64,000 nucleotides of DNA from Nemertoderma westbladi. Lineage: Eukaryota > Animalia > Xenacoelomorpha. Below, in pieces: positions 1 to 64,000 of this stretch; position 1 is the stretch's first letter, and each line of letters begins with the position of its first letter. The notes beneath the pieces were generated by a model. The model saw only the letters and a list, made by a program, of their open reading frames with translations. It searched no databases and was not told the DNA's origin. The position numbers and the translations under genes were made by a program. The DNA lies in assembly GCA_032718475.1 (NCBI GenBank), contig JAUCBJ010006599.1:1-64000 (forward strand), read 5' to 3'.

Positions 1-3000
1 TACACAATTTTGCATCTACTTGGTTTTGATGTGGTGAATAATTTGGCTTTACCATGTTTGTTGATCCTAAAAACCCAGTAAATGTTTACTAGAAACCCAG
101 TAACTACACAATCTGACATCTACTTGGTTTTGATGTGGTGAATAATTTGGCTTTACCATGTTTGTTGATCCCAAAACCCAGTAAATGTTTACTATAAACC
201 CAGTAACTACACAATTTTGCATCTACTTGGTTTTGATGTGGTGAATAATTTGGCTATACCATGTTTGTTGATCCCAAAACCCAGTAAATGTTCACTAGAA
301 ACCCAGTAACTACACAATTTTGCATCTACTTGGTTTTGATGTGGTGAATAATTTGGCTATACCATGTTTGTTGATCCCAAAACCCAGTAAATGTTTACTA
401 GAAACCCAGTAACTACACAATTTTGCATCTACTTGGTTTTGATGTGGTGAATAATTTGGCTATACCATGTTTGTTGATCCCAAAACCCAGTAAATGTTTA
501 CTATAAACCCAGTAACTACACAATTTTGCATCTACTTGGTTTTGATATGGTGAATAATTTGGCTTTACCATGTTTGTTGATCCCAAAACCCAGTAAATGT
601 TCACTAGAAACCCAGTAACTACACAATTTTGCAACTACTTGGTTTTGATGTGGTGAATAATTTGGCTTTACCATGTTTGTTGATCCCAAAACCCAGTAAA
701 TGTTCACTATAAACCCAGTAACTACACAATTTTGCATCTACTTGGTTTTGATGTGGTGAATAATTTGGCTTTACCATGTTTGTTGATCCCAAAACCCAGT
801 AAATGTTCACTATAAACCCAGTAACTACACAATTTTGCATCTACTTGGTTTTGATGTGGTGAATAATTTGGCTTTACCATGTTTGTTGATCCCAAAACCC
901 AGTAAATGTTCACTATAAACCCAGTAACTACACAATTTTGCATCTACTTGGTTTTGATGTGGTGAATAATTTGGCTTTACCATGTTTGTTGATCCCAAAA
1001 CCCAGTAAATGTTCACTATAAACCCAGTAACTACACAATTTTGCATCTACTTGGTTTTGATGTGGTGAATAATTTGGCTATACCATGTTTGTTGATCCCA
1101 AAACCCAGTAAATGTTCACTAGAAACCCAGTAACTACACAATTTTGCATCTACTTGGTTTTGATGTGGTGAATAATTTGGCTATACCATGTTTGTTGATC
1201 CCAAAACCCAGTAAATGTTCACTAGAAACCCAGTAACTACACAATTTTGCATCTACTTGGTTTTGATGTGGTGAATAATTTGGCTATACCATGTTTGTTG
1301 ATCCCAAAACCCAGTAAATGTTTACTAGAAACCCAGTAACTACACAATCTGACATCTACTTGGTTTTGATGTGGTGAATAATTTGGCTATACCATGTTTG
1401 TTGATCCCAAAACCCAGTAAATGTTCACTAGAAACCCAGTAACTACACAATTTTGCATCTACTTGGTTTTGATGTGGTGAATAATTTGGCTTTACCATGT
1501 TTGTTGATCCCAAAACCCAGTAAATGTTCACTAGAAACCCAGTAACTACACAATTTTGCATCTACTTGGTTTTGATGTGGTGAATAATTTGGCTATACCA
1601 TGTTTGTTGATCCCAAAACCCAGTAAATGTTCACTATAAACCCAGTAACTACACAATTTTGCATCTACTTGGTTTTGATGTGGTGAATAATTTGGCTATA
1701 CCATGTTTGTTGATCCCAAAACCCAGTAAATGTTTACTAGAAACCCAGTAACTACACAATCTGACATCTACTTGGTTTTGATGTGGTGAATAATTTGGCT
1801 ATACCATGTTTGTTGATCCCAAAACCCAGTAAATGTTCACTAGAAACCCAGTAACTACACAATCTGACATCTACTTGGTTTTGATGTGGTGAATAATTTG
1901 GCTATACCATGTTTGTTGATCCCAAAACCCAGTAAATGTTCACTAGAAACCCAGTAACTACACAATTTTGCATCTACTTGGTTTTGATGTGGTGAATAAT
2001 TTGGCTATACCATGTTTGTTGATCCCAAAACCCAGTAAATGTTCACTATAAACCCAGTAACTACACAATTTTGCATCTACTTGGTTTTGATGTGGTGAAT
2101 AATTTGGCTTTACCATGTTTGTTGATCCCAAAACCCAGAAAATGTTTACTAGAAACCCAGTAACTACACAATTTTGCATCTACTTGGTTTTGATGTGGTG
2201 AATAATTTGGCTTTACCATGTTTGTTGATCCTAAAAACCCAGTAAATGTTTACTAGAAACCCAGTAACTACACAATCTGACATCTACTTGGTTTTGATGT
2301 GGTGAATAATTTGGCTTTACCATGTTTGTTGATCCCAAAACCCAGTAAATGTTTACTATAAACCCAGTAACTACACAATTTTGCATCTACTTGGTTTTGA
2401 TGTGGTGAATAATTTGGCTTTACCATGTTTGTTGATCCCAAAACCCAGTAAATGTTCACTAGAAACCCAGTAACTACACAATTTTGCATCTACTTGGTTT
2501 TGATGTGGTGAATAATTTGGCTTTACCATGTTTGTTGATCCTAAAAACCCAGTAAATGTTTACTAGAAACCCAGTAACTACACAATCTGACATCTACTTG
2601 GTTTTGATGTGGTGAATAATTTGGCTTTACCATGTTTGTTGATCCCAAAACCCAGTAAATGTTTACTATAAACCCAGTAACTACACAATTTTGCATCTAT
2701 TTGGTTTTGATGTGGTGAATAATTTGGCTATACCATGTTTGTTGATCCCAAAACCCAGTAAATGTTCACTAGAAACCCAGTAACTACACAATTTTGCATC
2801 TACTTGGTTTTGATGTGGTGAATAATTTGGCTATACCATGTTTGTTGATCCCAAAACCCAGTAAATGTTTACTAGAAACCCAGTAACTACACAATTTTGC
2901 ATCTACTTGGTTTTGATGTGGTGAATAATTTGGCTATACCATGTTTGTTGATCCCAAAACCCAGTAAATGTTTACTATAAACCCAGTAACTACACAATTT

Positions 3001-6000
3001 TGCATCTACTTGGTTTTGATATGGTGAATAATTTGGCTTTACCATGTTTGTTGATCCCAAAACCCAGTAAATGTTCACTAGAAACCCAGTAACTACACAA
3101 TTTTGCAACTACTTGGTTTTGATGTGGTGAATAATTTGGCTTTACCATGTTTGTTGATCCCAAAACCCAGTAAATGTTCACTATAAACCCAGTAACTACA
3201 CAATTTTGCATCTACTTGGTTTTGATGTGGTGAATAATTTGGCTTTACCATGTTTGTTGATCCCAAAACCCAGTAAATGTTCACTATAAACCCAGTAACT
3301 ACACAATTTTGCATCTACTTGGTTTTGATGTGGTGAATAATTTGGCTTTACCATGTTTGTTGATCCCAAAACCCAGTAAATGTTCACTATAAACCCAGTA
3401 ACTACACAATTTTGCATCTACTTGGTTTTGATGTGGTGAATAATTTGGCTTTACCATGTTTGTTGATCCCAAAACCCAGTAAATGTTCACTATAAACCCA
3501 GTAACTACACAATTTTGCATCTACTTGGTTTTGATGTGGTGAATAATTTGGCTATACCATGTTTGTTGATCCCAAAACCCAGTAAATGTTCACTAGAAAC
3601 CCAGTAACTACACAATTTTGCATCTACTTGGTTTTGATGTGGTGAATAATTTGGCTATACCATGTTTGTTGATCCCAAAACCCAGTAAATGTTCACTAGA
3701 AACCCAGTAACTACACAATTTTGCATCTACTTGGTTTTGATGTGGTGAATAATTTGGCTATACCATGTTTGTTGATCCCAAAACCCAGTAAATGTTCACT
3801 AGAAACCCAGTAACTACACAATTTTGCATCTACTTGGTTTTGATGTGGTGAATAATTTGGCTATACCATGTTTGTTGATCCCAAAACCCAGTAAATGTTC
3901 ACTAGAAACCCAGTAACTACACAATTTTGCATCTACTTGGTTTTGATGTGGTGAATAATTTGGCTATACCATGTTTGTTGATCCCAAAACCCAGTAAATG
4001 TTTACTAGAAACCCAGTAACTACACAATCTGACATCTACTTGGTTTTGATGTGGTGAATAATTTGGCTATACCATGTTTGTTGATCCCAAAACCCAGTAA
4101 ATGTTCACTAGAAACCCAGTAACTACACAATTTTGCATCTACTTGGTTTTGATGTGGTGAATAATTTGGCTTTACCATGTTTGTTGATCCCAAAACCCAG
4201 TAAATGTTCACTAGAAACCCAGTAACTACACAATTTTGCATCTACTTGGTTTTGATGTGGTGAATAATTTGGCTATACCATGTTTGTTGATCCCAAAACC
4301 CAGTAAATGTTCACTATAAACCCAGTAACTACACAATTTTGCATCTACTTGGTTTTGATGTGGTGAATAATTTGGCTATACCATGTTTGTTGATCCCAAA
4401 ACCCAGTAAATGTTTACTAGAAACCCAGTAACTACACAATCTGACATCTACTTGGTTTTGATGTGGTGAATAATTTGGCTATACCATGTTTGTTGATCCC
4501 AAAACCCAGTAAATGTTCACTAGAAACCCAGTAACTACACAATCTGACATCTACTTGGTTTTGATGTGGTGAATAATTTGGCTATACCATGTTTGTTGAT
4601 CCCAAAACCCAGTAAATGTTCACTATAAACCCAGTAACTACACAATTTTGCATCTACTTGGTTTTGATGTGGTGAATAATTTGGCTTTACCATGTTTGTT
4701 GATCCCAAAACCCAGTAAATGTTCACTATAAACCCAGTAACTACACAATTTTGCATCTACTTGGTTTTGATGTGGTGAATAATTTGGCTATACCATGTTT
4801 GTTGATCCCAAAACCCAGTAAATGTTCACTAGAAACCCAGTAACTACACAATTTTGCATCTACTTGGTTTTGATGTGGTGAATAATTTGGCTATACCATG
4901 TTTGTTGATCCCAAAACCCAGTAAATGTTCACTAGAAACCCAGTAACTACACAATTTTGCATCTACTTGGTTTTGATGTGGTGAATAATTTGGCTATACC
5001 ATGTTTGTTGATCCCAAAACCCAGTAAATGTTTACTAGAAACCCAGTAACTACACAATCTGACATCTACTTGGTTTTGATGTGGTGAATAATTTGGCTAT
5101 ACCATGTTTGTTGATCCCAAAACCCAGTAAATGTTCACTAGAAACCCAGTAACTACACAATTTTGCATCTACTTGGTTTTGATGTGGTGAATAATTTGGC
5201 TTTACCATGTTTGTTGATCCCAAAACCCAGTAAATGTTCACTAGAAACCCAGTAACTACACAATTTTGCATCTACTTGGTTTTGATGTGGTGAATAATTT
5301 GGCTATACCATGTTTGTTGATCCCAAAACCCAGTAAATGTTCACTATAAACCCAGTAACTACACAATTTTGCATCTACTTGGTTTTGATGTGGTGAATAA
5401 TTTGGCTATACCATGTTTGTTGATCCCAAAACCCAGTAAATGTTTACTAGAAACCCAGTAACTACACAATCTGACATCTACTTGGTTTTGATGTGGTGAA
5501 TAATTTGGCTATACCATGTTTGTTGATCCCAAAACCCAGTAAATGTTCACTAGAAACCCAGTAACTACACAATCTGACATCTACTTGGTTTTGATGTGGT
5601 GAATAATTTGGCTATACCATGTTTGTTGATCCCAAAACCCAGTAAATGTTCACTAGAAACCCAGTAACTACACAATTTTGCATCTACTTGGTTTTGATGT
5701 GGTGAATAATTTGGCTATACCATGTTTGTTGATCCCAAAACCCAGTAAATGTTCACTATAAACCCAGTAACTACACAATTTTGCATCTACTTGGTTTTGA
5801 TGTGGTGAATAATTTGGCTTTACCATGTTTGTTGATCCCAAAACCCAGAAAATGTTTACTAGAAACCCAGTAACTACACAATTTTGCATCTACTTGGTTT
5901 TGATGTGGTGAATAATTTGGCTTTACCATGTTTGTTGATCCTAAAAACCCAGTAAATGTTTACTAGAAACCCAGTAACTACACAATCTGACATCTACTTG

Positions 6001-9000
6001 GTTTTGATGTGGTGAATAATTTGGCTTTACCATGTTTGTTGATCCCAAAACCCAGTAAATGTTTACTATAAACCCAGTAACTACACAATTTTGCATCTAC
6101 TTGGTTTTGATGTGGTGAATAATTTGGCTTTACCATGTTTGTTGATCCCAAAACCCAGTAAATGTTCACTAGAAACCCAGTAACTACACAATTTTGCATC
6201 TACTTGGTTTTGATGTGGTGAATAATTTGGCTTTACCATGTTTGTTGATCCTAAAAACCCAGTAAATGTTTACTAGAAACCCAGTAACTACACAATCTGA
6301 CATCTACTTGGTTTTGATGTGGTGAATAATTTGGCTTTACCATGTTTGTTGATCCCAAAACCCAGTAAATGTTTACTATAAACCCAGTAACTACACAATT
6401 TTGCATCTACTTGGTTTTGATGTGGTGAATAATTTGGCTATACCATGTTTGTTGATCCCAAAACCCAGTAAATGTTCACTAGAAACCCAGTAACTACACA
6501 ATTTTGCATCTACTTGGTTTTGATGTGGTGAATAATTTGGCTATACCATGTTTGTTGATCCCAAAACCCAGTAAATGTTTACTAGAAACCCAGTAACTAC
6601 ACAATTTTGCATCTACTTGGTTTTGATGTGGTGAATAATTTGGCTATACCATGTTTGTTGATCCCAAAACCCAGTAAATGTTTACTATAAACCCAGTAAC
6701 TACACAATTTTGCATCTACTTGGTTTTGATATGGTGAATAATTTGGCTTTACCATGTTTGTTGATCCCAAAACCCAGTAAATGTTCACTAGAAACCCAGT
6801 AACTACACAATTTTGCAACTACTTGGTTTTGATGTGGTGAATAATTTGGCTTTACCATGTTTGTTGATCCCAAAACCCAGTAAATGTTCACTATAAACCC
6901 AGTAACTACACAATTTTGCATCTACTTGGTTTTGATGTGGTGAATAATTTGGCTTTACCATGTTTGTTGATCCCAAAACCCAGTAAATGTTCACTATAAA
7001 CCCAGTAACTACACAATTTTGCATCTACTTGGTTTTGATGTGGTGAATAATTTGGCTTTACCATGTTTGTTGATCCCAAAACCCAGTAAATGTTCACTAT
7101 AAACCCAGTAACTACACAATTTTGCATCTACTTGGTTTTGATGTGGTGAATAATTTGGCTTTACCATGTTTGTTGATCCCAAAACCCAGTAAATGTTCAC
7201 TATAAACCCAGTAACTACACAATTTTGCATCTACTTGGTTTTGATGTGGTGAATAATTTGGCTATACCATGTTTGTTGATCCCAAAACCCAGTAAATGTT
7301 CACTAGAAACCCAGTAACTACACAATTTTGCATCTACTTGGTTTTGATGTGGTGAATAATTTGGCTATACCATGTTTGTTGATCCCAAAACCCAGTAAAT
7401 GTTCACTAGAAACCCAGTAACTACACAATTTTGCATCTACTTGGTTTTGATGTGGTGAATAATTTGGCTATACCATGTTTGTTGATCCCAAAACCCAGTA
7501 AATGTTTACTAGAAACCCAGTAACTACACAATCTGACATCTACTTGGTTTTGATGTGGTGAATAATTTGGCTATACCATGTTTGTTGATCCCAAAACCCA
7601 GTAAATGTTCACTAGAAACCCAGTAACTACACAATTTTGCATCTACTTGGTTTTGATGTGGTGAATAATTTGGCTTTACCATGTTTGTTGATCCCAAAAC
7701 CCAGTAAATGTTCACTAGAAACCCAGTAACTACACAATTTTGCATCTACTTGGTTTTGATGTGGTGAATAATTTGGCTATACCATGTTTGTTGATCCCAA
7801 AACCCAGTAAATGTTCACTATAAACCCAGTAACTACACAATTTTGCATCTACTTGGTTTTGATGTGGTGAATAATTTGGCTATACCATGTTTGTTGATCC
7901 CAAAACCCAGTAAATGTTTACTAGAAACCCAGTAACTACACAATCTGACATCTACTTGGTTTTGATGTGGTGAATAATTTGGCTATACCATGTTTGTTGA
8001 TCCCAAAACCCAGTAAATGTTCACTAGAAACCCAGTAACTACACAATCTGACATCTACTTGGTTTTGATGTGGTGAATAATTTGGCTATACCATGTTTGT
8101 TGATCCCAAAACCCAGTAAATGTTCACTAGAAACCCAGTAACTACACAATTTTGCATCTACTTGGTTTTGATGTGGTGAATAATTTGGCTATACCATGTT
8201 TGTTGATCCCAAAACCCAGTAAATGTTCACTATAAACCCAGTAACTACACAATTTTGCATCTACTTGGTTTTGATGTGGTGAATAATTTGGCTTTACCAT
8301 GTTTGTTGATCCCAAAACCCAGTAAATGTTCACTATAAACCCAGTAACTACACAATTTTGCATCTACTTGGTTTTGATGTGGTGAATAATTTGGCTATAC
8401 CATGTTTGTTGATCCCAAAACCCAGTAAATGTTCACTAGAAACCCAGTAACTACACAATTTTGCATCTACTTGGTTTTGATGTGGTGAATAATTTGGCTA
8501 TACCATGTTTGTTGATCCCAAAACCCAGTAAATGTTCACTAGAAACCCAGTAACTACACAATTTTGCATCTACTTGGTTTTGATGTGGTGAATAATTTGG
8601 CTATACCATGTTTGTTGATCCCAAAACCCAGTAAATGTTCACTAGAAACCCAGTAACTACACAATTTTGCATCTACTTGGTTTTGATGTGGTGAATAATT
8701 TGGCTATACCATGTTTGTTGATCCCAAAACCCAGTAAATGTTCACTAGAAACCCAGTAACTACACAATCTGACATCTACTTGGTTTTGATGTGGTGAATA
8801 ATTTGGCTTTACCATGTTTGTTGATCCCAAAACCCAGTAAATGTTTACTATAAACCCAGTAACTACACAATTTTGCATCTACTTGGTTTTGATGTGGTGA
8901 ATAATTTGGCTTTACCATGTTTGTTGATCCCAAAACCCAGTAAATGTTCACTAGAAACCCAGTAACTACACAATTTTGCATCTACTTGGTTTTGATGTGG

Positions 9001-9612
9001 TGAATAATTTGGCTATACCATGTTTGTTGATCCCAAAACCCAGTAAATGTTTACTATAAACCCAGTAACTACACAATTTTGCATCTACTTGGTTTTGATA
9101 TGGTGAATAATTTGGCTTTACCATGTTTGTTGATCCCAAAACCCAGTAAATGTTCACTAGAAACCCAGTAACTACACAATTTTGCATCTACTTGGTTTTG
9201 ATGTGGTGAATAATTTGGCTATACCATGTTTGTTGATCCCAAAACCCAGTAAATGTTTACTAGAAACCCAGTAACTACACAATTTTGCATCTACTTGGTT
9301 TTGATGTGGTGAATAATTTGGCTTTACCATGTTTGTTGATCCCAAAACCCAGTAAATGTTTACTAGAAACCCAGTAACTACACAATTTTGCATCTACTTG
9401 GTTTTGATGTGGTGAATAATTTGGCTATACCATGTTTGTTGATCCCAAAACCCAGTAAATGTTTACTAGAATCCCAGTAACTACACAATCTGGCATCTAC
9501 TTGGTTTTCATGTGGTGAATAACCATGTTTGTTGATCCCAAAACCCAGTAAAAATTTACTAGAAACCCAGTAACTACACAATCTGGCATCAACTTGGTAT
9601 TGATGTGGTGGA
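1..9612. repeat. 103-bp tandem satellite array (~93 monomers, runs off the window start)
   Basis: Monomer tacacaattttgcatctacttggttttgatgtggtgaataatttggct(t/a)taccatgtttgttgatcccaaaacccagtaaatgtt(c/t)acta(g/t)aaacccagtaac repeats with period 103 (a few 104-bp variants). The last 2 units are degenerate. Confidence 0.98.
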
Positions 9613-10429
9613 TAATAATTAGGCTTTACCTGTCTGTTGAAGATACTGAGTTTTGAAATTATTTAAAAAAGTGACAGTAAAATAGTCCATCTTAAATTTG
9701 AAACCGAGTAAGTGGAAGTTGATGTACAGTATTTTGTAATGGTATTCCGTGAAATGTAATATAAATAACGTACAGTAGTTCCTGGCGTTGGAACAGTGAA
9801 ATCTTCATCGTGAGACTTTGAGACTTTCACAGATGAATTCTACACCCTCGAAAACCCCAAAGGTCAAATAAAAAAAATTTTGAAAAATTTAGTTACTGGG
9901 TTTTGACTTACTTTGGAGCTGCCGTGCGGGCGGGTAGGCCTATTACGAAATACAGTATAATTATAAATTTTGGAAAACGTGACTGAAAACAGATGTACTA
10001 CTGTTTATTATTTAGATTTATCCACAGCTGATACAGTAGGCCCTACTGTATATAATATTCTTACATTTCTACGGTTATTGATTGCCATTACTTAAAGTTT
10101 AAATTAACTACTTTTATTATAATTTGTAGAATAATTTATTATAATACCTAAAAGTTATTTGTCTAATAAGCCGGATTTTTAGAAATACTTTCTAAATTTT
10201 AGAATTTAGAAATGTGAATTGAAAATAAATAATTGTTTAAAATAAAGGAATAATAAGTGAAATACTTGGGGTAGCATGTACAGTAGCAATAACTTTAAAA
10301 TGATTAATAAATGATTACCAGTACATACTGTGGTTGGGTACACAGTTGGGCCTACTGTAGCATCTGACCTCTCTAAGGCACAGAATGAGTTCGAGAGGTT
10401 CTATTATTTAGGGCGGTAATATAACGAGT

Positions 10430-10632
10430 AGGAGTCCATGCTGGGCTCTAACTGTTGCGGACAGCAAATCTCTGGATGGTACATTCACAAGAATGCTACG
10501 TCGAGAAAAAGAGCCGCCTCGGCTTCTCGGGTTATTGCTGTCACCATGAGGACTAGCTGTACACAATTTTGATCTTTGGCAGCCTCATGGAGTGAATAAG
10601 CATGGTGGACAGCCCATGACTTTCTTGAGACG
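10430..10632 (+). mobile_element. RTE-clade LINE fragment (family B)
   Basis: Near-identical to 17828-18010 (ggagtccatgctgggctctaactgttgcggacagcaaatctctggatggtacattcacaagaatgctacg...). Confidence 0.75.
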
Positions 10633-10788
10633 CTCCCAATAGGACACTGACCCCCTTGGAAATAAGCTGCAAGGCTTTAGGGGTAATCCTATATGTTATG
10701 TTGGACAATACCTTTATACCGGTACATTGTTTGGTGTATTTGTTATTGTTTTTACATAATGTATAAATAAATCTATCTATCTATCTAT

Positions 10789-11758
10789 GACACAGAAGCA
10801 CAGGTACTCTCACCAGATGGTGAAACTGAGTTTTTCTCAATCCTGGCTGGCGTACTGCAAGGTGACACATTAGCACCATTACTATTTGTAATTGTGCTGG
10901 ATTACGCAATGAGGACGGCCACAAAGGGTGAAGATCTGGGATTCACACTTCAAGAACGCAGAAGTAGTAGATATCCGGCAACTACAGTCACAGACACAGA
11001 CTTTGCGGATGACATCGCCCTGCTCTCTAATACGCTAGCAGATGCACAGCTTCTACTAAATAAAGTGGAGAGGGCTGCTAAGGAGGTTGGATTGCATATA
11101 AATGCTACAAAGACCGAATTCATGACTTTTAATGTTGATGGAAACTTGACAACCATTGATAATAATCAACTAAGGAAGGTTGACGACTTCCAGTACCTTG
11201 GATCATGGATAGAGAGTAGCAAAAAGGACATAGAAGTTAGGAAAGCAAAGGCGGGGGTAGCTCTATCAAAAATGGATACCATCTGGAAATCAGATCTCTC
11301 CAGGCACCTGAAGACTAAGTTCTTTCGAGCCACTGTGGAAAGTGTATTTTTATACGGGGGTGAGACCTGAACACTGACTAAATCACTTGAACAACGAATT
11401 GATGGTTGCTACACAAGACTACTAAGGGCAGCCCTAAACATCAGCTGGAGACAACACATGACAAACGCCGAGCTTTATGGTACAATACCACCTGTATCAA
11501 CCACCCTCCGTGAACGCAGATTAAGATTCAGTGGGCACTGCTGGCGAAGTAAAGACGAGGTCATACCAGATCTACTTCTCTGGCAACCAACTCATGGAAA
11601 GCGTAGTCGTGGACGACCGGCCATAAAATATATAGATCAACTTGAAAGGGATACTGAACTTGGGAGAAACGAAATTGCGACAACTATGGAGAATCGGGAA
11701 GCCTGGAAGAATCTCATTTCCACTGTCCGAGTTCGCTCGACCTAGTAGTAGTAGTAGT
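10789..11758 (+). mobile_element. 5'-truncated RTE-clade LINE (family A), RT C-terminal half with (TAG)n tail
   Basis: Translates as GVLQGDTLAPLLF, DTDFADDIALL, FQYLGSWI, FRATVESVFLYG, RLRFSGHCWR. One in-frame stop at 11368. Ends in tagtagtagtagtag. Confidence 0.93.
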
Positions 11759-13049
11759 TCTTCTCTTCTTCCGATTACTTGCGGCGACCCCCATGGGTCT
11801 GTCTTATCATCTCTTATTTTCCTACTCATTATCAATGACCTCCCTGACGCCACTAATTTATTAGCCACTCTCTTCGCGGAAGATACAACGTTACTTTCCT
11901 TCCATTCTAATCTAAACACTTTAATCGACTATACTAACACTGGAACTTAATAAACTACAAAGTTGGCTATTAAATAATAAATTACTCATTAATAAAAAAA
12001 ACCGAATTCACTATATTTTCAAAATCAAATATTAATTTATCTAATTATCCCAAAATGACTATAGATAATACTGAAATCTCAAGTTGTAACGATTACAAAT
12101 TATTAGGTGTATGGATTGATAACAAACTAAATTGGAAACCCCATATTTCATATGTTATTAAAAAAATTTCCCGATCCACAGGATTATTTTATAATCTACG
12201 CCACATTTTCCACTCCATATATTACGCACACTTTATTTTTCCCTTATTCATCCATATGTGAATAAATGTCTTATCCTTTGGGGCAACGCCCCCTCCACTG
12301 TTATAAAACCAATTCGCATAAAAATTAATAAACTTATCCGCTGCATCACATTCACCTACTATCGTAACTCTGCTACACCAATTTATGAACAGTTAAAAAT
12401 ATTACCCCTCAATTTATTATATGAATATCAAGTAGCCTCATTTATGTACGACATCCATTCAAACCGTATAAATCCCACATCCGAACTTTCCAAACTATTT
12501 AAAAAACGCAACACAGTCCACTCACATTTCACCAGATCTGCTGCCAGATCGGATTTCACTCTCCCACTATTCCATCTCAGTTCATCTCAGCGGTCCGTGA
12601 GCTTTCGAGGTCCTCGTGTCTGGAACTCTCTACCTGATGAACTCCGGTGCAAGAAATCGAAATTGCTGTTCCAAGCCCGTCTTAAAAATCATTTATTTAA
12701 TATCATATGATTTCCACTTACGAATAATTATATTTACCAGTTAATGTTAAATTCCTTTCAATAAGTTAACTATATTAATTAGTACTTCATTAATGTCCTA
12801 ATTACTTTTATATTACATATATTGTGCATAATCTATCCCTATCCCTCCATTCGAGTAGCAATGTCACCCCCCCCCCCCCCCCCGTCCCCAAGTATCCATG
12901 GCCCACTGTAGTACATCGGGCAGCATTAGCATTGCTATTTGCTCGTGTACTGCGGTTCTCGCTCACATTATTTGTTTGCTGTTGTTCATTTGTGTATAAT
13001 TAATTCATTATTGGTCTAGGGGAAATAAATAAATTCAATTCAATTCAAT
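11759..13049 (+). mobile_element. 5'-truncated CR1-group (L2/Crack-like) LINE, decayed
   Basis: CGDPHGSVLSSLIFLLIINDLP...LFAEDT is a decayed CGVPQGSxLGPLLF/FADDT. Also LLGVWIDNKLNWKPHI and FRGPRVWNSLP. The 3' UTR ends aataaataaa(ttcaa)n. Confidence 0.88.
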
Positions 13050-14500
13050 TGGCTACCACATTGGTAGACCACTTGGTTACCGCAGTGCTACACCATTTGG
13101 TTACTGGATTGCTACACCACTTGGTTACCACAGTGCTACACCACGTGGTTACCGCTGTGGTACACCACTTAGTTACCACAGTGGTACACCACATGGTTAC
13201 CTACACCACTTGGTTACCGCAGTGGTACACCACATGGTTACCACAGTGGTACACCACTTGGTTACCACAGTGCTACACCACTTGGTTACCGCAGTGGTAC
13301 ACCACATGGTTACCACAGTGGTACACCACATGGTTACCACAGTGGTACACCACATGGTTACCACTGTGGTACACCACTTGGTTACCACAGTGCTACACCA
13401 CTTGGTTACCGCAGTGGTACACCACATGGTTACCACAGTGGTACACCACTTGGTTACCACAGTCCTACACCACTTGGTTACCGCAGTGGTAGACCACTTG
13501 GTTACCGCAGTGCTACACCATTTGGTTACTGCATTGCTACACCACTTGGTTACCACAGTGCTACACCACGTGGTTACCGCTGTGGTACACCACTTAGTTA
13601 CCACAGTGGTACACCACATGGTTACCTACACCACTTGGTTACCGCAGTGGTACACCACATGGTTACCACAGTGGTACACCACTTGGTTACCACAGTGCTA
13701 CACCACTTGGTTACCGCAGTGGTACACCACATGGTTACCACAGTGGTACACCACATGGTTACCACAGTGGTACACCACATGGTTACCACTGTGGTACACC
13801 ACTTGGTTACCACAGTGCTACACCACTTGGTTACCGCAGTGGTACACCACATGGTTACCACAGTGGTACACCACTTGGTTACCACAGTCCTACACCACTT
13901 GGTTACCGCAGTGGTACACCACATGGTTACCACAGTGCTACACCACGTGGTTACCGCTGTGGTACACCATTTAGTTACCGCAGTGGTACACCACATGGTT
14001 ACCTACACCACTTGGTTACCGCAGTGGTACACCACATGGTTACCACATTGGTAGACCACTTGGTTACCACAGTGGTACACCACATGGTTACCTACACCAC
14101 TTGGTTACCACAATGCTACACCACTTGGTTACCACAGTGCTACACCACTTGGTTACCGCAGTGGTACACCACATGGTTACCACAGTGCTACACCACTTGG
14201 TTACCGCAGTGGTACACCACATGGTTACCACATTGGTAGACCACTTGGTTACCGCAGAGCTACACCATTTGGTTACTGCATCGCTACACCACTTGGTTAC
14301 CACAGTGCTACACCACGTGGTTACCGCTGTGGTACACCACTTAGTTACCACAGTGGTACACCACATGGTTACCTACACCACTTGGTTACCACAGTGCTAC
14401 ACCACTTGGTTACCGCAGTGGTACACACACCACTTGGTCACCACATTGGTACACCGCTTGGGTACCATATTGGTACACCGCTTCCGCTTGGTTACCGCAG
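13049..14500. repeat. 24-bp minisatellite (ggttaccacagtggtacaccactt) with 425-bp higher-order unit
   Basis: 8-codon periodicity in all frames. 17-bp deleted units (ggttacctacaccactt) recur at ~13196 and ~13621, 425 bp apart. Confidence 0.95.
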
Positions 14501-14755
14501 CAGTGAAACATAATGTGAAGCTTATTGCGTTAGAAAAAGGAATGGTGCTATTAACGCCGTTTATTCATCATCATTTATTGTTTGATTAAAATGACATGGC
14601 ACTGTAATCTGCTGCTTTCCTTTGCTTACGGCGAATATACGGCCTAAAGGCGAAGAATAGCACCCAAAAATGGTGGGACGTCACAGTCAACGGTAGTGAA
14701 GTGCAGTTACGTGAAGGTCGTTCACACTTAATGGTTTATCAATAAACCAGCGGTT

Positions 14756-14899
14756 CTGCGAGCTGCACCAATCCTGTAAACATGGCTATATACCTCACGC
14801 CTAATACTAACAGAGAGACGCCTAGCGGTATACTGCGAGCTGCACCAATCCTGTAAACATGGATATATACCTCACGCCTACTACTAACAGAGAGACGCA
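14756..14899. repeat. 78-bp-period direct duplication
   Basis: ctgcgagctgcaccaatcctgtaaacatgg...cagagagacgc occurs at 14756 and 14834. Confidence 0.85.
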
Positions 14900-15379
14900 T
14901 TTACTATTTTCTTAATCAATATTACTGTAATGCTTAATTAATAACTACATTATATTATTCTGATTGTACTGTAGGAGGGTTATTTACATTAGATTACATT
15001 CTACACACCACAAACACAAACACCCGTTACTGTGGTACTGTATATACAACATACATATCAAACAACAGAAATACCTATGGTTGTGGGCGGCCCTGAACGA
15101 TTTTTTTGTTTTCCTGACTTTTTCAAACTCGTTCAAAAGATTCGGGGAAACAAATCTAAATGGAAAGTCTGATTTTCATACCAACAATTTATTAAAAAGA
15201 CATCAGCCAGGAAAAGTGCAGACAGGACAAAATTTAAGAAATTACAACTGCCACATACAGCAACAATTAAGAATTACCTGGTAAACTGTAAATTAGGTAT
15301 CTGGTCGGAAAAGTTGTGCTAAGGGGCGCCTAAAAGCTGATTTTCCTGAGTAAACTATTGCAGCAATAATATCTCATTT

Positions 15380-16005
15380 GGTTCGACGATATTTGTGTCT
15401 ACTGTTTTTGGTGACACAGAACCATTCGAAGTGTTATAGGGAGTCCTTCAGGGTGTTACACCTGCACCATTCTTGATCATAATTGTGGTTGACTAATGTT
15501 CTACGCATGTCCTTAGAGCATCTTATAATAAAGATGGGGTGATGGTAACTCCTCCTACTGGCTGCAGAAGTCACGGAAATCCTGCCAAGTACATAACTGA
15601 TCTAGACTTTGCTGGTGACTCTCAGAACTACTTTCAGAATTAATTTGTCAATTGAACCCAATGGCTCCTCGGTTCATTAAAACAGAGAGCTTCTGGTGCT
15701 GGTATTTTCTTCAAGAAGAAGACCACAATAACTTCGACAGTGATCAGGAAATGTCTGATCGTATGAGCATTAGCCCCAGGGATGGCTTGCTTGAGCATGT
15801 GGATCACTTCTGCTACCTGGAATCATGGATCTGGAAGTCAGGTGAAGAATACGTAAGATGAAGGCATTGGCACAATTGAATGGGCTTTCCAGGATTTGGA
15901 AGTCCATATAGAATGAAATGGAATTACAATGGATTATTTAGATCAGCAGTAGAACCAGTACTCCTTTGTAGGAGTCCATGCTGGTCTCTTACTGCAGAGA
16001 ACACC
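15380..16005 (+). mobile_element. Degraded RTE-clade LINE fragment (family B)
   Basis: Remnants of GVLQGxTxAPFL, TDLDFA and LEHVDHFCYLESWI. Homologous to 17450-17850; many stops and frameshifts. Confidence 0.8.
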
Positions 16006-16605
16006 AAATAATCATCGTAATTCGCGTTGATATAACAATTTTAATTATTTTGTTTATTAATTAACTTTTTTTAAGCACAACACAGTTAGTTATCGGTATT
16101 TCTGAAAGTATATTTTATTTTGTTACTAACTTTTATTGTTGAATAAAATTAAAGTATTTTTCGTTTCACTATTTTATAACAAGAAAAAAAGTAAAATTTT
16201 TTCCAAAATAACTTTGCCCCCGGACCGATTTTCCTCTCACCGGACCTGTCTGTATGTGTGGCCGCTTGATCCCAAAGCGTTCAGACTTGGATTAAATAAA
16301 CGTCACTATTATAATTGGGTGTCAAAGTTTAAAAATAAATTTTTATGTAGAGCAATAAAAGTTACTATCGATGTCCTTAGGATTTAACTAAGACTGACTC
16401 ATTTTGTCTTTTCACGGCCAGGTGGTAATATTTCAAAGCGCAACATATGGTTAATAATTATGTATCAAATTCTATTAAATAAATATAATAAAATTATTTT
16501 TATTAAACGTATAATAAAGTAGATTGATTTGTATACAAATTTTGGAAACTGCAAACTATAATAGGTCTACTGAATATCGAACATCAATTTAGGGGCCAAT
16601 GCAAC

Positions 16606-17262
16606 ATGGATATTGAGTTTGCGTCGATGCTATTGGTCGCAGTTTTTATAGTTTCAGAGAAAGTTAAGTATGTCACGGCTGTTACATGTTTGCACAGCCA
16701 TAACATGGTTACTTATAAGACAGCTCATTCCGACCTGTTCCCGGACACCGACTGGAACGAAGAAAACCCGGGTTACATTGAAACAGGATGTCTCAGCTGC
16801 TTACTACTGTTCGGGCAATTTCCAGGGATAGTCAATTTAAACAACGAGGTTTCGAAAGGTTTGATGTACATCAGGCAGGAATTCTGCGTGGATGGCTGCA
16901 CGGTTTCCCTCAATGAAGACGAATGCATCAAGACGTATACGGATGGGATCCGTAACATTCTTTCGTTTTACGTTTTTCTTTCGGAAACACATCCAAGTTG
17001 CCAGATGGTTTGCTGCAACGGAACAGAAGCCTGCAACAAAGTAGGAGACGTGGTATGGGAACACGACTATCTGGATGCCAATGGGGAGATTGATTGGAAT
17101 GATCCCATGTTTGATCCGGTTACAGCAGAACCGACTACAACAGAGAGAGAGAATACAACAACGGCTGAAACATTGACAACAACATCTAGTGTGGCAAATC
17201 ATCTCAATGGACTTGTTGTTTCTCTTCTGTTGGCAGTAACAATTACTATTACCTTATACTGA
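16606..17262 (+). CDS. Single-exon secreted/GPI-anchored Ly6/uPAR (three-finger, LU-domain)-like protein, 218 aa
   Basis: ATG start, hydrophobic signal peptide, Cys-rich domain from VTC to CQMVCCNGTEACN (CC..CN signature), Thr-rich stalk, C-terminal hydrophobic tail LVVSLLLAVTITITLY, and AATAAA ~10 nt after the stop. Confidence 0.72.
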   Translation: MDIEFASMLLVAVFIVSEKVKYVTAVTCLHSHNMVTYKTAHSDLFPDTDWNEENPGYIETGCLSCLLLFGQFPGIVNLNNEVSKGLMYIRQEFCVDGCTVSLNEDECIKTYTDGIRNILSFYVFLSETHPSCQMVCCNGTEACNKVGDVVWEHDYLDANGEIDWNDPMFDPVTAEPTTTERENTTTAETLTTTSSVANHLNGLVVSLLLAVTITITLY

Positions 17263-17449
17263 TTAACAAATTAATAAAAACTTAGGTGGTGTGGGTTTCC
17301 TTGTGAAAGTAAAATATTTTAAAAGCTACGCAGTTAAAACTTTTATTTGTTATGATTATTAAATACACACACATGTATACAGTTTTAATGTATGTATATA
17401 CAGTATATATATATATATAATAATGAAACCTAAAAATAATATATATAGG

Positions 17450-18110
17450 AGTACTCTCAGTGACTTAGGAGTACTCTCAGAATCACTAGAGCCAACGGCT
17501 CCTCAGCTCATTAGAGCGTGCTGCTTCTAGTGTTGGTCTTTTTATTAACTCCAGAAAGACCAAAATTTTGACAGTTAACTTTGAAAGTCCTCAGCAAGTC
17601 TCTGATCGGATGAGCATAAGCTCAAAAGATGGTATGCTTGAGCATGTGGATGACTTCTGTTACCTGGGATCATGGATCCGGAAGTCAGGTGAGAACCTTC
17701 GAATACGTAAGGGAAAGGCATGGGCAGCCTTGAATAGGCTTTCCAGGATTTGGAAGTCACCGAGAATTAATCGGAAACTTAAGGTCCGATTATTTAGAGC
17801 AGCAGTAGTTCCAGTACTCCTCTATGGGAGTCCATGCTGGGCTCTAACTGTTGCGGACAGCAAATCTCTGGATGGTACATTCACAAGAATGCTACGTCGA
17901 CAAAAAGAGCCGCCTCGGCTTCTCGGGTTATTGCTGTTACCATGAGGACTAGCTGTACACAATTTTGTGAATAAGCATGGTGGACAGCCCATGACTTTCT
18001 TGAGACGCATCTTAAAGGACACTGGCCTTGAAGATGCGGATGATCTAGCAAATGTCATGGGTGATAGGGAGTTGTGGCGGTGTAATTTTGACGACAAGCT
18101 CGCACAGCAT
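17450..18110 (+). mobile_element. RTE-clade LINE 3' fragment (family B)
   Basis: LEHVDDFCYLGSWI, KAWAALNRLSRIWKS, KLKVRLFRAAVVPVLLYGSPCW, LDGTFTRMLR. Confidence 0.87.
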
Positions 18111-19529
18111 TCTTAATATATCGTCGCAGAGGCAACTGGCAGGATTGAGGAACCTTGTTCCACAACCTTATATAACTACTCGAGACACCGATTCGGCAGT
18201 GCCATATACACCTAAGATCAATAACGAATCGGGCGGCATGGTATTCAGAAAAGATGAGTCTGGTGCCTGGGGACCATAGGGAGGGGGACGCGGGGGCGGA
18301 GAGCTCTATTCCCGGGGACCGCCAGAGGGCCCCTTACGGTGGACAACGGGGTTGCAGTTCAACCTTCGCTCCTTAGAGGCTTTGGTTTTATACGGATGAA
18401 CCACAAACGACGACCAGGTCATTATCCCCACCCCAACATCGCCAGACTGGCCAGACAGGAACGAAGGGGAGAACTTTAAAAAAGACTGGGACCACAAGAT
18501 AGAAGAGATGTTCATGAGTTCATCAACTCTGGTACCAGGACAGCTAAGAAGTAGGCTAGCTCTTAGTAAAATAAATTATTATTTATACAACTCGATAAAC
18601 TACAGTAGTAGTAGGTAAGGCAGTTAGTTATAAGGGACAATATTTTGTGAAGATCAATGGGAGTGGACTCTTACCTAAATTTACTGAAGTGTTTTTAATA
18701 CAAATTTTAGTGAGAACAACCAACTTGTTCTCACTAAAATTTGTAAAACTAAAATATTAGATAAAATCTAATATATAATATATATATACAGTATTACAGT
18801 AGTTTCTTTCATTTACCTCCTGTTTTTTATCACAGTGAGATACCTACATTTTCCACATAAAATGTCTTTATCTGCCATAAAATCCCCCATGATTAATTTA
18901 AGATGAAAAAAACAATTACTTTCCCTCTGAAACATTTTCAGACTCAAATTGAATTCCATGATTGAGACTTTCCCATCCGTTGAAGCTCAGTTCTGCTTCA
19001 CTTTTTCCCATTTACCTCCTTTGGGAGAAACCACTGCGCTGATTAAAAAACGCAGTCCCATACCACCAACATTCCTTAGGTAATTTAGTAATGATCAATC
19101 ATCATAAATTACTTATCATCTAGTATATGGACATTTAAATCGGTGGCTATTCTATCTGGGAGTTTGGGACGAAACAGCTATGTGGATGAGCCATTAGAAT
19201 TCCAGACTGCTCGTTAGCTCGGGCATCTTCAGGATGTTGGTGGGAGATCACGTCCATTTAAGTTACACATTGATTTCCAAAATATACGTTATATGCATGA
19301 TATAACTTGTTTCACCTTATTATAATGGACATTAAGAACCTGATAAAAAGTGTAAAAATTATAATAAACATGCATGACGGTTACCTGACGGAAGTACATG
19401 GTGGACGGACTGGTGTAGCAACTGTGTTTGTATTTCTATGTGTAAAAATGAAATTTATTAATGAGCCATACAATAAATATTATCATTCCTAATAGGTTTT
19501 TGAAAATTGACCTCCGAATGGTACGTAAA

Positions 19530-20203
19530 GGAAACAGGACAATTCGGTCCCGGACAATTCGGACCCGGACAATTCAGTCCCGGACAATTCGGTCCCTGAC
19601 AATTCGGTCCCGGACAATTCGTTCCCGGACAATTCGGTCCCGGACAATTCGTTCCCGGACAATTCGGTCCCGGACAATTCGGTCCCGGAGAATTCGGGCC
19701 CGGGCAATTCGGTCACGGACAATTCGGTCCCGGAAAATTCGGTCCCGGACAATTCGGTCCCGGACAATTCGGTCCCGGACAATTCGGTCCCATTAATTTT
19801 GTTTTTTGGGACCGAATTGTCCGAGACCGAATTGTCCGGATACTGACTAGGACAATTCGGTTCCAAAACATACATATTAATGGAACCGAATTGTCCGAGA
19901 CCGAATTGTCCGGGACCAAATTTAATTGGTACTATATAATGGTGAATGTTCTAGAACCTTAATACAGTATATAGGTCTATTATTATATGGTAGGTAGTGT
20001 TTTTTTTACTAGCTAGTATTAGTAGTTTTTTGAAAATAAAACAAATTTTACTTTTTTTTTGTTAACATAAAAGTTAACAATTCGGTCCCGGACAATTCGG
20101 TCCTAGGACAATTCGGTCCTAGGCAATACGGTCCCGGACAATTCGGTCCCATTTATTTAGTGTTTTGGGACCGAATTGTCCGGGACCGAATTGTCCTACA
20201 TCC
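19530..20203. mobile_element. Foldback-type MITE built of 15-bp ggacaattcggtccc repeats in both orientations
   Basis: Termini ggaaacaggacaattcggtccc... and ...gggaccgaattgtcctacatcc. Flanked by tacgtaaa (19522-19529) and aacgtaaa (20204-20211), a 7/8 match to an 8-bp TSD. Confidence 0.8.
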
Positions 20204-20286
20204 AACGTAAAGCATTTAAAATACAAATACAACTGTATAATTCATAAAAGGCAGTTTGTGTTTTTTGTGACACCCACCCGAGGGTG

Positions 20287-20476
20287 GGTGTGGGCCGGAC
20301 CTGGAGACAGTGCAATACCAGGCCAACCCGTGGCTGGAGTGGAGCAAGCCCCTTACTCACAGCCGCACTGCAAAAATCAGTTTAATATTGGAACTGCTCA
20401 GTGAGCAGTGTGCCAGATATTAAGCTGACAAGAACAGATACTACACATGATCTTAGCCAAAAGGCCGAGAAGCGAT
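20287..20476 (-). ncRNA. RNU2: U2 spliceosomal snRNA
   Basis: Minus strand reads ATCGCTTCTCGGCCTTTTGGCTAAGATCATGTGTAGTATCTGTTCTT, with the branch-site recognition sequence GTAGTA, stems IIa/IIb, Sm site ATTTTTG and a loop-IV TATTGCACT. About 190 nt; 3' end approximate. Confidence 0.96.
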
Positions 20477-21139
20477 AACTTTGACATGATCGTCTTCTAT
20501 TATATCACTTGAAATTTCAGATTATTAGGATAGCGCAAATGGTAATTGATAATTTGCAAATAACTTTAAAGAACTAAATGATTGCTGAAGTTAATTATGG
20601 TGTAATATTATTATTATATTTTTGTACATTAATCAGAACTATTTTACATATAGAATACTATTGAGAAATTCATGTTTTTATTAGAAACAATGCTGTGTCA
20701 CAAAGAATACTGTGAACCGAGCTTAAGCCTGCTCTGCTACATTCTATAACCTACTGTTCCTCTAAATTGCTAGGCTTTCCTCCACCCAGTGACACTGCCC
20801 CCAATTTGGAAAAACATTCCCCCTGACATCAATAACATGACATTAGGTCTCTGAAAACATAAGCGGGTTTATGGAGTACAGATTTAATTGCGTAATGGCT
20901 CCCGCGGGAAATTTGAATTACACTTGTTTCTCTTTCGGCTCTAGATCTTCTATCTGTACCATACAAATTAAGTAAAGAATGTGAGTTGCTAGGAAACTAG
21001 ATAATAACATTATTTATTAGGTGATGATAGCCGAGGCGTTAATGATGTTTACCTGCAGAGGGCAGAGCGGCGGTAGCATCTGTTATGAAATATAGGTTTC
21101 TTCCATGTAGGCTTCCATGCTCTTAAATTCATCATCCTA

Positions 21140-22328
21140 TGTAAAAGCTTTTGTGGGATAACTGATACGTTTGCCTTTGCTGGCCAGTTCCCCCCCGGTC
21201 GCTAGAATACTCTCAAAGGGATTTATAACTAAAATAGTGCAAGCTACCAGCTTATTGGCTGATGTGCTGTGTGGAGATATCTGGGCTCAGCTTAATCGGC
21301 TAATCAGCGTAGGGAGGTTGCCTAAGCCTTGCTGTCCGTGTCGGCCAATAGAATTTGCGTAGGCGTTGATTTCGACCTATCCCAGCGCTACTGAACTGAA
21401 TTTCCTATCTCTATGCTCATCCTCTGTGTTGAACGGAGCTTCGGGGAATAAGGGTATTTTGGTATACTCGTATAGTGTTAGTAGTCATATGATTTTATAT
21501 GATTCTGTTGTTATGTTCCCATTTTTCGCCATAACACCGGCTTTTTGGGAAGAACTCTAGTAAACTGCTTAAATTATCGAAAGTATAAACTGTTACCCTA
21601 CCGATCAATCTAATCAATCAACCTACCTATTAATCATATTGTTTGTACTGTTATTTACCGTCAGTTATTAATTGTATCTATTTGTTGATGGAAATATTGC
21701 TCTTTGGAGAATACTGATAAATCACCCAAATTTCCCAATTTTCTTGATACACTACAGGTTAGAGAGGCGGGCTATATATAACAATTGCGATTTATATTAA
21801 TGTGGTGTGTATTGAATCTAATGTTATTTAGCAGACCCTACATGAGTCAATTACTGCTCTCTTTATGTGTGATCAAATATACTGACGGTCGGCAGAATAG
21901 TGTGTATGATTGTGATTGGTAACAAAGTATTTCCTAAAGAATACGCTTTATACTTTAATCATAAGCAGTATCGTTGCGTTTAGTATAAGTCCTAGTTCTG
22001 TTTAAATAGATAGAGCGCCACGTCCTAAAGGAACTGTTAATATTTCCCGAAAGCCAATAATATCTGTCAGAAATTAATTATTAACGATCTATCGAATAAT
22101 ACAGTAAGTTTACACTGCAACCTTACACTGCAATAATAAAATTTAAGCAGCCGAATTCAGCCTCCCGGGTGTAGATCCATCGGGTGAATGATCGCGCATG
22201 GGCTGACTTCGGGTAATGTTTTGTGTATTAGCATAAAATATTGTCGTATGCTAAAGTTGTTTTAATTAACTAAAAGACATATAAATTTTGGCAGGTTAAA
22301 CTGCTAAAGGTCTTCAAAAGCGCGAACA
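21140..22328 (+). repeat. 5' LTR
   Basis: tgtaaaagc...cgcgaaca; same length as 32289-33477 and no difference seen by eye. Confidence 0.97.
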
Positions 22329-24485
22329 GTAACAGTTTATAATCTTATTGCAGTAGGCAATAAGGTTGCAAAATACCGTAGTGACTGGTAAAACTGAACC
22401 GGTGCTTCTGTAGGTCAGTAGGCCTAACTGTCATCACCGGTACCGGTACTGCTGTACAAGTACATTTAGTATTATTCGATTTTGATTATTGTATACCGGT
22501 AGGCTGTTTAAGAGATTAGGGACTGTACACCCCTTGTTTCTTTTGGAGCTTACTTATTTCTGTCGGTTTTATTTCCTAGTAAGTTAATATTGAGCTGAAG
22601 ACGTGTAAGTCTGCTCAGATTGTTCAAATAATTGTAGACTGAACTGCTGTCTGACTGTGTTGAGTTTGGAGAGATTACGGCGTGTGTAGAGTTTGTCTGA
22701 TAAAGTGCCGTTAGTAAGTTGGGGCAGCCATATGCGGTAAGGTCAATCCCCTCTTAAAGAATAAGTCGTACTACCGTGTTAGAACGCATACTAACTAACA
22801 GTTTCAGAATCTGCATATACTGTAGTTTATTTAGGCTTGATCGTAGTCTGCCAGTGTTTTAGCCTGTGTTTGTTTGTGTGGTCTGTTCAGGTACCGTAAT
22901 AGTTATTACTCCAATATTTTGTAGGCTGGATTGTTGTCTAGCTATTCTTAGGCCTGAAGGGATTGCTGCGTGTGTAGAGTTGGTCTGATAAAGTGCCGTT
23001 AGTAAGTTGGGGCAGCCATATGCGGTAAGGTCAATCCCCTCTTAAAGAATAAGTCGTACTACCGTGTTAGAACGCATACTAACTAACTGTTTCAGAATCT
23101 GCACATACTGTAGTTTGTTTAGGCTTGATAGTAGTCTGCCAGCGTTTTGGTTTGTATTTTGTTTGAGTATTCTGTACGGGTAGCGTAATATTTATTATTC
23201 AGAGTTTATGCAATTATTCGCAACATTCATGTCCCCAAGTTTATTCCTACAGTAATTGTGCTTGTTATACATACCGTTATAGTTAAACTAACCCCGGTAC
23301 TACATTAGGGCTGCTCGGCGTAGGTAAAGACTGGAGATTTTGTGCTTCGGTCACTCCAGCAGATGCCGTGGTTCTTTTAACTGTTCAAGTATATTTAACT
23401 ACTGATTATTTGTTATACCGGTACTTGTACCTAATTTAGGGTTTAGTGTACAGTGCTTTCCGAAGTAATTAGTGTAGGCAGTATATTTGTGTTGTAAAGT
23501 GGTTGATAGGCACATTCGTTAGCTCTATTAGCTTCTGGGTAGGAACAATCCGTGATACATAACGTAGTACCTATAGCGATACGGTTATAGGTCGTCAGGC
23601 GGTGGTATTTTCCTATCTGGACAGTACAATATATTTACTACTACTTATTATTTCAAATACCGTAGTACCCTGTCCGTTGTAATAACCAGAATTCTAACCC
23701 TTTGTTAGGCTGGTTTGTAGACTTCCTGTAAAATTACCCTAAAAATTTCGTACGTAATATTTTGTTGTGTTTAATTAGAGAATTAATCTCACCAGTATCG
23801 TAAGTAATTTGTAGTATTAAGTAACTTAGGTAAATTAGAATTATCAGTTTTAGTGTCAAATAAATAACACTTCACTGAGAGCGTTCAGCTTCTGTGTAGT
23901 GACTCCCCCAGAAATAATAACATTTATTTCAAATATTGACAAAAAACCCATTTAAACGGGTATATCAATATTATAAATCAAATCAAACGATTTATAAATA
24001 GTAGGCCTGCCATACAACAACTAGGTCTCACTATCAGTTGGACTACTGCTTAAATAACGGTAATAAAGTAAGTTAAAGTAACTAAGTAACCCTAAAATAT
24101 TCAGGAATTCAATTATTCTAAAAATAATTGACATACCGGTACTTACCATAGGCTTATTATATTTATTTCTATAAATTTGAGCTGAAATCATACCGGTACT
24201 CTGTAATTAATTCTAGTTCATAATTATACTTATATATACTATAAGTGTAAGCTGTATACCGGTATTCAAGATAGGCCTATTATATATTTATATATATCTG
24301 TGTTAAATTTATATACCGGTACTCTGTGACAAACCTAGTTTACAATACTTATATATATTATAAGTGCATACCGGTATTCTAATATACTGCAATAAATTAC
24401 CGGTACTAGGCCAGTGGTCATACTGAATTACTAGACTTGCTTTAACTGTAACTATAGCAGTAAGCCTTCAACTGTATAGCTAAAC

Positions 24486-27400
24486 ATGTCTGACACTCAG
24501 CAAAACCTGTCAGACAGTCTGATCGATACAACTATCTGTGATTCAGATAGGAGTGTGGAGCGAATAAGAAAGGAGTTCGGCTCACCTCCTACTGTAAAAA
24601 AGGTCATCCCTCCAGTAGTATCAGACCCTAGGCTAGTCCACCATAGGTCCATCATAGGCACTCGGGCACAGGTAAAACGGGACCAAGAGGCAGTTGTCCT
24701 ATCGCAGCAACATCTTGGTCAAGAACCTACTTCCCAGCGACCCGATAGCTCCAGCAGTTCGGATACTGTAGAGCTGACTCCCGAACATGGAGTGCAGATG
24801 GCTGATACAGTCTACTCGGACCCCCTTCTTACTCTTCCTGCTGCAGTGCTAACTACTATATTCATTGCGGTGGAGGAACATCAAGCCGACTGGGCGAAGA
24901 ATAAGCGAGCGACCCAAGATAATTACGCGGGATACGCCAGGGAAGAATTGATATCTATTGTTGAATCACAATGGAACTTTCCCGAACTCGGACTTCCGTT
25001 GGATCTGTCCGAGGCTACTTGGGAAGATATACACAGGATGGGAGTGGCTAAAGATACAATGGATCCAGCTGTTTGGAAGAGGTCGGCAGCAGGATATGTG
25101 CAGGGATTCTTCGGATCCTTGGATCGATTGGAAGAACAACTGTTTCGACAACCTCACGGACCCCAAGAGCAGGAAGAACTGCTATATCAAATACGCGAAA
25201 GAACCCTACGCATATGACTAATTCTCTCAGCCTTTGAGGAAACTTCCAAAAGAAGACAGGACACGTCGCTGCAGGTTGCTGTCAAAACTTGGTTACATCG
25301 GGTAGATCTCAAAGTACAGGAAACGGCCCAATGGAAATCCCAGCTGGCTGAGAGATCAACCTATGAAGAACCAACTGATGTCACCCTTTCTCAAGCGGAA
25401 AGCGAAGAGACCGCCGAGAAACCGCGAGCTAGAGACGCTATCGACATTTATTTGTCCGACTATCAGCGATTCCTAGGAGACGAAGAGTTGAGGAGACGGC
25501 TGTCTGGACTTTCCCCTAATAGTGAAGGAACCAAGCTTGTATTAGACTCAATCGATGCCGAAATGTTAGCTGCAAACCAAGCTGAATGTGATGAAAAACT
25601 CCGTCTCACTAGAGTCCGAGAAGAACAAATAAAGAGAAGAAGGATAGAGGAACAAAAGGCGGCGGCTATGGCAGATGCAGAAGCAGAAAGAAAAGCAGCA
25701 AAGGCGGCGGCTATGGCAGATGCAGAAGCAGAAAGAAAAGCAGCAAAGGCGGCGGCTATGGCAGATGCAGAAGCAGAAAGAAAGGCAGCGGCGGCAGATG
25801 CAGAAGCAGAAAGAAAAGCAGCAAAGGCAGTGGCAGAAGCAGAAAGGAGAGCATCTGAGCAGACTACCCAACTGGAGTTGGAAAATCTGCAAGAGACACA
25901 AGACAGTATAAATAAACAGTTTACTGCTAATCAAATGCAGATGATGAGAAAATCTACTCCCAAGCGCCAGGGATACACATCCTCGGAGGAAGGCGAGACC
26001 ACCGACCCTGAAGGCGGAGGAAATAGATCTCATCTAAGTAGGCGTAGAAAAACATCTTACCGTCGCAAATTGCCTGATTTGCCCCCAGCTGTTAAAAGAC
26101 AGCTAACTAGCACAGACTTAGGTAGTGCAGAACCCATAGAACAATTTATCCAGGTCAAAAGACTCCCTACTATAGTCGATGAACCTGAAATAATTAGGCC
26201 TGTTGTTCCCAAAGTCACTTCTGTGCTAGAGACCCCTGCACTTCCAGAGCTTAACTCTAAATTCCCTTTACATAGTACTACACTGCCTGTACCCGGTGGA
26301 ACAGTCCATGCAAATACCCCTGTCCAGATAGCAGAGAGAGAAATCAATAATTTGTCTCCCGTCGTCTCGCGTCAGCCCGCTACTATGTTGGCGACTCCCG
26401 CTTCGGCGGTTGAGTGGGTGGAAGAGGGACGGCGGGGGATGAATCTCCTGCTAGGACAGATGCAGGAGACTGTCCACCAACTTAAGGGAACAGTGAGGGA
26501 AGGTAGAGCAGAGTTGCAAGAAGTGCAGCAAAGTATCGCACTAGAACGCGATAAATTAGTCAATATCCAAAAGGGCATACCAATAACCCCTGTAACATTG
26601 TGTCAACCTGTTAGGTCTGAAGTATTACATGCGCAAGGTGTGGAGCCTACACGCATCTATACTGCTAGTGAAGTTGAAACTCCTATAACAAACCCTATTA
26701 AGGGTGATTATAGACCTGTTATTAATGATATTCCCTATAGACCTGATAATGATCCGAGAAATTTATATACCGATAATTCGATATTAAATAACACGATGGC
26801 CCAAGAAAGCTTTACGCGTCAGATGGCTAGAACAGAAGCCCGCCAAGCGGTCAAAGTGGGAGAGATCGTCAAATTCAATGGAGATGAGATGAAATGGTTA
26901 CCTTTCAACGAATATTACAAAGATAGCATACAGAATTCTGTACTATCTAACGGAGAGAAACTTAGATTCCTCATCAAATGTTTGGAAGGACCTCCCAAGT
27001 TAATGGCGTTAAAGTTTATTGGACATCCAGAAGGATTAAGACAAGTATGGGATACATTAAACATCAGGTATGGTAACAAGGATAACATAGCTAAGTATTT
27101 GTATGCAAAATTAGTAGCCCCCCGACACTTCCTTAGTAGCGAGATTATAGAGTTTTCCGATGAAATTCAAGAGATCTGTAGACAACTGGACTGGTTAGGT
27201 AAGTCGCATGAATATCAGAGTTCCATGGTTATTGGAGCCGTAGTCTCTACTTTACCAAAGGGTGGAGTATGTACACGCTGGGACAAGAAAGTGTTGTACA
27301 TGAATGAACAACAACGACGAAGTCCTACCATGGCTGATCTCATGTCTTTCTTAGATAGTGAAGTAAAATTACAACTCATAAGGCAGTCCAGAGAGAAAAC

Positions 27401-29135
27401 ATCGGAAAATAAGGTAAGTGAGAAACCCGTTTCTAGGAGAAGGATAATACCAGTGTGTTATACTGACGACGGCGAAAGCCAAGCTTCTCAAGAAGAGGAC
27501 AGCGGGAAAGACACAGCAAAATCTTTCTATGACAACAAGACCTATAAAGACGTAAGTAAATACAAGTCTCGAACCAGTGACAGGAGAGAACAGGTAACAA
27601 CAACTCCTCCTACGTCTCCTAAGAGAATTCACGGAAGAAAGCCCGAAGAAAGAACGAGAGTGCATAACGTTAACCAAGTTAAGGTGAGTAACATCAAACC
27701 AAAATGTGCGCTGTGCGACGGGCCCCACCGTTTGAGTGCGTGTGCTGAATTTCTAAAGAAATCCCCTGTCGACAGACGTACAGTCCTGTGGAATAAGCGG
27801 TTATGCTATAATTGCCTCAGATCAGGACACCAACGGCGAACCTGTTACTCCGACGTAAAGTGTGCAAAGTGTGGCGCGAAACATCACATCTTGTTACACA
27901 GTGAGTTCGAACGAGACAACCCGAGTCAGGTAAGTGAGCCCGAACTACATGTCCAATTCAGTGATGTGAACGACACTGACCAAGGTTCTGAGTGGGAAGG
28001 ATTCTATACAGACGAATTCTCCGATGCCAACGAATCCTGTTATCTAATAAATACCACAGTGTATCGAGCACTTACAGATGAAAAGGACACTGACGAGTTT
28101 ACTCCAACTCCTTTTGACAAACAACCATCTTGGAAAGTTCCAACTTCCAACATAGGAATAAGAGAATTTCCTGTAGTGCAAGTTCGAGTTCATGGTCTCA
28201 ACAAGAGTTACATAGTGAACGCCCTACTTGACTCCGGCAGCACAGGAACATTCATCGATCAAGAACTAGCCGAAGATATCTTTGCTGGACAACCCAAGTT
28301 CCGGACTAAATTGAATATGTCAGGAATTATGCAGGTTTGGAAATCTACCCTAACGGCAGATTACTATGTAGGTGAGTTGTCCACCCCCCAGGATAAATTA
28401 GGAGCACAAAGTATAAGGTCAGTAAAAATGGTGGCTATAAAGAACTTCGCTACTACCCAAGCAGACCTTTATAACTGGGACGACGACGAGTGCATCCAAC
28501 ATCTTGAGATACCTCGATTCCAAACCGATTATCCTGGAGTGCAAATCCTCATCGGCCAAAACGCGCATGAGGCGCTCGAGACATTGGAGAAACGGCCTGC
28601 TCAACCGCAGCCATTACAAACTTATGTGGTAAGAACTAGAGTAGGTTGGTACTTTACTGGCCCTTCCCGCAGAACTCTTGAAGAAAGATTGCCACAAGAC
28701 CGGCTACTTCAAGTAAAGGATTGGGAAGAGGGGAGCAGTGAAGTGGACGAACCCACTGAGGTAACACCATACTCCTCAGATAATGACGATATTAACTCCA
28801 ATGTAGATCAATGGAGACATCGCCCCGAGATGATTAATCTAGCCGACATCGCTTCCAGAGGAGCAACTCCTCAAGAACGGATAGATACTCCCGGCTGGTT
28901 AGGTGGACCCGACTCCCTAAGTAAAGAAGAAGATGAATGGCCTCCTCATCTTACCACTGCGGAGATTAGACAGGCCAAGGGAGCGGAGGAAGTAACACGA
29001 CAGCCTAATCGCCCAGCTGGTCGCTTAGGTTTACTGGAAAGAGACCGAAAACTGTCCGGAAACCATGGAAGGCAAGATACTCTTCCTACGACCACTTCCC
29101 TAATTCGACAAAGATCTAGGGACTCCATAACGTAA
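24486..29135 (+). CDS. BEL/Pao Gag-aspartic protease polyprotein with one in-frame TGA (25215-25217), fused to an RNase H C-terminal stub
   Basis: ORFs 24486-25217 and 25452-29135 share a frame, which is open from 25218. Contains a coiled-coil repeat, DUF1759-like KFNGDEMKW...LNIRYG, three zinc knuckles (CALCDGPHRLSAC, CYNCLRSGHQRRTC, CAKCGAKHHILLH), protease ALLDSGS / ILIG / TRVGW, then WRHRPEMINLADIASRG...WLGGP. Confidence 0.9.
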
Positions 29136-30760
29136 TTATATATGGAGTGGGCGTGTGACTATATCATTTTATATTTGTTTTTATTTTATATTTATGTATG
29201 TATTATTATGTAATTTTATTATAATCGTTTTCTTTAATTTTATTTAGTAGAATGTTATTTTAGTGATTATTTAGTAGATTAGTGCAATATATTAGTGTTT
29301 ATTACGTATGTAATTACTTATAATATATATTTAGTGCGACGGCGAGAAATAATTATTTTTCTCTTTCCTTACTGTCCGTATCATATTATAAATACGTGAC
29401 TATAGTAAGATGACATGTCAGTACTTATTAAAGTACAATAAAGCCACTACTATATTTAAGTATTATTGGTAGGCAGAGTATTAGGAATGCAAAGTTCAGA
29501 TCCTCGTGTCTCGGCTAAACCAAGCTCTGGGTAGACCTTGGAAACGACTTGCCTCTTCACACTGACATTGCTTCGTGCGATATTGCTCTTCTACCTTATA
29601 ACAAATAATACATATAGTAGCGTGATGTCCCTCTAACAGTAGCGTAAATCGCAAATAAATCTGTTAAACTTTTGACCATCTGTAATTCTAGTCGATTAAG
29701 ATATCGTGGCACCCACCGATATACTTGAAAGACAAATTCTAGAATCAGTGGTTAACGTCCCCAGACAAGTTCTGGAATAAATCGGTGCCCATCCTAAATA
29801 TTAATTTAATATTTATTAAAATCTGTAAAATTCAGATCCGTTAACAATTCTAGTCGATTAAGATATCGTAGCACTTACCGATACTCTTAAAAGACAAATT
29901 TCATAGAATTAAGGATCTTGTGTCCCCAGACCTGCTCTGGAATCAAATTGTGTCAATTTTAACATCAAATAATAAAATTCACGGGAATAAATTTAAATTC
30001 ATATTCGAATGAATTTCATAAATTGTCATTTTGTGCAATTTATAACATTCCCAAAATTCCAGTAATTAATAGATCATGGGAGCGGAGATTCATATTGAGT
30101 GTACTAGAGCGCGAGAATCTCCAACATATAGTCAATAGCCGATAAAATTTATAAAATCATGCATAAAGAGGATATTGACAATTAAAGAATTACTATTAAA
30201 TAACATCCCAGATCTGTATGCATGAGAATTGCCCTAATTCTACCGCTAGTTTTCCATAATGTCACCATGGCAACACCCACGCTAGAATTAGAAGCAAGTT
30301 AAAAGGAACAATAAAAAGCTTACCCCATTGCGTAGCATAAGAGTATACATAACGCACTATTAGTATCCAAGGATACATAGTAATAAAGTGACATTCTGGA
30401 AGACACTGACTAACGGACAAATGGCATGCATGTGTGCAGTAAGTAATGATTGTATGGAATTTGTGCGTTTATAGGTGAATGTTACTACTAAAGTGTGTTT
30501 ACAGTAGCTAATCGCAATTGTAAAATAGCCCTAACTCTACCGAGATAACCTCAAGTGGATTCAAGCCTTTGGGACGGACAGTGGTGGGACTTGTGCCGGT
30601 TATCGTTGTCGTGCTGTTGCTACATGTTGGCGTAAACACTGCGACAGCGGTACATCGGCGCTGAGAAACCCACTGTCCGGGGGCAAAGCCTAGTAGGCAG
30701 CGACGCCCGCTTGCCTAAAATATTAACTCATATTGATATTAATAAACTCAGATAGCAGAT

Positions 30761-32210
30761 ATGACGGAATTGATAGAAGATGACCTTGGTATTAGAGAGC
30801 GATATACTCTACCTTTACAAGCGTTTGTGGATAGCTTGATACGCGGTGAAGCCGATCCGACTATTACGGAGGACGATGGTCGTTATATCGAACCGCCGAT
30901 GTCCCAGGAACAACTTACGCGTGAATTGGACTATAGAAAATTCACCACTCGCTATACGAATCGTAATGGTACGTATATGGACTTCTTAACTACCAGCCAT
31001 CCTATCGATTTACATGATACGGACGATGTATACACCGAAAGGGAAATGGTTCTATTTAAATATCATACCCAGCGGAGTCGTAACGATAAACCGAGAATAG
31101 ATCACGAAAATTATATTCGTAACAGACTGGGAAGACGAACCCATATGTTTAGAATCTGAAGAGATTCAGCCCCCCACGTCTCGGAGTAGCGATAGCGACT
31201 ACATATTGGAATGGTATCAAGGTCCCCAGTGTCTTACGGCGTATGATTATCGCCATGCCAATTATGTTTCTAGACAACGTTGTCGGCTGTGCGCATCGAG
31301 AGACCATATTACGTCTATGGACACCAACGATCTTTGTTCCTATTTCCACGAGCAACCGTCGATGGAAATCTATTGTGCATATTGTCGGCTTAATAATTTG
31401 CACATTTTTGCTGTCTGCCCCCAATTTATGACTCAATGCCATCATTGTCAATTAAAAGGACACGCCAGCTTTGATTGTCCCTTTAACCATGATTTAGAGA
31501 GCGTAGATGAAATGATTGTACTACGTTATATCAGAGCTTGGGAAGCGAACGCTGATTTACATTGTGATTCACGCCATCGCTATTATCCTGGACGCGCTTA
31601 CGAAGGAGTTTATGCGTTCCATCCTTATTTGTTTGCCTCCGTCGAGCAGAAATCGCGCCTATCAAGTTATGAACTATTGAAGCGCGTTGGAGAATGTATT
31701 TCAACCAAATATGTACGCAAATTCCTCAGGAGCATTAATCCGAGTGACATCAATTCGTATAACTTAATAAACTATATCCGTCAAGATCCGGCCTATGGAG
31801 ACTTATTTGTCAACTCACACCCTGAGTTACAGGAAGTATATCGACGGCCTTAAGAGTACAGAGCCCGCGAACGCGAGTTGGAAAGAACCATTAAACCAAG
31901 GAAGTTTCTAACTGCCTATGGTCCACCCACGGCCCTCGTTCAGACCACTCGTAAAGGACCCGTAAGAGCGGCTGTCTTGAAACGAGCTCTCAAAGCCGTT
32001 AGACCCCTCTCCCCGGACGTTGATGTCAATCAACCCGGTACTTCGACCGGCGGATATACCGATCGCAATCCCATACCTTCTGATGCAATCCTATTGCACC
32101 CTTCACCCAGGAGTTATAGCCCTCCTCGTAAAGTGGCTCGCCCCAAAGAGAAAAGGACTCTTGCTAGCTTTAAAAAACTGCGTAAACGCCGTCCGCGCAA
32201 GAAAGACTAA
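30761..32210 (+). pseudogene. Extra 3' ORF of the LTR element (~480 aa when joined): triple CCHC zinc knuckle with basic C-terminus, broken by one frameshift and one stop
   Basis: 30761-31159 overlaps a second frame open from ~31101. 31206-31853 and 31878-32210 are in frame across a TAA. Motifs CRLCASRDH..C, CAYCRLNNLHIFAVC, CHHCQLKGHASFDC; ends KKLRKRRPRKKD. Confidence 0.7.
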
Positions 32211-32288
32211 CTGTTTAGAGTATTTTTATATTTTAGAAACTGTGATTTTGTATATTTTATAGACTTAAATCCCATTTTCTGGGAGCGG

Positions 32289-33477
32289 TGTAAAAGCTTT
32301 TGTGGGATAACTGATACGTTTGCCTTTGCTGGCCAGTTCCCCCCCGGTCGCTAGAATACTCTCAAAGGGATTTATAACTAAAATAGTGCAAGCTACCAGC
32401 TTATTGGCTGATGTGCTGTGTGGAGATATCTGGGCTCAGCTTAATCGGCTAATCAGCGTAGGGAGGTTGCCTAAGCCTTGCTGTCCGTGTCGGCCAATAG
32501 AATTTGCGTAGGCGTTGATTTCGACCTATCCCAGCGCTACTGAACTGAATTTCCTATCTCTATGCTCATCCTCTGTGTTGAACGGAGCTTCGGGGAATAA
32601 GGGTATTTTGGTATACTCGTATAGTGTTAGTAGTCATATGATTTTATATGATTCTGTTGTTATGTTCCCATTTTTCGCCATAACACCGGCTTTTTGGGAA
32701 GAACTCTAGTAAACTGCTTAAATTATCGAAAGTATAAACTGTTACCCTACCGATCAATCTAATCAATCAACCTACCTATTAATCATATTGTTTGTACTGT
32801 TATTTACCGTCAGTTATTAATTGTATCTATTTGTTGATGGAAATATTGCTCTTTGGAGAATACTGATAAATCACCCAAATTTCCCAATTTTCTTGATACA
32901 CTACAGGTTAGAGAGGCGGGCTATATATAACAATTGCGATTTATATTAATGTGGTGTGTATTGAATCTAATGTTATTTAGCAGACCCTACATGAGTCAAT
33001 TACTGCTCTCTTTATGTGTGATCAAATATACTGACGGTCGGCAGAATAGTGTGTATGATTGTGATTGGTAACAAAGTATTTCCTAAAGAATACGCTTTAT
33101 ACTTTAATCATAAGCAGTATCGTTGCGTTTAGTATAAGTCCTAGTTCTGTTTAAATAGATAGAGCGCCACGTCCTAAAGGAACTGTTAATATTTCCCGAA
33201 AGCCAATAATATCTGTCAGAAATTAATTATTAACGATCTATCGAATAATACAGTAAGTTTACACTGCAACCTTACACTGCAATAATAAAATTTAAGCAGC
33301 CGAATTCAGCCTCCCGGGTGTAGATCCATCGGGTGAATGATCGCGCATGGGCTGACTTCGGGTAATGTTTTGTGTATTAGCATAAAATATTGTCGTATGC
33401 TAAAGTTGTTTTAATTAACTAAAAGACATATAAATTTTGGCAGGTTAAACTGCTAAAGGTCTTCAAAAGCGCGAACA
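32289..33477 (+). repeat. 3' LTR
   Basis: Copy of 21140-22328, followed by TSD tccta. Confidence 0.97.
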
Positions 33478-34516
33478 TCCTATTGATCCATTTTTAAAAT
33501 ATAATATTCTTAGCAAAACATGAAATAGTCCTCATATTGAATATAGACTTAATTAAACTAAACATAGTTTTTTTTTCACAATTGTAGTAAACTTGGACAG
33601 TTATAATTGTTTTCTGCCATTGAATGATGGCTGGGGCCTGGTGGTTTTCTACTAGGCCTACAGTATACTACCACGGCCCCATATTAATTATTATCGCAAA
33701 ATACCAGCCACATTATACACTGTTAAAAAAATGTAAATTTCGAACTAAGTTCGTTATAGTGAAATTGTTTTCACAACTTTTTTAAGGTGATACAACGCAA
33801 AATTATTGTATTAAAATGTAAATGTTAATCTCACAGAAAAGCTAGTGTCATTTACCACAATTTTGTTAAAGTATAATATATAGTATAATAAATATATTTT
33901 CACCTGAAAAATTTTACTGTAAAATGTAAACTACATAATTTATATTTTAACAAGAAAACATTTAAGCAAACCTCAGCAACTATATGATGATTGAAACTAA
34001 CATTTTTGGTGCATTTTTATGGGGCGCCGTTTGGGCCAAAAATAAAAAAAACATATTATATTAAAAAGTTATAATGGTATGTTTTTTTATCTTGCCGTTT
34101 GGGCCAAAAGTTGTAATGGTATGTTTTTTTATCTTGCCGTTTGGGCCAAATATAGCTGAGAGGGAAATTTGAATTATCAATTTCTATATACTGTATTTAG
34201 CAATTCAATTATCATCATACAGTCATACCTGTGAGCCTGTCTGCCTACATGATTGTGGATTGTATTTACACACGGTACCGTATCGCTGTAGGAGTGGACT
34301 TTAGGCTTACCTCCGCTGTATGGCTGTATGGGCCTTGGCCTACCGGTACTCATATACTGTCACTGGGTAATGCTGTAATGTAGCGTTAGGCTGTTAGGTA
34401 CAAATCGGTATACTTTAGGCCCTGTAGCGTTACACGTACACCTTGTGCTTGTGTTAGACATACATCTTGTGGTCCACAATCTTGCAATACTGACTGACTG
34501 AGGCATTAATGTCAGA

Positions 34517-35722
34517 ATGTCGGCACACGGGCGGCCCCGAACTTCAGTTAGTGACGATCAGCTTCGCTATTTAAGAACTGTACAAAGGTTTACAACTAAG
34601 AATATTTCCAATATTATGAACGTATCGGAAAGGACGATCAAACGACGATGTTCCAGTTTAGGTTTTACCAATCAACGATTCACCCAAATATCGGATGACA
34701 GACTGGATCAACACATTAGCGAAATTCTTTCAGATACACCCAATATAGGAGAAGTTTATTTGGCTGGAGCATTGCGTTCTATCGGAATAAATGTACAGCG
34801 ATGGAAGCTCAGGGAACGAATGGATATTTTAGATCCAATAGGTCGAGCTTTTCGAAAAAGTAAAGCAGTTAAACGGCGGGTTTATTTTGTGAAAGGTGCC
34901 AATCACCTATGGCACGTGGACTCAAACCACAAACTTATAAACTGGCGTTTCGTTATCCACGGAATTGTCGATGGTTACAGCAGAATGGTAGTCGGATTTC
35001 TCTTCTGTGACAACAATCGGTCGGAAACAGCGCTAAAGAATTTTAAAGACGCTGTTTCAAAATACGGGCTACCGCTTCGAGTGCGAGGTGATTTAGGTGT
35101 AGAGAATTTTGAAATCGCGCGTTTTATGTTAGATTCTCGGGGACTTGGTAGAGGAAGCTACATTGGTGGTAGAAGCGTACATAACACTAGGATCGAACGC
35201 CTGTGGGGTGAAGTGAATCGAGTTGTTAGCAATACCTATAAAGCAGTTTTCATCCGCCTGGAAGAAGATGGAGAACTCGATCGAAACAACGAGATACATA
35301 TATTCATATTGCACTACATTTATACTCCACGTATCAGGAAATCCCTTGATCGCTTACTTGGGGAGCTAAATAACCGCAGTGTGAGTACAGGGGGCATGAA
35401 GACACCTAACCAGATGTGGTGTGAAAGTGTATTATTGGATGCAGGTCTAGAATTCAGGAATACGAACTGTGCAGAGGGAAGCGCTGCTGCTGGTGGAGGT
35501 CTAGAGGATGAAACTGTGCAAGAGATAATTTCATACACTGGAGAAGAAGAAGTTGAAATAGAACCGAGTGGGTTATCTGAAATAGTAGTCCCTGAATTAA
35601 CTTACGAGCCTCAGATGGTATTGGTCCAACTGCTACAAGAAATTAACCCATTGGCCGAAGACAATAACTTTGGAATGGAGTTATATAAGCGGGCAATAAG
35701 TATTGTTGTTAATCACTCTTAA
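34517..35722 (+). CDS. DDE transposase (IS3/IS481-like integrase core with N-terminal HTH), 401 aa
   Basis: [18 protein letters not shown]; catalytic [39 protein letters not shown] uninterrupted. Confidence 0.92.
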
Positions 35723-35840
35723 TCATTTCTCAGTGGGGGGTATAATAATATATATGAAAGAAATATGGCTTCACTTATTATCTCGTGCTGTGCGAATAAT
35801 ATTATTCATTAATAATATATATTAATATTATTCATTAATA

Positions 35841-36100
35841 AGCAGCAGCTTGGTCTAGTGGTGACATTACTGGGCTTCCAATTAGGGAGCCCTGGTTCGA
35901 TCCCTAGATGGGGCAGCACTGTTTGGGCACAGTGCTTTAAATGCTGCAGCCTAGCCCAACCCCGGCTTTCATCCTTCAGTGGTCGATAAATGGGAACCAA
36001 GGCAACTTGGGAAACAGAGTGGAAGGGTTTACTGTGGAAGATCACCCATGGTGGTGAACAGGCATTCCTTGGCTTAACGAGCCTAAAAGATTCTCCCAAT
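35841..36100 (+). mobile_element. tRNA-derived SINE inserted between the transposon ORFs
   Basis: A box tggtctagtgg, B box ggttcgatccc, Gly(TCC)-like loop cttccaa, central gctttcatccttcagtggtcgataaatgggaacca, AT-rich flanks. Confidence 0.75.
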
Positions 36101-36593
36101 ATCCATTAATATTAAATATAATTTAAATCTCCGAGCTTTACTCTGCAGATAGGGGGGGAACTGGACGCAATAAAAATTCATCCCTATCCAGGGGAAATTG
36201 GTCGCAAATAACAGATGATTACTCTCAAAAATAAAACTGTGTTCTATTATGTTTAGTTTATTGTTTTGGTTAAAATATCGTGCCACTGTAACCTGCTCCT
36301 TTCCCTAAATTGAGAATTTAACATTGAGGCGGGATATTAAGTCGCCAAGGCGGGTTTTGCGTCGAGTTCCCCCCCCCCCCCCCCCCCCCCTTTGTCTCTT
36401 ACTCTGTATGTATATATAGGGAAAAATAACAGAAAAAACAATAATTTTTTAATAATCAAAGAATTATCAATCAATTCAATAGAATTATAAAATTAGTTAT
36501 CCCAAATTCAAAGAATTATCAATAAACACTACCGGTAGTTAAAATAACCAATAGTTATGACCCGACTAATAATTATTAAATCCGTTGATATTC

Positions 36594-38651
36594 TCAAATC
36601 AGAGTAAATTCTGGAGACATTAGAATGTCGTCAGTAACCAATTGGAAGAATTTATTGGAATTCGCTGCTAGATACCGAGTATTGAGAGGGAAGTGAATAG
36701 TTTGTGAGCAGGTATCCGCATAGAGCCTCTTAAAACCATCCTGTGGAAGAGATTCATCTTTCTCGAATTCGAGATTACCTTCGAAGTTTGGAAATCTACT
36801 GCCACTTCCAAATTGTAATATATCCGCAAGAAATAAGTATTTCCTGTTGGTGTCTTCAAAATCCGTCTTTAGGTAGTCGGAATCACATGATGGTATATGA
36901 GGTTGATTATTTCCAATTTTAACGAGAAAACGTTGAAATTTGAAGGCCATTTGAGTTTCTCTTTCATGTTCAACAGTCCCTGGGTGTGATTTATACACAG
37001 GCTTAAAACAGTTCTTTACATCTTCTGCAGAAATAACTCTTTGTGTTAATAACGCCTTGGCATCTTCGGGATGCTGCTTTAACACATCAAACACACCAAA
37101 CAATTTCAACCCTTCCCTGAAATTATATATTTCTTCGGCAGTCGAACTAACTAATATATGTTTATAAACAAGCTGCAGAAAACTATGCTTTTCTTGAATA
37201 TCAAAATCAGCGGTTGCTATTCCCATATCAAACCGTTCCTCAAATAGGCCTAAGTTAGCCTTAAAATCTTGCTGAGTAATGGAATTCACAATTGCTTTAA
37301 TTTTACTGAGTCGTTCATCATCTGCAGGAAGTTCTTCAAAATTGGAAGTATGGGGGATTTCCAGTACAGCAGCAGCTAGTGTCGGAGACAAACAATGTGG
37401 ACCTGGTAAATTATTAATAATCGCTAAAGCTACCATGTTGCCAAAATACAAGAACCTATTGAGATTTACTAAATTATGCCTGAAAAGAAGGTTTGGGTAA
37501 GTTCCCCTAAACAGAGATCCTGATTGCTTGGTGAAAAACAAGCTAAACAGCTCTCTTGTTAAACCACCAGTATCTGTGCCACCTTCACCTAGAAACTTGA
37601 CAATAACATTAGGTGAATCGATGTCTTCATCTTCCAGTGTTTCATAAACACTCGTAACAACAGAGCTGCGTGGAACTTCAAATCGTGTAACTTGGTTTAG
37701 AGAATACTTATTAGTCAAACTCGTCATTTTCGCGACAATCCCATCAGCAACTGGGCATTCAATGTGAAATTCCTCACCCTCTTCTGGCTCTTCTTCTACC
37801 AATATCAACGGGTCCATGTCACCTTCGCTCGTCACAAAATCACCATACCTCTCGGGTGGCCTGGTTTCACGTCTGGGCCTACTTGATAGATGCTGGTCGG
37901 TATTCAATTCGTTACTGGTATTACTACAAGACGATTCATAGTACTGAACACGAGTAGATGCCAGTTCAGCTCTTGTCATCTCCTGCTCCGATGCGCATGT
38001 CAACTCATTAGATGGTTTATTACGATCGAAAGTACAACTCAACTCAAACTCTGCATCTTGTTGACAAATTAAGCATTTACTATCAACAAGTTCCTCTAAA
38101 CTTGTAGTTCTTCCACATATGCAAAATGTAGATGTAGATTCATAGGTGGTTTCGGTAATATCAGGGTTAATATCCGAACTACAGGGTTCGGGTACTGGTA
38201 CATTTTCCATGATAAGAGGGATAGTTTCAGTGGGTTTATTCGTAATTGCAATATATAGCGTACGATTGTACTTCTTGAAAACGTTAAAAACGCCCTCACC
38301 ATCTAGAACCGAACCAGGCCCCAGAGTGGATATTGCGTTGAACAATTTTGAATAGCATGCAAGTAGAATAGTACATTGGGATGAGCACAAAGGAACGAAG
38401 GGTACGCTATTGGTAACGGTATGGTCTCTACAGTTCAATTTTTCGTTAAATTTGGAACGGTTGTAGAGTTTATAGTTCAATTCCTGGAAGTCTGGTTGGT
38501 GTTGGCCAGGCAGCCAGGACAGCAGGAGGATGAATCTGTCGTCTATATTGCACTGTACCCGTCGAAATGCAGAGCAATACCCCGAGCTAGGCATAGTACA
38601 CAGTCTGACAGTAACGCTGAACTCAATGCTGCTACAATCTGACAATATCAA
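36594..38651 (-). CDS. HECT-domain E3 ubiquitin ligase-like protein (G2E3-like C-terminus), up to 685 aa; true start uncertain
   Basis: N-lobe VKFLGEGGTDTGGLTRELFSLFF, YFGNMVALAI, FREGLKLFGV, ILQFGSG, catalytic LYADTCSQTIHFP, terminal EFTLI* with the -4 Phe. Upstream CICG...CLIC Cys cluster. Confidence 0.87.
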   Translation of the reverse strand: MILSDCSSIEFSVTVRLCTMPSSGYCSAFRRVQCNIDDRFILLLSWLPGQHQPDFQELNYKLYNRSKFNEKLNCRDHTVTNSVPFVPLCSSQCTILLACYSKLFNAISTLGPGSVLDGEGVFNVFKKYNRTLYIAITNKPTETIPLIMENVPVPEPCSSDINPDITETTYESTSTFCICGRTTSLEELVDSKCLICQQDAEFELSCTFDRNKPSNELTCASEQEMTRAELASTRVQYYESSCSNTSNELNTDQHLSSRPRRETRPPERYGDFVTSEGDMDPLILVEEEPEEGEEFHIECPVADGIVAKMTSLTNKYSLNQVTRFEVPRSSVVTSVYETLEDEDIDSPNVIVKFLGEGGTDTGGLTRELFSLFFTKQSGSLFRGTYPNLLFRHNLVNLNRFLYFGNMVALAIINNLPGPHCLSPTLAAAVLEIPHTSNFEELPADDERLSKIKAIVNSITQQDFKANLGLFEERFDMGIATADFDIQEKHSFLQLVYKHILVSSTAEEIYNFREGLKLFGVFDVLKQHPEDAKALLTQRVISAEDVKNCFKPVYKSHPGTVEHERETQMAFKFQRFLVKIGNNQPHIPSCDSDYLKTDFEDTNRKYLFLADILQFGSGSRFPNFEGNLEFEKDESLPQDGFKRLYADTCSQTIHFPLNTRYLAANSNKFFQLVTDDILMSPEFTLI

Positions 38652-40514
38652 GAATGAATAACTCTGTCGAACCCAGCGCCAGCAGATGGAGGATGAGTAG
38701 GCCTATCGGTATCAGATCTCTCGCCTTTCCGCATGTTTTCGTGCCAGATGCGCATATGGCTGGATGGGGTACCGTTTAACGTACATACGTCAGTACGTAT
38801 TTCTGTATGCTTGTATGTAGTTCCAGTTACCAGTATCAGAGTATATATGAGTGATAGCCTACTGACTGACTGACATCTAAAGCAACAAAGAGTCTAGTCA
38901 CATCACAAGTCCTGAAGTCCATAAGTCAGGCAGTCAGGTGCAGCTGTCAGGAGCTATGAATAGGACATACCGGTAGCGGTAATTCCTTCAGTTCTGCAGT
39001 TAGTCAGTACTGCAGTAAGGGCGGAGGGAGAGGGAGCCTAAAGGCGAAAGGCCTCCATTGTCCATTCTGCCAGTTCAAATTTCCCTCTCCGCTATTTTTG
39101 GCCCAAACGGCAAGATAAAAAACATACCATTACAACTTTTGGCCCAAACGGCAAGATAAAAAAACATACCATTATAACTTTTGGCCCAAACGGCAAGATA
39201 AAAAAACATACCATTACAACTTTTTAATATAATATGTTTTTTTTATTTTTGGCCCAAACGGCGCCCCATACATTTTACCCTATCTAAGTTGTGGAGAAAA
39301 CGATTTGCAATTCTTGTTAAAATAAAAACATATGTTTATGTTGCTATGGAAATAATCTCACTGCGGCACTCCATTGGATAGTTCTCAAGTTTGTACTGTA
39401 ATATTATATGATGACAGAAGGTCAATTATTATTCTAGTAGTGTACAGTACGTTATTGTTCTGATGTTATGTTACCCCTCGATTGTTAGGCCTATACTTTA
39501 GTGACAAATATCACGTTAGAATGGACACCACTCGAAGAGCATCTGAAAAACTTAACAGATGTCTTTCGGACTTGTACTAGGCCGCCTACAAAGATTCGCC
39601 AAAAGCTAACTCACGATCAGGATAGTTGTTTTTTTTAGCGGTTAAGGTAGAAAGTGAAGATTACACTAGAGTAGATTAATATTGCATTTTATTACAGTAG
39701 TGATGTTAAATAATTGGTGTATGGTAAATTACATTGCAATATATTAGTTTGGTATTAACACTTGACATATGTGCGGACCCTTGGTCCTCTCTTAGTGTAC
39801 TAGTCCTTCTAGACTAAATGGAAAATGGAATTTTAATAATTTATGATTCGAATTTTAATGTAACTATTGTAATTCTGTAGGAGCAACATCACACTCAACT
39901 TCAAGATCAGTCTATCAGTGAACCGGGGCGTCGACTGGCGCTCAGCTTGGTGAACAGGAATCTGTTATGTGATGACAGGATCAGGACCGAGGAATCATCA
40001 AGGAAATAGCAAACCACAATATCAGTCGGTGGTTGTATTTCGGTCGCAATTTTTTTATTGCTGTTGCGGCATAATTTTACATTATTGCTGTTGCAGCTGT
40101 CTGTAATTCGAGCTTATCACTTATTTCTATCACCGTTTTAATTATGGTTAAGGTCGCCACTACTGTAAACAACCACATAAAATGAGTTGTAATTCGGTGG
40201 CATTTGGGTGGGCATATGAACGATAACTTCGAGTTAAAAAGTATGTACAATCTTTCATATTTGTAAATTACCGGTATTGTTACTTGCTTTTTTTAACTTT
40301 ATTATACTATCGTACTGTTTGTCAATGAAGACATACAAAGAGGAATCAAAAATACTTGATCTTCTTCAAGTGCTCTGTGCTTCGAGTTAAAATCTGTTGT
40401 GCTTTGATTATACAATCTTTCATATTTGTTAATAAATTATTGTGACTTGTTTTTATAACTTTATGTTACTACCGTACTGTCAGACTAGTTGTCTCTCATC
40501 ACCGTTTTTCAAAA

Positions 40515-41335
40515 CGAACTTAGATCCTCCAAGGCCTGACTTTGATGAACTTAGATCTTTCCGAACTTAGGTCCTTTCTGGGTGAACTTAGATCCTAACT
40601 AGGTGAATTTAGATCCTAAATAGGTGAACTTAGATCCTAGCTGGGTGAACTTAGATCCTAACTAGGTGAACTTAGATCCTAACTAGGTGAACTTAGATCC
40701 CAATTTATGCTATTAAAAGCCTTTGGTAATCATCATGCTAGTCGCGAAGCGAACTTAGATCCCGCTTTGAAAGCAAAGCAAACTTAGATCTTAGGTGGAC
40801 TTATAGATCCCAATTTATACAATTTCCTTAGCACACGCTAGACAGCTAGAGGAGAAGCGAACTTAGATCCCACGTGTACTGTGCGTGGGCCGCGTTCTAT
40901 CGATATTATAGTGTATTGTACTGTGTTTATTTAAGCATATAAAACTACTTATAATGATCTAATGCAAATAAGTCATACTGTCACACACTCAAAGTAGTTG
41001 CGATCAGTGACTCACCAACAAACTATAATTTGCCAATTATTAGCTGATTAATTGCAATGTATTGGTGGTGGGATCTAAGTTCGCTGCCCTTCAAGCGTGA
41101 TAATATTTACATTACTGTAAGGTCTGCTGGCCTATGTGAATGACATTTCACATTAACAGCTACGGTACAGCAATATATGCAAGGTGGGATCTAAGTTTGT
41201 ATGTTGAGGATCTAAGTTCCTATGGGAAGGATCTAAGTTCCTATGGGAAGGATCTAAGTTAGTATGGGAAGGATCTAAGTTCGTATGGTAAGGATCTATG
41301 TTCACCCAAGATCTAAGTTCGTTCAGGATCTAAGG
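40515..41335. mobile_element. Foldback-like MITE with gaacttagatcc / ggatctaagttc subterminal repeats
   Basis: About 13 forward copies at 40515-40870 (21-bp period in part) and about 9 inverted copies at 41070-41335. Exact ends and TSD not resolved. Confidence 0.72.
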
Positions 41336-41828
41336 TGCTCTAGGCTCTAAAGCCGGGGAGGGGAACCGCCAGCAGCCAGTGCAGCAGTGCATAGGCCTAC
41401 TACAGTCGTAACCCCTGAATGTGCGCCTCCTACATCAGTACAGCTAGCACTGTAGCAGTACATAGCTACCATCAATTTGTCACTACATGCAATAGGCCTA
41501 CTGCAATAGGCAGGCAGACTGGCAGATCACTATCTGACTATGGCAGATACTGAGATAGTCCTAGCAATTTACTATACCGGTCAGCCGGTACCTTCAGGGA
41601 GTCAGGCCTGCAGACTGACCGGCAGACCGGTACACGGTAATACTGAATACTGTAATACAGTACCGGTACCTAATACTGTAATACTGTCTGACTGTAATAT
41701 ACTGATATACAGATATAGGCCTAGTTCAGATAACTGAATAATAACCTGCAGACCTGACAGCCTGATACCGGCAGACCGGTAGCTGGATAGGCCTACTGGT
41801 AACTGACTCTATATGCTATAATCTGATA

Positions 41829-43382
41829 ATGGATGATGATAACATTAAACAGGGCCGAGATTCCCCGTTATTTGGGGACGACGACAACCCGAGTAGCGAG
41901 GGGGAGCTATTCGACGACGCGCCGGAGCCAAAAACAACTCCGCGTGCCGACGACCCCGGTGCCGCAAGCGTCTTCCTGGACGCGAAATCTTCGCCGATAG
42001 CGGCCCCCCGACACGATGGCGACGCCGCCACGTTCCCGGCGGAGATCTCCCTGGAGGACGACTCGGAGCCAACTAGTCCGTCGCATCCGGAACCCGCCCC
42101 TACGGCTCCGGTCAGCAGCATCTTCGAGGATTCCAACGAGATGCCGCCAAAACCGGCGGCGCGATTCGTGTCGATAACGACGGACCTCCACAACGGACAC
42201 GCCCCCAGCGATCCCGACGGCCGCTACATCGAGATTTCCGTGACGGACCCGCATAAAGTCGGGGACGGAATGATGTCCTCCTTTATGTCGTACAAAGTAA
42301 CAACGCGGACCAACTACCCCGGGTTCGGAAGTGACACCGAGTTCTCGGTGGAGCGAAGATTCTCCGACTTCCTCGGGTTATACCACCGACTCCTCGCGAA
42401 ACATCTCGACCTCGGACGAATCGTGCCTCCGGCGCCGGAGAAATCCGTCGTCGGAATGACGAAAGTGAAGATGTCCAAGTCGGATGCGCCGACAGAGAAC
42501 GAATCCTCGTGGGAGTTTATCGAACGTCGACGGATGGCCTTGGAGCGATACCTAAACCGAACCGCGATGCATCCCGTACTCCGTGGCGATGCCGAGTTTA
42601 TCGAGTTCCTCCAACGCGAACTCCTTCCAAAGTCGTCCAACTCCGCCGTCTCTGGGAGCAACTTGAAGAAGATGTTGACGAAAGCGGTGAGCGTCGCCGA
42701 GTCGATGATCGGGTCTACGAGCGAGGAGGACGACTGGTTTACCAACTCGCTGCGACACGCCGACCTGATGGAAGGGCAACTCCGCCGGCTGCTCCTCGGG
42801 GTGGAGCAGCTGGTGGAGTCCCGACGGGAGGTCGGCAAGTACTCGGGGCATCTCGCGCGTTCTGTCGCGCTGCTCAGCAACTGCGAAGAGAACGCGACAC
42901 TGCGACGCGCGCTCTCGGTGCTCGCGGACACGCAGGACGCGATCGAGCGCGTCCAAGCGGACCAATCGAACGCGGACTTCTATCTCCTCGCCGAGTTGGT
43001 TAAGGATTACATCGGGTTGATCGGCTCCCTCCGCGAGGTATTCCGTCAGCGGGATAAGTTGTTCGGGAGTTGGAACTCCGCGGAGGCGACGTTGGTGAAG
43101 AAACGCGAGAGCGAGTGTAAGTTACAGATGGCGGGGAAGCAAGATCGCGTGGCCGACGCTCAACGGGAGATCGGCGAGTGGGAAGACAAGGTGAACCGAG
43201 CCCAGGTCGCCTTCGATCTCATCTCCAAGAACATTAAGGAGGAAGTCGCGCGATTCGAAGAATTCAAATCAAAAGATTTTTCTGTTACTATAATTAAGTA
43301 TCTGGAATCTCTCGCCGAGAGTCAGGAACAATTAGTGAAGTCCTGGGAAGATTTCCTACCCGAAGCCAAAGCCATACAATAG
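41829..43382 (+). CDS. SNX1/SNX2: Sorting nexin 1/2 (PX-BAR, retromer-associated), 517 aa, single exon
   Basis: ISVTDPHKVGDGMMSSFMSYKVTT, VERRFSDFLGL, GRIVPPAPEKSVVGMTKVKMSK, FIERRRMALERYLNR, BAR helices, and C-terminal WEDFLPEAKAI. Confidence 0.96.
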   Translation: MDDDNIKQGRDSPLFGDDDNPSSEGELFDDAPEPKTTPRADDPGAASVFLDAKSSPIAAPRHDGDAATFPAEISLEDDSEPTSPSHPEPAPTAPVSSIFEDSNEMPPKPAARFVSITTDLHNGHAPSDPDGRYIEISVTDPHKVGDGMMSSFMSYKVTTRTNYPGFGSDTEFSVERRFSDFLGLYHRLLAKHLDLGRIVPPAPEKSVVGMTKVKMSKSDAPTENESSWEFIERRRMALERYLNRTAMHPVLRGDAEFIEFLQRELLPKSSNSAVSGSNLKKMLTKAVSVAESMIGSTSEEDDWFTNSLRHADLMEGQLRRLLLGVEQLVESRREVGKYSGHLARSVALLSNCEENATLRRALSVLADTQDAIERVQADQSNADFYLLAELVKDYIGLIGSLREVFRQRDKLFGSWNSAEATLVKKRESECKLQMAGKQDRVADAQREIGEWEDKVNRAQVAFDLISKNIKEEVARFEEFKSKDFSVTIIKYLESLAESQEQLVKSWEDFLPEAKAIQ

Positions 43383-44971
43383 TGTTAACTTGTAATTAAT
43401 CAGCCCTTTTGGTATAAATAATTATTTAGACATTTAATTATAATTTATTCCGTTTAATCGCACCACTTTATTACTCTGTGTATAATTATTGTGCTTTGCT
43501 TATGACGTCAGTTGCTGCGTGATTGTACCAGTAAAATCTTATCCAGATTTGCTTAAAATAATAGAATTTCCTTATTTATTGTAGTAGAATAAGCAACCAG
43601 ACAGCGGGGGGGGGGTCAACGCCAATGCTAGGATAATACATTTATTTGTGTTTTTTTAATCAATAAATATATTTTTCGCATCACTATCTGGTTGACTTCA
43701 GACATTCGTATAAAATTAGTAAAAGGTATCTAGGTATTGTATCTCGAAATCTATCGTGTAGAGATTCATTCGACATTACAAATCTTTTAAATCACAATTA
43801 ACCCTTTAGTGCCGAGAGCCATTTGACATTTTGGTGTTGCAGTAACGCCATGTGGGTTAATCGTTGTTGTAATTGTTTTTAATACCGATACTGCCAGTAG
43901 TGGCTGCCACTGCCTGTCCAATAGTAGGTAATTTTAGCTGATCTAAATCTCTATATGATTCTGATAGGTTGAGCAAGTATTTGTAGAAGTTCAAAAATCC
44001 AAAATATAGTGAATGTATCTTACTAACCAATAAAAGTTGGTACACAGATCGCAAATCTCCATCAATACTGTGAAACCGAAATTGGCAATGTCTGCAAAGC
44101 TTCAACTAATCATTCCGTTCTGCTATGGTGCCTGTTCAAATTGCTTTGTAAGTTTTAACGATGTAACTTGACGATGGATCTTTATTTATAAGCCTATAAA
44201 TCATGATCATGATGCATGATCATGATAAATCATGATGCCTATAAATTTCAATATCTTTCAAAAATAATATAAATCTTAATTTTCTTAACATCACTTGGGT
44301 TCTGTAAACTCCTCTCGACAGATTCATATCAACTCCACTTCACACCGCAATGTATTATTAGTCATGTTTGTATTGTGTATTGAGGACTTGGGGGGGGGTC
44401 CATGTCACAGAATTGCGACACTGTATACCACGACGTTAGAGATTTGGTATTACGTACTCTTAACTATTATTTCGTCCACGGACTGGTTATAATTATAAGT
44501 CTTATAACATGTCCGAGATGTTACTCTTCCAAAATATCCGTACAAAATAACAAATAACAGTTAAATAAAGATAGAGTTTTGTTGTCGAGTTCGCTATTTC
44601 TTATTCATATCATTATAATACTGTAATTTATGATTTAAATCAATATTTATTCCGTATAATTAAAATTAAATTTACATTCTTAAAAGCATTAATTAACTAC
44701 ATATAAGTACCGTATAAACATTGCATTAATTAACTAAGTATAAAACATTTGAAGATAATTGTTTTTGCACCAATAACACTGTTAAATATATCACGTAATT
44801 GTGCTGTACTGCTCCTAATTAAAACTAAAATAAATAAGTAAAATACGTAAATAAATACAACATTACTTCACTGTAATTCCGAATATAAGGGAGCATATTG
44901 GGATCAACTTGTGTATATAAGAGAAAAATATGGGACCGGCGGGTAGATCGATATTATTCGGCGCCTTTATG

Positions 44972-45646
44972 TCACTCCTGGCATTTTATCTGAAGGGTCT
45001 TCATGCCAACAATAAACCCCATCAGAAACGGGCCACCGAGCATGACAACCAAAGGAACCAAACAAATCCAAATATTACACTTTAGCCGAGCGCAGTTAAA
45101 CAAATTGAAATAAATATTTTTCCAGAACTCGAACCAAATTCCAATCATCATTAGCACCACAAAGACATCGATTGTCCAGTCAGATATTACTACCCAACCC
45201 CTGGCTGGACTGTATACTTTGCCGGTCGCATAGATAACCAAATAGGTTAAAGCGATACTAAAACGGAGGGACGCTAAACTGCTTTTTGTAATCACCTTTT
45301 GTCGGTTCATATTAAAATCTTCGTAAGCCTCATCCATTTCTGTCTGCAGCTCCTCAAATACCTCTAAATATTTCGTCTGGTTTTCGCGTTTTTTCCTGAA
45401 AACCGAAGCGATATATATAATCGGATGGCCGTAGTAAAGCAAAATGTTGCATTTAGAAACGGCGATTATAAATTCTATTAGAAGTAAAAGGAAGTTCAGT
45501 ATCTGTAGAAGAAGAAATGTCTGCTGGTGGTTAGCGCAATCCACCGACTTGCGTATCAGAGTTATTGTAGCGAATAGAATGTCTAAGCAACCAAATATCG
45601 CGAAAACAAATCCCAAGGAACCACAGAAAACCTGTTTCTTTGACAT
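44972..45646 (-). CDS. Orphan multi-pass membrane protein (~5 hydrophobic segments), 224 aa
   Basis: ATG-initiated 675-bp ORF in AT-rich DNA; hydrophobic helices separated by a charged loop; no family recognised. Confidence 0.55.
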   Translation of the reverse strand: MSKKQVFCGSLGFVFAIFGCLDILFATITLIRKSVDCANHQQTFLLLQILNFLLLLIEFIIAVSKCNILLYYGHPIIYIASVFRKKRENQTKYLEVFEELQTEMDEAYEDFNMNRQKVITKSSLASLRFSIALTYLVIYATGKVYSPARGWVVISDWTIDVFVVLMMIGIWFEFWKNIYFNLFNCARLKCNIWICLVPLVVMLGGPFLMGFIVGMKTLQIKCQE

Positions 45647-46139
45647 CCTATTATCGTTGGTATCTAATCTTATGTGTAATATAGTACAGTTCTACAGAAG
45701 TAGGCCTACTAGGTGGCCATGGCTGCATGGGCCAAGCCCGACTGGCAGACTGGCTGTAGGATACAAGCGGGTTCATAGAGTACAGATTCAATTGCTGAAT
45801 GGCTACCGCGGGAAATTTGAATTTCACTGTTTCTAGGCCTTCTATCTGTAACAAATAAGCACAAATAAGTAAAGAATGTGAGTTGCTAGGAAACTAAATA
45901 AATAAACATTGTTACGTTAGAGATTTTATTCCAAAATTGTAACATTACGTATTAACAGCGAGATGTTATTTAGCACTTTATAACTTTAGCTGTACATTTA
46001 GTATTGTATTGATGTATTATTATTTATGTAATGTCCCGACGGCATTGCTGTAAAGTGATGCCGTCATGGTTACGAAATAAACAATAGTAGGTATTTATTA
46101 TTAATTGTCTGGCAGCCAGGTAGGTCTACTGCATTACCT

Positions 46140-47510
46140 AAAGTAAAAAGTAAATTTTCTTCGGCCGCCAGGCCAGGGATTGCGCACAAAGTCTGTCAAC
46201 TTATTACCAGTGCGGTCCCCCCAGAACTTTACTCCCCAGAGGAAACTCCAGTACTCATTTAGCTACCACTTAGGATGCAAGGCAAAGATGCGCCCTGGCC
46301 GGTCCCTTTAAGGGGGGGTTAACCCCCAGTCTTTTTTTTCATCATATTTTTTTTAATGTGTTTTCCGATGTGAAATTTTATGGTAATTCCGAATCTGATA
46401 TCACTTTTTCGATAAGGTATTTTGTTCTCGAGTTATGGCAACTTTTGTAATTTTCACCCAAAATTTCAAATTTTTAAATTTTGGTGCAGCACCACATTTG
46501 ACACCAAAAATTACCATCAAACACCCATAAATGTGCAAATATTTTGCCATTTTCGGAATCAGCGCCTAAAATTAGCCTATAGGTATCAAAACCACGAAAG
46601 TTAGATTATATTTAAAAATTTGAAAAAATTTTCACTTTTGGTGCATGTTTGGTCAGTTGTAATAAGGATGAAATTTAAATGTCATTTTTCTCGTATTGGC
46701 TTTTTTGGGACACTTTCTCTATCTACTTTTTAACTACTCAACGGATTTTCGTTCTGTTTGCAGAATTATGTAGAGGAATATTCCCCGCAAAAATTGAATA
46801 GACAGAATTTTGAAATTTTGCTTTAAAAAAAAAGTTATAGCATTTTTCGTTTAAAAAATACCGAAAAATCTAAAAAATCCAAAATTTAGCGATTTTTTAC
46901 ACAAAAAATGCCATAACTTTTTTTTGAAAAAAAATTTCAAAATTCTGTCATTCAATTTTTGCGGCGAATATTCCTCTACATAATTCTGCAAACAGAACGA
47001 AAATCCGTTGAGTAGTTAAAAAGTAGATAGAGAAAGTGTCCCAAAAAAAGCCAATGCGAGAAAAATGACATTTAAATTTCATCCTGATAACAACTGACCA
47101 AACATGCACCAAAAGTGAAAATTTTTTCAAATTTTTCAAATATAATCTACTTTCGTGGTTTTGATACCTATAGGCTAATTTTAGGCGCTGATTCCGAAAA
47201 TGGCAAAATATTTGCAAATTTATGGGTGTTTGATGGTAATTTTTGGTGTCAAATGTGGTGCTGCACCAAAATTTAAAAATTTGAAATTTTGGGTGAAAAT
47301 TACAAAAGTTGCCATAACTCGAGAACAAAATACCTTATCGAAAAACTGATTTCAGATTCGGAATTACCATAAAATTTCACATCGGAAAACACATTAAAAA
47401 AAAATATGATGAAAAAAAAGACTGGGGGTTAACCCCCCCTTAAAGCATTCGTGCCGAAACGAGAACTGCCCTGCCCCATTTGAGGATCGAACCCACGACC
47501 TACGGGAGAT
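46140..47510 (-). mobile_element. tRNA-derived SINE split by the palindromic MITE
   Basis: Minus-strand B box GGTTCGATCC (~47484-47493). Central gccttgcatcctaagtggtagctaaatgagtact (~46251-46283) resembles the 35841 SINE core. Tail tttactttttacttt. Confidence 0.62.
46312..47439. mobile_element. Palindromic non-autonomous DNA transposon with TTAA TSD (Kolobok-like), 1128 bp
   Basis: TTAA|GGGGGGGTTAACCCCCAGTC...GACTGGGGGTTAACCCCCCC|TTAA; near-identical inverted arms of ~540 bp. Confidence 0.88.
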
Positions 47511-48695
47511 GTGAATTAAATGCAACCACTACCAAGGTGGAACCTACCGGTAGGCGGTAGCTATTAATAACCAGTAGCTATGAACTATTACCACTGCTCC
47601 AAACGCCACCATAAATATAAGCTAACTTTTTTATGACCTAATTTATGTCTATTTAAACAGCAACTAATTTAATTTGTGCAGTTTCTATCACTTATCATGT
47701 ATATGTACAATCATTTCGTAATGTTAAAATATTGGAATAAAACTACATACATACTTGTTGCAAAGTACTTTACAGTGTTCTGATCCTCTTATGGCTTTAT
47801 TTTCACTCACTCACTAACGTTCGTTCGTGTAACAAAGCCACTCGGATCATCACACTGTAAAGTGCTACTTTACACACAAGTATGTAAATAGTTATTACCG
47901 TCTGGGGGCGGTAGCAACTGTTATGAAATACAGGTTTCTTCCATAAGCGTAAGGGTGTATGCTCTTAAATTCGTCTTCCTATTGATCCATTTTTTAAATG
48001 TAATATTCTTAGCCAAAGATTAAAGAGTCCTAATATTATCCTACTGTAGTAGAGTCCTAGTACTCATAGTATTATTTAAACTAAAAATTGTTTCTTTTCA
48101 CAAATGTTTGTAAACTTGGACAATTTCACAGCTTTAATACAGTACTATACTAGACCACGCCCATATACTGAGCAAAGTATATATTTATTATCTCAAAATA
48201 CACTACCAGCCGCATTATACTCTGCCTGAAACTGGCCAAAACAATTACTACTTTTTTATTTTTAAAATATAAAACTTTGTTCTTGAATTTCAAGCCGATT
48301 CCCCCTCAATTCTCTCTTACATCCTTTGGGCGAAGGGTTAGTGATTGTTACTGTTGAAGTTTTACTAGTATTTTCAATATTGGTGAAAAATTTGCAACCC
48401 ATGTGTACCACCATCGCACAAAACAATAGAAGAGTTATGTAGTTAACATTCGCCCGGAAGTTGTTATTACATTTCTTTCATTTCTTGCAAATTAATTTGA
48501 TGCAGTATCAGCCGCTATCCTTCCGGTAAAACAATGAATAACGTAATCTCGCATTAATATGTATTAATACCGGCTCCAGCCTATGACCCCGTATGAATTT
48601 TATATATGACTCAGCCACCCTACATATATGTTTAGTACAGATATGAGACATTAAAAAAATTGGGTAGACTTCACGAAATGGTTGTGCTCGTTTTT

Positions 48696-50890
48696 TACTA
48701 CTACTGCTAGGTCGAGCGAACTCGGACAGTGGAAATGAGATCCTTCCAGGCTTCCCGATTCTCCATAGTTGTCGCAATTTCGTTTCTCCCAAGTTCAGTA
48801 TCCCTTTCAAGTTGATCTATATGTTATGGCCGGTCGTCCACGACTACGCTTTCCAGAGTTGGTTGCCAGAAAAGTAGATCTGGTATAACCTCGTCTTTAC
48901 TTCGCCAGCAGTGCCCACTGAATCTTATTCTGCGTTCACGGAGGGTGGTTGATACAGGCGGTATTGTACCATAAAGCTCGGCGTTTGTCATGTGTTGTCT
49001 CCAGCTGATGTTTAGGGCTGCCCTTGGTAGTCTTGTGTAGCAACCATCAATTCGTTCTTCAAGTAATTTCAGTGCCCAGGTCTCACCCCCGTATAAAAAT
49101 ACACTTTCCACTGTGGCTCGAAAGAACTTAGTCTTCAGGTGCCTGGAGAGATCTGATTTCCAGATGGTATCCATTTTTGATAGAGCTACCCAAGCCTTTG
49201 CTTTCCTAACTTCTTGTCCTTTTTGCTACTCTCTATCCATGATCCAAGGTACTGAAAGTCGTCGACCTTCCTTAGTTGATTATTGTCAATGGTTGTCAAG
49301 TTTCCATCAACATTATAGGTCATTAATTCGGTCATGGTAGCATTTATATGCAATCCAACCTCCTTAGCAGCCCTCTCCACTTTATTTAGTAGAAGCTGTG
49401 CATCTGCTAGCGTATTAGAGAGCAGAGCAGGGCGATGTCATCCGCAAAGTCGGTGTCTGTGACTGTAGTTGCCGGATATCTACTACTTCTGCGTTCTTGA
49501 AGTGTTCTTCACCCTTTGTGGCCGTCCTCATTGCGTAATCCAGCACAATTACAAATACAGTAGTAATGGTGCTAATGTGTCACCTTGCAGTCAGCCACCA
49601 GCCAGGATTGAGAAAAACTCAGTTTCACCATCTGGTGAGAGTACCTGCGCTTCTGTGTCACAATATAACAATCCAATGCCAGCAACAATTACTTCTGGTA
49701 TTCCATAAGCTCTTAGGATTTCAAGCATTTTACCTCTATGGATGGAGTCGAGTGCCTTCTTGAAGTCCACAAAAGTCATGACTGCGGGGAGATTCTTTGA
49801 CTTAATTCCTTCAATCAGTCTCCGTAGTGCAAGTATCTGAGCTATTGTTGATCTACTTGGTCGAAATACGTTTTGGCTCTTACGCAGTAGTTTCTCTATG
49901 TGAGGCCTAATCCTATATAGAATCATTTTATTGTATATTTTGGCAGCTACCACAAGCAGACAGATCCCACGATAGTTTGTTGGTATGCCGAGGTCTCCTT
50001 TCTTGGGGAGAGGCTTTAGTTGACCTTTAGTCCAAATTGGTGGTGGCTTTTCCCCTTTTAACATCCGGTTGCAAACATTCAATAATGGTCTGTTTAGCAC
50101 TCCGGTTTTCCATACCTCCGCAGTGATTTCATCTAATCCAATCACTTTATTATTGGACATGTTTTTAATGCTTCTTTGGAGTTCGGCAGGTGTGAAGTCC
50201 CCTGTTTCTATAGGTAGTGTCTTGTCATATATTATCCTTGTAGGGCTGACCTCGATGTTTGGTGGGTTCGATGTTTACGAGCTCTATGCCTCGCAGTTGA
50301 TCATGCTGATTCTCCACTTTTTGTTTATAAGGATGTAATCCAGTTGTGCTTTGGTTCCATTAGGGTATTGAAAGGTCCGTAGCTTCCCCTTACTCTTTTC
50401 GAATGTGTTGTTTGTTGGTATCATTCACATTCTTCCATTAGGTCTAAAAGTAAGTACCCATTTCTGTTAGAACTGGTGTTATAGGTGTAACCCTTGATGT
50501 CTTCTGGGCCAATTTGCGCATTCAGGTCACCAGCAATGACTTTAACATTGTGTTTCGGAATGTCCTTTATAAGTCCAGTCAGATCTTCATAAAACTTGAC
50601 TGCTTGTTCTGGCTCTGAGGCATTGGTTGGACTGTAGCAACATATAACTGTTGCCTTGGGATTCCCATAAAATGTTGCCTGGAATTTATAGATTCGATGT
50701 TGTTTAGGGTCTTATGTGCAAATGGGCTTAGCAGAATTCCTACTCCACCAATTGATGCATTGGCCGAGTTTCTTACTGCTGAGCCCGTTACTAACGTCCA
50801 TCCATTTCCAATGTCATTGTACTTCATGGCAGTGTCTTCATGACAAATCCGATGTTCTTGGATGCAGATGATGTCGATTTTATATTCCAT
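48696..50890 (-). mobile_element. RTE-clade LINE (family A), decayed, APE endonuclease through RT and (TAG)n tail, with internal deletion
   Basis: IDIICIQEHR, GGVGILLSP, GLDEITAEVWK, PKKGDL..NYRGICLL, MTFVDFKKALDSI. 3' part closely matches 10789-11758. Confidence 0.93.
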
Positions 50891-51460
50891 TGTCAGAGCG
50901 ACCCGATTTTTAGGGGGTCTTAAACATATGTAGCAACGGATAAAATTGCCATAGCAACAGCTCTTATAGTAGATATGACGTGTTAAAATTTATGAAAGAT
51001 TACTATTTTGGATATGAAGAATTTAATGGCATATTTAGTTTTTTGAAAATACTGTACCATACAGCCATAGCAACCAACTGAAAATGACCTTGAAAGTTAG
51101 CAGTAGGGGTATTGGCAATGTCCTAGCAAGGGGCTTTAAGCGGGCGTAAGGCATTTGCAGTAGTCGTAGCGTCATTGGGGATCAGAGTCTACCACTTATA
51201 AAGTATTAGGAACAATATGCACTACTTTCTTGCTTGTAGTTGCCATGGCAACGATTAACTTTGGCTCGAAACGGGCTATATATTAGCCGTATAGCGTCAT
51301 TGAATCAATCTCCACCCCCACCATATCGAGTAGGCCTATAAGGAAAAATATGCGATATGTTTCAGTTTCTAGATGCTATGTCAACTTGTCATAATTGTTA
51401 ACAAAGTGTTTTTCATATCACTTAGCTGTTTTGACTACAGCGAATTTTGAAAGATAAGTG
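50891..51460. mobile_element. Probable non-autonomous DNA element rich in gttgccat(a/g)gcaac motifs
   Basis: Abrupt junction with the RTE endonuclease coding sequence; motifs at ~50946, ~51063 and 51239. Confidence 0.4.
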
Positions 51461-51466
51461 AGGTTT

Positions 51467-52204
51467 ACTTACATGATACGTACAGTATATTCAGAAATAT
51501 TTCATTTGTCATCACTTTATGTCCTATAACATTCTTAAATAACTGAAATTACATTGTGTTAAGAATTGCAATTACGACAGTAATCAGTGAACATAACACC
51601 GTTAGGCCTACAAGAACAAGAACAGTGCGCATGTCAGCCGCTAGGGGGCTACACGTGTAAACATTAAATGTCCTTCCATTTCTTTGCTACAGTATTATTC
51701 CGTTCAAGGTAAAACTTGGCAGATACTGTATTATGTACTAGACCATCAGTTGTATAATCCAAGTGAGGCTAATCCGTCTGCAGTTCTCAAGTCTACCGCT
51801 AGAGGGAGAAATTGTCTAATATATACATATACTGTACAAATAAAAGAGCGCATTCGAATTTATAAGGTTCTTTCAAACAACACTTTTTTGACATAAGAGA
51901 GGTTGATATGTTATGTATGGCACATTCTTCCTCTAGCGGCAGACTGGAGAACTGCTGGCCGATTAACCTCCCCACAAAGTCGCAGCATGTGGTCTAGTAC
52001 AGTACATACAGTATATGCCAAGTTTTACCTTAAAAGAAAAGAAAATGGAATGACATTTCATGTTTACACATGTAGCCTCCTAGCGGCGGTGTTATGTGCA
52101 CTAATTACTGTCGTAATTAGAATTCTTAACACAATGTAATTTCATGTATTTAGGAATGTTATAGGGCATAAAGTGATGACAAAATGTAATACGTATCATG
52201 TAAG
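51467..52204. mobile_element. Old MITE with ~200-bp imperfect inverted arms
   Basis: acttacatgatacgta...aattacattgtgttaagaatt...tccatttcttt (51467-51685) is the reverse complement of aaagaaaatgga...aattcttaacacaatgtaatt...tacgtatcatgtaag (52038-52204). Confidence 0.75.
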
Positions 52205-52785
52205 TTTTCTAAAGCAGAAACAACCAGAACAGTGGCACACGATGACAAGCAGATATATTATTTGAAATCAGTGCATGTAAATTGATCAGAAAAGTTTTAA
52301 ATTGAAAAGTCATAAATTTTATTTATGCTGATTATTAATCATTATCTTGAACAATTAAAACTAACGGGCCAGGCCGGGCCGAGACCCAAAGGTCGTATAA
52401 AAAACCGGCACGTGTCCATTAATTAATTGCACATCATAATTAACATGGGCCTACAGTATTCCTTTACTTTAAGTACTGTACATTGATGTTACAAAGTAGC
52501 ATTGGCCTTACGACGCTATTCATTTTAATTATCAGTAAATACTTTATGTATTAACTGCCTCAATTGTATTTCTATAGGCCTACGTTGAGTTTTAATGAAT
52601 AAAGAGTAGGCCTACATTCAATTCAAAAAAAATTATCTGGCCTTCATACAGAGTGCAAACAATGTACATTCAGTATATATTATAATTTATTAAAATGACT
52701 GTATTGCGACTGAACCGGGTCTATATAGGATAGAGACGTATCGACTTTGGCTTTTATAGACGAGTACTGAAGAGTGTGTTTGATA

Positions 52786-52920
52786 TGTCTAGACAAGTAT
52801 TGATTGTGCCCTGTGTCATGCACATTAGATAACATGTCTAGACAAATATTGATTGTGCCTGTGTCATGCACGTTAGATAACAATGTCTAGACAAACATTG
52901 ATTGTGTCTCTATGACATGC
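52786..52920. repeat. ~49-bp tandem repeat, ~3 copies
   Basis: tgtctagacaa(g/a)tattgattgtgcc...catgcac(a/g)ttagataaca. Confidence 0.8.
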
Positions 52921-54092
52921 TTGTTCATGTTCCTACTCCTACTGTATAAATTATTTGATTTTACATTTTAAATGAAATACTTGAACTTTTTAATAGCGGT
53001 GGAGATCTTTTATAATAATAATAATAATGCACTGTGAGTTTCTTGTAATCTATACATTTTTTATTTACCTGACGTCTCGAGAAGGTTTTATCTATGATGG
53101 GGACTTGTATGATGTCTACTGTACTTTGTATGTACAATAAATACTTTACTTAGCAATTACTCAATTATTCTTCAATGCAATCTTCATTTCATTTTTAAAA
53201 ATTTTGCTTTAAAACTAAGCATTTAGTTTTAAACAATAAGTTTTATAAAACAGACTCTATTTCTAGTTCGATTTCGAAAAAATAGAAACTTCTTTATATT
53301 TTCTCAATTTGTTATTGCCGTACAGCTATGATTTGTTCTGAACAACCCCATCCACTTTCCCAACCACAGGTCCCGATATCTCACAAAGCCGTTAGGTTTA
53401 ACACCCATTCCGAAGCACCCACAAGGGATACTTTCAAAAAAATAAGATTGATCTTGAATGAGATAAAATGGACTAGACTAGTGAAGTTCTCTATTTAGAG
53501 AGTAAGCCTACCTACAGTACTGTAAGTAGGGCGAATAAAAATTACTGTATTATCATTGGTATTCGAATTGAATATAGTCAAGGACTTCTAGACATAGTAT
53601 ATATTCTATGTATACTATGTTCTAGAAGTCCTTGATATAGTGTAGTACTGTAGCTGTTAACCGGACTACCGAGATGGTAGGCGGTGATATAAGAACCTCC
53701 GACTCGGTTCCACACCCTCAAACTCCCGTCAATAGACACTGAAGCGTAAAGAAATTGAATGCTACAGTATGTTGTAGTTGTGGAATGTACATAGAACACG
53801 CACCTATGGGATGGAACATTTAGGGCATGCTACACATACTGTTGTTAATGTATGGAACGTTGAAGGAATGGAATACATACTGCAGTATTGCACCAGTACT
53901 TTATGGAATGCTTAAGGCATGACGGTAACTGTGTGGATCAAATAGCTATTAAATGAGGTTGGGAACTCGTACTATTGTAAGGGAAATTTATAAAGAAGTA
54001 TTCAAATTTATAATAAAATATGCAAGAAATATGGTGCGGAACCCGTACCATGTTTACTATGGATCGCGTGCCTAGAATAAGATACTCGTTAA

Positions 54093-55430
54093 CCCTATTA
54101 AACGATGACCCCCCCCCCCCCCCCCCCGTGGTTTTTTTATGATAATTCTGAAACAAACGCAGTTGGGAAGCTGTAATTTTAAGACTTTTCCTAAAAATCT
54201 ATTGTCTTCCTAGTAGTGAAAACCGTTTTCAAGAATATTGGGTAGTTTTCGAGTTATAGCACCCTTTTTTAACCCTACTTTTGGCACTTTTTTTTGAGAC
54301 GTTTTTTGAAAATTACATTTCATTAAATATGAATTGTAACATCTCTATTTTTGATTTACATCGGTGTTTTGGTGTTAGTAATTGGTTGGAATTCATATAA
54401 ATTGATTTAGAAATTTCAAACTTGTTTTTTTCGGCGGGTGCCAAATTTTGGTGCCAGCACCAAATTTTGAATTATGTCAATTTTGTAAATTGATTGTTTG
54501 AAACTTGTTTTTCACGCAATTGGGGTTTTTTGGGGTTCTGGTTTCGATGAAATATATACGAGTTTCACCAAGGTTATCAAACTTGTATTTTTCGGTGCTG
54601 TGTGCAAATTTTGGTGCTTGCACCAAATTTTGAAAACCATCAAATACAGTATATCAATTGATTGTGTCACCTTGTTTCTTGCGTTATACGGGTTTGTGGG
54701 GGTTCTGAATTCAATGGAATCAGTAAAAATTTTATAAGAGTTTTCAAACTTGTATTTTTCGCCGGTAGGTGAAAATTGTTGTGCCAGTACCAAATTTTGG
54801 AAAAGAAGCAAATTGATCAGTATATATTATCATCTTGTTTCTTACGTTATACGGATTAATGAGGGTCCTGAATCCGATGGAATCAATAAAAACAGCGCTG
54901 GACATCGCAAACTTGTACTTTTTGGTGACGGGTACGTAATTTTGTGCTAGCACCAAAATTTGCCAAATTACGCCGAAAAATACAAGTAGCAATGATCTGG
55001 CATGCTGAAAATGTGAATTTATAGCATCGTATAAGTGAATTAAAAATTTTGTGTTCTAACTGAAAAGTTATGGTTACTTGTTTTTTTCATTTTTTTTCCT
55101 ACGCAGAGAGGACTAAACAGCCATTTATATAGTAATCATATCATTATTAAATATTTTCCAATGTATTTTGCGCCCCAGAAAACCTGTATTGAAAAACAAT
55201 TAGCTGAAAAATGGAACTTTCAAATTTTGTGAAAATTGTGCACTACTTGTAATTTTGGTGCTGCAATATAACCACCTCAGTAAATTTTTTCGAAAATTTT
55301 TTTTTCGGTCGGATCCAGACTAGTGATACCTACGTACAAACAAAAAAATCAGACATTTTCGTAAAAATTTGAAGATTTTAGAGGGGGGGGGGGGGGGGTC
55401 AATATGCCCCCCCCCCCCCCCCCCCCACCG
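54093..55430. mobile_element. piggyBac-like non-autonomous element; right end not found
   Basis: TTAA|CCCT left terminus, poly-C/poly-G subterminal tracts, internal aaattttggtgc / aaacttgtattttt repeats, and G-run tcaatatg C-run at ~55384-55426. No AGGG|TTAA seen. Confidence 0.55.
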
Positions 55431-55845
55431 GTATTTGTACAGCATTTTATAGCCCGTGTTGCTGCAGTTATGAATTCTGCCTTTAAATTACTTATTTTAC
55501 CAACTTCACTCAAAAAACTATATTTTTATTGATAAAGGACCAGTTGCGGTGTCATACAGTATTAATTATTTATATAGAATTATTCTCTAGTAAGGGTTCT
55601 TACGCCATCTAGTGCTATTATACCCATATTCGAACTGATTTACTAAACCGGTTAACCCTCAATGGAATACGTGATGTCTTATTGGTCCAAATTATTGTAT
55701 TTAGTGAACCTAGTATATAATGTTCGTTGGTTGGCCTTTTCAGCCACTTGATGTATTGGTGTTCTGCACAGGAGTTACTTCCTATGCAGGCCCTTGAACA
55801 CTTGCCATAGTAGTTATATAGTTTACCAGTTTAGTTATACTGTAC

Positions 55846-56040
55846 CGTTCTAATGCTCTTTGGAAGGCGTAAGTTCCGTCTTCTTTAAAACAACATCGAA
55901 TGCACCGAAACAGCATAGTCGCTGATTGCCATTGTACAAACACATTCGCGGACATTCCCAAACGGGGTGTATGTGTCCACTCTTACACATGGAACATTGG
56001 ATACTGTTCTCATCGAAGTCGCATGACCTGGTACACACCT
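55846..56040 (-). pseudogene. Frameshifted PHD-finger exon remnant
   Basis: After an AG acceptor: VCTRSCDFDENSIQCSMCK, frameshift, then WTHTPRLGMSANVFVQWQSATMLFRCIRC..., matching SIQCxxCxxWxH...FxCxxC; followed by a GT donor. Confidence 0.55.
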
Positions 56041-56249
56041 AAAACAATTGGTTTACAAATTAAATTTGATATTTTATGAAATACAGTATCTGTAGTAATA
56101 TGAACTCTGGGAACTCACCATGATACATGGCTCGCCCCATGAAGTATCATGCAGTATCAAATGTATTACATCGGGGTAAATGATACAGTACACAATAGTG
56201 TTTGGCGGCGCAGGTTCGAATCTGACTAAATGCTGTAGAAATTTCGCAC

Positions 56250-59200
56250 TGATTGTATCCTCCGTTGTGGCAACTATAGCATCTGTTGGGGCGATTGTTT
56301 CCACCATTGTGGCAACTATATCATCTGTCGTGGCGATTGTTTCCTCCGTTGTGGCAACTATTATATCTTTTGGGACGATTGTTTCCTCCGTTGTGGCAAC
56401 TATCATCTGTTGTCGCCATTGTTTCCTCCGTTGTGGCAACTATAGCATCTCTTGTGGCGATTGTATCCTCCGTTATGGCAACTATAGCATCTGTTGGGGC
56501 GATTATTTCCTTCGTTATGGCAACTATAGCATCTGTTGTGGCGATTGTTTCCTCCGTTGTGGCAATTATAGCATCTGTTGGGGCGATTCTTTCCTCCGTT
56601 GTGGCAACTATAATATCTGTTGGGGCGTTTCTATCCCCCGTTATGGCAACTATAGCATCTGTTGTCGCCATTGTTTCCTCCGTTGTGGCAACTATAGCAT
56701 CTGTTGTGGCGATTGTTTCACCCGTTGTGGCAACTATAGCATCTGTTGGGGCGATTGTTTCCTCCGTTGTGGCAACTATAATATCTGTTGTGGCGATTGT
56801 TTCCTCCGTTGTGGCAACTATAATATCTGTTGAGGCGATTGTTTCCTCCGTTGTGGCAACTATAATATCTGTTGTGGCGATTGTTTCCCCCGTTATGGCA
56901 ACTATAGCATCTGTCGTGGCGATTGTTTCCTCCGTTGTGGCAACTACAGCATCTTTTGGGGCGATTATTTCCTTCGTTATGGCAACTATAGCATCTGTTG
57001 GGGCGTTTGTATCCCCCGTTATGGCAACTATAGCATCTGTTGTCACCATTGTTTCCTCCGTTGTGGCAATTATAGCATCTGTTGTGGCGATTGAATCCTC
57101 CGTTGTGGCAACTATAGCATCTGTTGGGGCGTTTGTATCCCCCGTTATGCTATAGCATCTGTTGTCGCCATTGCTTCCTCCGTTATGGCAACTATAGCAT
57201 CTGTTGTGGCGATTGAATCCTCCGTTGTGGCAACTTATAGCATCTGTTGGGGCGTTTGTATCCCCCGTTACGGCAACTATAGCATCTGTTGTCGCCATTG
57301 TTTCCTCCGTTGTGGCAACTATAGCATCTGTTGCGGCGATTGTTTCCCCCGTTGTGGCAACTATAGCATCTGTCGTGGCGATTGTTTCCTCCGTTGTGGC
57401 AACTACAGCATCTGTCGTGGCGATTGTTTCCTCCGTTGTGGCAACTATAGCATCTGTTGGGGCGATTGTTTCCTCCGTTGTGGCAACTACAGCATCTGTT
57501 GGGGCGATTGTTTCCCCCGTTGTGGCAACTATAGCATCTGTCGTGGCGATTGTTTCCTCCGTTGTGGCGACTATAGCATCTGTTGGGGCGATTGTTTCCT
57601 CCGTTGTGGCAACTATAGCATCTGTTGTGGCGATTGAATCCTCCGTTGTGGCAACTTATAGCATCTGTTGGGGCGTTTGTATCCCCCGTTATGGCAACTA
57701 TAGCATCTGTTGTCGCCAATGTTTCCTCCGTTATGGCAACTATAGCATCTGTTGTGGCGATTGAATCCTCCGTTGTGGCAACTTATAGCATCTGTTGGGG
57801 CGTTTGTATCCCCCGTTATGGCAACTATAGCATCTGTTGTCGCCATTGTTTCCTCCGTTGTGGCAACTATAGCATCTGTTGTGGCGATTGTATCCTCCGT
57901 TGTGGCAACTATAGCATCTGTTGTGGCGATTGTTTCACCCGTTGTGGCAACTATAGCATCTGTTGTGGCGATTGAATCCTCCGTTGTGGCAACTATAGCA
58001 TCTGTTGTGGCGATTGAATCATCCGTTGTGGCAACTATAGCATCTGTTGTGGCGATTGTATCCTCCGTTGTGGCAACTATAGCATCTGTTGTGGCGATTG
58101 TTTCACCCGTTGTGGCAACTATAGCATCTGTTGTGGCGATTGAATCCTCCGTTGTGGCAACTATAGCATCTGTTGTGGCGATTGAATCCCCCGTTGTGGC
58201 AACTATAGCATCTGTTGGGGCGTTTGTATCCCCCGTTATGGCAACTATAGCATCTGTTGTCGCCATTGTTTCCTCCGTTGTGGCAACTATAGCATCTGTT
58301 GTGGCGATTGAATCATCCGTTGTGGCAACTATATCATCTGTTGGGGCGTTTGTATCCCCCGCTATGGCAACTATATAGCATCTGTTGTCGCCATTGTTTC
58401 CTCCGTTGTGGCAACTATAGCATCTGTTGTGGCGATTGAATCCTCCGTTGTGGCAACTATATCATCTGTTGGGGCGTTTGTATCCCCCGTTATGGCAACT
58501 ATAGCATCTGTTGTCGCCATTGTTTCCTCCGTTGTGGCAACTATAGCATCTGTTTTGGCGATTGTATCCTCCGTTGTGGCAACTATAGCATCTGTTGTGG
58601 CGATTGTTTCACCCGTTGTGGCAACTACAGCATCTGTTGGGGCGATTGTTTCCTCCGTTGTGGCAACTATAGCATCTGTTGTGACGATTGAATCCTCCGT
58701 TGTGGCAACTATAGCATCTGTTGGGGCGTTTGTATCCCCCGTTATGGCAACTATAGCATCTGTTGCCGCCATTGTTTCCTCCGTTGTGGCAACTATAGCA
58801 TCTGTTGTGGCGATTGAATCCTCCGTTGTGGCAACTATAGCATCTGTTGGGGCGTTTGTATCCCCCGTTATGGCAACTATAGCATCTGTTTTCGCCATTG
58901 TTTCCTCCGTTGTGGCAACTATATAGCATCTGTTGTGGCGATTGTTTCCTCCGTTGTGGCAACTATAGCATCTGTTGTGGCGATTGAATCCTCCGTTGTG
59001 GCAACTATAGCATCTGTTGGGGCGTTTTGTATCCCCCGTTATGGCAACTATAGCATCTGTTGTCGCCATTGTTTCCTCCGTTGTGGCAACTATAGCATCT
59101 GTTGTGGCGATTGTATCCTCCGTTGTGGCAACTATAGCATCCGTTGTGGCGATTGTATCCTCCGTTGTGGCAACTATATCATCTGTTGTGGCGATTGTTA

Positions 59201-59590
59201 CCCAGTTGTGGCAACCATAACATCTGTTGTGGCGATTGTTTCCCCCGTTGTGGCAACTATAGCATCTGTTGTTGTGATTGTTTCTTCCGTTGGGGCAACT
59301 ATATCATCTGGTGTGGCGATTGCTTCCTCAGTTGTGGCAACTATACGGTAGCACCTGTTTGTGTCTGTTGATCATAATGTTTGGTTGTCGCGATTGTTCC
59401 ATCCAATATGGCAAGTATAAACCCGATTGTGTCTATTATTTCCTCCATTATCATAATATGGCAAGTATAAAAAACCATATTATGACGATTGTTTCCTCCA
59501 TTTGCGGAAACTATAACCTCCGTTGCGGCGATTGTTTCCTATATATATGCATATTGGCAAGTATAACCTCCGTTGTGGCGATTTTATCAT
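56250..59590. repeat. 39-bp minisatellite (attgtttcctccgttgtggcaactatagcatctgttgtggcg variants), ~80 units, degenerate after 59345
   Basis: 13-codon periodicity, several recurring variant monomers, and sporadic indels. Confidence 0.96.
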
Positions 59591-61619
59591 CAAAATATTG
59601 GAACTGACCCAAACAGTACCCACCCACGCACATATTTATGGGTTACACTGATAAACTGAAAGTACAGTACTTTGTACCGGTACCATCCTATATCAACACA
59701 TCTAGGCATGCAGAACATGAATTCAGGTTTTACTTAATTAATAAATTAATTAAGCATTTAAGTCAAATATTTTCTTTCCGTTTATCTTCACAATCTTCGT
59801 AAATTGTAATTCCAGATCTTTTTGCCACACGCCGTTGTGATATGAATGAGTCCGATATAACTCCGTATTTCACCGTTGGGGCTGTTGGGTCCGTTTGGGT
59901 TTTTCTCTTTTTAGTCCTACCGCTCCTATGTAACCTGCTCCTTTCCCCCAATAGATAAAGTGATCGTTTATTGTTTTGGTTAGAAAAACCCACCTCTGGA
60001 ACCTGCTCTTTTGCCTTAATAGGTAAAGTTATTGATATTGTTTTGGTTAGAATAGCCCGTCTATGTAACCTGCTCCGATGAGGCCTCAATTGGTAAGGTG
60101 CTCGTTTATTGTTTTGGTTAGAAGCCTGCCTCTTTAACCTGCTACTTTCCATCAATTGGTAATTGTTTTTGGCTATAAAATGAGTGTTTTGCTAGTCATA
60201 TGGAAATCGATTATCGACAACATACAGAAATTATTAAATATAGAGTCTTTTACTACAGGCGCATATGGAAATCTATCTCATAGTCTAGAAATCATCAAAT
60301 TTTGAATGTTTTGCCACAAAGCAATGCCATGCCGCAAGTATTGTAAATTAAACCATCTGACAGTCCAGAAATCAGCGGTCTGACAGTTTGAAGAAATACA
60401 TAGGCAGATAGGGGAGGGGCCTACATACTGACATAAAACAGTAAAAAGTCAATAAACGGACAACAAAAGTCTGAAAGTCATGCACAATTCGTAAAAAAAG
60501 GCGGACAAAAAAGTCAAAAGAACGGAAGTAAAAAATCAATGCCTATTGAAATAATGAATAGGCCTACCGCCTACGCTACGAGTGGAGTAGGTGGTGCAGT
60601 CAGGGAGATCATCAATTTTGGGGTTACCCCAAATTTCGAATTCTGGTAATAGACTGTCGAATATTGGGGTTTTTTGTTCAAATTTGAGGTATTTTTAGGC
60701 TCATAATATCGAGTTTTGCTGCGACTTAGGGAAACTGTTGGAGCAACTTCTACTTTTAATATGTTAAAATATAATGTAAAATAAGAACTTTTATCGATGC
60801 AATAAAATATTTCACCGATGCAAACATGCTTTTATTGGGGGCGAAAATTGAAATTTGAGGTTAAACCTCAAATTTGAGACAAAACCTCAAATTTTGCCAG
60901 TCTTTACAACATCACCAGCCTGCCAGCCAGCCAGCAGTAGGGTGTAGCAGTAGGCTTTGCTGCTTAGTGCTTATAGAGCTTGGTGAGAATAGGTGACCAG
61001 TGCAGCAGTGTAACCTGTGACATGACATGTATGCAGGGTAGGCTTAACCTAACACCACAGCAACTTACAGTCAATAACTTTAATGATTGTTAACTCCATT
61101 AGTGATTGGTGATAAAAATGCAGAAGACTAGAGAAATTCGCTATCCTTACAGCCTTACTGTTGGTAAGAAGAAAAGTAGACCAAATCCTCACTGTCAGAC
61201 TGTTGCGAGATTCAAGCTCACACAGCTGCACAGTCACAGTATCAGGAAGGCCTACTATATCTTGTAGATGTTGAATCAATTCCAGAATTTGGAAGTTTGC
61301 ATATTGGCATTCGTCGGTTCTGTTCATCATTCATATCACACATCTTCGGAAAAAAAATATGTTTTCTGGTTGTTGTTGTCCTCTCTGATAGTCCTCTGAT
61401 AGTCCTCTCTGATGTCCTGGACTGATTTCTAGACAAATGTTGCCGCAAAGGTTGACGTGGTTTATACAATATATGTGGACTTGATTCTTTTGTTAGTTAT
61501 TCTATACGACTGGAGAGTGGGAGACTCTAAAGTTGGAACCACTACCTACTGCAGTATACATCAATTAAAGTTCAATTTGATAATGTCTGAATGTGCTTTA
61601 AACTTATGTAAAGATCTAA

Positions 61620-62040
61620 ACCTGATCCTCCATTACAACAATGTGCAACATCCTCGCAGACTATTTTAATATCCCAGCCAGACATCCAATGCAATCATGA
61701 CCTGGCCATATATATAAAATTATGAAGCAAAGGCCATGCCCCGCCCATCTGCCCATGTCTACTCTACATGTTCCATACACCACCTCTTCTTTATCAGGGT
61801 CATTAACATATGGAACATGATGGACCTGGAACACAGTAGAAACATCATCGTCACTAATCGCTATTCTTTTAAACAGTCTTTAGACTCTGCTTTCTTATCA
61901 AGACATCTGAAATGTTTTAGAAATCTAAGTGACTGTTTGTTTATACTATACAGCCTGATCCACCATTACAGCAATGTGCAACATCCTCCCAGACTATTTT
62001 AATATCCCAGAAATCTATGTGACTGTTTGTTTATTTACTA
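61620..62040 (+). mobile_element. CR1/L2-type LINE 3'-end remnant with local ~335-bp-spaced duplication
   Basis: HHLFFIRVINIWN...SFKQSLD motif; cctgatc..ccattaca.caatgtgcaacatcctc.cagactattttaatatcccag occurs twice. Confidence 0.5.
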
Positions 62041-62515
62041 TACATCCTTTTAAATTGACCTTATGAGGAACCAGAATCATTTATAACTTGGGCAAAAAGT
62101 ATAACTTTTTTCACTAACCTATTCTCGAGGCTTTATCTCATCTCTGGTCTGGAGTATACCTTGCAGTCTCTAAAGTTGCATTGCAATAGTGTGTAGGGAT
62201 TAATTTTGCTCAAATTACCTGCAAACCTTTTCTACTCTGATGCGCGATGCTATTTCAACACATTCAATGAAATTTTAGAAATTCCACCAAAAATATGTTG
62301 GCACTTGTGTCAAATCAAATAGGTGACCTTCCTAATCGGCTAATCCTGAAATCAACTGCTAATCCAAAATTTAGTGCAGGAGATATCAATATTCCTAACT
62401 CTTGTTTATTGTTTTTTGGTTACTTTCAACTCACTTCTGTAATTGCTCCTTTGCTAACCCTGAAACCGGGCACTAGTGACTTCAGTTTAGGTGATTTCAG
62501 GATTAGGAGCTAGGA

Positions 62516-62987
62516 GGGTCCCCTATTTGACACAAGTGCCAATCTGCCAATATTTTATTTTACTTTTTTTATCGGGAGAAAAACTAAAATCAATACAATA
62601 TCATGGCTGAATGGTACATTATTATGTGGCAATATTATTCAATATTATTGCTGACTTTGCAATAAGCTGTCACCGTCCCATCTCCCAACAAAAAGTTACA
62701 ATATGATGGCGATGGGGTGGGGGGGGACAACTTTTTCCCTACCAGTAGGGAAAAAAAGTACGTCTACTACTTTTTCTCCCGATTTTAGGGCATATTCAAG
62801 CAAAAAGTAATAATTTAAAAATATAAGTTCTTTAAGCGCGGGCCACCCTACCAGTGACCATTACAGCAATAACCATCCAGCCATCAGACCATTAGAACTA
62901 GAAACTCATATATTTAACCTCTTTGACATATTTTTCTTATTTTATTATACTTCCTATTGGCAGATTGGCTAATTTGTGGAGGCCCTA
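62516..62987. mobile_element. Nested small MITE
   Basis: gccaatctgccaata (~62538) is inverted as tattggcagattggc (~62955); aggg...cccta ends. Confidence 0.45.
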
Positions 62988-64000
62988 TTAATGTATTGCC
63001 AGCACTGACTGACTGATACCTACCTAGACCTACCCTACCATTCATATCCTGACTTTTAAACACTTAAATAGCCCTTACTTTTAGCTAACAGTACTGTATA
63101 ATAATAAGCCTTTTTAAACTAATGTAATATGTTTTAAACATTATATTTCACTGCACTCAGACACTAGGCCTACATCAGTTCATAGTTTTTTACCTTTGCA
63201 ATACAGTAACAAGCTAACAACTACAGAACTAGGCCAACTATGACCTATGTCTGTATCTGACTATGAAATTCAAATTTGGGGTAAAACTCAAATTTAGAGA
63301 ATTAACCTAACCTTGTATTAAATTTGAGGTAATTCCAAAATTGGGTCTATAATTTGAAATTTGAGGTATTCTCAAATTTGATGATCTCCCTGACTGCTGG
63401 GTGGTAGGGTCTAAACGCGAGCGAAGCTAGCGGAAAGCCTAGTACAGTAGTACCGGTACCGGTACTGGAGATAGTATCGAAGTTTGATATTCAGATATTT
63501 TATAGAGTACTGGAGTAGGTAGGCCTACGCTAGAGTTTGGAGTTCTGGAGTTTCTATCGGTACCCGGCACCCGGCCTGCCGGCTGCCCGGTACAGCGGTA
63601 GGCCTACATACCGCAGTACCGGTATGTTTTCTGATTGTTTAATGGTCATTGTCACTATTGTCAGGGTCCCAGTTTAGTGCGAAACTTTGACGTTGTCAGA
63701 AATTAGTATCGGTTTTAATTCATATTTTTTCATATTCATCATTCAGTCATTATTAGGCCTATCGCTGTATCGGTTTTCATTTTGATATTATAATCTAAGT
63801 ACCGTACCTGATTAGTGATTAGGCCTATTGAGTAGGGCTACGGTACCGTAATCAATGATGCGGTGCGGTATCCAATTGACAAGGCCTATATCTCATCTGT
63901 CAGTCTGTATATCAGTATATCGCTATATCTGTCTGTACCGGTATTGTATGAGAATAACTGTATGTAAACGTCTGATTTAGTAATATTAAAATGTCATCGA

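Follow-up and report, generated by a model that had tools for sequence, protein, structure and literature searches.

IS3EU and GingerRoot transposons have TA..TA ends, a 6-bp target site duplication (TSD), and an integrase-like DDE core (available text of PMC10045372), and the structure and function of IS3EU elements are regarded as largely unexplored (PMC11934779, in its available text). In rust fungi and Tuber, IS3EU elements are bounded by TAYGG..CCRTA ends and a 6-bp TSD and carry accessory enzymes of the TET/JBP and alpha-kinase types, with the alpha-kinase gene opposite in orientation to the transposase gene (accessible portion of PMC12730594). The element analyzed here, which lies in a 64-kb stretch of DNA that was analyzed whole (the window), is similar to both groups in its ends and TSD, to the former in its DDE core, and to the latter in having a second enzyme gene opposite to the transposase, but the enzyme in question is a HECT protein. 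HECT ligases accept ubiquitin from an E2 enzyme onto a cysteine and then pass it to a substrate (PMC6457168, in the part available). As far as the available versions extend, neither HECT nor ubiquitin is mentioned in the main texts of PMC10045372 and PMC6839031, the word HECT does not occur in the supplement of PMC10045372, and HECT is absent from the text and supplement of PMC12730594. A search of the open full-text literature listed no paper describing a HECT gene in an IS3EU element or in any other DNA transposon.

Positions 34018-39270 of the window form a DNA transposon of 5253 bp that is of the IS3EU type and contains two convergent open reading frames (ORFs) (Table 1). The original prediction of near-perfect terminal inverted repeats (TIRs) and an exact 6-bp TSD was borne out: the arms at 34018-34150 and 39138-39270 are inverted, 133 nt long, and 98% complementary and start with TATGGGGCGCC, and CATTTT is present on both sides of the element. 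The TATGG..CCATA termini, which begin and end with TA, conform to the TAY..RTA ends with TIRs that define IS3EU/GingerRoot elements, and CATTTT has the 6-bp TSD length of that group. Contigs of four public DNA runs (X1 to X4, which represent no more than three samples and carry the same organism code) were compared with the window. One X1 contig joined position 34011 straight to 39271 and thus represents the empty site with one CATTTT, and an X3 contig spanned the left flank into the left end of the element (33500-34045) and represents the filled junction. Because both states were seen, the element is not a chance arrangement, and we conclude that it inserted recently and that the insertion is polymorphic. 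The element had a contig depth a few-fold to about tenfold above that of the flanks, a ratio that is not a copy number, and no second copy was found within the 64-kb window.

Table 1. Positions of the element, its borders, its coding frames, and its nested repeats in the window
Feature	Position	Strand	Remarks
Left TSD, CATTTT	34012..34017	+	One CATTTT at the empty site (run X1)
Left terminal inverted repeat (TATGGGGCGCC...)	34018..34173	+	133-nt arm; two 42-bp subterminal units
ORF1, IS3EU/GingerRoot-type DD34E transposase	34502..35722	+	406 aa; 401 aa from Met at 34517
SINE-like repeat, very high copy, nested	35842..36105	+	tRNA-type A/B-box-like motifs by eye
Second nested high-copy repeat	36160..36340		Related pieces at 14574-14620 and 59929-60164
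ORF2	36594..38702	-	702 aa stop to stop; first Met at 38591
HECT domain	36597..37703	-	369 aa; codons of the catalytic Cys and the -4 Phe at 36708-36710 and 36606-36608, respectively
7-bp junction (direct repeat)	38445..38451		Other copies have 572 extra letters here
Right terminal inverted repeat (ending ...GGCGCCCCATA)	39074..39270	-	Three 42-bp units
Right TSD, CATTTT	39271..39276	+	Exact duplicate of the left TSD

The surroundings of the element are animal-like and include satellites, a Pao-type retroelement, and a sorting nexin gene. The last is an intron-free frame of 538 aa (41766-43382, plus strand) resembling sorting nexin 1/2, with PX and Vps5 BAR domains, an E value of 1.7e-104 to SNX1, and a GC content that rises to 61% against 35 to 40% in the window; it is possibly a retrogene. 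A BEL/Pao-type remnant at 24480-31853 contains DUF1759, protease, and zinc knuckle sequences and has a 1305-aa frame. Tandem repeats comprise a 103-bp satellite (1-9640; at least 94 copies, 97% identity), 61 copies of a 24-bp unit (8 codons) at 13049-14483 with open frames of 150 to 310 aa in all three plus-strand frames, and 74 copies of a 42-bp unit (14 codons) at 56251-59345. The last of these has long open frames on either strand, and its frame on the minus strand matches PF21300 (ice-binding beta roll), probably by composition.

ORF1 had been read as an IS3-like DDE transposase, and the analysis places it more precisely within the IS3EU type. The protein matched PF24764 (rva_4) with an E value of 8e-66, and its D135, D192, E227 triad (DD34E) is intact, at positions conserved in 121/121, 118/121, and 121/121 aligned proteins, respectively. 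A by-eye count over an ungapped stretch of the core gave 58 of 107 residues identical to Repbase IS3EU-1_SK (PMC10045372 supplement). There was no match in ORF1 to the integrase zinc domain (an upstream HHCC), and weak helix-turn-helix (HTH) matches were found at the N terminus; a DDE core like that of Repbase IS3EU, lacking HHCC, is what characterizes IS3EU/GingerRoot transposases, and the by-eye comparison finds it in ORF1. Among the best 120 of 496 homologues, those that were named came from corals, molluscs, beetles, fish, and a frog, and identity to ORF1 was mostly 37 to 53%. Most homologues are extended at the N terminus by a helical region of about 110 aa that ORF1 does not have, and no trace of such an extension was found anywhere in the element. 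Relatives of ORF1 or ORF2 were not found in viral contigs. A prokaryotic IS3 insertion sequence was ruled out, as the ends are TA..TA rather than TG..CA and the named homologues are animal.

Only two stop-free frames longer than 100 aa are present inside the element, one of 406 aa on the plus strand and one of 702 aa on the minus strand, and the next longest is 98 aa. Two long ORFs reading inward had been proposed and two convergent frames were indeed found, but the further description of them as uninterrupted fits a short variant only, because other copies carry a net 579 bp more, equivalent to 193 codons, in the 5′ part of ORF2 at 38445-38451. The long form was found alone in X1 (contig 5) and as its two loose ends in X2, and both forms were found in X3 and X4, as loose ends of the long form together with a bridged short form. 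The two 30-letter loose ends are stop-free in the ORF2 frame when translated by eye and are not mutual inverted repeats. The difference is likely due to a microhomology deletion in the window's copy, and ORF2 of that copy may be defective. Precise intron loss was rejected as an explanation, as by eye no GT..AG fits the 7-bp repeat. The HECT domain is unaffected by the difference. Between the ORFs, a SINE-like repeat and a second high-copy repeat had been overlooked in the first reading. The SINE-like repeat is also found in other copies of the element, has a contig depth of about 10^4 to 10^5 versus about 10^2 for the element, and is entered from 35587 by an X3 contig; it gave no Rfam or tRNA match of note.

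ORF2 consists of an N-terminal half of low similarity, containing a weak Cys-rich/UIM-like stretch, followed by a C-terminal HECT domain. The residues on which the original prediction had relied (GExGxDxGG..RE.F, the catalytic Cys in ADTC, and the -4 Phe) are all present, the first as GEGGTDTGG..RELF, and ORF2 thus has the catalytic Cys and C-terminal Phe of HECT ligases. By itself, ORF2 scored 20.3 bits (E value of 5e-4) against the Pfam HECT model PF00632 and missed the gathering cut-off of 23.9, a cut-off passed by 23 of 30 selected ORF2 homologues. The best PDB matches of the single sequence were to Rsp5 (E values of 0.4 to 1), and a word-indexed search with the whole of ORF2 gave no match. 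When the C-terminal 369 aa were searched exhaustively, 350 representatives were retrieved, and a profile was built from 96 sequences, namely, the window's sequence and 95 of 150 listed matches that were picked mainly for length. The profile matched 72 solved sequences, of which the 60 listed were all HECT ligases (best E value of about 1e-25), and aligned the Cys with the TC motif of AREL1 and Rsp5. Searching for longer relatives with the HECT alignment returned large cellular HECT ligases only. A model predicted from the alignment reached a pLDDT of 92 and a pTM of 0.89, compared with a pLDDT of 33 for a single-sequence fold, and had the N-lobe/C-lobe architecture of HECT domains at the C terminus. 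The top Foldseek matches listed for the model were all HECT domains, with HUWE1 the best (E value of 8.9e-15), and identity of the model to solved HECT domains was 13 to 17%. Profile, model, and structural search therefore agree on the HECT fold, the absence of which would have spoken against the original prediction.

Conservation at the active site extends to the homologues. The catalytic Cys was kept in 76 of the 80 homologue rows with a residue at that position (96 rows, 16 of them gapped), Phe or Tyr occupied the -4 position in 76/80 rows on the same basis, and Cys was present in 20 of 22 ungapped C-lobes from transposase-linked genes (24 rows). The modules upstream of the HECT domain varied among 30 selected homologues and included RING, CUE, SAM, and zinc ribbon domains. 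The N-terminal half of ORF2 had no match in the Atlas, and a ubiquitin-like resemblance seen by eye in that half was not significant (E value of 5.9); the Cys-rich/UIM-like stretch matched Hydractinia homologues with an E value of 0.0016 (30-sequence set). A predicted transposase-HECT complex, run without alignments, received a score of 0.00, which counts neither for nor against an interaction. To judge by the residues it retains, the HECT protein is likely an active ubiquitin ligase in this lineage.

The pairing of the two genes was surveyed outward from the transposase in 99 loci, comprising the best 80 of 587 metagenome loci and 19 genome-bin loci, which collapsed at 80% identity into 64 families whose related loci are not independent. 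A HECT match lay within 6 kb of the transposase in 22/64 families and was convergent with it in 17 of those 22, and reversed-sequence decoys gave no HECT matches. The bias toward convergence had a p of 4e-7 against four equally likely arrangements, a calculation made on families that are related. Many of the contigs were too short to show or exclude a HECT neighbor; among families with at least 2 kb of downstream sequence, a convergent HECT gene was found in 12/25, and in 10/13 when the transposase was intact. Most of the sibling families with an intact transposase, though not all, thus keep the pair; the other three intact families show no HECT: L006/L008-L011, in which nothing was recognizable over 10 kb; L047; and L018, in which an AAA ATPase frame (2665-3741, minus strand) is convergent with the intact transposase on a contig that stops short of the element ends. 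No Pfam match was found for 44 short ORFs around selected loci.

Several sibling elements could be delimited. Two are complete TATGG..CCATA elements with both genes inside, L066 (9369-16812, 7444 bp, TSD of GATAGA) and L086 (9232-16538, 7307 bp, TSD of CTACAC), the latter nested in a larger inverted-repeat element with 620-nt arms (L086:7645-18017). Inverted ends surround both genes on a 5.4-kb contig (L003), and the five copies of the L024 family have a common TATGG left end and different flanks. An internally deleted IS3EU element without HECT was also observed (L097:9195-10854, 1660 bp, TATGG ends, TSD of TATGCG). At L080:1563-11155, a HECT fragment, a TET/JBP dioxygenase, and a transposase occur in a row on one strand, an arrangement that links the TET-containing and HECT-containing IS3EU types. 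Gaps bounded by GT..AG-type ends interrupt several of the sibling HECT genes, which indicates eukaryotic DNA even for contigs assigned to prokaryotic bins; L081 to L099 are elements on contigs in bacterial or archaeal genome bins, some with intron-like gaps, and a prokaryotic origin of the genome-bin loci was rejected on the basis of those gaps in HECT genes. We conclude that the pairing is old and that the IS3EU transposase lineage has conserved the HECT gene as a partner and does not carry it as a chance passenger. The locus is almost certainly an IS3EU element with such a partner.

Neutral evolution of the HECT gene, which would have counted against the original prediction, was not seen between families. 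In 11/11 diverged HECT pairs, pN (0.18 to 0.42) was below a saturated pS (0.69 to 0.97), with similar values for the transposase; these ratios come from locally aligned, conserved segments of related loci that are not independent. The other 4 of the 15 pairs compared consisted of near-identical copies, and dN/dS was 0.14 in one of them. As judged from this substitution pattern, the HECT gene is under purifying selection between families. Listed within-species variants were nonsynonymous at 7 of 8 sites in ORF2 and 2 of 5 in ORF1, a small number of sites among the variants listed; the pattern is that of unselected single copies and lends no support to current function. Gene trees were built with FastTree for 21 families from partial HECT rows and the corresponding transposases. 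The proposed co-phylogeny was recovered at shallow depth, with three clades recurring in both trees (Mantel rho of 0.24, p of 0.017), but deep branches disagreed, including the position of the window's own element. Mean identity between families was 27% for HECT and 45% for the transposase. The tree comparison fits long co-inheritance with possible swaps and falls short of proving co-evolution.

Since related elements share the gene pair, the elements likely use host protein tagging to spread. In the mechanism that we propose, the element's HECT protein would be expressed and take ubiquitin from a host E2 onto its catalytic Cys, would work in trans on substrates chosen by its variable N-terminal modules, and would tag host proteins that keep the element silent or in check. 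One way in which the HECT gene could be present and serve no such role is as a passive captured passenger, the Pack-type cargo of GingerRoot elements, which are reported to capture gene fragments (PMC6839031, available text). The neutral look of the within-species variants is consistent with capture, but the GingerRoot captures are fragments 79 to 98% identical to host genes and are mostly accompanied by transposase loss (same source and extent), whereas whole HECT domains of about 27% mean identity and saturated synonymous sites lie here beside intact transposases, in one preferred orientation. A passive passenger is therefore very improbable and, at the level of the lineage, largely refuted. 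The protein might instead be a pseudo-ligase or decoy that binds E2-ubiquitin or ubiquitin chains without productive transfer, as an identity of just 13 to 17% to solved HECT domains and an ORF2 sequence that falls below the Pfam cut-off when taken singly could suggest. A decoy would not need the Cys, the -4 Phe, and GExGxDxGG..RE.F all together, yet these are kept family-wide, and we consider it improbable.

If the ligase is active, its main substrate could also be the transposase that the element itself encodes, or the post-insertion complex, such that ubiquitination would limit the transposase level or direct the complex to the proteasome or p97 to be taken apart. In favor of such a substrate, the two genes are tightly co-inherited and their trees share shallow clades, ubiquitin-binding modules (CUE, UIM-like) suit chain building, and the convergent AAA ATPase in L018, whose membership in the element is putative, could be a parallel solution to remodeling. 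The N-terminal modules vary far more than the transposase does, however, the pair persists in the window's family although its transposase is without the N-terminal extension, and some intact families manage without HECT; regulation of the transposase is thus possible but unlikely. We favor a host restriction or chromatin protein, including one that acts in silencing, as the substrate, because the HECT domain diverges faster than the transposase (27% versus 45% mean identity), the targeting modules are interchangeable (RING, CUE, SAM, zinc ribbon), and other enzymes that modify the host are encoded by the IS3EU elements of fungi (PMC12730594, available portion). Taken overall, we give a host substrate roughly even chances.

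The suggestion that many animal "G2E3-like" annotations are transposon cargo agrees with part of the data, in that NCBI names of this kind were attached to 4 of the 10 distant ORF2 homologue clusters looked up, a correspondence of name only. ORF2 itself was rejected as a G2E3 orthologue, in which PHD/RING precedes HECT (table of PMC6457168, as available), as the short form of ORF2 had no PHD/RING match; RING is present in some ORF2 homologues. G2E3 is reported to have arisen after the chordate/echinoderm split (PMC2837046, available text). It is conceivable, but doubtful, that animal IS3EU elements are a large undescribed reservoir of mobile counter-silencing HECT ligases, that most "G2E3-like" genes of corals, molluscs, echinoderms, and fish are transposon genes, and that the HECT domain of vertebrate G2E3 was domesticated from one of them. 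If so, HECT and "G2E3-like" gene counts in many animal genomes would be inflated by transposon copies, and G2E3 would have a testable origin. A ligase kept by the lineage over deep time would moreover form a new class of transposon accessory enzyme, beside TET dioxygenases, kinases, and SUMO proteases, and would open a direct way to study how elements oppose or exploit the ubiquitin system of the host. The window's family is convenient for testing these ideas, because the family is compact and recently mobile and its HECT domain is free of introns.

Compared with the cellular HECT E3 ligases HUWE1, NEDD4/Rsp5, E6AP, and AREL1, the ORF2 protein has the common two-lobed fold in the same C-terminal position, and its catalytic Cys and C-terminal Phe align with theirs. 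It differs in being only 13 to 17% identical to them, in having no match to the domains found at the N terminus of the solved ligases, and in belonging to a multicopy, transposon-borne family, one cluster of which holds seven near-identical Hydractinia loci. Accessory genes are found in several DNA transposons, such as the Myb/SANT protein of Harbinger, the Ulp1 SUMO proteases of Zisupton and Mutator, and the VANC anti-silencing proteins of VANDAL. In each of these, as here, a second selected gene travels with the transposase, but the transposases belong to other superfamilies and the enzymes are different, and to our knowledge there is no ubiquitin ligase among them. We conclude that the element belongs to a transposon type, IS3EU, that is already known and little studied and that, as far as the open literature searched extends, the HECT partner is what is new.
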